From assembly GCA_034667725.1 (NCBI GenBank), contig JAXDQS010000001.1, positions 256,001 to 320,000 of the forward strand: DNA of 64,000 nt, given 5' to 3'. A model generated the notes under the pieces. That model worked only from the letters and a program-made list of their open reading frames with translations. It was not told where the DNA came from and did no database searches. The position numbers and the translations under genes are program-made. This DNA comes from Thermoplasmata archaeon (GTDB lineage Archaea; Thermoplasmatota; E2; JACPAO01; JAHFTW01). Below, piece by piece: positions 1 to 64,000 of this stretch; position 1 is the first letter of the stretch; each line of letters begins with the position of its first letter.

Positions 1-213
1 GGCGTCCTCGCCCTCGTCTGGGGCGGCGCGATGGAAGGCCGCCTCAACGGCAAGCTGGGCAAGCTGGCCCGCCGCGTCGAAGGCAAGGCCGCCGACCCCG
101 GCCTGGAGGCCGAGATGACCCTGCTGGGCGGCAAGCTCCGCGGCGCCACCCGCGTCAGCGGCGCCCTCCTCTTGGTCGCCATCTTCGGCATGTCCACCTT
201 CCAGTACTTCTGA
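1..213 (+). CDS. C-terminal part of a membrane protein (5' end outside window)
   Basis: Frame open from base 1 to TGA at 211-213; GC3-rich codons; hydrophobic segments (GVLALVWGG; SGALLLVAIFGM). Confidence 0.6.
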   Translation, partial: GVLALVWGGAMEGRLNGKLGKLARRVEGKAADPGLEAEMTLLGGKLRGATRVSGALLLVAIFGMSTFQYF

Positions 214-233
214 GGGCGCCCGGGACCCGCCCC

Positions 234-241
234 GTTTAACT
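234..241 (+). promoter_or_regulatory. TATA-like box for a leaderless DUF4382 gene
   Basis: GTTTAACT in GC-rich context, about 24-30 nt before ATG 264; no SD sequence. Confidence 0.4.
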
Positions 242-263
242 TGGCCGGGCCTTGGCGCCCGCC

Positions 264-809
264 ATGCGAACCTTCGGCGCCCTCACTGCCCTCGCCCTTG
301 CCCTGACCGCGCTTGCCGGCTGCTCCAGCTCCGGCGGCGACGGCACCCTCAACGTCCACGTCACCGACGCCCCCGGCGCCATCGGCGACTTCACCAGCCT
401 CACCATCACCGTCTCCAGCATCGAGCTCAAGCACAAGGGCAACGACGGCGTCGAGAAGACCGACGCCTACACCCCCGACGACAAGGAGTTCGACCTCGCC
501 AAGCTCACCAACGGCAACGTCACCACCATCTTCGGCGGCAAGGTCGCCAACGGCACCTACACCAAGATGGAGTTCATCGTCGCGAGCGCCACGGGCGTCC
601 TTGCGGCCGACGGCAAGACCGTCCAGGTCGACGCGCCCAAGGGCAGCATCTTCGTCAACACCCAGTTCACCGTCGGCGACGGCTCCGAGGTCGACTTCGT
701 GTTCGACATCCACGTGGTCGCCAAGGGCAACGGCGGCTACTCGCTCCAGCCCAACGCCGGCGGCAGCAAGGTCGTGGCGAAGCCCACCAACGGCAAGATT
801 CCGCAGTGA
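264..809 (+). CDS. DUF4382-domain lipoprotein
   Basis: Lipobox LAGC, then GTLNVHVTDAP...FDLAKLT...GTYTKMEF...DFVFDI, the typical DUF4382 pattern. Confidence 0.8.
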   Translation: MRTFGALTALALALTALAGCSSSGGDGTLNVHVTDAPGAIGDFTSLTITVSSIELKHKGNDGVEKTDAYTPDDKEFDLAKLTNGNVTTIFGGKVANGTYTKMEFIVASATGVLAADGKTVQVDAPKGSIFVNTQFTVGDGSEVDFVFDIHVVAKGNGGYSLQPNAGGSKVVAKPTNGKIPQ

Positions 810-853
810 AGCGCTCCCGAAGCCTCTATGCGTCCCGGCGGGGCTGGGCACCC

Positions 854-2056
854 ATGGACAACGCGCACCCGACCCCGAAGGCGCTTGGCTGGACCTGGAA
901 GGTGGCCCGCGACTGGTCCCGCGGGTGGCGCTTCCACGTCGGGCTGCCGGTCCTTGTTGCCGTGATTCCGTTCTTGGCCTTCGTGGCCGTCGGGCGGCAG
1001 GAGGGGACGCTCTGGCTGCCGAACGTGGACGGGGTGCACAACAACGGCCTGTTCGAGGATCCCATCTTCCTGGCCTACTTCCCGGTGGCGTGGCTGCTGC
1101 TCTACTCCGCGCGCCACATCGTGCGCAGCGCCCGCGATCTTCGGAAGGCCCTTCCGTTCGTCGTGCGGCACGACGGCAGGTCGACGCTCACGGAGGCCCG
1201 CTTCAAGGAGATGGGCGACTACTACGACGTCCTCTTGGCCAGGATGGCGCTCCAAAAGGTTCCCCCGCAAGGCAAGGCCCCCGACTCCTGCAAGGGACTG
1301 TCCCTGGCCGTCCGCGTCCTGGTCCCGCTCACCTTCGCCGTCGCCGGCCTGTTCCTCGCCCTCAGCACTTACCAGCACTGGAACGCGCAGCAGGCCTACG
1401 GCTTCGACATCTGGGCCTCCTCCCACCATCTGCTCGGCTTCTGCCTGCGCCTGGCCTTCGAGACCGTCCTGTACCCCTTCATGGCGATCGTGGTCTCGCA
1501 GCTGCTCGTGGCCATCTGCATCATGCAGCACGCCCTGCGCACCCTGCGGAGCCACGACGCCATCCGCTACGTCCGCTTCGCCCACGACCGCGCCGGCGGC
1601 TTCGCCGAGTTCGGCGAGCACTCCCTCATGCACGTCGTGGCCATGCTGCCGTTCCTGCTGCTCATCCTGGCTTACGTGGTCTTCTACCCCTCCACTGGAA
1701 TCCTCTGGGTCGGCCTCGTGGTCTACCTCGTCGGCCTGCCTTTGATCTTCTTCCTGCCGCTGGCCGGCGCCCGGCGCGCGATGGGGCAGGCCCGCCGCAA
1801 CGAGCTGGAGATGGTCGGCGGCGCCGTCGGCAAGCACTACGACCAGCTCAAGGCGAGCCTCGGCAAGGACGACCTGGCCGCGGTCGAGCGTGAAGCCGGC
1901 CTCGTCAGCGAAGGCGAGAAGGTGTTCCAGGCCGTCGCCGACCAGTCGTGCTGGCCGTTCAGCACCAGCCTGCTGGCCCGGTTCGGCTCCATCACGGCCG
2001 GCCTCTGGGGGATTGCCCTGCCCAACATCCTCGCCATGCTCGGCTGGGTCGGGTGA
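854..2056 (+). CDS. Multi-pass membrane protein, unknown function
   Basis: About 6-7 hydrophobic helices; DRAGGF and C-terminal WPF motifs; good codon bias. Confidence 0.7.
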   Translation: MDNAHPTPKALGWTWKVARDWSRGWRFHVGLPVLVAVIPFLAFVAVGRQEGTLWLPNVDGVHNNGLFEDPIFLAYFPVAWLLLYSARHIVRSARDLRKALPFVVRHDGRSTLTEARFKEMGDYYDVLLARMALQKVPPQGKAPDSCKGLSLAVRVLVPLTFAVAGLFLALSTYQHWNAQQAYGFDIWASSHHLLGFCLRLAFETVLYPFMAIVVSQLLVAICIMQHALRTLRSHDAIRYVRFAHDRAGGFAEFGEHSLMHVVAMLPFLLLILAYVVFYPSTGILWVGLVVYLVGLPLIFFLPLAGARRAMGQARRNELEMVGGAVGKHYDQLKASLGKDDLAAVEREAGLVSEGEKVFQAVADQSCWPFSTSLLARFGSITAGLWGIALPNILAMLGWVG

Positions 2057-2059
2057 GCC

Positions 2060-2617
2060 GTGCAGCCCATCGGGCGCCAGCCGACCTGGGTCCCGCAGAC
2101 CGCCGGGGACCGCGCCGGGGTCGTCGCCTTCGGCGTCCTGTACGTCATCCTGTACGCTCCCCTCCACATCCTCCACCGCCTGCTCGGCTGGACCCGCGTC
2201 CCGTGGCTCGCGCTCGACCTCCTCTCCCTGCCCGGGCGCCTCTACATGGTCGTCGTCAGCCCCTTCGGCCCCCGCGCCAAGGCCCACGGCCAGAAGGCCA
2301 ACGCCCTGGCGCACACCGAATTGGTCTGCCGCCTCTGCCCCGCCGCCCGCCAAGCCACCCGCGACCCCGCCGGCGGCACCGCCTGCGCCTGGAACCGCGC
2401 CTGGAACGCCGGCCAGTTCGGCATCCCCCCCGACTTCGGGACCCGCAACTACTTCCGCCAGTTCGCTGGCCGCACCGACTTGGCCGCGTACCGCGGGCTC
2501 GGCAAGGATTTGCCGCCCGCGCCGAAGCGGCGGGTCGCCGGCCCGGCGCTGGCGTGGACGTTGAGCCTCGCGTTCTGGGCTATGGCCATCGCGGGGCTCG
2601 TGCTGCTAGTGGGCTGA
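2060..2617 (+). CDS. Hypothetical membrane protein
   Basis: GTG start 3 nt after the upstream stop; N- and C-terminal hydrophobic segments. Confidence 0.55.
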   Translation: MQPIGRQPTWVPQTAGDRAGVVAFGVLYVILYAPLHILHRLLGWTRVPWLALDLLSLPGRLYMVVVSPFGPRAKAHGQKANALAHTELVCRLCPAARQATRDPAGGTACAWNRAWNAGQFGIPPDFGTRNYFRQFAGRTDLAAYRGLGKDLPPAPKRRVAGPALAWTLSLAFWAMAIAGLVLLVG

Positions 2618-2732
2618 AGGCGCAAACGGGGTCGTGGCGGCCAGCTTGCCGGCTGCATGGGTCTTTGAGCGCCTCCCTGCCTGCACCCTCGGTTTCGGCC
2701 CCCCCGCCGGAGCCAAGACAAGGAGCAAGCAC

Positions 2733-5483
2733 ATGACCACAACCACGCACGGTCCCGCACGGGGCCGCCTTCTCCTGCTCGGCCTGGGTGCCGCCGCCCT
2801 CGTGGCCGTGCTGGCCGCCGCCGCGCCGCACGCGAACGCTTCCGCCATCATCGACAACGGCGTCGTCCAGCTCGGCGTGGACGACTACGGCCAGCTCAAC
2901 ATCCCCGGCCCGCCCTCCTCCGGCGGCGTGGCCGTGGTCGGACTGCGCTTCATGCCCACCAACGGCGAATCGACCTCGCCCGGCTGCCTGTGCGAAGGCT
3001 GGGGCGTCTCCTACGACAACACCGTCGAGGGCTTCGCCGACAACGCCATGGGCGGCCCTAACGGCTGCATCGCCCCCGTGTCGTTCACCTCGACGGCCAC
3101 CACCGCGGTCTCGGTCGTCGATGTTTGCGACCTGCGCGTCACGCATGACTTCCACCCCTCGCCGGCGACCCCGAACCTGTACGAAGTGGACGTCTCCATC
3201 GAGAACCGCGGCACCGTGGCCCACGGCGACGTGCTCTACCGCCGCGCCATGGACTGGGACGTCGAGCCCACCGCCTTCAGCGAGTACAGCACCATCGACT
3301 TCGTGGGCCCCACGCCCCCCGTCGAGCTGGTGCAGTCCTCCAACAACGGCTTCGCCGTGCCCAGCCCGCTGTCCACCATGGGCGGCACCCCGGGGCCCTT
3401 CACGGACCTCGGCCCCACCGACCACGGCGCCGCCTTCGACTTCAGCTTCGGCTCCGTGCTCCCCGGCATGACGGTCCAGTTCCGCGCCTACTACGGCGCC
3501 GCCCAGGACGAGGCCACCGCCGACTCGGCCCGCATCGCGGCCGGCGTGCAGCTCTGGTCGTACGGCCAGTGCAACAAGGCCATCGACCCCGCCTGCGACG
3601 AGACCACCGGCACCCCCAACACCTTCATCTTCGGCTTCGGCGCCCTCACGCCCAGCCGCTGCGACCAGGTGGCCAAGACCGGGCGGGCCTTCATCGCGCA
3701 CGCCCACAACTGGGACGTCGGCAACACGGGCTACCTCGGCCCCGCCGACACCTGGGTCGTGGACTCCGGCGACATGTTCACCTACGCCCCGATGGCCCTC
3801 GACGCCACCACGGCCACCTACAGCGGCCCCCTGATGGACGCCGACGTGCTGTTTGCGCGCACCACGGCCCAGGCCTGCGCCTCGACGGCCCGCACCGCGG
3901 TCGCCCACCTCGTGTCGGGCCCCGCCGCGCCGGTGCCGTTCGAGGTCAAGCTGGGCGAGGTCGTCTCGTCGAGCGACTGCCGCGGCCACAGCGGCTCAAC
4001 CACGCTGGCCTACCTCATGGTCAACAGCGTCGTGCTCATCGACACCACCAACCAGCCGCCGCCCAACACCAAGATCCTGCTCGGGCCCGTCACGGTGACC
4101 CTGAACGAGCACCGCGTGAGCCCCGGCGTCCTGGAGGTCAACGCGGTCCACATCGAGGTGCCCGGCGTCGCGGACGTCCGCGTCCTGTCGGCCCGCAGCG
4201 ACATCCATGGCTGCGGCCGCAGCATCCCCGAGGCGTGCGGCCTCACCGTCGGCATCGACGCCGCCCTCAAGCCGGTCGCCGAGACCTGCTGGCCGCCCTG
4301 CGACCTGCGCACCCTCAACGCCCAGGCCCTGCCGTGCCAGCCCTGCGTCGGCGGCCTGGCGGGCATCCTGGAGTGCGCCTGCCAGCCCATCGGCGCCGGC
4401 ATCCCGACCGACGGAGGGATCGGCGGCGGCACCGGCGCGGACCCCAAGCTGTGCTGCCAGGCCCTCACGCCCATCGACGGCCTCGACACCACCATCGGCG
4501 GCCCCGGCGTGCCCGGCCCCTGCCTGCCGTGCCGGACCATCCTCCCCGGCACGCACGCCCTGCCGCCGTTGACCCTTACGACGACGCGCAACGTGGTCAC
4601 GAGCGACTGCCCATGCCCGGCGGTGCTCGGCGTGGACCTCGACCCTGCGGTGCCGAGCGGTCGGGCCTATGCCAGCCTCGACTGCGGCCCGTGCCGCGTG
4701 AACGCCATCGAGGATTTGGACGGCTCCGTGCCGGCCCAGCGCGGCACGGGGACGGTCCTCTGCGACCCGTGCCCGCTGCTGCCGCCCAACGTGGCCGCCG
4801 CCATCCCGTGCCGCCCTTGCCGGCTGACGTTCGGGCACGACGAGCGCGTGGCGCCCCCCAGCGCCTTCGCGTTCGCCGACCTCGATTGCATGCCGTGCCT
4901 CGTGCGGGCCCAGGAGATGCTCGACGGCACGACGCCGTGGCAGCACGGCGACGGCTCCGTCGAGTGCGATCCGTGCGAACTGTTGCCGCCCACCATCGCG
5001 GCCATGCTGCCGTGCATGCCATGCCGCATCACGTACCTCCACGACGAGGGCGTCTCCCCGACCGCCACCGCCACGGTGACGTTCGACTGCGGCCCGTGCC
5101 GTGTCACCTCCGGCCTCAAGCTGGACGCGCTGACCCTCACGGAGTTCCTGTTCGGCGACGTCCAATGCCACGGCTGCCTCGTGAGCGGCATGAGCCCGGT
5201 GCCCGACGTCTGCGTCGGCTGCGACGTCCACGCGGACGAGGACGGCGTCACCCCGGCCCTGCCGCCCGCGACCGTGGCGACCGTCACGCTGAGCACCGCC
5301 TGCACGCACTGCGTCGGCTCGCCCTGCATCGTGCCGGCCTGCCCGCCGGTCGATCCAGCCGACCCGTGCGGCCTCGGCCCCGTGCCGCCGCCCCCGCCGC
5401 CCAGCACGCTGCCCGTCGTCGGCCCCGTCCTGGCGCCCCTGGACCCCGTCGTCCAGGCCGTGCTGGACCTGCTGGGCCTCTGA
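2733..5483 (+). CDS. Large secreted Cys/Pro-rich surface protein (beta-rich N-domain, choice-of-anchor-P-like middle domain, CxPC repeat tail)
   Basis: AGGAG SD before ATG 2733; signal peptide ending ANA-S; PPPNTKI...VTLNE...VNAVHI segment; many CxPC motifs in the C-terminal half. Confidence 0.75.
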   Translation: MTTTTHGPARGRLLLLGLGAAALVAVLAAAAPHANASAIIDNGVVQLGVDDYGQLNIPGPPSSGGVAVVGLRFMPTNGESTSPGCLCEGWGVSYDNTVEGFADNAMGGPNGCIAPVSFTSTATTAVSVVDVCDLRVTHDFHPSPATPNLYEVDVSIENRGTVAHGDVLYRRAMDWDVEPTAFSEYSTIDFVGPTPPVELVQSSNNGFAVPSPLSTMGGTPGPFTDLGPTDHGAAFDFSFGSVLPGMTVQFRAYYGAAQDEATADSARIAAGVQLWSYGQCNKAIDPACDETTGTPNTFIFGFGALTPSRCDQVAKTGRAFIAHAHNWDVGNTGYLGPADTWVVDSGDMFTYAPMALDATTATYSGPLMDADVLFARTTAQACASTARTAVAHLVSGPAAPVPFEVKLGEVVSSSDCRGHSGSTTLAYLMVNSVVLIDTTNQPPPNTKILLGPVTVTLNEHRVSPGVLEVNAVHIEVPGVADVRVLSARSDIHGCGRSIPEACGLTVGIDAALKPVAETCWPPCDLRTLNAQALPCQPCVGGLAGILECACQPIGAGIPTDGGIGGGTGADPKLCCQALTPIDGLDTTIGGPGVPGPCLPCRTILPGTHALPPLTLTTTRNVVTSDCPCPAVLGVDLDPAVPSGRAYASLDCGPCRVNAIEDLDGSVPAQRGTGTVLCDPCPLLPPNVAAAIPCRPCRLTFGHDERVAPPSAFAFADLDCMPCLVRAQEMLDGTTPWQHGDGSVECDPCELLPPTIAAMLPCMPCRITYLHDEGVSPTATATVTFDCGPCRVTSGLKLDALTLTEFLFGDVQCHGCLVSGMSPVPDVCVGCDVHADEDGVTPALPPATVATVTLSTACTHCVGSPCIVPACPPVDPADPCGLGPVPPPPPPSTLPVVGPVLAPLDPVVQAVLDLLGL
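4677..5105 (+). repeat. Internal 67-68 aa Cys-rich coding repeat (about 2.3 copies)
   Basis: (L/F)DC(G/M)PC starts at 4677, 4881 and 5082; the two full copies share CDPC.LLPP..AA..PC.PCR.T..HDE.V.P. Confidence 0.75.
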
Positions 5484-5491
5484 GGCATACG

Positions 5492-5522
5492 GCCCTTTTT
5501 CCCCTCCTTCCCCTCCTCCTTC
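5492..5522 (+). terminator. Pyrimidine-rich, archaeal-type terminator tract
   Basis: CCCTTTTTCCCTCCTTCCCCTCCTCCTT immediately after the stop codon; similar tracts follow other genes in the window. Confidence 0.5.
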
Positions 5523-6252
5523 AGTTCCCAGCCACGCATCCGCAAGGCGTCCTGCGCGTGTCCTCGATCCAACGGGGGCGTGCCAGCAGGCCATACGTCG
5601 GGGTCCAAGTGGCTTCCATGACCAAGGGGCCGGTGGGGGTCGTGAAGGGCAGCACGCTTCGGTTGCAGGCGTCGGGGCGGGTGGCGTCCTGGGGACGCGC
5701 ATCGGCAAGCGTCCAATCCAACAAGCCGCGTGCCAAAGCCTCGGCCGCCGGGCTCGCCAGGAACCGGCGCAACGTCGCACGCCCGACTCCGGACTCTTGG
5801 CGGAGGCTGTGGCGCAGGAAGGCGCGCGTCAAGGCTTGATGCAGCATCTCGTGGGGGCTCGCCTTCGGGCGGCCCCGCCCAGGCGGAGGCGGATTCGCGG
5901 CGGGACTGGCATCCAGCATCCGGGCCAGCAGGACCGGCCAGCGTTCCGGCAGGAGCCGCGCCGCTTCGGCCTCCAAGGCTTCGCGGCGAACGGCCGTCGC
6001 GGTCGCCGGGAGCCGAACGGCGCCGACGATCTCCAGGACCGCCAGGATGTGCGCGCAGGGCTTGGCGTCATGGTGGCGGCGGTCGCTGCTGCACCGCCAT
6101 CCCGCGCCGCGCCGATAGACCCGCACCGACGCGGCATCGGGGCGCGTGCCTTGGACGCGGTAATGGTCCGCGTCCAGGCGCACCACGCCCGAGGCCGCAA
6201 GGATGCAGCGCGCCGCCTGCAACGTGCGGCGCGGCAAGTCTAGGTTTGCCAT
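5521..6252 (-). CDS. SWIM-finger protein, truncated non-catalytic paralog of the adjacent transposase
   Basis: WRCSSD...PCAHILAV finger, GRP motif and YGLLA segment are collinear with the N-half of 6240-7754; no DDE triad; start overlaps the transposase stop. Confidence 0.6.
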   Translation of the reverse strand: MANLDLPRRTLQAARCILAASGVVRLDADHYRVQGTRPDAASVRVYRRGAGWRCSSDRRHHDAKPCAHILAVLEIVGAVRLPATATAVRREALEAEAARLLPERWPVLLARMLDASPAANPPPPGRGRPKASPHEMLHQALTRAFLRHSLRQESGVGRATLRRFLASPAAEALARGLLDWTLADARPQDATRPDACNRSVLPFTTPTGPLVMEATWTPTYGLLARPRWIEDTRRTPCGCVAGN

Positions 6253-7754
6253 TCTGGACGCACCCCTCCGTCGCCCTTCGGCGGATACTTGCGGCGAAGC
6301 TCCGGCTCAAGCTCGGCCGCACTTCGCCACGGCTTGGCCTTGATGCGATCCGCGCCGCCTGTGAAGTCGAGCTTGACCTTCTCGCCATAGCGTTCCCGCG
6401 CCATGACAAGGCGCGTGATGTTCCACCCGATGACCATGCACGCCACTTCGACCTCCAGGCTGGTCCGGTCCTTCGAGTTGCGGCGTCCCCGGCAAAACAC
6501 CTCGTCCCCGAGGCGGGCCTTGAAGGCGGCGTTGCCGTTCTCGGCTGCGTTGCGGCGCCCATGCCGGGCCGCGGCGCCGTCCGGGTCCATCAGCTCCGCG
6601 ATCATGGCGGCCTTGCGGTACTTCTTCTTCTCCGACGAGTCGGTCGGGATTCCCGTGTCGCGGGTGGGGATGTGCGCCTCCAGGTCGTTCTTGGCGGCAT
6701 ACTGGAAAATGTAGTTGGCATCATAGGCCCGGTCGCCGCCGAAGGCTTTCAGGTCCAGCATGAAGCGGGCCTGCTCCAGCAAGGCAAGGAACTTCGGCGC
6801 CTCATGGAACGGCGTGGATTGGAAGTGCCACGCCGCGATCAGGCCCGACTGGTAGGCCCACAAGAACTCGGCATAGGCCCAGGTGTGCAGGCGCGGCTTC
6901 TCTTTCCCCGCCGCGAGGCGCTTGGCCTCGCGCTCAACTTGGCGTGCCCGGAGGCGGCGGTCGCGGGCCGACAACACGGCGTTGGCGGGAACGTTGGCGA
7001 GCCGGGCTTCGCGGGCCTTTTGGATCTTGGACTTCTTCTTAGTCTTCGGCTTCTTTCCCCGGTATCGTTCATCATAGTAGGCATGGAAGTGCTGGGGCGA
7101 CAACCCGGTTCCATCCGGATAGATGATGCGCTCCAACTCGCGCACCGGCCAGAGCGAGATGGCGCCAAGCATCTTCAGCACCCGCAAGGCCTCCGGGTCG
7201 GCGTGGAACAATCCAAGCGTCGAGGCCGCGCAAGCGCCCCACGGGTTCGATAGGCCGGTGCTGGCCTCCATGTTCATCCGGTGCCACACGCGGTAAACGG
7301 CCTGATACACGGCGGCTTCCCACCGCCGGGGCCGCCCCGCCTTCGACGCATCGGGCTTGGCAAGGATGGCCGGCACGCCCACGCGCACGAGATCTTCGAG
7401 AACCTGCGGGAAGGCTTGCGCCATGCGGCGCCAGGCGCGGCGCTCTGCGCTGCGGTCGCGGCCCTTGCGCTCCACGCCGGCGCTCGTGTCGGGCATCTGG
7501 ATATGATCCAGGCGCACGAAGACTAGCACCATGTGGATGCAAGGCGCGTCCTGGTTCGGAACGTTGCTGCCGCCGTGGTCCGAGTCGCACTTCCACAAGC
7601 CATCCTCCAGCCACACGCGAACCCGACGGTTGCCGGTCGATGGTCCTAGGACGCCATACTCATCGCGGCCCCATCGAAGCACGGCGTCCGGTTCTTGCAG
7701 GAGCGTTAGCGCGTCCTGGCGGGTTTGAGGGGCGAGGTGGCGGAACTCAAGCAC
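6240..7754 (-). mobile_element. DDE transposase (IS5/IS4-superfamily-like) with N-terminal SWIM-like zinc finger
   Basis: DGTG (D1), GDRAYD (D2), RRNAAENGNAAFK (E, R-x3-E-x6-K); WKCDSD...PCIH finger. No terminal inverted repeats seen. Confidence 0.75.
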
Positions 7755-8145
7755 CGGCCACCACCCCTTGAACGGGAACGTGCATGAATCGTTGGCAACG
7801 CCTGGGGGTAGTTAGGCACGCGGCTAATTTTGCCACCCCGACTGGCCAAAAAGTGGCTAAAATCTGCCAGTTGCTCCTGGAGATCAGCCGGCCAATCCGG
7901 CTTGACGACCTGGCAAAAAAGCGGCTAAAATGTGGCCAGTTGCTCCTGGAGATCAGCCGGCCAAACAAGGTTCGCCTGGATGAAAAGAGGCTAAAATCCG
8001 GCCAGTTGCTCCTTGAGATTAGCCGGTCAATCCGCCTGGATGATCGGCCGGCTAAAAAGTGGCTAAATTGTGGCCAGTTGCTCCTGTAGATCAGCCGGCT
8101 AATCCGCGTGGACGGCAAGAACGCGGCGGCAAATCTTGGCGTCAT
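7747..8145 (-). CDS. Possible repeat peptide (RLISRSNW x4) encoded by the array
   Basis: ATGA overlap with the upstream gene stop at 8142-8145; stop overlaps the transposase start; repeat spacings are multiples of 3. May be non-coding. Confidence 0.3.
   Translation of the reverse strand: MTPRFAAAFLPSTRISRLIYRSNWPQFSHFLAGRSSRRIDRLISRSNWPDFSLFSSRRTLFGRLISRSNWPHFSRFFARSSSRIGRLISRSNWQILATFWPVGVAKLAACLTTPRRCQRFMHVPVQGVVAGA
7848..8112. repeat. Four-unit degenerate tandem array with 30-bp core GCCAGTTGCTCCTGGAGATCAGCCGGCCAA
   Basis: Cores start at 7866, 7935, 8001 and 8073 (spacing 69, 66, 72). Each is preceded by AAAAG(T/C/A)GGCTAAA. The core is an imperfect dyad centred on CTCC-T-GGAG. Confidence 0.9.
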
Positions 8146-8678
8146 CGCATCATCCCGCCCGGTATGCTGCCCGAAGGGCCGCCCATGCGGACCTCGGGCG
8201 CCGTGGACGCGATGGGGTCGCGGCCGACGCCTGCCGCCAAGACGGCGAGGGCGGCGGCGCCAAGGATGCCCAAGGCGATGCCAAGCGGCGACGGGCCACG
8301 GCGCGTCGGCGCCCGGGCGGAGTGCGGGACGCGCACCGGGCGCGGCGGCGCTTGGGGCGGGGGCACGGCCTCGGGCTCAGGCACGCGCTCCGGCTCGATC
8401 ACGGGGCGCGGCGCATGGACGCGAGGCTCGGGGTCGCGCCACGGCTCGGCCGCGTCGTCCGTCGTGGTGCGGGGCGTGGGCGGGCGCGGCACGCTGTAGG
8501 GCTGGGGCGCGGGCGCCAAGAGCCGGGCCAAGTCCTGCGCTGAAGTCAAGCCCGCGTCCTCGCGGTAAATCCGGTGCGTGTCGTCCTGGACGGTCGCAAG
8601 GTGCCCGCCCCGGCCTTGTTCATCGCGGAAGTCGTTCCGGCCGCACGCGGGGCACGCCAACGGTTCAGCTTCGTTCAT
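8142..8678 (-). CDS. Zinc-finger, Pro-rich, C-terminally membrane-anchored protein
   Basis: GAGGAG SD; CPAC-x13-H-x8-H finger; Pro/Glu-rich linker; helix LGIALGILGAAALAVLAAGV. Confidence 0.65.
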   Translation of the reverse strand: MNEAEPLACPACGRNDFRDEQGRGGHLATVQDDTHRIYREDAGLTSAQDLARLLAPAPQPYSVPRPPTPRTTTDDAAEPWRDPEPRVHAPRPVIEPERVPEPEAVPPPQAPPRPVRVPHSARAPTRRGPSPLGIALGILGAAALAVLAAGVGRDPIASTAPEVRMGGPSGSIPGGMMR

Positions 8679-8984
8679 GCAAATCTCTCCTCAACCAATG
8701 CAGCCGCCAGGAAATATCATCGGGGTAAACCCCCATGGTTTTCGTCCCCGACCGCAACGAAAACGCGCCGCCAACAGGAGGCAGGACGCCAAAATGGAGT
8801 CGTTTTCGGTATGGGCCGGTGTATGGGGTGCGTTTTCGGTTGGTGCCATGCCCCCCGCTGGGTTTCCAAGGTATATGAGGCGGGCAAATGCGATAGGCCG
8901 CAATGCGCCAGCAGCTAGTCGCCGGCCGCAACCTAGCCGAGGGTCGTCCATCCGGGCCGCTGGACTGTCGGGAATGGTCGGCGC

Positions 8985-9100
8985 GTGGTCGGTCGGTCGG
9001 TTCGGCGCGGCTGGACGATCGGTCGGTGAACGGTCGGTCGGTTGTTCGTTCGCGTGGCTGTCCCTGTGTCCCTGTTCGGGTGGGTGTCCCTGTCCCTGTC
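8985..9100. repeat. Low-complexity GGTC(GGTC)n and TGTCCC short repeats
   Basis: Several GGTCGGTCGG runs at 8987-9042, then CTGTCCCTGTGTCC / TGTCCCTGTCCCTGTCC at 9058-9100. Confidence 0.7.
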
Positions 9101-9113
9101 CACGTGGACAAGG

Positions 9114-9256
9114 TTAGGGTCGCGTCCCTGAGCGTCTGAGGGTCGCACTCCTGAGGCCTGAGGGTGCGTCCCTGAACGCCTGAGGGTAGGCCCTGAGGGT
9201 CGCGTCCGTGAGGCTCTGAGGGTCGGCCCCTCAAGCCCCTGAGGGTTCGACCCTGG
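9114..9256. repeat. Iteron-like repeat (CTG)AGGGT..., about 7 copies, mostly 21-24 bp period
   Basis: CTGAGGGT occurs six times plus TAGGGT at 9116; several copies are followed by CCCT, giving short dyads. Confidence 0.75.
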
Positions 9257-9564
9257 CCAGGATTGTTCGCGTCCACATTGGCCGCGTCCGCGAACGAACG
9301 ATCCCAGGCGCGGATCGCGGAACCCCCGGCAGGCGGCCCCAGACGCCATGCTCCGCCTCGGCAGGCGGGGCGGGCTCGGGCGGCAGGGTAGGCGACGCCG
9401 GGCGCGTCAAGGCGCGGCGCAAGAGGCCCAGGACGAAGCCCGCCACGGCCTCGCCCTACTCCGCTGCGCTCGGCGGCTTGGCGGGCACGGACGCAGGCTC
9501 GGCGGGCGCGGCCGTGGCGCCTGGAGCGTGGCGGCCGTGGTGCTTCTTGACCATGTGGCCGCCG

Positions 9565-11046
9565 CTAGGCCGGCCGGAGGCTGGCGTAGTGGACCGTGCG
9601 GCCTTCGCGGCGGGCGGTGGCGAGTTTGGCCTCGACGAGCTTGGCGAGGCGGTTCTGGGTGGTGCTGCGGCTCCAGCCGTGGCGGGCTTGCATCTCGGCG
9701 GCGATGGCGCCTTGCGGGGCGCCGGGGTTGCGGTCGAGCCAATCGTGGAGGGCCCGCATCTCGGGTTCGCGCAGGACCACGAGGTCGCGCCAGCCGGCGT
9801 CATACTTGCCATGGTTCTCGAAGTACCGCACCGTGGACTTGTGGGGCCGGGCCACGACGAGGCCGGCGCGCGCCAAGACCGTAAGGTGGTGCCGCGCAAC
9901 ACCAGGGGCAAGGCCGGCCTTGGCGGCGACCGTCCGGAACGTGGCGCCGGGGTTGGCGACCACGACCTCGTGGAGCTTGGCGCGGCGAGGATGGTTCAAG
10001 GGGCCCTTCACGTGGCGGCTGAACAGCAGCGCGGCGGCCAGCTTCCACGCCAGGACCACGACCGCCACGGCGACGGCTCCGGCCGCGACCGTGGCGCCGG
10101 TCCCGAACGCCACGAAGGGCGCCTCGTCCACCCGCACGGCGCCATCGACGCCCAAGCCGGCCTGCATCCGGTCGCCGCCCAGGTCATGGATGCCTTGAAG
10201 CGTGGTGTTGCCCGAGGTCGAGATGGTTTCCCCGGCCGCCTGGACACACCCCGCGCACGGCGCGGCGGTGGCAAGCGGGAGGCGGGCTTGGCCCGCCAGG
10301 GACACGGACGGGGCGGGGCCGCCGGCCAGGACGTAGGCGCCCTGCCCGCTGCCATGCAGCGCCGTCGCGGTGTCGAATTCGTGGAAGCTGAACGTCTGCT
10401 GCGTGAGGGTCCAGTCGAGCGGGAGGGGCGCTTGAGTGGAGGACAAGCCGCCGCCGTCCGGGCAGGCCGCCGCGCACGCCACTTGGACGCCGAACCACTC
10501 CATGCGCGTTACGCGGGACGCCTCGATGGTGAAGCTGCCCAATGCGCCGGTCGGGGCGAGCACATAGGGCTCGCGGTCGGGCAGGTGCCGCGGGCGGACG
10601 AAATCGCCCTCGGCCCCGCCGGGGCCCAAGAACGCCTCGAACCCTTGGCCATCTGGCTTGCCGGCCAAGGATGCGCGGCCCGTGAACGCAAGGCGCAGGT
10701 CGCCCTCGATGTAGATGGAGGCGGCCTCCGACCCGTCTGCAAGGATTCCGCGCAGGCCGGACACGGGCGCCGAGGATTCGCTGCTTGGGACGGGCGCGTC
10801 GAAGCGCCCGATCGTGGGTTGGTGGCTGGAGGCAAGCGTGTAGGTCCGGTTCGTGGCCGTGCCGGCCGCGTCCGCAAGCTCCAGCCCTACATGGCCGCCG
10901 TTGGGCGGGACGATGACCAGGACGCGCGTCAGGCCATCCACGACCGCCGCGCCGTCCAATTCGGCGGGTACGGAAAACTCGACCCCTTGGCTCGCCGCGA
11001 CACTGGGCACGACGAGCAGCAAGGCTAGGGCAAGGGTTCTTCGCAT
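9565..11046 (-). CDS. Membrane-anchored transcription regulator (signal peptide, extracellular domain, TM helix, tandem wHTH)
   Basis: N-terminal signal; TM VAAGAVAVAVVVLAWKLAAALLF; LNHPRRAKLHEVV..NPG...HHLTVL..AGLV and a second HTH (NPGAPQGAIA...RSTTQNRLAKL). Confidence 0.8.
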   Translation of the reverse strand: MRRTLALALLLVVPSVAASQGVEFSVPAELDGAAVVDGLTRVLVIVPPNGGHVGLELADAAGTATNRTYTLASSHQPTIGRFDAPVPSSESSAPVSGLRGILADGSEAASIYIEGDLRLAFTGRASLAGKPDGQGFEAFLGPGGAEGDFVRPRHLPDREPYVLAPTGALGSFTIEASRVTRMEWFGVQVACAAACPDGGGLSSTQAPLPLDWTLTQQTFSFHEFDTATALHGSGQGAYVLAGGPAPSVSLAGQARLPLATAAPCAGCVQAAGETISTSGNTTLQGIHDLGGDRMQAGLGVDGAVRVDEAPFVAFGTGATVAAGAVAVAVVVLAWKLAAALLFSRHVKGPLNHPRRAKLHEVVVANPGATFRTVAAKAGLAPGVARHHLTVLARAGLVVARPHKSTVRYFENHGKYDAGWRDLVVLREPEMRALHDWLDRNPGAPQGAIAAEMQARHGWSRSTTQNRLAKLVEAKLATARREGRTVHYASLRPA

Positions 11047-11888
11047 GTCCTGTCCCCGAATAGCACCAAATCGCCGGTCAAAGTGGCGTGGGGCACAGCA
11101 GCACCGCGAGCGACCATCCGGGGCAGGCCAAGGCTGCTTAGTAGCATGGGGGGGTTCATGGTGGCCTGGACCACGTAGGTGGGCGCGATCGAATACTGCT
11201 TGTCCTGCTGAAGGTCCAGCATGGCGGTCCCGTTGCCCCAGTCCCAGAAGAACCGCAAGGCGGCAAGGCTGTGGCCTTCGGCTTGGTTCACTTGGCTGGC
11301 CTTCATGGACGACGGCTCGGTGCCCGTCTCGTTCCAGGTCGCCGTGAACGTCGAGGTCGCCTGGCCGGTTTCGTTGAGGAAGTCGATGGCGCCGTGGTGG
11401 ACCGGGATTCCGTAAGTGGTCCGCATGAAGTCCGCCAGCTCACGGTCGCTGACCCACCACGATGCCAAGGCCTGGAACGTGTCCCAGCCACCCACGCGGC
11501 ACGCTTCCGGCGGATCGAGGTTGGTGTGCGACTCCATGACCATCGTCATCGGCCGCTCATACGGGCCCCAACTGACCCGCTCGCATTGGTAGGCCTCGAC
11601 GTAAACGTCGCTGCCGACGCCGCCCGTGGCCGGGGGCCAATCGGACGGCGGAGTGCCGGGGTTCTGGCCTTTCGGGTACGTGTGGCCCAGCCCGACCATC
11701 TTGCAACCGTTCCAGGTCATGTTCAGGTCCACGACTGGCACCACCGGGCCCGGCTCGGGCGTGGTCATCGTTGAGCTCGTGGTGGTCGAAGTCGTCGTCG
11801 TTGAACTGGTGGTGTCCTGCTCAAGCGCTGGGCCGCCACAACCGGCCAGCAAGACCGCCACCGCGCAGACGACGAAGCGGGCCATCAT
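11025..11888 (-). CDS. Lipoprotein, unknown function
   Basis: Lipobox LLAGC followed by a Ser/Thr linker; ATGA coupling with the upstream gene. Confidence 0.7.
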   Translation of the reverse strand: MMARFVVCAVAVLLAGCGGPALEQDTTSSTTTTSTTTSSTMTTPEPGPVVPVVDLNMTWNGCKMVGLGHTYPKGQNPGTPPSDWPPATGGVGSDVYVEAYQCERVSWGPYERPMTMVMESHTNLDPPEACRVGGWDTFQALASWWVSDRELADFMRTTYGIPVHHGAIDFLNETGQATSTFTATWNETGTEPSSMKASQVNQAEGHSLAALRFFWDWGNGTAMLDLQQDKQYSIAPTYVVQATMNPPMLLSSLGLPRMVARGAAVPHATLTGDLVLFGDRTCEEPLP

Positions 11889-12379
11889 GCCGAATTGCAC
11901 TCACTGACTGGGGATGTGGTAAAGCGGTAGGAGCCGAGGCCCAGTTGGTTCGTGTGGATGTCCACGGCACCTGGGCTAATGGTCATCTCGGGACCGTATC
12001 CCATCACGGACGCATCCATATAGAGGCGGAATGGATCGATGGGGGCGTCGAGGAGGATGGGCGAGGCCAGGATGCGAAAAGTCAGGCAGAAGATTCCGCT
12101 AAGGGCTTCCATGCACTCGGGAATCGGGTTGCCGGCCTGGACGCATAGCGCGGCGTCCAAGGTCGCTTGCGCGTAGGCCAGGGTGTATTCGCAGGCGTGG
12201 CCGCCGGCCGGCAGGTCGCTGCACGGCCCGTCCTCCGCCTGTTCCTGCATGGTGGAGGCCAGGCCGACGAGGCCGGCCACGAAGCCGGGCGGCACCGGCG
12301 AGAAGGTCTGCACCCGAACGTCTTGGGCTGCGGCAAGGGGCAGGACCATGAGGGCGACAACGAAAAGCGCAACGCGCAC
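11885..12379 (-). CDS. Small secreted Cys-containing protein
   Basis: GTG start gives signal peptide VRVALFVVALMVLPLAAA; TATA-like box 24-31 nt upstream. Confidence 0.6.
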   Translation of the reverse strand: MRVALFVVALMVLPLAAAQDVRVQTFSPVPPGFVAGLVGLASTMQEQAEDGPCSDLPAGGHACEYTLAYAQATLDAALCVQAGNPIPECMEALSGIFCLTFRILASPILLDAPIDPFRLYMDASVMGYGPEMTISPGAVDIHTNQLGLGSYRFTTSPVSECNSA

Positions 12380-12402
12380 GTGGCCTTCGAGACACAGGTT
12401 CT

Positions 12403-12410
12403 GTTTAAGG
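12403..12410 (-). promoter_or_regulatory. TATA-like box (CCTTAAAC on minus strand)
   Basis: Position relative to GTG 12379 fits a leaderless archaeal promoter. Confidence 0.4.
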
Positions 12411-12643
12411 GTAGTGGACAAAAGCTGGCAGATTCCGAAGCGCCCAACAGAGGAAACCTGGCATTGGTTCCGGACCTGCCAAGGTTTGACCACCGCGTTC
12501 AACTAAGCACGGCGAATCGTCCATTTGCTCATGGGCCGCCACGCCCTCCGCCCCTCTTCCCGTGTTCACCAAGCACCAAGGTTGTCGATCCGAGTGGCGG
12601 CCCATGGGCGTTTCGGCTTTGGCCGAATTTTGGAGAACCCGCG

Positions 12644-14083
12644 ATGACGAACCCACGAATCCACCAGAAGGCCCTGCTGTGCCTGTTGGCGATCGCCCTT
12701 GTGGCGCCTGCCTCCGCCCTGATTCCCTCCGATGCCCCCACCAGGACGACCGCCAGCGCCCAGGACGGCGTTCTCTACAGCTACACCGACCCCAACACCG
12801 GCAGCACGGCGCAGCTGGTGGCGCATGATGGCGCCTTGTGGTGTGAGTGGAGCGACGTTGCGCCGCCGTCGTCCAGCGCCTGGGTGGCCTTGTATTATTT
12901 CACCAACTGCAAGGTGCAGGCGGTCGGGGGCGGCGCGATGGCGTGCGGCTCCGACAACCAGGAAGGCAGCGGCGCGGCGGTCGGGTCGTGCCGGGTGGCC
13001 AGCTTCATCCCGTCCGTCGATCTGCAATGGTGGATCGCCTCGGCGGCCACCGAGATCACCCTCGTTACCGCCACTCATGCCCGGGACGTTTCAGTCCACG
13101 TTTCGGAATGGCGCGAGTCGGGCCATGTCAGCGTCAGCGGAAGCCTGGAGGCGACGGTCGGCTTCGTGGGCCGGGTCGTTGGCGCGGGGATGTTCAGCTT
13201 CAGCGGCAGCGCCAGCTACGAAAGCAGCTTCGAGGAAACCGACTATCAGTATCACTTGACGGATCGCGACGTTCAGATCCAGGAACGCCACGCCACCGTC
13301 CTGGGGCTTGACGGCGGCTTCGTGAACACCGTGCCCCAGATAGAGCGGCTCGACTTCGACGGCGCGACCTTCGGATGCGATGCCCTCAACCTCGTTGAGA
13401 ATCTGCGCGGCCCCCGCCAACTTGGAAAATACGCCAACCATCTCACCGCCCGCGCCCTGACCGGCGAACTGGACACCGACCTTGGCAACACCCGCCTGAA
13501 GGCCGTGGACAATAGGGGCGCCTTTGACAGCTACCAACGGAAGCCGAACGGCTTTGTGGCCACCTTCGACCAATCGAGCGCGTCGGGCTCCAGCGGCGGC
13601 CTGCTTCTGCTGGGTGCCTTGGTGAACCTTGCGACTGACGCGGCGGACAACAACGGCATGAAGCGGTTCGACTCCTCCTTCGCGTTCACCGCCGACTACG
13701 AGACTCCGGACGTATCGTATTCCACCACCATGGTCAGCCTCCGCACGGGAGACTCCTACCGCGTCCAACTGACCGTCCCCCCCACGCCGCTTGACCGGAT
13801 CGTCGCGACCCGCGATGACACGTTGTTGGACTTCGCGATCACGACCCCTGACCTTGCCGAGTATGAGGGGAACTTGGCCGACCTCTTGGCCGACCGCCTG
13901 TTCGATTCGCCCGCCGGGAGCATGGTGTTCGCGGGCTTCGACTGTCCCCCCTCGGGTGGCATCACCGCGAACCGCAACCCGCAGGAATGGACCTCGACGG
14001 CCAGCGTCCAAGGCTACTCTGGCGCCACCAACGCCGCCAAGAAGCTGGGCGTGGACGTTTACATGGACCTGAACCCCTACTAG
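12644..14083 (+). CDS. Secreted protein, unknown function (possible beta-pore-forming-toxin-like hairpin)
   Basis: GGAG SD; signal peptide ending ASA-L; beta-rich Ser/Thr pattern. Confidence 0.7.
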   Translation: MTNPRIHQKALLCLLAIALVAPASALIPSDAPTRTTASAQDGVLYSYTDPNTGSTAQLVAHDGALWCEWSDVAPPSSSAWVALYYFTNCKVQAVGGGAMACGSDNQEGSGAAVGSCRVASFIPSVDLQWWIASAATEITLVTATHARDVSVHVSEWRESGHVSVSGSLEATVGFVGRVVGAGMFSFSGSASYESSFEETDYQYHLTDRDVQIQERHATVLGLDGGFVNTVPQIERLDFDGATFGCDALNLVENLRGPRQLGKYANHLTARALTGELDTDLGNTRLKAVDNRGAFDSYQRKPNGFVATFDQSSASGSSGGLLLLGALVNLATDAADNNGMKRFDSSFAFTADYETPDVSYSTTMVSLRTGDSYRVQLTVPPTPLDRIVATRDDTLLDFAITTPDLAEYEGNLADLLADRLFDSPAGSMVFAGFDCPPSGGITANRNPQEWTSTASVQGYSGATNAAKKLGVDVYMDLNPY

Positions 14084-14106
14084 CCCCCAAGGAGGAATGG
14101 ACGCGC

Positions 14107-15033
14107 ATGAAGCCCGGCACCGCCGCGACCCTTGCCCTGCTGATGCTCCTTCTAGCCGGGTGCGGCAATCCCAACCCCCCGGAACCGACCTCCACCCCCT
14201 CCTCCTCAACCACCACGACCGCCGAGCCGGCCGCGACGCTGCAAACCGTCGAGGGGCGCGACCGCACTTTCATTCGCATTGGCGAACGGCCCGCCAACGC
14301 CACGTTGCGCGTATTCCACACCGCCGAGCAAGAGGCCGATACCTTGGATGGGTGCGGCCCCGGCGGCCCGGGCGTCGGCCGGAATAGCGGGAGGGAATGG
14401 TATTCGTTCACGGTATGGAACCGGACGGGCCTTGTTCACTATGAAGAACACCCCATCTGGCCGAAGCAAAAACGATTCGACCACTCGGTCCAGTTGCCCC
14501 CCGATCCGCCGTTCCTGGTCTGGGTTGAAGGGACCTGTCTGGGGTCGGTGTCCATCCAGTTTAGCACGCCCGACTGGAAGCGGTTCCCCTTGGGCGGCGG
14601 TGGCCCCGAGCCGGGCGCCATTGACGAGTCGTATGAGCCCACGGTCGAGATTCGTATCCCGGCCGGCCAACTGGAAGGGAACGGTTACTTCCGAGTGGAA
14701 GGGAACACCTACCATATCGAGGCGAACACCATTTCTGGCGAATGGACGTTCGAAGGGCAAAGCTTCGGGGACGTTTACACCCATGCCCCGGACCAGACGA
14801 ACGGCGACTGGTACATCCATTCCTGGTTCGACCTGACGGATAGCGGCTGGGAGGAAACCCATGGGGACATCGCCATGCCAGGAACCTACCGCTACCATGT
14901 CGTGCTGGACGCGCCGACCGTGGTGGAAACGGTATGGACCGGCAGAATGTGGGCCATGCGGTTCCTGCCCAGCGAATTGGAGTTGAACGGGTTCCAAGTG
15001 CCGTTCCGGCTCTACGACGACCACACCGCCTAG
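14107..15033 (+). CDS. Lipoprotein, unknown function
   Basis: AGGAGG upstream; lipobox LLAGC; Pro/Ser/Thr linker. Confidence 0.7.
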   Translation: MKPGTAATLALLMLLLAGCGNPNPPEPTSTPSSSTTTTAEPAATLQTVEGRDRTFIRIGERPANATLRVFHTAEQEADTLDGCGPGGPGVGRNSGREWYSFTVWNRTGLVHYEEHPIWPKQKRFDHSVQLPPDPPFLVWVEGTCLGSVSIQFSTPDWKRFPLGGGGPEPGAIDESYEPTVEIRIPAGQLEGNGYFRVEGNTYHIEANTISGEWTFEGQSFGDVYTHAPDQTNGDWYIHSWFDLTDSGWEETHGDIAMPGTYRYHVVLDAPTVVETVWTGRMWAMRFLPSELELNGFQVPFRLYDDHTA

Positions 15034-15052
15034 CGCAGCGCCGCTTGACGAT

Positions 15053-15685
15053 TTGAAAACGCGATTGGAGATAGTGGATACTTTGACGACCGATTCATCG
15101 AATGTTGCGACTGAAGAAATCTTGCCCAAGTGGTGGCGCCGCGTGGTGATCTACGCCCTGGGAAGCGCCTTGCTGTGCCTGCTGCTGTCCGGAATCTTTG
15201 ACGCCTTGCTGCCCACCAAAGGCGTCTGGGTGCTTTCCTGGTGGGGCCTATGGATCGCGCTCCTGTTGATGGGGGTGCCATTCCTGACGCGGGAGGAAGG
15301 GAACGCCAACGTGGAGGCGCCCGTGGACTTCCTGGGCCAAGGCATCGCAAGCCGGTTCCTGTTGAACCCCGTCGAGGCCGGCCGCATCGGGCGAGGCTGG
15401 CTGAAGCTGCCCCCTGAACCCGGCGACGATGCGCCCCCTGAACCCTACTTCGTGGGCACGAACCTGAGACTCAAGGACGAGGAAGCCCACTTGATGGCCA
15501 AGGAGATGCTGGAGGCGGCGGCCCGCGGCCAATTCTACGCATTGGAGGTGCGCCGCCACGTTGGAGGCGGCCCCTGGGGGCCGGTCCAGGCTTCGGTCCC
15601 CGCCGAGAACCTCAAGCCCGCCGCCCGGCCGCCAGCAAAGCGCAAGTCGCCCAAGGCGGACGGCGCTGGAGCGCCTTCCACCTAG
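15053..15685 (+). CDS. Two-TM hypothetical protein (start uncertain)
   Basis: Two hydrophobic helices then a soluble tail; followed by a T-rich tract. Confidence 0.55.
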   Translation: MKTRLEIVDTLTTDSSNVATEEILPKWWRRVVIYALGSALLCLLLSGIFDALLPTKGVWVLSWWGLWIALLLMGVPFLTREEGNANVEAPVDFLGQGIASRFLLNPVEAGRIGRGWLKLPPEPGDDAPPEPYFVGTNLRLKDEEAHLMAKEMLEAAARGQFYALEVRRHVGGGPWGPVQASVPAENLKPAARPPAKRKSPKADGAGAPST

Positions 15686-15693
15686 CCGACGAT

Positions 15694-15755
15694 CTCCCCT
15701 CCCTCTTTTTTGGCCCGCCCTTCGCCGCCACGCACACTTTTTGACCCACTTTTGG
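15694..15755 (+). terminator. Pyrimidine/T-tract terminator
   Basis: CTCCCCTCCCTCTTTTTT plus further T4-T5 runs after the stop codon. Confidence 0.45.
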
Positions 15756-15925
15756 CCCGCTTCTCCCGCTTGATGCTCCAGCCTACACGGAATCAGGCCC
15801 AACCAAGGGTTGGCGCGGTGCCCCCAACGGGGCCGTCAAGCCCAAATAGCCGCCTCTTGTCGGCGGCCTTTGCCTCTCTGGGCTGACAACCTGTGCGGGG
15901 GTCCCGCACCAAAGAGAGACAACTT

Positions 15926-15998
15926 GCCTTGGTAGTGTAGCGGCCTATCATGGGACCCTGTCACGGTTCCGACCTGGGTTCAAATCCCAGCCAGGGCG
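15926..15998 (+). tRNA. tRNA-Asp(GTC)
   Basis: Acceptor stem GCCTTGG/CCAGGGC, anticodon arm GGACC-CTGTCAC-GGTTC, T-loop TTCAAAT, discriminator G; followed by CCT, so CCA is not encoded. Confidence 0.95.
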
Positions 15999-16007
15999 CC
16001 TTCGGGC

Positions 16008-17285
16008 CTATGGGCGGCGCGGCGTTTTCCGCGCCGTGCCTTGCGTCGGCGGCGGTTGCCGCGCCGTGCCTTGCGTCGGCGGCGGCGAGGCCGTCTGCCG
16101 CGCCGCCTTGGCCGCGTGGCTCCAGTCGTCGGGCTGCTTGGCCAGCGGGATGTTGAACCAGACGGTCATGCCTTTGCCGCGGCCGGCGCTGAAGCAGCCG
16201 ACCTGCCCGCCGTGGGCCTCGACGATGCGCTTGGAGAGGTGCAGCCCGAGCCCCGTGCCTGGCTTGCGGGGGGCGTCCGGGGTGTCGATGCGGACGAACG
16301 GGCGGAACAGCCGCGCCTGGTCCTCGGCGTCCATGCCGGGGCCGTTGTCGTGGATGCGCACCGAGGCGTCGCCGTCCTCGGTCAGGAGCTCGACCGTGAC
16401 CCGGCCGCCGGGCGGGGTGAACTTGATGGCGTTGCCGAGGAAGTTGCCGACGACCTGCAGAAGCCGCGCCGGCTCGCCGAGGATCGAGATGGGCTTCCGT
16501 GGCGCCAGCAGCGCGATGCTGAGTCCGGACTGGGCCGCGAGCTGATGGAAGTTGTCGATCTCGTCGCGCAGCAGGCGCGTCAGGTTGACCGGCGTGGCCT
16601 GCACGACGAGGCGGCCGGCGTCGGCCTTGGCGAGGTCGGCGAGGTCCTGCGACAGCAGCATCAGACGGTGGACGTTGGCGCTGATCAGGGTCAGGACGCG
16701 CTCCTGCGACGGCGCGACCTCCTGGAGGACCGCGCGCAGCATCTCGGACTGGAGGGCCAAGACCGTCAGCGGCGTCTTGAACTCGTGCGCGGCCTGGTTG
16801 AACAGCAGCGCGTTGTCGCGGGCGTCGCCTTCGAGCTTGGCCACGCGGCGCTCGGCCCGGTCGGTCTCCTGGTGGGCGGCGTGGAGGGTGTCGTGGACGG
16901 CGCTGGGCCGCAGCACCAGCAGCACCAATGGGTTGCCGGTCCCGAGCTCGTCGACCCGGCAGAAGTGGACCTCGACGTCCTTGGCGGGCCCGCGCCGGCC
17001 CGAGGTCCGGGTCTGCAGCACCACTTGGTCGTGGCCGGGCCACGCCCCCATCGGCGCCATCGAGCACTTCTTGGCCGTGAGCAACAGGTCCGGATCGGGG
17101 AGCAGGCGGTCCAGCGGCATGCCGATGGCCTCGTCGATGGGGATGCGGCACAGCGTGCTCGCGGCCCGGTTGAACAGCATCACTTCGAGCGAGGGGAAGC
17201 GTACCAGCACCAGGCCGTCGCGCACGTTGTCGAAGATGGCCGGCAGGCCGTAGCGGCGGTTGGCCACGTTCGCGGGCTGCGTCAT
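16008..17285 (-). CDS. PAS-domain sensor histidine kinase
   Basis: AHEFKTPLT H-box, NFLGNAIKF N-box, DNGPGM, GTGLGL; N-terminal PAS-like segment. Confidence 0.9.
   Translation of the reverse strand: MTQPANVANRRYGLPAIFDNVRDGLVLVRFPSLEVMLFNRAASTLCRIPIDEAIGMPLDRLLPDPDLLLTAKKCSMAPMGAWPGHDQVVLQTRTSGRRGPAKDVEVHFCRVDELGTGNPLVLLVLRPSAVHDTLHAAHQETDRAERRVAKLEGDARDNALLFNQAAHEFKTPLTVLALQSEMLRAVLQEVAPSQERVLTLISANVHRLMLLSQDLADLAKADAGRLVVQATPVNLTRLLRDEIDNFHQLAAQSGLSIALLAPRKPISILGEPARLLQVVGNFLGNAIKFTPPGGRVTVELLTEDGDASVRIHDNGPGMDAEDQARLFRPFVRIDTPDAPRKPGTGLGLHLSKRIVEAHGGQVGCFSAGRGKGMTVWFNIPLAKQPDDWSHAAKAARQTASPPPTQGTARQPPPTQGTARKTPRRP
16029..16085. repeat. 27-bp exact duplication with 30-bp period in the kinase tail
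   Basis: CCGCGCCGTGCCTTGCGTCGGCGGCGG at 16029 and 16059 (PPPTQGTAR x2). Confidence 0.85.
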
Positions 17286-17365
17286 GGCATGAAGATTGGC
17301 CGGCGCGGCTATTGCATGTTTGGAGCCGGCGACATGTTCGGGGTCTGCCCAGGCCAGCTACCCGT

Positions 17366-17776
17366 TTATTGGTGGGCCGTGAATTTCGTGGCCAGGCGCT
17401 CGATGTCCACGCTCACGGCGGACGGGAGGACCCCTCGGACGTCATGGTCGTGGCACTCCTCGGCCATGTGCCGCAACTGGTGGGCCATGCGGTGGGCGGC
17501 GTGCTCCACGACGCCGGTCTCGTAGGCGGCGCCGACGGCGCACAGGTCGCGGGCCGCCTCGAAGTCGCCGCGGGCCGCCTCGAAGGCCGCCTGCCGGCGC
17601 GGCGCGGGCAAGGGCCCCGCCATCCAGGCGCCGTCGGCGCGCTCCTCGAGGTCCTCCAGGTCGTGCGGCGAGGCGCCGTGGCCTTCGTGCAGGCCGTGGG
17701 CGAGCCCGTCGAGGGCCGTGGCGATGCCGGCGCAGTCGTGATGGGTGAGGACTCCAGGGGTGGTGATGGCGGCCAT
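17366..17776 (-). CDS. Small His-rich helical protein
   Basis: 136-aa ORF with good codon bias; clustered His/Cys residues (HHDC, HGLHEGH, HAAHRMAHQLRH, CHDHD). Confidence 0.6.
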   Translation of the reverse strand: MAAITTPGVLTHHDCAGIATALDGLAHGLHEGHGASPHDLEDLEERADGAWMAGPLPAPRRQAAFEAARGDFEAARDLCAVGAAYETGVVEHAAHRMAHQLRHMAEECHDHDVRGVLPSAVSVDIERLATKFTAHQ

Positions 17777-17823
17777 GGTCGGTATGGGGCGCTCCTGCTA
17801 GTCCTAGCCATGCAACCGGGACG

Positions 17824-20085
17824 TCAGGCCTTGGAGTCGAGGATCCGCAGCAGCGTGCCGTGGCTCTTGCCGTCGTGGTCGAGGGCGGGGAACACGGCGA
17901 CGCGCAGGCCGTCGGAGGCCTTCACCTGGCGGGCCGCACGGCCCTTCTTCGGCCACTTCACGCCCGGCCGCAGCAGCTGCCGCACCGACGCCGTGTCCAG
18001 CTTGGGCACCAGCTTCAGGAGGTCCTTGCCGAGCGCCTGGCTGGCGGACAGGCCGAACTTGCGCATGGCCGGCGTGCCCCAGTAGCTGACGCGGCCTTGG
18101 CGGTCGCAGCCCACCATGACGTCGGGCCCCGCCTCCAGGAGCGCGCCCAGGAACAGGGTGGCGCGGCGGGCCTCGTCGCCCTGCACCTGGATTTCGTCGT
18201 TGAGGCTTTGCAGCTCCTCGTTCACGGTCTCCAGCTCCTCGTTGCGGCTCTGCAGCTCCTCGTTGAGGGACTGCTGCGCCTCCATGGAGGCCAGCAGCGC
18301 GTGCCGGGCGGCCGCGTCCGGCTTGACGGGGGTCGATGCCTGGGCGGTGCCCATCAGCAGCATGCCGGCGCGCTGCGGCAGCGGGACCGCCTCCAGCGCC
18401 ACGGCGCGGCGGGCGCCGGCGCCGTCGAGCGCCGCCTCGGGCAGGCGGCGGCGCCTGCCGGCCGACAGGGCCTGCCGGAGCGCTGCCTCGTCGAGGTCGG
18501 AGCCCGAGCCGTGCAGCAGGCTGGGCAGGAAGGCCCCGACCGCCTGCTTGGCCGGCCTGCCGAAGAACCGCTCGGCGGCCGTGTTCCACATCGTGATGCG
18601 CAGGCTGGCGTCGACGGCCAGGACGATCGGCTCGTGGGCGGCCGCCTGGCGCGCCCGGCCGGTGCGGCGCGCGGCGCGCACCAGGCCGGCGGCCGTCAGG
18701 GGACGCGCCTCGACGCGGCGGAAGATGGGGGCGCCGGGCGCCACCCGGACGAAGCCGGGCGCGGGCAGGTGGGTGCCCTCCGCCTTGCCAAGGAACAGGA
18801 AGCCGCCGGGCCGGACGGCGCCAGCCAGCTGCGCCAGCACCTGCGCACGCTCGGCGGGCTTGAGGTAGATGAGGACGTTGCGGCACGCCACCAGGTCCAT
18901 GCTGGCCAGCGGCGCGTCGCGCGCGAGGTCGTGGCGGCCGAAGACGACGTGGCGGCGCAGCTCGGGGCCGACGCGGGGTCCGGCGCCGTCGGCGACGAAG
19001 TACTGCTTGGCAAGCGGGCGCGGGAAGTCGTCCACGGCCTGCGCGGTGTACTTGCCGGCGCGCGCCTTGGCCAGCGCCGGGTCGTCCAGGTCGGTGCCGA
19101 ACACCTTGAGCGCGATGGGGCGCCCCTTCGCGGCCGCCAGGGTCAGGAGCGCCATCGTGTAGGCCTCCTCGCCGGTGGCGCAGCCGGCGCTCCACATCCG
19201 AATCTCGCGCTTGCCCGCGGCCTTGATGAGGGGCGCGAGGGCGCGCTTCTTGAGCACGGTCCAGAGCGCCGGGTCGCGCACGAAGGAGCTGACCTTCACC
19301 AGGAGCGCGGAGCGCAGCCGCTCCAGCTCCAGGTCGTCGCGCCGCAGGGCCGCGACGTACTGGGCGGCGGTCTTGCTGCCGGTGGCGGCGATGCGGGACT
19401 CCATCCGGCGCCGCAGCGTCTCGGGGCGGTAGCCGCGGAAGTCGACGCCGCACTTGCGGCGCAGCAGCGCCTCCGCGGAGCGCCACGCCGCCGCGGTCGC
19501 CGGCACGCGCCCGCCGCCGGTGGCGTGCAAGAGGTAGCCGCCGATGCGGTCGGCCGGCAGCACGGCGTCGACGCAGCCCGTCGCGATGGCGGATTCCGGC
19601 ATCCCGCCCTGCGAGGCCGTCTCCGGGTCCTGCGCGACGCAGGCGCCGCCCGCGGCCTTCACGGCCTGCACGCCCTGGCGGCCGTCGAAGCCGGTGCCGC
19701 TCAGCACGATGGCCAAGGCGCGCTTGCCGTGCGCCTGCGCGACCGAGGCGAACAGGCGGTCCACGCTGGGCCGCGAGAAGTTGACGCGCGGCGTCCGGGT
19801 CAAGGCGATGCGGCCGGCGCGCAGCTCCAGGTGGCGGTCGGGCGGCGCGAGGTACACGGTGCCGGCGCGGGGCCGCTCGCCCGCCTTGGCCGGGCGCACC
19901 TGCAAGGCCGTGTGCGTCCCGAGCAGGTCGGCGGCGTTGCTGGGCTTCTTCGGGTCCAGGTGCAGCACGGCCAGGATGGGCACGGGGAAGCTTGCGGGCA
20001 GCCCGTGCAGCACGGCCTTCAGGGCCTCCAGGCCGCCGGCCGAGCCGCCGACCGCCACCAGGGCAGGGCCTACGGAGTTCGCCAT
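17824..20085 (-). CDS. CheB methylesterase-CheR methyltransferase-PAS-coiled-coil-PAS fusion
   Basis: GGSAGG, H, SRPSVD, LSGTGFDG (CheB); WSAGCATGEEAY, GTDLD, CRNVLIY (CheR); NEELQSRNEELETVNEELQS coil. The ORF extension to 20985 is read-through in a shadow frame. Confidence 0.9.
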   Translation of the reverse strand: MANSVGPALVAVGGSAGGLEALKAVLHGLPASFPVPILAVLHLDPKKPSNAADLLGTHTALQVRPAKAGERPRAGTVYLAPPDRHLELRAGRIALTRTPRVNFSRPSVDRLFASVAQAHGKRALAIVLSGTGFDGRQGVQAVKAAGGACVAQDPETASQGGMPESAIATGCVDAVLPADRIGGYLLHATGGGRVPATAAAWRSAEALLRRKCGVDFRGYRPETLRRRMESRIAATGSKTAAQYVAALRRDDLELERLRSALLVKVSSFVRDPALWTVLKKRALAPLIKAAGKREIRMWSAGCATGEEAYTMALLTLAAAKGRPIALKVFGTDLDDPALAKARAGKYTAQAVDDFPRPLAKQYFVADGAGPRVGPELRRHVVFGRHDLARDAPLASMDLVACRNVLIYLKPAERAQVLAQLAGAVRPGGFLFLGKAEGTHLPAPGFVRVAPGAPIFRRVEARPLTAAGLVRAARRTGRARQAAAHEPIVLAVDASLRITMWNTAAERFFGRPAKQAVGAFLPSLLHGSGSDLDEAALRQALSAGRRRRLPEAALDGAGARRAVALEAVPLPQRAGMLLMGTAQASTPVKPDAAARHALLASMEAQQSLNEELQSRNEELETVNEELQSLNDEIQVQGDEARRATLFLGALLEAGPDVMVGCDRQGRVSYWGTPAMRKFGLSASQALGKDLLKLVPKLDTASVRQLLRPGVKWPKKGRAARQVKASDGLRVAVFPALDHDGKSHGTLLRILDSKA

Positions 20086-20108
20086 CTTGGGTGGGATGCC
20101 CAGCTTCC

Positions 20109-20780
20109 TCAAGCCCCCTTCGGTGGCTGGCCGGCGCCGCCGTCGGGGTCGGAGAGGCGCTTGCCGCGCGCCAGGGTGTTGGCGTCGATGAAGCCGCGGA
20201 TGACCTGGCCTTGGGCCCGGCGCAGCAGCTGGGAGACGGCGGAGACGCTGAGGTTCATCGACTTGCCCAGCCGGCGCAGGTCGACGCGGTGCGGGACGTC
20301 GTAGTAGCCCATGGCGACCGCGTTGCACAGCACTTCCAGCTGGCGGGGCGTGATGCTGACGTCCTGGACGGGGACGGTGCCGAAGACCCGCTGCCGCACG
20401 GCGTCGTCGGACGTGCCGAGCCGGCCCGCCAAGGCCGCGACCTCGTCGGTGGTGCCCTGCACGAACATCGTCGCCATCCCCTGCGGCGTCAGGTCCACCT
20501 GCACCACGCGCGCCGCCGTCAGCCAATGCAGCCAGCGGGGCGGGACCTCCAGCAGCTCGCACCGCAGCGTCCGCGGCGCGACGCCGGCGGCCATGGTGAT
20601 GCGGCACTCCGCCTGCGCCGCCAGCCAGGCCGCGGTCGCGGTCGCCCTGCCGGCGGGCACGAGGGCCACGATGGTCCAGGAGTCGCCGTGGGGCAGGAAC
20701 CGAAGCTGGGTCGCGGCCGACGGCGCCTCGAAGCCCAGCCCGGCGCACGGCAGGTCGAAGCGCAGCAGCACGCCGGACAT
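20109..20780 (-). CDS. Bacterio-opsin-activator-type HTH_10 transcription regulator
   Basis: ITPRQLEVL..AVAMGYYDVPHRVDL..L...MNLS.SAVSQLLRRAQ; GGAGG SD. Confidence 0.85.
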   Translation of the reverse strand: MSGVLLRFDLPCAGLGFEAPSAATQLRFLPHGDSWTIVALVPAGRATATAAWLAAQAECRITMAAGVAPRTLRCELLEVPPRWLHWLTAARVVQVDLTPQGMATMFVQGTTDEVAALAGRLGTSDDAVRQRVFGTVPVQDVSITPRQLEVLCNAVAMGYYDVPHRVDLRRLGKSMNLSVSAVSQLLRRAQGQVIRGFIDANTLARGKRLSDPDGGAGQPPKGA

Positions 20781-21006
20781 CGGCGCCTCCACGCCTCCTG
20801 GTGACCCGAACACGCGGTGCGACAACTAGATCCCCGGCGCGGAAAAGCGGCCTCCAGTAGAATAACTGAACAGCTAGGGGTCGCGGGGGGCGCGATGCTT
20901 GGGAAAAATGAGAACATTTGCGGCGCCGCGCCTCCAAACTGGGGACAGGACCGCCACATGTGCACATCACCACGCCTTGAACCACGGACGCCGGTCATGC
21001 ACGGCC

Positions 21007-21243
21007 ATGACCGCATCCCGGGCCACCACCGAACGGATGCACGTGCTCGGGGAGGCGCACTGGCCCCCCGGCACGGCCGGCACGCACCGCGGCGTCGTGC
21101 TGCTGCGCGTGCGCGGCCCCCGCGACGCCAAGCGGCTGCTGCGGCTGCTCGAGGCGGGCGCCGCCGAGCGGCCGGCCAACCCGGCGGCCCGGACCGAACG
21201 CCACCTCGCGCTGCTGCGGCACGCCGGCCTGCTTGGCGCCTAA
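21007..21243 (+). CDS. Small hypothetical protein
   Basis: Short ORF with GC3 bias in an otherwise empty gap. Confidence 0.35.
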   Translation: MTASRATTERMHVLGEAHWPPGTAGTHRGVVLLRVRGPRDAKRLLRLLEAGAAERPANPAARTERHLALLRHAGLLGA

Positions 21244-21411
21244 GCCCTGCCGGCGCCAGTGCCGGCGGGTCGGAAAGCGCGGCCCAAGGGCGGGTTGGCA
21301 CGATCCATGGAGGCGGTTTTTCCAGGAGGCGCGGGACTTCGTGGAGCCCGCGAACATGTTGGGGCTTGCGCACGGTCTATGACCCTGGGCCGGCGACTCG
21401 TTTTTGTGAAC

Positions 21412-22275
21412 ATGATGCTGCGTACAGCGCTTGTCTCCCTGGCGGTCGCCGGGGCCTTCCTCCTGTCTTCCCCGAGCGCGATCGCCGCCGGTGGCGGCCA
21501 CAGCGGCGACGTCAAGATCCATGACGAAGCCACCGCGGACCCCGAGGTCCGCAACGAGCCCCACGTCGACTGCGTGGACTTCTGGGTCGAGGGCTTCAAC
21601 CTCAACGCCGGCAAAGGCAGCTTCGAGATCTTCAGCTGGCCGCCCACGGGCGACAAGAGCCTGGTGATGTCGGTCAACTGGACCGCCGACTCCGGCGACG
21701 ACGAGGAGGGCTTCCACTTCCTGTCGGGCCCGCACGCCTTGGCCGCCGGCCACTACCGCCTCGAGGTCACGCTCGACGACGGCAAGGCCCCCAAGGACAA
21801 GATGTTCTGGGTGGAGGAGTGCGAGGACGAGGAGTGCACTGAGGATTGCGAGCCGGAGTGCCCTGTGGACTCCGACCAGTGCCCGCCGGGCGAGTGCGAA
21901 GGCAATGACTGCCCCGCCGAGCCGACCTGCCCGACCGACCTGGTGGCGCTCGCGCGCGGCGCGGGCGGCGTCCAGCTCACCTTCACCGCTGCCCCCGGCA
22001 GTGACGGCTCCAACGTCTACCGCGCCGAGGGCGAAGGCGACTTCGAGTACCTCGCGACCGTCGGCGCTGGCGTCGGCATGTACGTGGACGACACCGCCAC
22101 CAACGGCGTCACCTACACCTACATGGTGACGAGCCTCTACGGCGACGCCGAGGTGGGCCAGTGCCCGCAGGTCGAGGTCACGACCATCCCTGACCTCGGC
22201 ACGGGCATCGCGGTGACCGCCGCGGGCGTCCTGGGTGTCGCGGCCTACGCGTTCAGCCGCCGCCGCAAGGCCTGA
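21412..22275 (+). CDS. Secreted protein with Cys/acidic linker, FnIII-like domain and C-terminal sorting signal
   Basis: Signal peptide; VQLTF...SNVYRA...YVDDT...GVTYTYMVT; IPDL-TM-RRRK tail. Confidence 0.75.
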   Translation: MMLRTALVSLAVAGAFLLSSPSAIAAGGGHSGDVKIHDEATADPEVRNEPHVDCVDFWVEGFNLNAGKGSFEIFSWPPTGDKSLVMSVNWTADSGDDEEGFHFLSGPHALAAGHYRLEVTLDDGKAPKDKMFWVEECEDEECTEDCEPECPVDSDQCPPGECEGNDCPAEPTCPTDLVALARGAGGVQLTFTAAPGSDGSNVYRAEGEGDFEYLATVGAGVGMYVDDTATNGVTYTYMVTSLYGDAEVGQCPQVEVTTIPDLGTGIAVTAAGVLGVAAYAFSRRRKA

Positions 22276-22293
22276 GCCGCGCATCTGGATCGG

Positions 22294-22330
22294 GCCCTTT
22301 TCCCCCTTCTCCTCCCTTTCATGCGTTTTT
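22294..22330 (+). terminator. Pyrimidine-rich terminator tract
   Basis: GCCCTTTTCCCCCTTCTCCTCCCTTT after the stop; closely similar to the 5492 tract. Confidence 0.5.
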
Positions 22331-22469
22331 TCAGGAAATGGCGTGCTTTCCGCGGGCGGGCCATCCCAACATGTTGGCACCGGCAAGCTGGCTTAGGCCG
22401 CGCCAGGCCAAGGTTCTCCCCATGGAACGGTTGCGTGTGCAGGACGGCCCGAACGGGTGGCGGAGGAGC

Positions 22470-23714
22470 GTGGCCAACGCCCCTGCCCATGCCCACCCCG
22501 CGGCGGTCGAGAACGCAATCCGGGTGCTGGTGGTCGAGGACGAGCCCTTGGTCGCCATGGACCTGGAAGGCACCCTGCGCGAGCTGGGCTACGACGTCGT
22601 GGCCCGCACCGGCCGCGCCGAGGAGGCCCTCCGGCTCGCCGCCGCCCTGCGGCCGGACGTCGTGCTGATGGACATCGGCCTCGCCGGCCCGATGGACGGC
22701 ATCGAGGCGGCCCGCCGGGTGCGCAGCGACCTCGCCATCCCGGTGGTGTTCATGACGGGGCACGCCGACGTGGCCACCCTCGCCAAGGCCCGCCTGTCGC
22801 AGCCGTACGGCTACATCGTCAAGCCGTTCGACGCCGCCGCCGTGCGGGCCCAGGTCGAGACCGTCCACTACCGCCGCCTGGCCGAGCGCGAGCGCGAGCA
22901 CGCGCAGCGCGACCGCGAGGCCGGCGTGCGGCGCGACGTGGAGCGGCTGCAGGAGCTCAACGAGATGCGCTCCCGCTTCGTCAGCGTGGCGTCGCACGAG
23001 CTCAACACCCCGCTCACGCCGCTGCTTCTGAGCGTGTCGCTGCTGAAGCAGTCGCTGGAAGGGAAGGTCACCGCGACCGAGGCGCAGTCCCTGGCCATCC
23101 TGGGCCGCAACCTCGAGCGCCTAGCCAGCCTGGTGAAGGACCTGCTCGACGCCGCCCGCCTCCAGTCGAGCCGCCTCCCCCTCAGCCTGGCGCCCACCAA
23201 CCTCCGCCTGCTCGCCGACGGCGTCGCCGACACCTTCCGCGGCCGCGCCACCGAGCGCAAGGTGCGCATCGAGACCCACGGGACAGGGCTGGCCGAGGCC
23301 ATGGCCGACGCCAACCGCGTCATCCAGGTGCTCACCAACCTCGTCGACAACGCCCTCAAGTTCACGCCGGCCGGCGGCCGCGTCGACCTGTTCGTCACCG
23401 CGGCGGGCCCGAACGTCCAGCTCGAGGTCAAGGACACCGGCCGCGGCCTGGACGCGGCCCAGGTCGCGCAGCTGTTCCAGCCGTTCGCGATGGTGCACGA
23501 CCTCGCGACGACGCAAGGGCAAGGCACCGGCCTCGGCCTCTACGTCAGCCGCGGCATCGCCGAGCTGCACGGCGGCACTCTGACGTGCCGCAGCGACGGG
23601 CCCGGCAAGGGGACCTCGTTCATGCTTACCCTGCCCGCGGCCGGGCCGCCCTCCGCGCCGGCCCCCACCCGGCGCCGACCCCCCCGGCCCGCCCGCGCCA
23701 AGGAGGCCGCATGA
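22470..23714 (+). CDS. Hybrid REC-histidine kinase
   Basis: VLVVEDE...DVVLMDI...MTG...KPF; SHELNTPL; NLVDNALKF; DTGRG; GTGLGL; GGAGGAG before GTG. Confidence 0.9.
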   Translation: MANAPAHAHPAAVENAIRVLVVEDEPLVAMDLEGTLRELGYDVVARTGRAEEALRLAAALRPDVVLMDIGLAGPMDGIEAARRVRSDLAIPVVFMTGHADVATLAKARLSQPYGYIVKPFDAAAVRAQVETVHYRRLAEREREHAQRDREAGVRRDVERLQELNEMRSRFVSVASHELNTPLTPLLLSVSLLKQSLEGKVTATEAQSLAILGRNLERLASLVKDLLDAARLQSSRLPLSLAPTNLRLLADGVADTFRGRATERKVRIETHGTGLAEAMADANRVIQVLTNLVDNALKFTPAGGRVDLFVTAAGPNVQLEVKDTGRGLDAAQVAQLFQPFAMVHDLATTQGQGTGLGLYVSRGIAELHGGTLTCRSDGPGKGTSFMLTLPAAGPPSAPAPTRRRPPRPARAKEAA

Positions 23715-25075
23715 GCCCGTCGCCGCGCCGGCCGCCCCGCCCGCCGGCGGCCCGCACCCGCTTCGATTGCCTGCTGGAGGCGGCGCCCGGCGCCTTGCTG
23801 GTGCTGGACGAGGGCGGCGTCATCCTCGAGGCCAACGCCCGCGCCATGGACCTGCTGGGCGCCGACCGGCTCGCCGGCCAACGCCTCGACGAGCGCATCC
23901 CCGCCGGCCTGGAGCAGGAGGGCGGGCGCGCGCTGTTCGCGCGCCGCGACGACGGCTCGGAAATCCCCGTCGAGCTCCAGCTGCGCCGCTTCGTGACGTC
24001 CGAGGGCCCGTTCGCGGTCGCGGCCGTGCGCGACCTGGCCGAAGGCGAGCGCGAGCGCGAGGCCGCCGCCCGGCTCGCCGCCGTGCTGGGCTCGCTCTCG
24101 GACGCCATCGCCTCGACCTCGCTCGAGGGCCGCATCACGAGCTGGAACCTGGCGGCGGAGGCCATGTTCGGCTACACCGCCAAGGAGGCGCTCGGCAAGG
24201 ACATCGCGATGCTGCGGGACCCCGCCGACATCGGCGAGCCGGAGGAGGCCGCCATCCTTGCCCGCATCCGCCGCGGCGAGCCGGTCAAGAACCGCGAGGT
24301 GCGCCGCGTCCGCAAGGACGGCACTTCGCTCTGGGTGTCCGCGTCGGTCTCGCCGTTGCAGGACGGCCGCGGCCGCATCGTGGGCGCCACCGGCGCCATG
24401 CGGGACGTGACCGAGCGCCGCGCCGCCGAGGCCCGCATCGAGGCGTCGCTCCGGGAGAAGGAGGTCATGCTGCAGGAGATCCACCACCGCGTCAAGAACA
24501 ACCTCCAGGTCGTGGCCAGCCTCCTCAACCTCCAGGGCCAGCACGCGGGGGACGCCCGCACCCGCGAGCTGTTCCAGGACAGCCGCAACCGCATCCGCTC
24601 GATCGCGCTGGTGCACGAGAAGCTCTACCGCAGCAAGGACCTGTCCCGGCTCGACTTCCACGACTACCTGGAGGACCTGGTCAAGGAGCTGCGCCGGTTC
24701 TACCCCAAGAGCCAGAGCGTCGCCATCGTCCTGGACGCCCAGCCGCTGGCCGTCGGCGTCGACGCCGCCATCAACTGCGGCCTGGTCGTGAGCGAGCTGG
24801 TCTCCAACGCCCTCAAGCACGCCTTCCCCGACGGCCGCCCCGGCGTCGTGCGCATCGCGCTCAAGGACGGCAGCCGCCCCGGCCGCATCGAGGTCACGGT
24901 GGCCGACGACGGCGTCGGCATGGCGGGCCCGTTCGATCCGGCCGCGGCGCCGACCTTGGGGATGCAGCTGGTCGCCACCATCGTGCGGCAGCTCGACGGC
25001 ACCATCGAGCGCCTCCCCGGCCCCGGCACGACGCTGCGGATGGACCTCGCCGTCGAGGCGAAGGTGGCCGCATGA
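23711..25075 (+). CDS. PAS-PAS histidine kinase (HisKA_2 type)
   Basis: EIHHRVKNNLQVV, ELVSNALKHAF, DDGVG, TLGMQLV; ATGA coupling. Confidence 0.9.
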   Translation: MSPSPRRPPRPPAARTRFDCLLEAAPGALLVLDEGGVILEANARAMDLLGADRLAGQRLDERIPAGLEQEGGRALFARRDDGSEIPVELQLRRFVTSEGPFAVAAVRDLAEGEREREAAARLAAVLGSLSDAIASTSLEGRITSWNLAAEAMFGYTAKEALGKDIAMLRDPADIGEPEEAAILARIRRGEPVKNREVRRVRKDGTSLWVSASVSPLQDGRGRIVGATGAMRDVTERRAAEARIEASLREKEVMLQEIHHRVKNNLQVVASLLNLQGQHAGDARTRELFQDSRNRIRSIALVHEKLYRSKDLSRLDFHDYLEDLVKELRRFYPKSQSVAIVLDAQPLAVGVDAAINCGLVVSELVSNALKHAFPDGRPGVVRIALKDGSRPGRIEVTVADDGVGMAGPFDPAAAPTLGMQLVATIVRQLDGTIERLPGPGTTLRMDLAVEAKVAA

Positions 25076-25515
25076 GCCCGATCAAGGTCCTCATCGTCGA
25101 GGACGAGGGCATCGTCGCGATGGACCTGTTCGGCACCCTCGGCCGCCTCGGCTACGAGGTCGCGGGGCGCACGGCGCACGGCGAGGAGGCCTTGGCCTTG
25201 GCCCGCCGGGAAGCCCCGGACGTCATCCTCATGGACATCCGCCTCGCCGGCAAGAAGGACGGCATCGAGGCGGCCCGCGACGTCCGCGCCGAGCTCGGCA
25301 TCCCCGTCATCTTCGTCACGGCGCACGCCGACGACGCCACGCTGGCCCGCGCCCGCACCGTCGAGCCCTACGGCTACATCGTCAAGCCGTTCGACGACCT
25401 GTCCGTCCGCACCTCCGTCGAGCTGGCCTGCTACCGGCGCAAGGCCGAGCGCGAGCGCGAGGCCGCCGCGTCCGCCGCCCGCCTGGGAGGTGTCGCCGTT
25501 GGCCCGCGAGCCTGA
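25072..25515 (+). CDS. Single-domain response regulator
   Basis: VLIVEDE, DVILMDI, VTAH, YIVKPF; ATGA coupling. Confidence 0.9.
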   Translation: MSPIKVLIVEDEGIVAMDLFGTLGRLGYEVAGRTAHGEEALALARREAPDVILMDIRLAGKKDGIEAARDVRAELGIPVIFVTAHADDATLARARTVEPYGYIVKPFDDLSVRTSVELACYRRKAEREREAAASAARLGGVAVGPRA

Positions 25516-25951
25516 CCTTGTCGCCCCCGCGTCCGTCGCCGCGGCCCAGGCCGGCCTGTTCGGCGGCCTGCTGGACCGGTTCTGCGAGGTGGTGGGCCCC
25601 GCCGCCAGCGAGGCGACCTTCCACTACGCCGCCGTGCAGGAAGGCCTGCGGCTCGGCGCCGGGCACGGCCCCAAGGGCCTGGACAGCGCGCTCGCGGCCG
25701 TGGACGCGGTCCTGGGCCACCGCAGCCGCCTGACGGCCGACGGCGATGTCCTGCGCCTCGCCATCACAGATTCGCCGATCCTGGCGGGCGGCAAGCCGGT
25801 GCGCCTCGCCGTGGTGCGCGGCCTCGTCGAGGGCACGCTGCGGGCCGTGCGCGGGAAGGCCTACACCGGCAAGTTCCTGGAAGGCCGGGCGGAGGGAGAC
25901 GAAGCGCTGCTTGAGCTGCGCATGGAGGATGACCATGATGCCACAAACTGA
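25490..25951 (+). CDS. V4R-like domain protein
   Basis: HYAAVQEGLRLG...ITDSP...VVRGLVEGTL pattern resembles V4R; GGAGG SD. Confidence 0.5.
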   Translation: MSPLAREPDLVAPASVAAAQAGLFGGLLDRFCEVVGPAASEATFHYAAVQEGLRLGAGHGPKGLDSALAAVDAVLGHRSRLTADGDVLRLAITDSPILAGGKPVRLAVVRGLVEGTLRAVRGKAYTGKFLEGRAEGDEALLELRMEDDHDATN

Positions 25952-26252
25952 ACCAAGCAACCTGCGCAAGCTGTTCGAGGTCTGGGTGGACTCGGAGCTC
26001 AAGGCCCAGATCATCGTGTTCTACCAGAACAACCCCGGCGTCATCGACACCATCGAGGGCTTGGCGTCACGGCTCGGCACCAACGTGGAGCAGCTGCGCA
26101 CCAACATCGCCGACCACCTCCAGCTCGGGTTCCTGCACGAGCGCAAGGTGGGCAGCCAGGTCGTCCTGGTGTACGACCGCAAGAAGCAGCAAGGCATCCA
26201 GGAGTTCATCGCCGCCGAGATGGGCAAGCTCTCCAGGGAGGGTGTCCAATGA
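25935..26252 (+). CDS. Winged-helix protein
   Basis: IIVFYQNNPGVIDTIEGLASRLG..VEQL...IADH..LGFL. Confidence 0.65.
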   Translation: MMPQTEPSNLRKLFEVWVDSELKAQIIVFYQNNPGVIDTIEGLASRLGTNVEQLRTNIADHLQLGFLHERKVGSQVVLVYDRKKQQGIQEFIAAEMGKLSREGVQ

Positions 26253-27037
26253 GCCGTCCCGAGCCGGGCGTGCCCCGGGAGGAGGGCCGGCTGTCCACCG
26301 GGGTCGCGGGGCTGGACGCCATGCTGGGCGGCGGCTGGGCGCGCGGCGACGCCAACCTGGTCGCCGGGGCGCCAGGCACGGGCAAGACCACCCTTGGCCT
26401 GCAGTTCCTGGCCGCCGGCATCGCGGCCGGCGAGCCCGGCGTGTTCGTGACCTTCGAGTACCTGCCCCAGCTCATCTACCGCGACGCCCGCAAGCGCGGC
26501 TGGGACATGCCGCGATGGGAGGCCGAGGACAAGATGCGGGTCGTGTGCACCACGCCCGAGCTGCTGCTGAACGAGGTGGCCCCCGGCCGCAGCCTGCTCG
26601 ACGACGCCATCGCCGAGATCGGCGCCAAGCGCCTGGTCATCGACTCGCTCACCGCCTTCGAGGCCCACGTGCGCGGCGCGGTCCCGCTCCGGCAGTCCCT
26701 GGCCGGGCTGTTCAACCACCTGCGCCTCAAGGGCGTCTCGGTCGTCGAGACCTACGAGATCCCGCAGATCGCCGGGCCGGCCATGAAGGTGAGCGAGTGG
26801 GGCCTGGAGTTCCTTGCCGACTCCGTCGTGCTCTTGCGCTACGTCGAGATCGAGGGCACCCTCCAGAAGGCGATCAACATCCTCAAGTTCCGCGCCGGCG
26901 ACCATGACCGCCGCTTCCGTCGCTACGAGCTGACCGGCAAGGGCCTCGTGGTGGAGGGCGAGTTCACCGGCATCGAAGGCATCAGCGGCGGCGCGGCGCG
27001 GCGCAGCTTCGGCAACCGGGCGCGGGAGCTGGTGTGA
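26249..27037 (+). CDS. KaiC/RAD55-family ATPase (single domain)
   Basis: LSTGVAGLDAMLGGG, Walker A GAPGTGKT, RLVIDSL, FLADSVVLLRY, ILKFR. Confidence 0.9.
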   Translation: MSRPEPGVPREEGRLSTGVAGLDAMLGGGWARGDANLVAGAPGTGKTTLGLQFLAAGIAAGEPGVFVTFEYLPQLIYRDARKRGWDMPRWEAEDKMRVVCTTPELLLNEVAPGRSLLDDAIAEIGAKRLVIDSLTAFEAHVRGAVPLRQSLAGLFNHLRLKGVSVVETYEIPQIAGPAMKVSEWGLEFLADSVVLLRYVEIEGTLQKAINILKFRAGDHDRRFRRYELTGKGLVVEGEFTGIEGISGGAARRSFGNRARELV

Positions 27038-27786
27038 TGGCCCTCGAAGGCGTGGACTGGCAGCTGCTGCGCAACCTGCTGGCCATTCCCACGGCCGCCG
27101 TCTACATGACGGTCGGCTTCGTCGTGGGCCGCCGCGAGGTCTCGCGCGAGGCACGGCCGGCGAACCTGGCGTTCCAGGCGTGGTGGCACGGGCTGGCCGC
27201 CCTGACCCTGTTCACGCCGCTCATCTGGCTGCTGGACGTGCTCGGCGTCGGCGGCTTCGAGCTGCGGCTGTACCTCGTCGAGGTGCTGCTCTTGGCCCTC
27301 GTGGTCGCCATCGCCTGCCTGGTCTACTACCTGCTCTACGTCTACACCGGAAAGGCCTGGGTGATGTGGCCCGTCGCAGGCTACCACCTGCTGGCCATGG
27401 CCTGGCTGAGCCAGCTCATCACCATCGGCCAGCCCGTCGCGTACGGCAGCGCCTGCCCCGACGCCGGGTTCTGCTACCAGAACGACATCATGGACTCCTC
27501 GGCCGCGCAGTGGATCGGCGTCATCCTGGTGCTGCCCATCGTGCTGAGCGCCCTGGCGTACTTCGCGCTGTTCTTCCGCATGGAGTCGCGGGCCCAGAAG
27601 TACCGCATCGCCATGGTCGCGGGCGCGCTTTTTGTGTGGTTCGGCAGCAGCCTGGTCGCGAGCGTCCTGGACGCGGCCGCCAACGACGCATGGACCCTTG
27701 CGAGCAACCTGATCGGCCTGGGGGCGGCGCTGTTGATCCTGGCCGCGTACCGGCCGCCGGCGATGATCCGCGCCAAGCTGGCCTGA
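27037..27786 (+). CDS. Stand-alone ~7-TM membrane protein (receptor-like)
   Basis: Seven hydrophobic segments; C-x5-C pair in a loop; TGATG coupling to the ATPase gene. Confidence 0.7.
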   Translation: MALEGVDWQLLRNLLAIPTAAVYMTVGFVVGRREVSREARPANLAFQAWWHGLAALTLFTPLIWLLDVLGVGGFELRLYLVEVLLLALVVAIACLVYYLLYVYTGKAWVMWPVAGYHLLAMAWLSQLITIGQPVAYGSACPDAGFCYQNDIMDSSAAQWIGVILVLPIVLSALAYFALFFRMESRAQKYRIAMVAGALFVWFGSSLVASVLDAAANDAWTLASNLIGLGAALLILAAYRPPAMIRAKLA

Positions 27787-27898
27787 CGGCCGGCCCATTG
27801 CGGCGCGTCCTTCAGGAGGATCCTGCGGGAAGGGCGGTGCGCAACGACGCCAACGTCCACCGGCAGGCTCAAATCAACACTCAACCTAACGGTATAGC

Positions 27899-28210
27899 AT
27901 GGACCTGGACCGGACCTTCGCCGCCCTGTCCGACCCGACCCGCCGCGCGCTCCTGTCGAGCCTCGAAGTGGGCGAGCGGACCCTGAGCGACCTGGCGAAG
28001 CCGCTGCCCATGACCTTGATGGCCGTGCAGAAGCATGTCCGGGTCCTGGAGGAGGCAGGCCTTGTGGAGACCCGCAAGCACGGCCGCAGCCGGCACGTGC
28101 GGCTGCGCGTCCACGGGCTGGAGCCCGCCGCCGCGTGGATCCGGCACTCGGAAGCCCGCTGGAACGCCGCCTTCGACCGCCTCGAGAAGGCCTTGCAAGA
28201 GGAGGATTGA
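27899..28210 (+). CDS. ArsR/SmtB-family regulator
   Basis: FAALSDPTRR...AVQKHVRVLEEAGLV...GR. Confidence 0.9.
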   Translation: MDLDRTFAALSDPTRRALLSSLEVGERTLSDLAKPLPMTLMAVQKHVRVLEEAGLVETRKHGRSRHVRLRVHGLEPAAAWIRHSEARWNAAFDRLEKALQEED

Positions 28211-28212
28211 CC

Positions 28213-28641
28213 ATGCCCAAGACGACGCAGACGCCCACCTTGAAGATCGAACGCGTGTTCGAAGCCAGCCCCGAACGGCTCTGGTCGTTCTGGACCGACC
28301 CGAAGAAGTACGCCAAGTGGCTCAACCCCCACAGCGCGGACCTGAAGATCCAGGAGTTCGACGTCCGCGTCGGCGGCCGCGTCAAGTTCCTCATGCCGCT
28401 CGACAACGGCACCGAGATGCCCAACGAGGGCGTGTTCCATGTGCTGGAGCCGCACCGCCGCATCGTGACCGGCGACCCCGACAAGGCGTTCCTGATCACC
28501 GTCACCTTCGAGCCCCTCGTGCCCGGCCGCACCCGCATGAGCCTGGAGATCGCCGGCGTGCCCCCCGAGCACCACGCCGGCGCCACCCAGGGCTGGGGCG
28601 TCGGCCTCGGCAAGCTGGAGCGCCTGCTCGCGGAGGCCTAG
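28213..28641 (+). CDS. SRPBCC/AHA1 domain protein
   Basis: IERVFEASPERLWSFWTDP...DVRVGG...GW...LGKL. Confidence 0.85.
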   Translation: MPKTTQTPTLKIERVFEASPERLWSFWTDPKKYAKWLNPHSADLKIQEFDVRVGGRVKFLMPLDNGTEMPNEGVFHVLEPHRRIVTGDPDKAFLITVTFEPLVPGRTRMSLEIAGVPPEHHAGATQGWGVGLGKLERLLAEA

Positions 28642-28643
28642 GC

Positions 28644-29609
28644 ATGCCGGCCGCCACCCGCGCGCACGGCGCCCTCCCGCCCCCCAAGGGCATCTCGCCG
28701 CCCGCCACCTTCCGCGTCTTGCCGGACCGCCACCTGACCCTGGAGCGCTGGTTCAAGGCGACGCCGGAGAAGCTGTACGAGGCCTGGACGACCAAGGCGA
28801 CGTTGGAGAAGTTCTTCTGGCCGGTCGGGGCGGGCGTCGTCAAGGAGCTGTCGGCCAAGCCGGGCGGGCGCCTGGTGATGGGCCACGCCACGCAGCCGTG
28901 GACCGCGACCTGGACGTACCAGGAGATGGTGCCCGGCAAGCGCATCGTCTTCGAGGACCACTGGGACGACGGCTCCGGCCACAAGGCCACCGGCATCATG
29001 GAGTTCATCCCGGAGAACGGCGGCACCCGCATGAAGGTCCGCCACGGGCCGTTCCCCGCCACGGGCCCCTACCAGCCCGACGCCGCCGGCGCCGGCTTCG
29101 CCATGGCGTCCGACCGGCTCGCCGAGGAGCTGGAGGTCCCCGGCCAGGACGAGGGCTTCCGCCTCGTGCGCGTGTTCCGCGCCACGCCCGAGAAGCTGTG
29201 GTCGATGTGGACCACCAAGGCCGGCCTCGACCAGTGGTGGAAGCCGTCGGCCAAGGACATGGGCTTCGACTTCCGCGTCGACGCGCTGGACGTCCGCGTC
29301 GGCGGCGCCTACGACATCGTCATGTCGAACGCGCAGCACGGCGAGCTGCACAACCACGGCGAATACCTGGAGGTCGTGCCCGGCAAGCGCCTTGCCTACC
29401 GCTGGGACTTCGACATCTTCCTCGGCCCCGGCGAGTCCCCCTACCCCATCCTGGTCACCCTCGACTTCGAGGCGCTGCCCCCGCAGGCCGGCGGCGGCAC
29501 CCGGATGACCTTCGTCCAGGGCCCCATGAAGAAGCCGGAGCACACGGAGGGCAGCCGGCAGGGCGTGCGCTCGAACTTCGCCAAGCTGGCCAAGGCGCTC
29601 GGCGAATAG
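28644..29609 (+). CDS. Tandem SRPBCC/AHA1 domain protein
   Basis: Two copies of R.F.ATPEKL...WT. Confidence 0.85.
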   Translation: MPAATRAHGALPPPKGISPPATFRVLPDRHLTLERWFKATPEKLYEAWTTKATLEKFFWPVGAGVVKELSAKPGGRLVMGHATQPWTATWTYQEMVPGKRIVFEDHWDDGSGHKATGIMEFIPENGGTRMKVRHGPFPATGPYQPDAAGAGFAMASDRLAEELEVPGQDEGFRLVRVFRATPEKLWSMWTTKAGLDQWWKPSAKDMGFDFRVDALDVRVGGAYDIVMSNAQHGELHNHGEYLEVVPGKRLAYRWDFDIFLGPGESPYPILVTLDFEALPPQAGGGTRMTFVQGPMKKPEHTEGSRQGVRSNFAKLAKALGE

Positions 29610-29661
29610 CCGCGTCGTCCCCTCCTCCTTTTTCTCCTCGCCCCGGAACCGGAGCCCCACC

Positions 29662-31101
29662 GTGCCCATCCCCGACCGCCAACGCTGGCTCGCCCTCGTC
29701 GTCCTGTGCCTCGGCACCCTCATGATCGTGCTCGACACCACCATCGTGAACGTCGCCCTGCCCTCCATCCAGGCCGACCTCGGCTTCAGCGAGGCCTCGC
29801 TGGCTTGGGTCGTCAACGCCTACATGCTGGCCTTCGGCGGCTTCCTCCTCCTGGGCGGCCGCCTCGGCGACTTCTGGGGCCACCGCCGCCTGTTCCTGGC
29901 CGGCCTCACGCTGTTCACGCTCGCCTCGCTGGCCTGCGGCCTGGCCGGGTCCCAGACGGTCCTGGTGGCGGCGCGAGGGGTGCAAGGCCTGGGCGGCGCC
30001 GTCGTGTCCGCCGTCTCGCTGTCCCTGATCATGGACCTGTTCCAAGCACCCCGCGACCGCGCCAAGGCCATGGGCGTCTACGGCTTCGTGGCGGCCGGCG
30101 GCGGCAGCCTCGGCGTCCTCTTGGGCGGCATCCTCACCGACGCCGTCGACTGGCATTGGGTGTTCCTCGTCAACATCCCCATCGGCGTCGGCGTGTTCGC
30201 CCTCTGCCTCCCGCTGCTGCCGGCCGACAAGCCCGCCGCCGACCGCGGCCGCCTCGACGTCGCGGGCGCCGTCACCATCACCGGCGCCGTCATTCTCGCG
30301 GTGTACGCCGTCGTCAACGGCAACCAGGCCGGCTGGCGGTCGCTGCAGACGCTCGGCCTGCTCGGCGCCGCCGCGGTCCTGTTCGCGGCGTTCCTGGCCA
30401 CCGAAATGCGGGTGGCCCGCCCCCTCGTCCCGCTTGGCCTGTTCCGCCGCCGCAACCTGGCCGCCGCCAACCTCGTCGCCCTGCTGTGGGCGGCCTCGAT
30501 GTTCGCGTGGTTCTTCCTGTCGGCGCTCTACCTTCAGTTCGTCCTCGGCTACACGCCGCTGCAGGTCGGCCTCGCCTTCCTGCCCGCCAACCTGCTGATG
30601 GCCGCGTTCTCGCTCGGCCTGTCCGCCCGCATCGTGGGCCGCTTCGGCGTGCGCCTGCCGCTTGCCGTCGGCCTGCTGGTGGCCGCCGCCGGGCTCGCCT
30701 GGTTCGCCCGCGCGCCGGTCGCCGGCGACTTCCTGCGCGACGTCCTGCCCGCCATGCTGCTGCTCGGCATCGGCGGCGGCCTGGTGTTCAACCCGCTGCT
30801 GCTTGCCGCCATGCACGACGTCAAGGCGTCCGAGTCCGGCCTCGCCTCCGGCATCGTCAACACCTCGTTCATGATGGGCGGGGCGCTGGGCCTTGCCATC
30901 CTCGCGAGCCTCGCGGCCGCCCGCACCGCGAGCCTGGCCGCCGGCGGCCTCGGCCCGGCCGCGGCCCTGAGCGGCGGCTACCAGGCCGCGTTCCTGGTCG
31001 GCGCGCTGTGCGCCGTGCTGGGGGCGGTGCTGGGCGCGGCCCTGCTGCGCGTCCGCCACGACACGGCGGCCGGCGAGCCGGCGCCCGTCGCGATGCACTA
31101 A
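29662..31101 (+). CDS. DHA2-family (EmrB/QacA) MFS efflux permease
   Basis: LDTTIVNVALPSI, GGRLGDFWGHRR, WHWVFLVNIPIG; about 14 TM helices. Confidence 0.92.
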   Translation: MPIPDRQRWLALVVLCLGTLMIVLDTTIVNVALPSIQADLGFSEASLAWVVNAYMLAFGGFLLLGGRLGDFWGHRRLFLAGLTLFTLASLACGLAGSQTVLVAARGVQGLGGAVVSAVSLSLIMDLFQAPRDRAKAMGVYGFVAAGGGSLGVLLGGILTDAVDWHWVFLVNIPIGVGVFALCLPLLPADKPAADRGRLDVAGAVTITGAVILAVYAVVNGNQAGWRSLQTLGLLGAAAVLFAAFLATEMRVARPLVPLGLFRRRNLAAANLVALLWAASMFAWFFLSALYLQFVLGYTPLQVGLAFLPANLLMAAFSLGLSARIVGRFGVRLPLAVGLLVAAAGLAWFARAPVAGDFLRDVLPAMLLLGIGGGLVFNPLLLAAMHDVKASESGLASGIVNTSFMMGGALGLAILASLAAARTASLAAGGLGPAAALSGGYQAAFLVGALCAVLGAVLGAALLRVRHDTAAGEPAPVAMH

Positions 31102-32699
31102 GTCGCGAGCAGCCCCGCCATCGCGGACTCGTAGACCGCCAGCTCGACGCCCTGCGCGCCATGCAGGTCGTCGAGCGCCGCGCGCCGGTCGCGCATCCGC
31201 TCCCACCGGCTCTCGTCAAGGGTCTTGGGCACGACGAAGTGGATCACGTGCACCGGATGCCGGGTCGTGACGCGCCGCGCGCGCCGCACCGCCTGGTCCA
31301 CCAAGGCGGGCGTCCAGCCCGGGTCCACCATCAGCACGGTGTCGGCGGCGTCCAGCGTGATGCCGACGCCCGCCGCCTCCAGCTGGCACAAGGCGAGGCG
31401 GACGCGCGGGTCCGACTGGAAGCGCGCCACGCGGCGGGTGCGCTCCTCCGGCGACACCGCGCCGGTGAGGCGGACCGCCATCTCCTGCCACGGCTTGGTC
31501 TCCAGCGCCTCCAAGGGCTCCAGGTGGTGCGAGAACGCCAGCGCCTTGCGCTCCGAGAACCACAGGTCCTCCAGGATGGCCGACGCCGCCGCGGTCTTGG
31601 CCTCCTGCAAGACCCGCATCGCCTCCTGGAACGCGGACAGCCCGTCGCGGCTGCGGGGCGCCTGGCTGCGCATCCGCTGGAGCCACGCCCGGTAGCGCTG
31701 CAGCTGGTCCGGCAGCAACTCGACGTGGAGGGTCTGCTCCGTCAGCGGCGGCAGGTCGTCCACCACCTCGGCGAGGCGGCGCGCGGCCATCCACGGCTCC
31801 AGGCGGGTCCGGAGCTCGGCGGTGCGCTGCGAGCCCACCACGCGCTTGACCTTGCGGCCGCCGGCCCGGATCTCCGACAGCCGGCAGTACCGCGCCCGGA
31901 ACGCCGCCAAGGTCGGGAAGTCGTCCGGCCGCACCAGCCGCAGCACCGCGAACAAATCCTCGGCGTTGCGCAACAGCAGGCTGCCGCTCAGGAACAGCCG
32001 GCGCCCGATACCCTGGGCGGCGGCCGCGACCGCCTTGCTGCGCTGCGACCTCGGGTCCTTGATGAAGTGCGCCTCGTCCACGACGATCGAGCGGAAGCCG
32101 CGCGCCCGCACCGCGTCGAGGTGGGCGTGCAGCACCGCGAAGCTCACCACCACGAAGTCGGTGCCCGGCATCGGCGCCGGCCGGACGCCGCGCACCGCCG
32201 CGATGGTGGCGGTGCTCTTGCCGGCGACCTCGGCCTCCCACACGCCGACGACGCCGGCCGGGCAGACCACCAAGGTCGGGCCTTCGCCGACGGCCCACGC
32301 GATGGCCTGAAGGGTCTTGCCGAGGCCCGGCTCGTCCCCGAGGATGCCGCGCCGGGCACGCTGGAGGAACCGCACCGCCCGCGCCTGGTAAGGATAGAGC
32401 GGCACCTTCAGGCCGGGAAACCCGAGCGTGCCGGGGTCTTGGTGCAGGAGGGTGGCGCGCTGCTCCTGCTCCGCCCGGTCGGCGCCGAAGAACACCCGGA
32501 AACGCGCGTCCAGATAGGCGTCGTCCTTCTCGATGCCGCCGTAGCCCAAGAGGTCCTCGAAGTCCAGGACCCGGTGCAGCGGCACCTTGCACAAACGCCC
32601 CTCGCGGTGGCCGCCCAGCGCGTGCAGCCGGCTGCCCAAGGTCGGCGACGCCGTCGCGTCGAACACCAAGGCGCTGCCGTCGATCCTGGGGCGCAGCAA
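31098..32699 (-). CDS. SNF2-family helicase/translocase
   Basis: LYPYQ, GDEPGLGKT, VVDEAH, AAGVGITL, WTP..VDQA..R. Confidence 0.85.
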   Translation of the reverse strand: MLRPRIDGSALVFDATASPTLGSRLHALGGHREGRLCKVPLHRVLDFEDLLGYGGIEKDDAYLDARFRVFFGADRAEQEQRATLLHQDPGTLGFPGLKVPLYPYQARAVRFLQRARRGILGDEPGLGKTLQAIAWAVGEGPTLVVCPAGVVGVWEAEVAGKSTATIAAVRGVRPAPMPGTDFVVVSFAVLHAHLDAVRARGFRSIVVDEAHFIKDPRSQRSKAVAAAAQGIGRRLFLSGSLLLRNAEDLFAVLRLVRPDDFPTLAAFRARYCRLSEIRAGGRKVKRVVGSQRTAELRTRLEPWMAARRLAEVVDDLPPLTEQTLHVELLPDQLQRYRAWLQRMRSQAPRSRDGLSAFQEAMRVLQEAKTAAASAILEDLWFSERKALAFSHHLEPLEALETKPWQEMAVRLTGAVSPEERTRRVARFQSDPRVRLALCQLEAAGVGITLDAADTVLMVDPGWTPALVDQAVRRARRVTTRHPVHVIHFVVPKTLDESRWERMRDRRAALDDLHGAQGVELAVYESAMAGLLAT

Positions 32700-32701
32700 G
32701 C

Positions 32702-32750
32702 GAGGGGGACTCTGGAGGAGGGATGAAAAAGGTGGGGGAGGGAAGCGAAA
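32702..32750 (-). terminator. Pyrimidine-rich terminator tract
   Basis: Minus strand TTTCGCTTCCCTCCCCCACCTTTTTCATCCCTCCTCC after the stop at 32763. Confidence 0.45.
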
Positions 32751-32762
32751 GCGGGCCGGGGC

Positions 32763-33932
32763 TTAGGCCGGGCAGGAGCCGCCGAGCAGGAACGCCGCCG
32801 TGACGCCGCACGCCGCCGCCACCGCCGTGGCCCCCGTGGCCACCGCCGCGCCGGCGATGCCCGCCACCTGGCCGCCGTAGGCCGAGGCGTCCGCCACGCG
32901 CGCGGCCGCGAACGCCGTCGCGTACGCCGCCTCCGCCTCGACGAGCCCGACGACGGCCGCCGTCGCAGCACCGGCGAACGTCCCCGTCGCCGCCACGGCC
33001 GCGGCCGCGCCCGCCGCCGCGGCGTCGCAGGCGGCACCCGTGTAGTCGAGCGCCGCGCCGACGACGCCGCCAAGGCCGCGCGGGATGGGCGCCGGGCACA
33101 CGCCGGCCGGCGCGCCCTCCGCCACGCTGCCGTTGCAGGTCGGGTCGCCCGTGAGGAAGCTGCACGCCAACGAGGCCTGGCCGCCCGCCTGGGCGACCGC
33201 CGTGGCCTCCACCGCGCTGACGTAGGCGTTGAGCCACGGCACCGTGAAGTGGCAGCCGCGGGTGCAGGGCACCGCGTCCAGGACCGCCTGGGCCTGCGAG
33301 CCGGCGTAGGCTTCGGTCGCCGTCGCCGCGGCGCCCGCGAGGCCGGCCTCCGCGAAGGCGGCCTCGCAGCCAATGGCGGCCACCGACTCGACGAAGCGGA
33401 CCACGTCGCCGATGACGCCGTCCAGGCCGAGGTCGCTGTACTGGCACTCGGAGGGGCAGACCGGCGTTAGGACCGCCTGCTCCGTCCAGAGGTTGATGCA
33501 GGAGGTCTCCGGGTCCACCGACGAGCACAGGCTCCCCGGCGCCAGCACCAACGGATACACGATGGGCGTCACGCAGGCCAAGACGGGCGCCGAGGCGTCC
33601 GCGGGGCCCGGGGTCAGCGTGGCCCGGAAGCCGCCGCCGCAGGTCGCGGCGACCAGCCCCTCGGCGCGCTGGCCGTCGGCCTCGAGCACGAAGGCCGCGC
33701 CCACGACGGGGCAGTTGCAGCCGCACGGGCTCCCGAAGCAGGAGACCGAGGTCGGCTCCGACGTCGGATCAGCCGGGATGTCGAGGTCTTGGCAGACCTG
33801 GATGGGGTCGGGGTCCACGCAGTCCAGGTGGGGACAAGGGGGCTGGATGGCCGCCGCGGCCGGATGGGGCACGATGGCCAGCACGGAGGTCATGGCCAAG
33901 AGGCCGGTCAGAATCAGGGTCTGGGTTCGCAT
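32763..33932 (-). CDS. Secreted Cys-rich / Ala-rich protein
   Basis: Signal peptide, Cys/Pro-rich N-half, Ala-rich helical C-half. Confidence 0.65.
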   Translation of the reverse strand: MRTQTLILTGLLAMTSVLAIVPHPAAAAIQPPCPHLDCVDPDPIQVCQDLDIPADPTSEPTSVSCFGSPCGCNCPVVGAAFVLEADGQRAEGLVAATCGGGFRATLTPGPADASAPVLACVTPIVYPLVLAPGSLCSSVDPETSCINLWTEQAVLTPVCPSECQYSDLGLDGVIGDVVRFVESVAAIGCEAAFAEAGLAGAAATATEAYAGSQAQAVLDAVPCTRGCHFTVPWLNAYVSAVEATAVAQAGGQASLACSFLTGDPTCNGSVAEGAPAGVCPAPIPRGLGGVVGAALDYTGAACDAAAAGAAAAVAATGTFAGAATAAVVGLVEAEAAYATAFAAARVADASAYGGQVAGIAGAAVATGATAVAAACGVTAAFLLGGSCPA

Positions 33933-34154
33933 GGAAGCACGCACCGTCCACGAAGGACGGCGGCCGATGCAAGGGGGGTGTTATGACCGTTGCCGCGAAC
34001 CACGCCGGAAAAGCCCGCCATTGCCCCACGGTTCGCAAGGGGAAGCCGCCACTTGGGCCACAACGGTTCAGAAGGGGCCGCCATCCGTCGCGGTCATCCC
34101 GTGGACGCCATGGACGGGCTTATGCCAGGCAAGAGATTGACCGCCGAGGACACC

Positions 34155-35081
34155 ATGGCCGCGACGATCGTCCCCCACCTCTGGTTCGACAAGGAAGCCC
34201 GCGAAGCCGCCGCCTTCTACGCCTCCGTGTTCCCCGACTCCGCCGTTGACCACGTCACCACGCTGCGCAACACTCCCTCCGGCGACTGCGACGTCGTGAG
34301 CTTCCACCTCGCCGGCCAGCCCTTCATGGCCATCAGCGCCGGGCCGCTGTTCAAGTTCAACCCCTCCATCAGCTTCATCCTCAACTTCGACCCGTCCCGC
34401 GACCCCGACGCCCGCAAGCACCTCGACGCCACCTGGAAGAAGCTCGCCGCCGGCGGCACCCCGCTCATGCCGCTCCAAGAATACCCCTTCAGCAAACGGT
34501 ACGGCTGGATCCAGGACCGCTACGGCCTCACCTGGCAGCTCACCCTCACCAACCCCAACGGCGACCCGCGCCCCTTCCTCATGCCCTCCCTCATGTTCAC
34601 CGGCAACAACGCCGGCCGCGCCGACGAGGCCATCGAACACTACCTCCGCGCCTTCCCCGGATCCAAGCGCGGCAACACCACCCGCTACCCCAAAGGCATG
34701 GCGCCCGACAAGGAAGGGACCCTCATGTTCGCCGACTTCACGCTGCAAGGCCAATGGCTCGCCGTCATGGACAGCGCCCACCCGCACGGCTTCACGTTCA
34801 ACGAAGCCGTCTCGCTCCTGGTCAAATGCAAGGACCAGAAAGAGATCGACGCCTTTTGGTCGAAGCTGTCCGCCGTGCCCGAAGCCGAACAATGCGGCTG
34901 GCTCAAGGACAAGTTCGGCGTCGTCTGGCAGATCGCCCCCCAGGAGATGGACGCCATGCTGCAAAACGGCACGCCGGAGCAGGTCGACCGCGTGACCCAG
35001 GCGTTCCTGCCCATGAAGAAATTCGACGTGGAAGCCCTGCGCCGCGCCTACGAAGGCGGGGTTGCGAAGACGGTTCGATGA
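34155..35081 (+). CDS. Two-domain VOC/PhnB-like (3-dmu-9_3-mt family) protein
   Basis: IVPHLWFD.EA.EAA.FY; YGWIQDRYGLTWQL; CGWLKDKFGVVWQI; MKKFD. Confidence 0.9.
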   Translation: MAATIVPHLWFDKEAREAAAFYASVFPDSAVDHVTTLRNTPSGDCDVVSFHLAGQPFMAISAGPLFKFNPSISFILNFDPSRDPDARKHLDATWKKLAAGGTPLMPLQEYPFSKRYGWIQDRYGLTWQLTLTNPNGDPRPFLMPSLMFTGNNAGRADEAIEHYLRAFPGSKRGNTTRYPKGMAPDKEGTLMFADFTLQGQWLAVMDSAHPHGFTFNEAVSLLVKCKDQKEIDAFWSKLSAVPEAEQCGWLKDKFGVVWQIAPQEMDAMLQNGTPEQVDRVTQAFLPMKKFDVEALRRAYEGGVAKTVR

Positions 35082-35242
35082 GGGCGGCCGCACGTACGCG
35101 CGGCCGGTGGGGGGTGGGCCAGGCCCGAGGCGGTTCCGGCCTCGCGCAGCCAGGCGCGCGCGTTGCGACCGAATTCGAATCGGGCGGGCCGTGCTCGGCG
35201 GCCGCCGCGGCGGCCTCGCCGACGCCCGGCGGACTGCTCAAA

Positions 35243-35262
35243 AAGTGGGCCTGACTGGATTC
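35243..35262 (-). repeat. att site (copy of the tRNA-Val 3' end)
   Basis: Matches 41547-41566 with 2 mismatches. Confidence 0.85.
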
Positions 35263-35539
35263 TATCACGTAGCACCTGAACACTGCGGTTCCCAGGCCAT
35301 GGGTTCTTGTCCCGCCAGGGCTACTTGACCTTGAAGCGGCGGGCACTGTCGAGAGAGCAGGTAGAGAACCGTTCTGATGCCTGACGGAACTGCGTTCGAG
35401 AGCAGCTTATTCGGGAATAGCCACTGGTTTACGACCAACACGATTACAAATCGGCTTCCATTTGGCTGGAGCAAGGCCCCGCTCTGTTTTTCTCCATCGA
35501 TATCTGTGCTATTGGATTGACGTGTCGTCGGACGAGGAT

Positions 35540-38077
35540 TCACCGCTTGCTGGCCACACGCCTATCGGGCACATTTTCAAAAATCATCTGCGCGTCCGTC
35601 GACGTGATTACCGTGTCGTAGAGGCCGATGTCCTCGTCCGCATGCTTGTTGATTCCGGTGTAGCTCAGGCTGGCGTCCTCGTAGCGCTTGAATTTGTACA
35701 CGGCATCATTCATCAGAGCGCTGTTAAAGACCCCAAGGCTGACTAGCAACTCGAAGTCCTTCACAGAGAGGCCGGTAACCTTCTTGAAGAGGCCTGGTTC
35801 GAGTTGCGTGATCACGTCTTTCAGGGATCGCTCTCGGTAGTCGGTCAGGTACATGAAAATCGGGATTCGCGTGGCGAATTTGATGAGCTTCTCCTGAATT
35901 TGACGACGCAGGCTCGTGTATTCCTTTTCCGCATCAGCGAGTTCCTTCTTTTTTGCGATGGGGAGCTCTTGGTCGTTCGCCTCCTTGCGGGCTTTCTTGA
36001 CGGCCCCGGACTTGTTAATGATGGTCTCGATGTCCTGGTTAAGGCTTCGGAAGCCCTCAATGTTCATCAGAGCGGCCATTGCTTTTTGGTCGTCTATCAG
36101 TCGACGCAGCGTGTTATTGTCGACGTTTACAAGCAATGCACTCTCCCAGCGTCGAGCCAGTAGCGTAGCTGTTGTGCCACTCATGGCCATGTCAAGGATG
36201 CCAGCGGCGTCAATCTGCTTCATCGAACTGCCGTCGAACGCAAGGACCGGTAGGAAATTGATGAATTCTTGGACCTTCTTTTCGGGGTTCGTCTCATAGA
36301 TGTTCAATCGGCAGCTGTAGTCCGCGATTTGCCGCAGCGCGCGATCTGGGGCGAAATCGAAGACATAGCACTCTTCCTTGATGACCTGTTCCTGGTTGGG
36401 CGACTCGCCGTCAGGGTTTCGCACCGTCCAAGGCGACTGTACTCTGAAGGCCGCCTGGAAGTACGTCTCCGGACTGGAACAGCTGCGGAGCATGAAAATG
36501 CCTGTCCATGGCTTAACGGTCACCCCAGTGGTAAGTTTTCCGCACGACAAAGTAATCGTTCGCGTCTTTAGGGGGTCGTCCATGGACTCAAGGACGGGGC
36601 CCAAGGCGTCCACCCCAATCCCCGCGGAGTTTCCAGCCGCCACAATGACCTTATAGTAATGGTAAGCTTTGTTCTGCCTCTTGGCCAGAAGGTTACGCAT
36701 TGCGTGGCAGGATGCGACGCTAGGCAGGAACCAAAACGTGTGCGTCAGCACGTTCAACAAACGAGTATCCGAGAATGGCAGCGGGGGCTTCTGTGCTCCA
36801 AGCTTCAGGTCGTCCATGTTGCTTGGGAGAAACGCCCCGCGAATGAGATCGAGCCACTTCTGCACTTCATTCTCGTACTTAAAATGCGCCTGATTTCCGA
36901 TTTTTTCGGCTGAAAAGAAGACGTTCAAGTCGAACTCGTTAAATTCTCCTTGGTGAGCAACTTCGCGAATAGCGTCGGGCAGCTGGTAGGTCAGGAGCAC
37001 CATGCGGGGCAATGAGGTGTACGGGTTGGACGCTTTCTTCCATTCCCTCTTTGCGCGTTGTTCGTCGGAGTAAGTCCAGTTGTAAATCTGTTCCTCGATG
37101 AATTCTCCCGACGCAATCGCTCTGAACGGGGTTCCGGACAGGTACAGGTAGGCACCAGTCGTGATGGGTAGAACTTCTTCGTCGAAGTCACGAATCCCCT
37201 GACCTTCGCCAAAGTCAATTTCTTTCTTGTCTTCTGCGTCAAACAGTTCACGCGCGTTCTCGCGCCATGCCCCGTAATGGTACTCGTCTAGGATGACGCA
37301 ATCCCATTTGGTCTCGTGAACCCACTCGTTCTTTGTCTTGATTCCCCCCGTGCTGGGGTTGCGTCCAAGGTAGTCTTGGAAGGAACCGAAACATACGATA
37401 GGTTTCATCTTGTCTGCTTCTTCGTAGGAGACTCCGCCTGGCGAGATGAACTGCCAGTCCCGGAAATCGACGTGCGACCTCAAATCCTCCTCCCAAGCAG
37501 CCTCCACGGCGGGCTTGAATGTGAGTACAAGGACACGCCGCCAATCCATGCGCTTGGCGAGTTGGTAGGACGCGAATGTCTTGCCGAAGCGCATCTTGGC
37601 ATTCCAGAGGAAGTGCGGTGGCCGGCCTTGTTTTTCTTTGTCTTTCTTCCAACTCGTGAAGTACGCTGCCGTTTTCTGAACAGCTTCCTCCTGTTCGGGG
37701 CGGAGCTTGAAGTCGAGGGAACGATTTTCCTCGTTGAGCCGGCCAGTCCGTAAGGCAATGATTGCGGCTTTGACTTGAACGACCGTGCAATGAAACCATT
37801 CGCCCTTCGGATTCTTGATGCCCTTGATGCGGAGCATCCTGTGAACGTCACGGTCGGTGAATGCGGATCCGTCGTTGCGCATGGCAGACTCTTCGAGCAG
37901 AATCTTGTAGGGAAGTTTCCCTGGCTTCAGGATAGGGTACTGCTGGCCAACCCGCGCTTGCGCGCTTACGGTCGTGTATCCAACCTTCAGGAGGCCAGCA
38001 TACTGAGGATTGGTATCTTCATACGCGTAGATGGTCGGCCTCGAGGCCGGCCGGGGCGGAAAGAAGTCCGCACTCAT
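35540..38077 (-). CDS. GIY-YIG/T5orf172 nuclease fused to SF2 helicase (restriction endonuclease subunit)
   Basis: IYAY...LLKVGYT...GEWF; LRPEQ, KMRFGKT, DEYH, LSGTP, QAAFRVQSP. Confidence 0.85.
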   Translation of the reverse strand: MSADFFPPRPASRPTIYAYEDTNPQYAGLLKVGYTTVSAQARVGQQYPILKPGKLPYKILLEESAMRNDGSAFTDRDVHRMLRIKGIKNPKGEWFHCTVVQVKAAIIALRTGRLNEENRSLDFKLRPEQEEAVQKTAAYFTSWKKDKEKQGRPPHFLWNAKMRFGKTFASYQLAKRMDWRRVLVLTFKPAVEAAWEEDLRSHVDFRDWQFISPGGVSYEEADKMKPIVCFGSFQDYLGRNPSTGGIKTKNEWVHETKWDCVILDEYHYGAWRENARELFDAEDKKEIDFGEGQGIRDFDEEVLPITTGAYLYLSGTPFRAIASGEFIEEQIYNWTYSDEQRAKREWKKASNPYTSLPRMVLLTYQLPDAIREVAHQGEFNEFDLNVFFSAEKIGNQAHFKYENEVQKWLDLIRGAFLPSNMDDLKLGAQKPPLPFSDTRLLNVLTHTFWFLPSVASCHAMRNLLAKRQNKAYHYYKVIVAAGNSAGIGVDALGPVLESMDDPLKTRTITLSCGKLTTGVTVKPWTGIFMLRSCSSPETYFQAAFRVQSPWTVRNPDGESPNQEQVIKEECYVFDFAPDRALRQIADYSCRLNIYETNPEKKVQEFINFLPVLAFDGSSMKQIDAAGILDMAMSGTTATLLARRWESALLVNVDNNTLRRLIDDQKAMAALMNIEGFRSLNQDIETIINKSGAVKKARKEANDQELPIAKKKELADAEKEYTSLRRQIQEKLIKFATRIPIFMYLTDYRERSLKDVITQLEPGLFKKVTGLSVKDFELLVSLGVFNSALMNDAVYKFKRYEDASLSYTGINKHADEDIGLYDTVITSTDAQMIFENVPDRRVASKR

Positions 38078-39615
38078 TCCTCGCCGCCGGTTGCGTTGTT
38101 TGCATCCATCGGACTGACGACCGATTCAATGAAGGCTGATTCCTCCTTTGTCAGGCCGTAGCGGTGGTAGAGGCCGTCGTCGGTCCATACGCGGTCGAGC
38201 GGAATGTCTGGCACGAAAGCGTAGACGTCCTTGGACGCATGCTGCGCCGCCTTTCGCAAGGAAACCAGGAATCGGACGAACCGCGTCCGCAGGTAGGCGG
38301 CATAGATCTCAGTCTCGCTTTTAGAGCTGAATCGGCCGGCCACGACGTACGTTTCGGTGCACGCTTCGCCTGGGCCGGCGACGATTGGATTGCTAAGGAA
38401 TTTTGTCTCAATCGCAGAACTCGTTCCTTGGACCGCCGTCATGAGTACTTTCCAGGCCAGGACCCATTCTTTGTTTTTCTCGACCTGCGAGTGGTCCACC
38501 CACGAGATGCGCTGCGAACCGTAAAGTTTAACGGGCTCGTCCAACCCCGCCGGGGAGTCTGCCCCGTGGAAGTTCGTCCGGAAGCCAAATGGCTTCTGGC
38601 TTGAGACCCGGCCATCCAGTGTTGGCTCAGGTTTTCCCTGCACGCGGAATGCACGAACCTTGTCAAGAATCGAAACAGCCTCATTTCTGCGAACCAAGAC
38701 ATCGTAGGAGTCCAGGCGGCGCTTCATGGGCGGTCCTAGAGGCTTACCATCCCACATCGTCTGAACGGTGCAAGGGCCCTCGTAATCACGGTCCCAGAAG
38801 AAGTAGGAAACACCTCCGCGAATCTTGACGCCAGGGAAACCGTCGTACAACTTGGGGTAGTCGACAAGATTGCGAAGACGGGATTCCTTCAGCATCCGCT
38901 CGCGGAACTCGTCCAAGCCCTTGCCCCCGGTGAACCAGCGCGAGGGCGTGATCATGACAATGTAGCGGGGGTTCAGGTTGATGGCGCTCTCAACGAATTT
39001 TTGGTAGATCGGTGCAGCGCTTGCACCATGGCCCCCGTCACTGATTTGGTATGGCGGGTTGCCAATCACAACATCGAACTTCATGGGAAAAATGTCCTCC
39101 GGGGCGTCTGTGTGAATGAATTCATAGGCGTAAGTCTCCAACTCAGGCCCACGCGCGAAATCTTCCTTCGTCGCGGGGCAGTAGATGCACGAGCCATCCT
39201 TCCAGGCATGCTCGATGCGTTCGAACCGGATGTTGCCATTTGCATCGGTGAACTGGTCGCAAGCCGAGTACTTTCCGTTGGCGGCCTTCGAGCAGTACAG
39301 GGATCGCCGTGACAGCTGCGCCGTCAGGTCCGTAGTGGCAATGCCAAAAAGCTGCTCCGTGAAGATGTGGTTCAGCCGCTCCTGACGGTTCATGATTTGG
39401 GACTCCAGTCCCTGGTCCAATCGCTTGGCAATTTCGCGGAGGAACACGCCTGACTTGCAGCCTGGGTCAAGGAAAGAGGCCTTCTCGTCGCTCCACAGCT
39501 GCTTCGGCAGCAAGTCGAGCATGTGATTCGCCACGGACGGTGGCGTGAAGACTTCGTCACTGCTCAGATTTGCGAGACAGGTAAGAACATCAGGATTGTA
39601 CTCATCACTTGTCAA
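38074..39615 (-). CDS. Eco57I-like N6-adenine DNA methyltransferase
   Basis: DEVFTP, FLDPGCKSGVFL (motif I), DVVIGNPPY (motif IV), C-terminal target-recognition region. Confidence 0.88.
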   Translation of the reverse strand: MTSDEYNPDVLTCLANLSSDEVFTPPSVANHMLDLLPKQLWSDEKASFLDPGCKSGVFLREIAKRLDQGLESQIMNRQERLNHIFTEQLFGIATTDLTAQLSRRSLYCSKAANGKYSACDQFTDANGNIRFERIEHAWKDGSCIYCPATKEDFARGPELETYAYEFIHTDAPEDIFPMKFDVVIGNPPYQISDGGHGASAAPIYQKFVESAINLNPRYIVMITPSRWFTGGKGLDEFRERMLKESRLRNLVDYPKLYDGFPGVKIRGGVSYFFWDRDYEGPCTVQTMWDGKPLGPPMKRRLDSYDVLVRRNEAVSILDKVRAFRVQGKPEPTLDGRVSSQKPFGFRTNFHGADSPAGLDEPVKLYGSQRISWVDHSQVEKNKEWVLAWKVLMTAVQGTSSAIETKFLSNPIVAGPGEACTETYVVAGRFSSKSETEIYAAYLRTRFVRFLVSLRKAAQHASKDVYAFVPDIPLDRVWTDDGLYHRYGLTKEESAFIESVVSPMDANNATGGEE

Positions 39616-40258
39616 GCGTTGCCACCTGCAGGAAGTGCTTCACCGGGAATTCTTTGAGCGGGGTAGGAATGAAAACGCGCTGGCCGAAGTCAGAGAGGAG
39701 GGGCTGTTCCTTCTGTGAGGTGCATGCCAGCAGCCCACCGAACGTATAGTCGCGGCGTTTCAGCATGCTACCATTCACGGGGGACCACTCGGAAAACACA
39801 ATGGGTTTCGGTTGAGGCTCTACCGTCATGAGGGTGAGTGCATCACCTTGGATGATGTTGCTGCTCAGGAGATATCGAACGGTTTCTCGAACAGTGTCCC
39901 GCGCGGCGCGCTGGAACAGCCGCGAGTACTCTCGGTTGAAGGTGTGGAACAACAAGCTCCGGCATTCCAGGACACTGTCTTCCAGGATGTCGATGCCGTA
40001 CATGCTTGATACAGCAAGCACGGCGTATCGTTCGTAGTCAAGTTGGCTGCCGCGGTAGCGGCTTTCGACAATGCGCAGCTTGCGCTCAAGGATTTCAGTA
40101 AGAAAATTTCCGGTACCACACGCCGGTTCGAGGAACCGCGATTCGATTCGCTCGGTTTCTTGAGAGACCAAGTCCAGCATCGCGTGAACCTCACGCTTAC
40201 TGGTAAGGACTTCGCCATGATCCACAACGCGCTGCTTTGATACAATCTGCTTGTCCAT
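39605..40258 (-). CDS. Short SAM-binding methyltransferase-like subunit
   Basis: DHGEVLT, FLEPACGTGNFL, YGIDI, NIIQGDAL; no NPPY motif. Confidence 0.8.
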   Translation of the reverse strand: MDKQIVSKQRVVDHGEVLTSKREVHAMLDLVSQETERIESRFLEPACGTGNFLTEILERKLRIVESRYRGSQLDYERYAVLAVSSMYGIDILEDSVLECRSLLFHTFNREYSRLFQRAARDTVRETVRYLLSSNIIQGDALTLMTVEPQPKPIVFSEWSPVNGSMLKRRDYTFGGLLACTSQKEQPLLSDFGQRVFIPTPLKEFPVKHFLQVATLDK

Positions 40259-40261
40259 CGG

Positions 40262-41173
40262 CTACTCCGGTGGCGCTAGGAAGTGGACTGGCTTCAAAGG
40301 CATGCGGCGACGAGTTTCGTTATCCAGCTTGGTGTAGTATTCAACCCAAAGAGCGAAGAGGCGCCGCATGTCGATGAGCGTAATCTGGTGCTGCGCCTCC
40401 CGACGGACGAAGTCCTCAGCATCCTTGCTGAAGCCGCCCGTGCAAACGAAGATGCCTACGTCGCGGTCCTTTAGGATTCCGTGGAAGGAGCGGACTTCCG
40501 TGGCACCGACACCGCTTTCCTGTCGCTTGGCCTGCACCTTGATGCGAGGGTCCTTGGTCCCGAGTGGGTCGTTGAAGGCGACGATGTCAGCGCCGCCATC
40601 CTTGCCCGGCGGTGCAATCCATCCAACGAAGTAGCCCATGCCCTCGATGAGGCCGGCCACCATCTTCTGGAAATCGAATGGCGGCATCTTCTCGAGGAAC
40701 GTGGCAACCTCACTCCACGAATCGTCGGACGCCCGTTCGAACGTAACAGTTAAGTTCCGAGAGCTTTGTTCGACCGCTTCTTCGGTCAATTGCGTTTCAG
40801 GGGCAGCGGCGGCTTGCAAGGGTTCCGGCTGGGCGTTGCTCCAAGCTTGGTAAAGCCGTTTGGCTTCCCGGTAGAAGTTGCTGTAATGGGGGAATTGCTT
40901 CAGTGCATCAACACCGGCCGGGGTCACCGACCAAATGCCCTTATCTTTAATCATCCAGCCCGCCTTTGTTGCGTCAACCGTGGCAAAGCGTACAATCTGG
41001 TCGAACCTGCGCGGGCCACTGTCGTAGTTGCCGGCTTCGTATTCGTTAAGTTTGACGGTTTTGGCCAACTCCGAAAGGGCTTGCTTAGCGGGAATTCCCG
41101 TGGGGTGAGACTGCAATATCCCGAACAGCTTTCGCAGGAATTCGCCGGTGCGTTCATTGTTGACGTTCGACAT
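40262..41173 (-). CDS. mrr: Mrr-family (type IV) restriction endonuclease
   Basis: Mrr_N (RFA....KAGW...KG.W..T..G) and Mrr_cat (DGGADI...VQAKR). Confidence 0.88.
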   Translation of the reverse strand: MSNVNNERTGEFLRKLFGILQSHPTGIPAKQALSELAKTVKLNEYEAGNYDSGPRRFDQIVRFATVDATKAGWMIKDKGIWSVTPAGVDALKQFPHYSNFYREAKRLYQAWSNAQPEPLQAAAAPETQLTEEAVEQSSRNLTVTFERASDDSWSEVATFLEKMPPFDFQKMVAGLIEGMGYFVGWIAPPGKDGGADIVAFNDPLGTKDPRIKVQAKRQESGVGATEVRSFHGILKDRDVGIFVCTGGFSKDAEDFVRREAQHQITLIDMRRLFALWVEYYTKLDNETRRRMPLKPVHFLAPPE

Positions 41174-41300
41174 GATTCAGCCCCCACCCCGGGCACAGAA
41201 TCCTGTAGTCGCAGAACCGGCACCCGAAGTTGTCTGGCGTCTCTGGGGACGCACCCTCGCGGAGGTCTTCAACCGTCCGCCTCAGCCTTTTCTGACGGCC
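41154..41300 (-). pseudogene. C-terminal remnant of a PD-(D/E)XK RecB/AddB-type nuclease
   Basis: RLRRTVEDLREG..PETP....CRFCDYRILCP, the 3-Cys C-terminal motif of that family; overlaps the mrr start; no upstream body. Confidence 0.55.
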
Positions 41301-41549
41301 ACTCCGACCCCCCGTCAGTGAACTGCCCCAAGGGGGGACGCGCAGGATGGTCCCAAGCAGTGCGTCGCACATAACAGTACAAGCTGCCGGCTTTCACCTT
41401 GCGTTCTTGCCCTTCTTTTTAAGGCCAGACGTAAAGAGGGAATCTGGAAGCTGTAAGCCGAGAGCCTTCGCCAAGCTGGGCCACGAAGAACCCTGAACCG
41501 TCAAGGGCCGGCAAACCCGGACGGCGCATTTCCCTCCTGTTGTTGTAAG

Positions 41550-41623
41550 TGGGCCTGACCAGATTCGAACTGGTGATCTCATCCGTGTGAAGGATACGTC
41601 ATAACCGACTAGACCACAGGCCC
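41550..41623 (-). tRNA. tRNA-Val(CAC)
   Basis: GGGCCTG/CAGGCCC acceptor stem, TATCC-TTCACAC-GGATG anticodon arm, TTCGAAT T-loop, discriminator A, no encoded CCA. Confidence 0.95.
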
Positions 41624-41704
41624 GGTTGTCGGCGCCCCGGGGGGGCGACGGCGCTGCGACCCTAGGGTCGGTTATGAGGGTTGCTCACCCCTTCACGCCT
41701 CGCG

Positions 41705-42538
41705 CTACCGGCTCTCCCAGGGCAGCCCGCTGGGGGCGTCCAGCAGGACGGTGGGGGTGTCGTCCGATTCGGCTTCCCGCCGGGCTTCGGCCAAGGCGGC
41801 CTCTGCTTCGCGGCGTGCCTCGGGATCAACGCGGGCGCGGCGCAATGCGAGACCGGCCAGTCCGGCCAGCATCAAGGCGAGGCCGACGAGGAAGGCAAGG
41901 AGCAGCAGGCCTTCGCTGAAGCCGCGGAAGGTCTCCGGGTCGGCCAGGCCGAGGAGGGTGGTGAGCACGCCGGCGCCGAGCGGGACGAGGAGGCCGAGGG
42001 CGATGCAGCGGCCGGCCCAGCCTGGGCGGGGCGGCGGGGCTGATGGGCGCGGGGCTTCGGGTTCAAGCGCAGGCTCCGGCGCCACGGCTTCTGCCGGCAG
42101 GAGGGCCGGCCGGTCTTGGAACGAGTGGTAGAGCGCCCAGCCGCCGCCGGCCGCCACCACGGCGACGAGGTAGGCGACCTCGAAGTCCCAGACGATGGCG
42201 CGCGCCGACGACTGGGTCCAGAGCGCGAACAGCAGCAGCGGGACGGCGAGCTGGAACCCGAGCTTGGCCAAGGCGACGCCGTCCTTGCGGCGCCGCTGCT
42301 GCCGGGCCGCGGGCGCTTCGTCTTTGCGGAGCCGCCACAGGGCGTTGGCCCAGACGCTGGCGGCCACGAGGGCGACGGCCAGGGCGATCCAGGGTTCGGG
42401 GCCTTCGGTGAACAGCCAACGGTCGGCGTCCTGCCAGTCGTAGACGTCGGAGCCCTTGGCGCGCGGCGGCCGCAGGTAGGCCACGAAGGCGCCGCCGGCA
42501 AGCAGCGCGGTGAGCCGGGCCGGTTGGCGGGCGTTCAC
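41705..42538 (-). CDS. Multi-pass membrane protein, unknown function
   Basis: GTG start overlaps the mutase TAG; about 6 hydrophobic helices. Confidence 0.6.
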   Translation of the reverse strand: MNARQPARLTALLAGGAFVAYLRPPRAKGSDVYDWQDADRWLFTEGPEPWIALAVALVAASVWANALWRLRKDEAPAARQQRRRKDGVALAKLGFQLAVPLLLFALWTQSSARAIVWDFEVAYLVAVVAAGGGWALYHSFQDRPALLPAEAVAPEPALEPEAPRPSAPPPRPGWAGRCIALGLLVPLGAGVLTTLLGLADPETFRGFSEGLLLLAFLVGLALMLAGLAGLALRRARVDPEARREAEAALAEARREAESDDTPTVLLDAPSGLPWESR

Positions 42539-44241
42539 TAGAACACCGCGGGCTCGCGGTACTCGCCATGCACGTCCACCATGGCTTGGCGGATTTCGCC
42601 GAGGGTGCAGTAGGCGCGGCTGGCGTCCAGCAGCAGCGGCATGAAGTTGGGGCGCTCGGGCGTGCCGTCGAGGTCGCAGGCCTCGCGCAGCCGGTCGAGG
42701 GCGGCCTCGACCTTCTTCGGGTCGCGCTTGGCCTTGAGCTCGCGCAGCTCGCGCAGTTGGCGGGCCTCGAGCTCGTCGTCGACCCGCAGGATGTCCTCGT
42801 AGGGCGGCTCCGCGATGCGGTAGTCGTTGACGCCGACGATGACGCGCTCGCCGCGCTCGATGTCGCGCTGCTGCTTGAACGCCGCGTCCGCGATCTCGCG
42901 CTGGAAGAAGCCGTTCTCGATGCCGCGCACGACGCCGCCCATCTTCTCGATGCGGCGGAAGTAGTCGTTGGCCTGCTCCTCCATCTGCGTCGTGAGCGTC
43001 TCCAGGTAGTAGCTGCCGCCGAGCGGGTCGATGGTGTTGACGACGCCGGACTCGTGCGCGATGATCTGCTGGGTGCGCAAGGCGATGCGGACCGCCTTCT
43101 CGGTGGGCAGGGCGAGCGCCTCGTCGAACGAGTTGGTGTGCAGGCTCTGGGTGCCGCCGAGCACGGCTGCGAGGGCTTGCAGGGCGACGCGGACGATGTT
43201 GTTCTCCGGCTGCTCGCGGGTGCACGACACGCCTGCGGTCTGGGTGTGGAACCGCAGGAGCAGGCTGCGCGGGTCCTTGGCGCCTTGGTCGCGCATGAAC
43301 TTGGCCCAGATGCGGCGGGCGGCGCGGTACTTCGCGATCTCCTCGAAGAAGTCGTTGTGCGCGTTGAAGAAGAACGACAGCCGCGGCGAGAACGAGTCGA
43401 TGGGAAGGCCGCGCCCGACGCCGCGCCGGACGTACTCCATCCCGTTGGCGAGCGTGAAGGCCAGCTCCTGGACTGCGGTGCTGCCGGCCTCGCGGATGTG
43501 GTAGCCCGAGATGCTCACCGTGTTGAAGCGCGGCGCGTGCGCGCTGCCCCACTCGAAGGTGTCCAGCACGAGGCCTAGGCTGGGCTCGGGCGGGAAGATG
43601 AACATCTTCTGGGCCTGGTACTCCTTCAGAATGTCGTTCTGGATGGTGCCCGACACCTGGTCGAACGGGACCCCTTGCTGCTGCGCGGCGCCGAGGAAGA
43701 ACGCCCACACGATGGGCGCCGGGCCGTTGATGGTCATCGACACCGACACGTCCTGCAACGGAATCCCCGAGAACAGCGTCTCCATGTCCCGCTGGGTGTC
43801 GATGGCCACGCCGACCTTGCCCACCTCGCCCTGGCTGAACTCATGGTCCGAGTCGAAGCCCTGCAACGTCGGGAAGTCGAACGCCGTCGAGAGGCCCGTC
43901 GTGCCCTGCGCCAAGAGGAACTTGAAGCGCTCGTTGGTCTCGCGCGCCGTCCCGAAGCCCGCGAACTGCCGCATCGTCCACAGCCGCCCACGGTACATCG
44001 TCGGCTGCACGCCGCGCGTGTACGGGAACTCGCCGGGGAAGCCCAGGTCGCGCTCCGCGTCGAACCCCACCCGCTCCAGGTCGTGCCGGTCGTAGAGCCG
44101 CTCCACCTTCTGGTGGCCCAGCGTCGTGAACTCGCGCCGCCGCTCGGGTGCCTTCTCCAGCGCCTTGCGGAGCGTGCCCTGCTCCCAACGGTCGCGGGCA
44201 GTGCCCAGGACCGCCTCCGGCTTGGCGTTCGGCGGCGACAT
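42538..44241 (-). CDS. Methylmalonyl-CoA mutase family, catalytic (N-terminal) subunit
   Basis: PGEFPYTRG, WTMRQFAGFG, GTIQNDILKEY, ISGYHIREAG, GGTQSLHTN; B12-binding domain absent (split form). Confidence 0.93.
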   Translation of the reverse strand: MSPPNAKPEAVLGTARDRWEQGTLRKALEKAPERRREFTTLGHQKVERLYDRHDLERVGFDAERDLGFPGEFPYTRGVQPTMYRGRLWTMRQFAGFGTARETNERFKFLLAQGTTGLSTAFDFPTLQGFDSDHEFSQGEVGKVGVAIDTQRDMETLFSGIPLQDVSVSMTINGPAPIVWAFFLGAAQQQGVPFDQVSGTIQNDILKEYQAQKMFIFPPEPSLGLVLDTFEWGSAHAPRFNTVSISGYHIREAGSTAVQELAFTLANGMEYVRRGVGRGLPIDSFSPRLSFFFNAHNDFFEEIAKYRAARRIWAKFMRDQGAKDPRSLLLRFHTQTAGVSCTREQPENNIVRVALQALAAVLGGTQSLHTNSFDEALALPTEKAVRIALRTQQIIAHESGVVNTIDPLGGSYYLETLTTQMEEQANDYFRRIEKMGGVVRGIENGFFQREIADAAFKQQRDIERGERVIVGVNDYRIAEPPYEDILRVDDELEARQLRELRELKAKRDPKKVEAALDRLREACDLDGTPERPNFMPLLLDASRAYCTLGEIRQAMVDVHGEYREPAVF

Positions 44242-44411
44242 GCCTCAAGGCAGGTTGAGCCGGGGCATGAAGGTGACGCCGGCCGCCAGGTTAAAGCCGT
44301 CCCGCGAAAGGCCTGCGGCCGACCCTACATCAACAGCGTGGACGGCCACCCGGCCAGCCGACCAAGCACGCCACGGACCTCAAGGTCGACTTCGTGCCCC
44401 GGGCCTGAGGC

Positions 44412-45254
44412 TCACTGCATCCGCCGCCGCGCCAGCACCGCAGCCACCGCCACGGCCATCCCCGCCATCGGGGCTGGCAGCACGCGCCCGATCTCGTTCT
44501 CCTCGTGGTCGGCCTCCATCAGGTCCTGCCATTGCTCGGGCGCCAACCTGGCTTTCGTGTCCTGCAGCAACCGCACGCTTGCCTCCAAGGCCAAGCGGTG
44601 CGCGGCGTCGTATTTCGTCCCGTTCGCGGAGGGGAGGTCCGACTCTGCGTTTCCGCCCGGCTCGTCCTTGGCGTAGGCGTCGTGCGGGTACGGGTCGCCA
44701 GGCGGCCTCCCCGGCTCGTCGGTGTTCGGGAGGAAGCCCGTCAGCCGCAGCCCGGCCGGCGCCGCCGTCGAGCCGTTACCCAGCAGGGCCTCCAGCAGGG
44801 CGGCCTGGTGCGCTGGCGCCAGGTCGACGGCGTTGGAGTGCGAGACGCAGTCTTGGACGGCGTGCAGGGCGCGGCCGAGCGCCTCGAGCGCGTCGTCGGG
44901 GCTGCCCTCGTACGCTTCGTGCGCCAACCTCGCGCGCTGCTCGCGGACGTAGCGCGCGGCCTCCTCGAACGCGGTGGCGTCGTCGGTGGGCGGCACGCGG
45001 TCGCAGTGGTGGCCTGGCCGGTAGTCGCTGGTGGCGTCCATGCGCCGGATGTGGTCGGCGTGCGGCTCCAGCTCGGAGTCGTCGAGGTCGGGCTCGAACA
45101 CGGCGTCCAGCAGCTCGTCGGGGTCGGTCCAGCCCACCTGTTCGGCGGCGGCGCGGGTGATGATGCCGTGCGGCGAGCCGGCGCCGTCGATGGCCGTGAA
45201 GGCCGCGGCCGCGGGCAGCAGCAACAGCGCGAAGACCGCGGCGATCCGGCCCAT
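44412..45254 (-). CDS. Secreted zinc-dependent phospholipase C / HET-C-like protein with C-terminal anchor
   Basis: Signal peptide; HGIIT, HHCD, LGRALHAVQDCVSHSN; PAP-TM-RRR tail. Confidence 0.65.
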   Translation of the reverse strand: MGRIAAVFALLLLPAAAAFTAIDGAGSPHGIITRAAAEQVGWTDPDELLDAVFEPDLDDSELEPHADHIRRMDATSDYRPGHHCDRVPPTDDATAFEEAARYVREQRARLAHEAYEGSPDDALEALGRALHAVQDCVSHSNAVDLAPAHQAALLEALLGNGSTAAPAGLRLTGFLPNTDEPGRPPGDPYPHDAYAKDEPGGNAESDLPSANGTKYDAAHRLALEASVRLLQDTKARLAPEQWQDLMEADHEENEIGRVLPAPMAGMAVAVAAVLARRRMQ

Positions 45255-45284
45255 GGCGAAAGCTCGGCGGCGAAGGCACATAAG

Positions 45285-45977
45285 CTAGAACGTTGCGGCG
45301 GTGGCCTTGGGCGCCAGGGACTCGTGGACCGCCCGGGTGTCGGTGATGATGCAGTCGACGCCCATGGCGGCAAGCTCGCGGGCGCGGGGCACGTCGTTGA
45401 CCGTCCAGGTGCCCACCTTCAGGCCGGCGGCCCGGAAGCGCGCCATCTCGTCCGGGTCCAGGAAGTCGTGGTCGACGTTGATCCAGGCGCAGCCGGCCTG
45501 CAGGCACGCCTCCAGCTCTTGGTCGTCGACGGGGCCGAACGGGATGAACGCGCGGGCGACGGCGGGGGCGATGCGCTTGGCTTCCTGGAGGACGCGCAGG
45601 TCCATGCTGCTGACCAGGCAGCGCTGGGCGAGCTTCCGCTTCTCCGCCAGCTCCAGCATCGGGCGGGTGGCGGTGGCGGCCTTGACCTCGAGGTTGTAGA
45701 AGCCGTCCCACGCCTTGAGGGTCGTGAACAGGTCGGCGAGGCGGGGCACGTCGCCCACCTGCTGGACCTGCTGCCAAGTGGCGTCGGCAAGCGGGCCTTT
45801 GCCCATGGTCGTGCGGTCGAGGGTGGGGTCGTGCAGGATGACGACCTCGCCGTCCTTGGTGGTCCGCAGGTCCATCTCGACGGCCTGGAACCCGGCGGCC
45901 ACGGCGGCCCCGAAGGCGGCGAGGGTGTTCTCCGGCTTCTCGGCGGATAGACCTCGGTGGGCGCAGGCGAACGTCAT
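45285..45977 (-). CDS. Glycerophosphodiester phosphodiesterase
   Basis: AHRG....PENT, VEMDL..TKDG..VILHD.TLDRTT, NLEVK, WTVND, IITD. Confidence 0.9.
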   Translation of the reverse strand: MTFACAHRGLSAEKPENTLAAFGAAVAAGFQAVEMDLRTTKDGEVVILHDPTLDRTTMGKGPLADATWQQVQQVGDVPRLADLFTTLKAWDGFYNLEVKAATATRPMLELAEKRKLAQRCLVSSMDLRVLQEAKRIAPAVARAFIPFGPVDDQELEACLQAGCAWINVDHDFLDPDEMARFRAAGLKVGTWTVNDVPRARELAAMGVDCIITDTRAVHESLAPKATAATF

Positions 45978-46097
45978 CGGACGGGCAAGGATGGCGGCGA
46001 CTTGGCCCTTCCCTTGTCCCACCAGGAGAAAAGCCGGCCCCGTCCTCAGAAAGAGATTAAGGGCGCCCCATCTACGGCGCCTTAGGCGGTCCAACAG

Positions 46098-47273
46098 ATG
46101 ACGGCGGCTCCCTCCAAGAACGCGGGCAAGGGTCTCGAAGGCATCATCGCGGCGCGGTCGTCGATCTGCTTCATCGACGGCGACAAGGGCATCCTGTCCT
46201 ACCGGGGCTACGACATCAACGAGCTGGCGCCGAACGCGACCTTCGAGGAGACCACGTTCCTGCTGTGGGAGGGCCGCCTGCCCACCAAGCCGCAACTGGA
46301 GGAGTTCAACGCCCGCCTGGTGGCCAACCGCGAGCTGCCGCCGCTTGCGCTCAAGGTCCTCAAGGACGTCGCCAAGGCCATGGGCCCGATGGATGCGCTG
46401 CGCACCGTCGTCTCCGCCCTCGGCGCCGGCCGCAACGACGCCGACAAGTACAGCGTGGACGTGGACCGTCAGAAGGCCATCGAGACCACGGCGCAGCTTG
46501 CGACCATCGTGGCCTACTACCACCGCGTCCGCATGGACAAGGAGCTGGTCCACCCCGACCCGAAGCTCAGCCACGCGGCCAACTTCCTCTACATGCTGAC
46601 GGGCAAGAAGCCCACGCCGGCCGCCGAGCGCGCCTTCGACGTCGCCCTCGTGCTGCACGCCGACCACGACCTCAACGCCAGCACCTTCTCGGCCCGCGTC
46701 ACGGCGGCCACGCTGGCCGACTACCACGGCGCCATCACGTCCGCGGTCGGCACCCTCAAGGGCCCGCTCCACGGCGGCGCCAACATCGAGGTGATGAAGA
46801 TCCTCCTCGAGATCGAGGCGAGCCACGAGGACCCGACGGACTGGGTCGAGCACCAGCTCACCAAGAAGCGCAAGATCCCCGGCTTCGGCCACCGCGTCTA
46901 CAAGACCCTGGACCCGCGCGCCATCCACCTGGCGAAGCTCTCCAAGTCGCTGGGCGAGCAGGCCAAGGAGACCAAGTGGTACGAGATGAGCCTGAAGCTC
47001 CAGAAGGCGATGAAGGAGCAGAAGGGCATCGACGCCAACGTGGACTTCTTCTCGGCCTCCAGCTACTACGTCATGGGCATCCCGCTGGACCTGTACACGC
47101 CCATCTTCGCCATCAGCCGGGTCGCCGGCTGGTCGGCCCACGTGCTGGAGCAGCACGGCGACAACCGCCTCATCCGCCCGCTCTCGGACTACACCGGCGA
47201 GCTCAACAAGAAGTGGGCGCCGGCCGCGAAGCGCTCGGCCAGCGCGGTCGAGGCCAAGGTCAAGACGGCCTAA
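46098..47273 (+). CDS. Citrate / 2-methylcitrate synthase
   Basis: GLEG, LSYRGY, HADH..NASTF, GPLHGGAN, GFGHRVYK..DPR, NVDF. Confidence 0.93.
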   Translation: MTAAPSKNAGKGLEGIIAARSSICFIDGDKGILSYRGYDINELAPNATFEETTFLLWEGRLPTKPQLEEFNARLVANRELPPLALKVLKDVAKAMGPMDALRTVVSALGAGRNDADKYSVDVDRQKAIETTAQLATIVAYYHRVRMDKELVHPDPKLSHAANFLYMLTGKKPTPAAERAFDVALVLHADHDLNASTFSARVTAATLADYHGAITSAVGTLKGPLHGGANIEVMKILLEIEASHEDPTDWVEHQLTKKRKIPGFGHRVYKTLDPRAIHLAKLSKSLGEQAKETKWYEMSLKLQKAMKEQKGIDANVDFFSASSYYVMGIPLDLYTPIFAISRVAGWSAHVLEQHGDNRLIRPLSDYTGELNKKWAPAAKRSASAVEAKVKTA

Positions 47274-47305
47274 GCTTCAAGCGCGCCGGCCGCCCTGCTG
47301 CCCCC

Positions 47306-48715
47306 ATGCGCACTGCCCTGCTGGCGCTGGCCCTCTTGGTCGTGGCCGGTTGCACCGCCCCGGACGCCGACCCGCCCGCCCCGCCCGCCACGGCCGGCCC
47401 CGAGCCGTTCGTGCCGGCGGCGCCGACGTTCGACTTCTCGACCGTCGTGGACCCGGACCACGCAGGCCACACCGTGCCCGACCTGCACACCGCCGGCCAC
47501 GGCCTGGAGCAGGTCGGCCACACGGCCGTGCAGGACCTGCTGCCGCTTGGCGTCAAGGGCAGCATCACGCAGATCGACGTGCAGGGCGACCTGGCGGTCG
47601 TGTCCGGCCTCGACGGCGGCCTCGCGTTCGTGGTCGTCGACCTGTCGGACCTGCACGCCCCGAAGGCGGTGGGCTGGTATCCCTCGACGGCCAACGGCTG
47701 GACCGCGCGCCTCTCGGACGACGGCCAGTACGTGTTCTACGGCTGCCAGACGCTGGGCGAGCTGGGCGACCCCGAGGGCCACGTCCGCGGCACCTGCGAG
47801 GACCCCGACGCGGTCCACCCGCCCGGCAGCGACAACCCCGGCGGCGTGGTGGCCGTGGACATCCGCGACCCCGCCCACCCGACGTTCGTGGACTTCCTGC
47901 CGGTGGCCGGCAGCCACAACCTCCAGTACGCCTCGATCGACGGGGTGGACTACGTCTTCACCGCGAGCGTTGCCATCGTGCGCTTCGACCGCGCGGCCGG
48001 CGTGCTGGAGACGGTGGCCGAGGTCGACGGCGTGCATGACGTCACGGTGGCGCGCCACCCCGTCTCCGGAGCCCCGCTGCTGTTCACGGGCACCGGCGAG
48101 CTCTCGATCCACGACGTCAGCGACCCGACCAACCCCGTGCTGGTGTTCGAGGGCAACGGCACCGAAGGCTGGACCGGCTGGCACGACCAGGCCGTCGTCC
48201 CCGCCCTCGTGGACGGCCGCGCCATCCTGCTGCTGGCCGGCGAGACCGACAGCGACACCGGCGCCCTGGTGGACGGCGAGGGCAGCCAGCTTCCCGACGC
48301 CGTCTACGTCGTGGACATCACCAACGCCTCCACGCCCGTCCTGCTGGGCTCCTGGCAGCCGCCCTACGACCCGCTGCTCCCCTGGGCCGGCTACCAGTAC
48401 AGCGTCCACGAGATGGCCGCCACCTCGACGGGCCAGGTCGCCATCGCCTGGTACCACGCCGGCGCCTGGGTCATCGACGTCTCGACCCTGGTCCGCCAAG
48501 CCCAGCCCGTCACGCTGGCCGCGTTCCAGCCGCACGAGCCGGTCTCGGCGCTGCCGCCCAGCACGTTCCCGCTGGCGCCGGTGCCCTACACGCCGTTCGT
48601 CTGGGGCGTCGCCTGGCACCGCAGCGGCCACCTCGTCGTCCCCGACGCCCACACCGGCCTCTACGTCCTTGCGCCCGAGTGGGGGCTGATCCCGACCCTC
48701 GACGGCGGGCAGTAG
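47306..48715 (+). CDS. LVIVD-repeat beta-propeller lipoprotein
   Basis: Lipobox VAGC; repeated VVD(L/I)(S/R/T)DP..P motifs; AWYHAG..VIDVS. Confidence 0.8.
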   Translation: MRTALLALALLVVAGCTAPDADPPAPPATAGPEPFVPAAPTFDFSTVVDPDHAGHTVPDLHTAGHGLEQVGHTAVQDLLPLGVKGSITQIDVQGDLAVVSGLDGGLAFVVVDLSDLHAPKAVGWYPSTANGWTARLSDDGQYVFYGCQTLGELGDPEGHVRGTCEDPDAVHPPGSDNPGGVVAVDIRDPAHPTFVDFLPVAGSHNLQYASIDGVDYVFTASVAIVRFDRAAGVLETVAEVDGVHDVTVARHPVSGAPLLFTGTGELSIHDVSDPTNPVLVFEGNGTEGWTGWHDQAVVPALVDGRAILLLAGETDSDTGALVDGEGSQLPDAVYVVDITNASTPVLLGSWQPPYDPLLPWAGYQYSVHEMAATSTGQVAIAWYHAGAWVIDVSTLVRQAQPVTLAAFQPHEPVSALPPSTFPLAPVPYTPFVWGVAWHRSGHLVVPDAHTGLYVLAPEWGLIPTLDGGQ

Positions 48716-48717
48716 GG

Positions 48718-49167
48718 TTGCTCCGGCCCGCGACCCTCGCCGACCTGCCGTTGCTGGCCCGCCACCGCCGCGCCATGTGGGAGGCCATGGGCACGCTGGC
48801 CCCTGGCGCGCCCGACGCGAGCGAGGCGAACTATGCCCGCTGGCTGGCCGACGGCATGGCGTCCGGCGCGGTCGTCGGCTGGGTGGCCGAGGGGGACCAA
48901 GGCAGCGGGCTGCTGTGGTTCCAGCCCTGGCACCCGCGGCCCCACATCCCGCAAGGCACCATCCCCTACCTGCTGTCGGTATTCGTGGAGCCCGCCGCCC
49001 GCGGCCAAGGCATCGCCCGCGCCATCGCCGAGGCCGCCATCGCCGCCACGCAGGCCGCTGGGCACCCTCGCCTGGCGCTGCACGCCTCCGAGGCCGGCCG
49101 GCCCGTCTATGCTGCCCTCGGGTTCCGGCCAGGCCGCGAGATGACGCTCGACGTCGCGAAGCCTTGA
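48718..49167 (+). CDS. GNAT N-acetyltransferase
   Basis: VFVEPAARGQGIA; LHASEAGRPVYAALGF. Confidence 0.85.
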   Translation: MLRPATLADLPLLARHRRAMWEAMGTLAPGAPDASEANYARWLADGMASGAVVGWVAEGDQGSGLLWFQPWHPRPHIPQGTIPYLLSVFVEPAARGQGIARAIAEAAIAATQAAGHPRLALHASEAGRPVYAALGFRPGREMTLDVAKP

Positions 49168-49187
49168 AGGCCCACGCCCGTGCCGGC

Positions 49188-49628
49188 ATGATGCCCGCGG
49201 AGTCAATGCCCGACCGGATCCAGGCGATGTTCGCCGGCACCCACCCCAGCCCCGCCTACGACCGCCACATGGGCTTCCGCCTCGTGTCCTGGAGCCCCCA
49301 GGGCGCCGTCGTGGAGGCCGAGGCCGGCGGCCACTTCACCAACCCCGCGGGCGTCCTGCACGGCGGAGTGCTCGCCGGCCTCGCTGACTCCGCCATGGGC
49401 CTCACGACGCTCGGGCTCGTGGCCCCGGGCGAGTCCACCACCAACACCGACCTGCACATCCGGTTCCTGCGGCCCACCACGGCCGGCACGCTGCGCGCCA
49501 CGGCGCGGGTGCTGCGGCGCGGCCGCCGCACCATGGCCCTGGAGTGCGACGTGGCCGACGAGCAGGGCCGGCTGGTGGCGCGGGCCAGCAGCAGCTTCCT
49601 GGTCCTGGCCGACGGCGCCGCGCGGTAG
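49188..49628 (+). CDS. PaaI-family thioesterase
   Basis: NPAGVLHGG...LADSAMG; IRFLRP. Confidence 0.88.
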   Translation: MMPAESMPDRIQAMFAGTHPSPAYDRHMGFRLVSWSPQGAVVEAEAGGHFTNPAGVLHGGVLAGLADSAMGLTTLGLVAPGESTTNTDLHIRFLRPTTAGTLRATARVLRRGRRTMALECDVADEQGRLVARASSSFLVLADGAAR

Positions 49629-49658
49629 TTGCGGCCCCGGCCCATTTTGGCCAACGAG

Positions 49659-49670
49659 CTTTAATAAAAG
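49659..49670 (+). promoter_or_regulatory. TATA-like box of the eCIS operon
   Basis: CTTTAATAAAAG, the only AT-rich patch in the gap, about 70 nt before ATG 49738. Confidence 0.55.
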
Positions 49671-49737
49671 ACACGGATGGAACTGTCCCCCCTCCGGGCC
49701 TGACGGCCTGGCGCGCGGGCCCCAGGCAGGCCGACCC

Positions 49738-51951
49738 ATGCCCACCACCCCCAGCTACCCAGGAGTCTACATCGAGGAGGTGCCCAGCGACGTCAAGACC
49801 ATCGTGGGCGTCGCGACCGCCCGCACCGCCTTCGTCGGCCGCGCCCTGCGCGGGCCGCTGGACGAGCCGGTGCGCATCACCAGCTTCGGCGACTTCGAGC
49901 GCCGCTTCGGCGGCCTGTGGCGCGCGAGCACGCTTGGCTACGCCGTCCGGCAGTACTTCCAGAACGGCGGCGGCGACGCGGTCATCGTCCGGGTCTCGAA
50001 TCCCGAACCGCAGAAGGACGCCAACGGCAACGTGCTGGTCGCGGAACACGCCACCGCCACCGCCTCGCTCGGCCAGGCCACCACCGTGCGCTTCGAGGCG
50101 GCCACCGCGGGCGCCGGCGGCAACGGCATCACCGTCGCCATCTCGCGCAGCAGCGTGGCGGGCCAAGCCAACGACCCGGCCCGGTTCGACGCGGCCGTCA
50201 CCGGCACCGACTCAAACGGCCACCCGGACACCCGCCAGTTCGCGGGCCGCACCCTTGCCCAGCTCCAAGGCAACCTGGCCAACGCCCAGTCCTACGTCAC
50301 AATGCCCAGCGCTCCCGCAGGGGTCCTGCTGGAGCGCGCCACCGCCACGCTGGCAGGCGGCGCCGATGCCGTGGCCGCCTGGCAGGAGCTGAAGGCCGGT
50401 GCCAGCCCCGTCGCCATCCTGGAGGCCGTGACGCCCGGCGTGGCCGGCAACACCATCGCCGTCACCGTCGGCACCGCCACCGACGGCACCGGCGCCAAGT
50501 TCAACCTCACCATCTCCCAAGGCGCCACCTCGGTGGAGCTCGAGGACCAGACGGCCGCCACCCTGGGCGCCGCCATCGCGGCCGACGCGACCGCCCAGGG
50601 CCTTGTCCGGCTTGCGACCGATTCTCCGACCAATCCGGTCGGCCGCCCGCCCAACGGCGGCCCGACGCCGCTTGCCGGCGGCGCCGACGCCAAGCCCGCG
50701 GGCGTGGACGCTGTTGGCTACGCCGACCCGCCGGGCGTCATGAAGCTCGAGGCCGCCAACCCCGGCCTCTGGGGCAACAGGCTGACGGCCACGGTGAACC
50801 ACAAGGGCGAGCAGGCCGTCGCCGACGCCAAGAAGTTCAACCTGCTGCTGGAGGAGCGGGACGGCCGCGGCGACGTGGTGGCGCTCGAGGCGCACCTCAA
50901 CGTCTCCGTGGACTCCGGCGACAAGCGGCGCGTCGACCGCGTCCTTGCGACCCAGTCGGCCTTTGCGCGCCTCGTGGACGGATTGCCCGCCGAGCGTCCG
51001 CCGGAGCGCACCCTGCTATGGTTCGCGGGCGGCGCCGACGGCCCCGACATCACGGACGCCCTGCTGCAGGGCAGCCCAGGCACCAAGACCGGCCTGTTCG
51101 CGCTCGAGAAGGAGGACCTGTTCAACATCCTCTGCATCCCGCCGCCCACCCGCGAGGGCGACGTCAAGGAGGCGACCTGGACGGTGGCGATGGGCTACTG
51201 CGAGAAGCGCCGCGCCATGCTGCTGGTGGACCCGCCGCGCGACGTGGAGAGCGTCGATGCGGCTCGCGCGGCCCTCGACTCGGGCCTCTTCAGCAAGCTG
51301 CGCCACCCGAACGTGGTGTTCAACTTCCCGCTGCTGGAGATGCCGGACCCGCTCATGGAGGACCGGCCCGAGAAGTTCGTCCCGAGCGCCGCCGTCGCGG
51401 GCCTCTACGCCCGCACCGACGCCGCCCGCGGCGTCTGGAAGGCCCCCGCCGGCCAGGAAGCCAGCCTGCGCGGCGTCCACAAGCTCGCCGTCAAGCTCAC
51501 CGACCCCGAACACGGCTACCTCAACCCGCTCGGCCTCAACTGCGCCCGCACCTTCCCGGTGACGGGCACGGTGATGTGGGGCGCGCGCACCAGCCGCGGC
51601 GCCGACCAGCTTGCCTCCGAGTGGAAGTACGTCCCCGTGCGCCGCACCGCGCTCTACATCGAGGAGACCCTGTTCCGCGGCACGCAATGGGTCGTGTTCG
51701 AGCCCAACGACGAGGACCTGTGGGCGCAAATCCGCCTCAACGTCGGCGCCTTCATGCACGACCTGTTCCGCAAGGGCGCGTTCCAGGGCGCCAGCGCCAA
51801 GGACGCCTACTTCGTCAAGTGCGACGGCGAGTCCACGCCCCAATCGGACATCGACAAGGGCATCGTCAACATCCTGGTGGGGTTCGCCCCGCTCAAGCCC
51901 GCCGAGTTCGTGTTCGTCAAACTCAGCCAGATGACCAAGCGAGGTGCCTAG
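49738..51951 (+). CDS. Contractile tail sheath protein (eCIS, Afp2/3/4-like)
   Basis: YPGVYIEE, TAFVG..RGP, YFQNGG, RGVWKAPA, WGART, WKYVPVRR, VFEPN, PLKPAEF. Confidence 0.95.
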   Translation: MPTTPSYPGVYIEEVPSDVKTIVGVATARTAFVGRALRGPLDEPVRITSFGDFERRFGGLWRASTLGYAVRQYFQNGGGDAVIVRVSNPEPQKDANGNVLVAEHATATASLGQATTVRFEAATAGAGGNGITVAISRSSVAGQANDPARFDAAVTGTDSNGHPDTRQFAGRTLAQLQGNLANAQSYVTMPSAPAGVLLERATATLAGGADAVAAWQELKAGASPVAILEAVTPGVAGNTIAVTVGTATDGTGAKFNLTISQGATSVELEDQTAATLGAAIAADATAQGLVRLATDSPTNPVGRPPNGGPTPLAGGADAKPAGVDAVGYADPPGVMKLEAANPGLWGNRLTATVNHKGEQAVADAKKFNLLLEERDGRGDVVALEAHLNVSVDSGDKRRVDRVLATQSAFARLVDGLPAERPPERTLLWFAGGADGPDITDALLQGSPGTKTGLFALEKEDLFNILCIPPPTREGDVKEATWTVAMGYCEKRRAMLLVDPPRDVESVDAARAALDSGLFSKLRHPNVVFNFPLLEMPDPLMEDRPEKFVPSAAVAGLYARTDAARGVWKAPAGQEASLRGVHKLAVKLTDPEHGYLNPLGLNCARTFPVTGTVMWGARTSRGADQLASEWKYVPVRRTALYIEETLFRGTQWVVFEPNDEDLWAQIRLNVGAFMHDLFRKGAFQGASAKDAYFVKCDGESTPQSDIDKGIVNILVGFAPLKPAEFVFVKLSQMTKRGA

Positions 51952-51952
51952 A

Positions 51953-52477
51953 ATGGTTCAGTTCAGCGTCAACAGCCACCGGTTCGACCCGTACAAGAAC
52001 TTCAAGTTCAAGGTGAAGTGGGACGGCGAGTACGTCGCCGGCATCAGCAAGGTCAGCGCCCTCAAGCGCACCACCGAGGTCGTCGAGCACCGCGAAGGCG
52101 GCGACCCCTCGAGCGGCCGCAAGAGCCCCGGCCGCACCAAGTTCGAGCCCATCACGCTGGAGCGCGGCGTCACCCACGACAAGGAGTTCGAGCAGTGGGC
52201 CAACAAGGTGTGGAACATCACCGGCGGCACCAGCGCCGAGACCAGCCTCAAGGACTTCCGCAAGGACCTGGTCATCGACGTATTCAACGAGGCCGGCCAG
52301 AAGGTGGTGTCCTACCGCGTCTACCGCGCCTGGGTGTCCGAGTTCCAGGCCCAGGCCGACCTCGACGCCAACGCCAACGCCGTCCTGATCCAGAGCATCA
52401 AGCTGGAGAACGAAGGCTGGCTGCGCGACGACGCCGTGGCCGAGCCCACCGAAGGCAGCTTCGTCCTGCCCGAGTGA
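51953..52477 (+). CDS. Tail tube protein (T4 gp19 / Afp1/5-like)
   Basis: DPYKNFKFKV, EHREGG, KSPGRTKFEPITLERG, FRKD, LENEG. Confidence 0.93.
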   Translation: MVQFSVNSHRFDPYKNFKFKVKWDGEYVAGISKVSALKRTTEVVEHREGGDPSSGRKSPGRTKFEPITLERGVTHDKEFEQWANKVWNITGGTSAETSLKDFRKDLVIDVFNEAGQKVVSYRVYRAWVSEFQAQADLDANANAVLIQSIKLENEGWLRDDAVAEPTEGSFVLPE

Positions 52478-53259
52478 GCCGCGTGGCGGGCGTGACGGTC
52501 CGTGTGCCGCACGGACTCTGGGACGACGGGGCTTGCCACAGGCAGGCCGTGCTGCACCCGCCCGGCTGGGAGGCCGTCGCCGCCTTGGCCGGCGCGGACC
52601 ACCTGCCGGCGGCGGCGTGGACGACCCAGGTCCTGGCCGCCTGCGTCGAGCCGTTGCCGGGCCGCGACGTCCTGGCGACCGCCGCGGCATGGACCCTCGG
52701 CGACCGTGCCGCGCTGCTCCTGGAGGTCCACCGCCTGCTGACGGGCGGCCCGCTCGCCATCGTCGCCGACTGCCCGTCCTGCAAGGCCACCATGGAGGCC
52801 GAGCTCGGCCCCGACGACCTGCGGCCGCCCGAGCGCGCCTCCAGCCCTTGGCACGACACCACCGTCGCAGGCGTCCGGGTGCGGTTCCGCGTCCCGACCG
52901 GCGCCGACCTGGAGGCCGCCGACGGCACGGCGGGCGCGCTGCTGCGGCGCATCGTGCTGGCGCAGGACGGCGACGTGCCGGCGGACCTGCTGGAGGCGCA
53001 CCTGTCCGACCAGGTGGCCGAGCTGGACCCGCAAGCCGAGATCCTGCTCGCGTTGGCGTGCCCCGCGTGCGCCGCCCCCGTGGACGCCCTGCTGGACCCC
53101 GTCGTCCACGTGCGCGCCGACCTCGCCCGCGCCGCCGAGCGCACCGCGCTGGAGGTCCATGGCCTCGCGCGCCACTACGGCTGGAGCGAGCAGGCCATCC
53201 TCGCGCTGCCGGCCGAGCGCCGGGCCCGCTACCTCGCCTTGGTCGGGGAGGCGCCATGA
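52474..53259 (+). CDS. Tail/baseplate assembly chaperone-like protein
   Basis: Two CPxC pairs, RFRVPTGADL, EVH.LA.HYGWSE..IL.LP..RR.RY. Confidence 0.7.
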   Translation: MSRVAGVTVRVPHGLWDDGACHRQAVLHPPGWEAVAALAGADHLPAAAWTTQVLAACVEPLPGRDVLATAAAWTLGDRAALLLEVHRLLTGGPLAIVADCPSCKATMEAELGPDDLRPPERASSPWHDTTVAGVRVRFRVPTGADLEAADGTAGALLRRIVLAQDGDVPADLLEAHLSDQVAELDPQAEILLALACPACAAPVDALLDPVVHVRADLARAAERTALEVHGLARHYGWSEQAILALPAERRARYLALVGEAP

Positions 53260-54362
53260 GCCTGCTCGCCCGCCTGGCGGCCCGCGGCGCCACCCCCGTC
53301 CGCGCCCTTGGCCGGGCGGCGCCTGCCGGCGCGCCCTGGGCCGCGGGCGCGGCGGAGGCGCCGGCGGCCGCGCCAGCCCCGGTGTCCACGCCAGCCCCAG
53401 CGCAGGCTGTCGTGCCCCGGACGCCTGTGCCTGAGCCTGCCCCCGTCCCTGGGATGTTGGCCGTCCCGGCGCAGGCAGCGCCGCCGGTGCCGTCGCCGCT
53501 TGCGGCCCCAACGGTCCCAGCGGGGCAAGCGGAGCCGGCGAGCGTGGCGGCCCTGGCCGCGCCGACGCCAACGGCGATGGCCATGCCGGCGCCGGAAATC
53601 GGCGGCGTGGACCCGCCTGCGCCGGCCGCGGTCGCGGCGGCGGCGCCCGCGCCGCGCCGGCAGGCCGGCCCGGCGCCCGCCGTCCAACCGCAACCCGGCC
53701 GGGCGGTCGCCACCGTTGCGGTGCCTGCCATAGCAAGCCGGCCGCAACCTAGCTTCAGGGAGGCGGCTGAGCGGGTAGAACAGTCGGGTCGCGCGGAACG
53801 CGCCGAACCCGCGGAACGCTCCGAGCGTGCCGAGCCTGCCGAGCGCGTCGAACGTGCCGAACGTTCCGAGCGCATCGACCCGCCCGCGCAGGCCCCGACG
53901 CCCGCCGGTCGCGTCGTGGCCAAGCCCACGCCGACGCCAGCGCCGAAGTCACCGCCGATGCCACCGCCGATGCTGGTGCCGACGCGGGCCGCCCCGCCCA
54001 CGCCGTCCGCGCCTGCGCTGCCGGCTCCCGCCAAGCCCACGCCCATGGCCGCGCCGGCCGCGCCTCCCGCACCGCGCCCAGCCGCCGTGGCCGCCCGGCC
54101 CGCCCCGGTCGCTGCTCGGCCGGCGCCGCCGTCCATGCCCGTCGCGCCCTGGGCGGCCGCGGCCGGCCGCGCCGCGGCTGCGCCGCCGGCGGCGGCCGGG
54201 GCGTCGCAGGCCCGGCCGCAAGTCCACGTGCGCATCGGGTCGGTCGAGCTGCGCGCGCCGCCCGCCGCGCCGGCGCCCGCGGCGCCGGCCCGCGCGCCGG
54301 CGGCGGCGCCCGACTTGGGCGGCTACGCGGCGCTGCGCAGCCATGCCTGGGGGGACCCTTGA
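53256..54362 (+). CDS. Pro/Ala-rich disordered eCIS-associated protein
   Basis: ATGA coupling; AER(A/S/V)E repeats at about 53765-53875; C-terminal VHVRIGSVELRA strand. Confidence 0.6.
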   Translation: MSLLARLAARGATPVRALGRAAPAGAPWAAGAAEAPAAAPAPVSTPAPAQAVVPRTPVPEPAPVPGMLAVPAQAAPPVPSPLAAPTVPAGQAEPASVAALAAPTPTAMAMPAPEIGGVDPPAPAAVAAAAPAPRRQAGPAPAVQPQPGRAVATVAVPAIASRPQPSFREAAERVEQSGRAERAEPAERSERAEPAERVERAERSERIDPPAQAPTPAGRVVAKPTPTPAPKSPPMPPPMLVPTRAAPPTPSAPALPAPAKPTPMAAPAAPPAPRPAAVAARPAPVAARPAPPSMPVAPWAAAAGRAAAAPPAAAGASQARPQVHVRIGSVELRAPPAAPAPAAPARAPAAAPDLGGYAALRSHAWGDP

Positions 54363-55702
54363 TGCTCCAGCAGCAGCACCAGATGCTGTCGGCGGTGACG
54401 CACACGCTGACGGAGCTGCTGAAGAAGCGCATGGCCAACCCGCCGGGGACCATCCAGAGCCTGCCGCCGGACGTCCAGGTCAAGGACCCGCCGGGGCCGA
54501 AGCGCCTCAACCTGTTCCTCTACCGCGTCGTCGAGAACCCGTTCTTGAAGAACCACGACGCCGGCGCGTCCGCGGGCAGCTTCGGCCGGCCGCCCCTGAG
54601 CCTCGACCTGCACTTCCTCATGACGGCGTACGGCGGCAGCGACGAGGACAGCAAGGGCGCCCAGGAGATCCTCGGCGACGCCATGGCGGTGTTCCACGAC
54701 CACGCCATCGTGCGCGCGTCCGACCCGGCGTACGCCGACGTGCGCGACCCGTTGCTGGACGACGCGTTCGAGCATGTCCGCATCGGCCTGGAGCCCATCA
54801 CGACGGAGGACCTGACGAAGGTGTGGACCTCGCTCACGGTCCCGTACCGCCTGTCGGTCGCCTACGTGGTCACCGTGGCGCAGATCAAGAGCCGCACGCC
54901 CCGCAAGGCCGCGCCGCTGGTGCGCGGCGGCGACCGCGATTCCCGGCCGCTCTCGGGCCACGACGGGACCCCGGCGGCGGAGCTGGCGCGGATGGAGGGC
55001 CGCCGCCTCCAGGTGACGGCGTTCGAGCCGCCGGTGCTGGAGTCGGTGATGGTGCTGCGTCCCGGCGACCTGGACGACGCGCCGCCGCACGTGGCTTACG
55101 CCGCCATCGGCGACCGGCTGGTGCTGCGCGGCCGGAACCTCGGGCGGCCCCAAGCCGAGGGCGGGCAGCCCGCGTTCGTGCAGGTGGGCCCGCTCCGGCT
55201 CGCCGTGCCGCCGGCCACGCACGCGCCCAACCGCATCGTGATGCCGCTGCCCGACGACCCGGCCTTGCAAGCGGGGCCATGCAGCGTCCACGTCGCCGTC
55301 GAGCAGGGCAGCGGTCGCCTCCTGACCACCAACCGCCGGCCGGTGCTCGTCATCCCGTTCGTGGAGTCGGCGTGGAAGACGACGGCGCAGGTGCCCGACG
55401 AGGACAACCCCGCGCCGCCGGGCCAGCCGCAGCCGCAGAAGACCGTCGACGCCGTGGGCGTGCGCGGCACCCGGCTGTTCCGTCCGGGCGTCGAGTGCAG
55501 CACCATCCTGAGCGCCCCCGGCGGCGCGACCATCCAGGTCCCGGGCGAGCGCTACCTCGAGTGGCAGCCCGGCGGCGCCGGCCAGCCGCAGGAGATCCTG
55601 GTCCCGCTGCCGGCCGGCGTCGACGCCGCCGGCATGGGCGTCCGCGTCCTGGTGGACGGCCACGAGAACCTGCCCCGCCCCGGCCTGGAGGTGGCGCCGT
55701 GA
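54362..55702 (+). CDS. DUF4255/Pvc16-like cap (tail terminator) with C-terminal Ig-like extension
   Basis: RLNLFLYRVVENP, PPLSLDLHFLMTAY, PYRLSVAYVV. Confidence 0.85.
   Translation: MLQQQHQMLSAVTHTLTELLKKRMANPPGTIQSLPPDVQVKDPPGPKRLNLFLYRVVENPFLKNHDAGASAGSFGRPPLSLDLHFLMTAYGGSDEDSKGAQEILGDAMAVFHDHAIVRASDPAYADVRDPLLDDAFEHVRIGLEPITTEDLTKVWTSLTVPYRLSVAYVVTVAQIKSRTPRKAAPLVRGGDRDSRPLSGHDGTPAAELARMEGRRLQVTAFEPPVLESVMVLRPGDLDDAPPHVAYAAIGDRLVLRGRNLGRPQAEGGQPAFVQVGPLRLAVPPATHAPNRIVMPLPDDPALQAGPCSVHVAVEQGSGRLLTTNRRPVLVIPFVESAWKTTAQVPDEDNPAPPGQPQPQKTVDAVGVRGTRLFRPGVECSTILSAPGGATIQVPGERYLEWQPGGAGQPQEILVPLPAGVDAAGMGVRVLVDGHENLPRPGLEVAP

Positions 55703-64000: not shown

Follow-up and report, generated by a model that had tools for sequence, protein, structure and literature searches.

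A probable terminal transposition module of a large cargo transposon in an archaeon, with an amplified subterminal motif

The locus and its proteins

The window analysed here is a 64,000-nucleotide stretch of a Thermoplasmata archaeon genome (contig JAXDQS010000001.1, positions 256,001 to 320,000). Between 5521 and 8678 it contains four co-oriented ORFs on the minus strand, neighbours of which overlap by 4, 8 and 13 nt, as the sequence-only reading had described them. The features needed for the argument, within this segment and beyond it, are the following:

5521..6252, minus strand: short DDE-less transposase paralog, 243 aa, 3'-truncated relative to orthologs of 299-306 aa
6240..7754, minus strand: DDE transposase, 504 aa, GTG start, with a SWIM-like N-terminal domain, a Tn5-like fold and an IS5-like sequence
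7747..8145, minus strand: ORF through the array, 132 aa, open and coupled to both neighbours, probably not a gene
7755..7836, minus strand: block from the array to the transposase start, with a putative promoter role
7837..8112: tandem array of four 66-72-bp units, found by TRF and a repeat finder
8142..8678, minus strand: C2H2-like zinc-finger/TM protein, 178 aa, a conserved upstream partner gene
8960..9260: short simple tandem repeat blocks, upstream of the zinc-finger gene
9231..9446, minus strand: remnant ORF of a second zinc-finger protein, matching the C-terminal part of a 166-aa protein of the C10 copy (see below)
12525..12609: conserved element, non-coding, whose inverted-repeat arms are 13 bp long, common to the C10 copy only
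15693..15757: cluster of four subterminal A-tract motifs, inverted relative to the array
15812..15822: TIR-like end of the window element, GGCGCGGTGCC, which aligns with the C10 and L135 termini
15926..16000: tRNA-Asp, about 100 bp from the terminus of the window element

The 504-aa protein has the intact catalytic triad that had been claimed for it, D214 (in DGTG), D341 (in GGDRAYD) and E405, separated by 127 and 64 residues. The three residues are invariant in relatives as low as 33% identity, the triad is kept in full across the DDE clade, and E405 is accompanied by the signature R-x3-E-x6-K (in full, H-x2-R-x3-E-x6-K). In sequence the protein lies below every curated HMM cut-off and is nearest to IS5: NCBIfam IS5_2 (NF033579, transpos_IS5_2) is the nearest curated model for every family member tested, with scores of 40-47 bits (42.9 for the window transposase) against a cut-off of 140. 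The IS4 model NF033592 gave no match to the window transposase, and its highest score for distant relatives is 56.8 bits, with a cut-off of 115. The AF2 model (pLDDT 85.7) has the Tn5 transposase 1MUH as its top Foldseek match in the PDB (probability 1.0, TM 0.36-0.40). The protein is probably a cut-and-paste DDE transposase whose lineage within the IS4/IS5 (DDE_Tnp_1) superfamily is unclassified. A scan of named genomes with a pattern from the transposase alignment returned nothing, and a literature search for SWIM domains combined with IS5 or IS4 transposases brought up no relevant work.

The SWIM label given to the N-terminal domain holds for the fold and fails for the motif. The domain is common to the transposase and the short paralog (30% identity over 82 aa, E 1e-7), and residues 1-81 of the paralog model match the SWIM region of ZSWIM8 (Z 6.3, rmsd 3.4, 77 residues) and Shu2 (Z 3.7). 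Pfam SWIM (PF04434), however, gives sub-threshold matches only, in 9 of 26 family members and with a best E of 0.055, and the ligands read C56-x2-D59...C72-x-H74, that is C-x2-D...C-x-H and not CxC...CxH. We therefore call the domain SWIM-like; together with the helical region, it is probably the DNA-binding part of the transposase.

The 243-aa protein is a truncated paralog, as proposed: it retains the SWIM-like domain and the helical region, has lost the D2 region, and still matches Tn5 in structure (Z 9.3). It recurs in other copies of the element and does so under selection, with 64-67% identity and a dN/dS of 0.32-0.36 against the C10 and L003 copies. The clade to which it belongs is old, lacks the DDE triad and is under selection. 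The paralog retains the presumed DNA-binding half along with some of the core scaffold; it would be unable to cut, and it could regulate or assist transposition by occupying the same sites or by joining the same complex. Such a role is the most likely one by analogy with truncated transposase inhibitors.

The 178-aa protein combines a C2H2-like zinc finger, a Pro-rich linker and one TM helix, and its C-x2-C...H...H motif is invariant in eight homologs. Its gene lies directly upstream of, and overlaps, a DDE or short-type gene in the C10 copy, both G271 copies, L135, L128, L130 and L133. The last three loci pair it with a short-type protein in the absence of a DDE gene, and the short-type proteins of these transposase-less loci have lost the first catalytic Asp as well. 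Such transposase-free pairs lie on other archaeal contigs, one of them beside a Wadjet-like JetC/JetD locus. Simple tandem repeat blocks like those at 8960-9260 occur at the same place in the C10 copy and also upstream of the L130 and L128 zinc-finger genes. All three genes, for the zinc-finger protein, the transposase and the short paralog, are under purifying selection as judged by dN/dS (0.14 for the transposase against its L003 ortholog). We suggest that the membrane-anchored zinc-finger protein, encoded just upstream, would be a conserved partner of the transposase, and that the DDE-less paralog, encoded just downstream, would be a second one in the window lineage.

The element in its sister copy and in the window

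A second copy lies in the same genome, on contig C10 (C10:77432-79900), with 55-66% protein identity. This copy is a bona fide insertion and shows the whole architecture of the element. The insertion spans about 10.7 kb at a site that is uninterrupted in four congeners. It is bounded by perfect but short TIRs of 11 bp (GGCACCGTAGC at both ends) and flanked by a 12-bp target duplication (GCCGGGCGGGGG), of which the empty sites have a single copy. The duplication sits in a tract rich in G and is offset by 2 nt on one side. Inside are about ten ORFs, subterminal A-tract motifs at both ends, and a variable cargo of lipoproteins and membrane wHTH regulators. For a solo end fragment at C10:274720-274760, the sole candidate partner was rejected because it falls within a coding gene.

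The DNA of the window and C10 copies has diverged by about 32%, yet the two have colinear landmarks over about 10 kb. The remnant ORF region 9325-9407 is 75% identical to C10:76045-75962 (blastn), with a shared peptide motif; 12525-12609 is 82% identical to C10:72044-71960 and has no other match in the genome; and the motif cluster at 15693-15757 is 81% identical to the left end of the C10 element. An alignment of four ends (window, C10 and L135 termini) shows no variation in the last seven bases. Cargo proteins of the two copies show no homology at E 1e-3, and only non-coding landmarks are common to their cargo. The earlier failure to find terminal inverted repeats therefore holds for 5521-8678 itself and not for the element, one terminus of which lies about 7 kb away, at 15812-15822. 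Likewise, the element is not bounded by that segment: it extends over about 10 kb with its cargo, and the view of a multi-component mobile element, not a simple IS, is supported.

The window copy is an old, diverged and partly decayed relative, about 10 kb long, and owes its status as a transposon to its homology with the C10 copy. DNA homology between the two ends at 5577, inside the short paralog gene, and the C-terminal helix of the orthologs is absent from the window protein. It would have kept the terminus beside the tRNA-Asp and lost the other end together with the 3' end of the paralog gene, and is probably immobile on its own because of these losses. A search for the second end with the degenerate terminal 11-mer gave 80 matches, too many to be informative, and a candidate at 3210 was rejected, being inside a gene. 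Between the same flanks, about 220-15925 of the window is absent from G155 and G238. Upstream of the tRNA, similarity to a congener starts at about 15860; the tRNA-Asp region has a single other match, at a different tRNA locus of C3. A tRNA-targeting integrative element was considered and rejected: the element abuts the 5' side of the tRNA-Asp, the 3' part of the tRNA is not repeated, and the scanned ORFs include no integrase.

The family is patchy, with 116 representatives among 1.84 billion proteins and members in 8 of 301 genomes of the phylum sample (one of five sampled congeners in that search). Near-identical copies are absent, and hence there is no sign of recent transposition. Both G271 copies lie in large variable regions, where clean ends were not found: one occupies a variable region of 16 kb, with a tRNA-Lys at a distance of about 1.4 kb, and the other a variable stretch of about 14 kb in which neither TIR nor duplication was recognisable.

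The array and its possible explanations

Each unit of the array combines an imperfect 29-bp dyad with a double A-tract motif of the GGCCAAAAG type. The periods are 69, 66 and 72, the units are 67-80% alike, the linkers resemble each other, and the array has no second occurrence in the 2.3-Mb genome. This genome has only three clusters of the A-tract motif, each of them either the array or part of an element end; the top outside match to a PWM built from the array is an element-end fragment. The dyad half has no match elsewhere in the genome and none at the element ends, which means that the array is more than a duplicated end. The adjoining block at 7755-7836 carries one further single copy of the A-tract motif, and some 30 nt of it are conserved with the L003 ortholog. 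In L003, a cognate motif occurs about nine times in the corresponding 415-bp spacer, with copies pointing in either direction. The C10 copy, L135 and both G271 copies have no spacer and no array; in L135 the order is simply zinc-finger gene, DDE gene, short paralog. The array is therefore no general part of the system. The sequence-only reading had held that homologs in the form of ordinary TIR-bounded IS, lacking the array or the paralog, would count against it; TIR-bounded homologs without the array do exist, yet they are not ordinary IS, and the paralog recurs under selection.

We infer that the array most likely consists of amplified transposase-binding or operator sites, because it is confined to the window/L003 lineage, and protein binding is plausible given that its motif is the one found near the ends of the element itself. 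It would have arisen in that lineage, between the zinc-finger and transposase genes, by tandem amplification of the subterminal motif joined to a dyad, and would offer a multi-site platform or operator, in front of the transposase gene, to the element's own DNA-binding proteins, which presumably recognise the A-tract motif. Of the two roles first proposed for it, binding sites are thus plausible and RNA is unlikely, as is a gene. That the array encodes a 132-aa repeat protein, the second gene of a four-gene operon, could seem attractive, since all three periods are multiples of three, ATGA and GTG..TGA overlaps couple the ORF to both neighbours, and the same frame is open through the L003 spacer with a similar C-terminal dozen residues. 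We nevertheless consider it very unlikely, and the ORF is probably not a gene, although the frame is open and the array real. Its GC3 of 0.65 and GC1 of 0.44 fall far below those of the neighbouring genes (0.84-0.88 and 0.67-0.77), its product is only 28% identical to the L003 counterpart, with many indels, the L003 motifs lie on both strands, neither Pfam nor NCBIfam gives a match, and the spacer is missing from L135, C10 and G271. Still more improbable is a structured or guide-like small RNA, or a set of replication-origin iterons. Each unit can form an imperfect hairpin (-11.8 kcal/mol), local GC is lower and the repeats are regularly spaced; however, the fold of the whole spacer barely beats shuffles (z -1.86), Rfam gave two tRNAs only and no family match to the array, no cas, Rep or Orc genes lie nearby, and the sister copies lack the array. 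Its non-identical units and interrelated linkers also set it apart from a CRISPR array.

Another explanation is domestication, in which the zinc-finger protein, the transposase and the short paralog would act in host regulation or in tethering DNA to the membrane, with the array as their target and the locus static. Despite their age and divergence the copies are under purifying selection, none is nearly identical to another, the window copy lacks one end, and zinc-finger and short-type pairs persist without a transposase in L128, L130 and L133, with the first Asp lost. Against it stand the TIRs and target duplication of the sister copy, the uninterrupted sites of four congeners, the patchy distribution among close relatives, the full triad of the DDE clade and the lack of the array in most copies. 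The transposase itself does not look domesticated, and we regard this explanation, which the sequence-only reading had offered as its alternative, as unlikely. There is a small chance that the zinc-finger protein and the DDE-less paralog form an independent, transposon-derived DNA-handling pair with the array as its dedicated multi-site target; the array would then serve, for example, membrane tethering, silencing or partition of the element, and would not be a by-product of the amplification of transposase sites. Overall, 5521-8678 is probably the terminal module that moves a large cargo transposon of this archaeon, and the array an amplified form of its subterminal motif.

To our knowledge, large cargo-bearing DDE transposons are poorly documented in archaea, and we know of none in uncultured high-GC Thermoplasmatota. 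This family combines a Tn5-like core and a SWIM-like N-terminus with a membrane zinc-finger partner, a dead yet selected paralog and arrays of a subterminal motif. It could provide a natural system for studying inert transposase derivatives, in the control of transposition and in their passage to host genes. The window copy would represent later stages: an end has gone, the motif has multiplied ahead of the transposase gene, and a tRNA locus shows an associated rearrangement. If its ends and proteins prove active, the element could be used as a genetic tool for archaea.

Relation to known transposons

The IS4 family is defined by a D(60-110)D(100-150)E spacing and the signature Y(2)R(3)E(6)K (PMC2266710). 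The window transposase departs from both, with 127 residues between the two Asp instead of 60-110, 64 residues between D2 and E instead of 100-150, and His in place of the Tyr of YREK; the TIRs and the duplication of about one helix turn that go with this family are present in the C10 copy (11 bp and 12 bp). With Tn5/IS50 it has in common the DDE core and R-x3-E-x6-K, and Tn5 is the best structural match. Tn5 also encodes, with its transposase, a catalytically inert transposase-derived protein, Inh. Here the inert protein is the product of a separate, old paralog gene and not of an alternative start, and the element further differs from Tn5 and IS4 by the extra N-terminal SWIM-like domain, its 10.7 kb, its cargo and its zinc-finger membrane-protein gene. 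The short spacing from the second Asp to the Glu recalls the IS5 family, from which the transposase is set apart by some 220 extra N-terminal residues, and the element by a length ten times that of an IS5-type IS. Target duplications of IS5 elements are mostly 2-4 bp, as compared to 12 bp for the C10 element.

A simple IS has one or two ORFs in about 1-2.5 kb, whereas the C10 copy has about ten in 10.7 kb. IS231-type elements carry extra DNA, and 'transporter IS' with passenger genes have been described (PMC2266710). The likeness to such passenger-gene IS lies in one DDE gene near one end and unrelated passengers between TIRs; the differences are a cargo of about 7 kb that varies between copies, two conserved accessory genes and an archaeal host.

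Multi-site ends and internal sites are known from the TnsB sites of Tn7 and from the ends and enhancer of Mu, and the KP element is an internally deleted repressor form of the P-element transposase. Our element resembles the former in its repeated subterminal motifs at both ends and its extra internal cluster, and the latter in a deletion derivative that keeps the DNA-binding half. The enzyme families are unrelated, however, and here the internal cluster arose recently, by tandem amplification, in a single lineage. Lastly, MULE transposases and FAR1/FHY3 join a SWIM finger to a DDE transposase and include a DDE-less derivative clade, possibly domesticated. In MULEs the finger is C-terminal and the core Mutator/IS256-like, whereas here the SWIM-like domain is N-terminal, with variant ligands, and precedes a Tn5/IS5-like core.

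The module at 5521-8678 and the element that carries it

The four co-oriented, overlapping minus-strand units that the sequence-only reading had singled out at 5521-8678 are present as described, with consecutive overlaps of 4, 8 and 13 nt, and they belong to a mobile element of far greater size. The host is an archaeon, as indicated by the TBP gene in its genome, and its close relatives carry Thermoplasmatota MAG labels.

Features of the window element
5521-6252, minus strand: short paralog ORF, 243 aa
6240-7754, minus strand: transposase ORF, 504 aa, GTG start
7747-8145, minus strand: ORF through the array, 132 aa
7837-8112: tandem array, 4 units of 66-72 nt, between the zinc-finger and transposase ORFs
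8142-8678, minus strand: zinc-finger protein ORF, 178 aa
8960-9260: simple tandem repeat blocks (in other loci, L001 4700-5420, L130 3176-3624 and L128 2990-3277)
9325-9407: landmark colinear with the C10 copy (DNA similarity)
12525-12609: hairpin-like, non-coding landmark of 85 nt with 13-bp inverted-repeat arms, 82% identical to C10
15693-15757: landmark colinear with the C10 copy (DNA similarity)
15812-15822: element terminus, ~100 bp before tRNA-Asp (alignment with C10 and L135 ends)

A second copy of the module lies on contig C10 of the same genome (G000), its transposase 55% and its short paralog 66% identical to those of the window. Four congeneric genomes are uninterrupted at this site, with 0.8-2.2 kb between a DRG-GTPase gene and the next gene, versus 11.7 kb in G000. 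The C10 insert begins and finishes with a perfect 11-bp inverted repeat, GGCACCGTAGC, and both its junctions are flanked by a direct repeat, GCCGGGCGGGGG, which is single-copy, between two promoters, at the uninterrupted sites of two other genomes (G048 and G155). Inverted repeats with a flanking direct repeat that is single in empty sites are the signature of DDE transposition. The C10 element is 10.7 kb long, bears the transposase module close to its right end, and carries as cargo genes for lipoprotein-like proteins and for membrane wHTH regulators. With its repeats and cargo, this copy bears out the proposal of a multi-component mobile element, and it has the terminal inverted repeats of which the sequence-only reading had found none at 5521-8678, where indeed none lies.

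A solo end-like fragment of ~40 bp, in which a subterminal double motif abuts the terminal 11-mer, is found in an intergenic stretch of the same contig (C10:274720-274760); a search for its partner end found none. Beside it lies a relative of a 22-nt sequence that has three identical copies in G000 (C6:89870, C3:396233 and C10:131039), which points to a further small repeat family scattered through the genome.

In the window, the element is a relative of the C10 copy that has diverged and decayed. Its terminus can be aligned with the two C10 ends and with the right end of L135, a third element; the last seven bases are identical in all four, and this alignment places the window end at 15812-15822. 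The other end is gone: DNA homology to C10 stops at 5577, the short paralog stops ~55 residues early, and a gene convergent with it ends at 5483. That gene (2634-5483), inside the genome-specific region, encodes a secreted-looking protein of 949 aa with many Cys-Pro-Cys-type repeats and without a Pfam match. No cargo proteins common to the window and C10 copies were found. The landmark at 12525-12609, which is conserved above any gene between the two copies and has no further occurrence in the genome, may serve as a terminator, as a recombination site or as a small RNA.

G155 (L047) and G238 (L045) have the same flanks but lack window positions ~220-15925 between them. The tRNA-Asp gene has the opposite orientation in these genomes; in the source genome it is inverted relative to its conserved neighbours, and the other conserved neighbour is now on contig C4. 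The absence of the region and the flipped tRNA together indicate both an insertion and a rearrangement, and the transposon may have mediated the rearrangement of this locus. Elsewhere in the window (35540-39615) lie two overlapping genes, one T5orf172/ResIII helicase-like and one for an Eco57I-type methylase, likely a restriction-modification or defence pair.

The transposase and its accessory proteins

The D-D-E triad read from the sequence is indeed intact: D214 (DGTG), D341 (GGDRAYD) and E405 (R-x3-E-x6-K) are invariant in orthologs and in relatives at 33-39% identity. An AlphaFold model of the transposase (pLDDT 85.7, input alignment of 26 family sequences) has the Tn5 transposase 1MUH as its top solved-structure match (probability 1.0, TM 0.36-0.40).

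The "dead paralog" of the sequence-only reading was rightly called non-catalytic, but it is not debris, and neither is the zinc-finger gene (dN/dS 0.26-0.36 and 0.43, with 0.14 for the transposase). It has its first ~100 residues in common with the transposase; alignment with orthologs of 299-306 aa shows that the N-terminal domain, a helical region, the first core strands and the last helices are kept, and that the segment with the second Asp is gone. In a model of the full-length C10 short paralog, residues 88-300 match Tn4430 TnpA (Z 9.7) and Tn5 (Z 9.3), and residues 1-81 match the SWIM region of ZSWIM8 (Z 6.3). Judging by this last match, the label "SWIM" holds at the level of the fold, but not in the ligand pattern (C-x2-D...C-x-H) or in Pfam, where SWIM matches are sub-threshold.

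The zinc-finger protein has a C2H2-like finger, which is invariant, together with a Pro-rich linker and a single TM helix. Proteins of the short type (305-328 aa) form a separate clade, and in three unrelated contigs (L128, L130 and L133) the short-type gene comes immediately after one encoding this same zinc-finger membrane protein; no full-length DDE gene was called within the fetched stretches, and these short-type proteins have lost even the first catalytic Asp. The dN/dS values, the separate clade and this pairing argue for an old, functional, non-catalytic protein family, and nothing else in the system is as well conserved as the pairing. At L130 (1-6220) the pair directly follows genes of the JetC-like, JetD-like and NYN-domain types that make up a Wadjet-like locus, an arrangement seen in three metagenomic contigs.

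The repeat array

The array has a GC content of 0.60, compared with ~0.70 around it, and its sequence is unique in the genome (2.32 Mb, 26 contigs searched). Each unit comprises an imperfect 29-bp dyad and an A-tract double motif. This motif is clustered (at least three copies in 70 bp) at just three genomic sites, namely the array, the window terminus and the C10 left end. It is the subterminal motif of the element, and in the array it is inverted relative to its copies at the distal terminus. A weight matrix derived from the four units, run against both strands of the genome, gave the solo end-like fragment (C10:274726) as its best match outside the array, with the C10 left end and right-end region among the ten best.

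The sequence-only reading took the array as possible binding sites or RNA of a multi-component element, and proposed to check whether it co-occurs with homologs of the transposase. In L135, in the C10 copy and in both copies of G271, the zinc-finger gene directly overlaps the transposase gene, and an 81% ortholog (L003) has in the same position a 415-bp spacer without tandem structure, with ~9 copies of a cognate motif on both strands. From this distribution, the spacer was acquired late, and its tandem form is unique to this genome. A gene or an RNA is unlikely: the ORF through the array has an atypical codon composition, its product is 28% identical to the L003 counterpart versus 82% for the transposase, and the fold of the spacer RNA is unremarkable. 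We conclude that the array is most likely a group of sites, multiplied in tandem, for DNA-binding proteins that the element itself encodes, in a position from which it could control the transposase gene.

At every locus where the region upstream of the zinc-finger gene was readable, it contains simple tandem repeat blocks with differing units of 4-14 nt. Between those of the C10 copy lies a 16-bp palindrome that hardly occurs in the rest of the genome, and GGGAC-type repeats resembling these blocks occur at an unrelated locus (C12:60050-60350).

Distribution and relation to known elements

The transposase family is rare: a search of 1.84 billion proteins yielded 116 representatives at E < 1e-3, one of 5.8 billion yielded three near-length relatives, and members occur in 8/301 genomes of the phylum sample (1/5 sampled congeners in that search). 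Copies within one genome are only 55-67% identical and thus bear no trace of recent activity.

DDE_Tnp_1 scores weakly on the transposase, NCBIfam IS5_2 gives 42.9 bits where its cut-off is 140, and none of the curated IS family models reached its own cut-off on the family members tested, so that the lineage stands as unclassified within the IS4/IS5 superfamily. Compared with the hallmarks of the IS4 family (PMC2266710), the D2-E spacing of 64 residues departs, and a His takes the place of the Tyr. The enzyme class and the logic of the element (terminal inverted repeats, duplication, subterminal sites, inert derivative) are already known, but are not known in this combination, at this size or in such a host. 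To this picture the window copy adds the array and a stage of decay.
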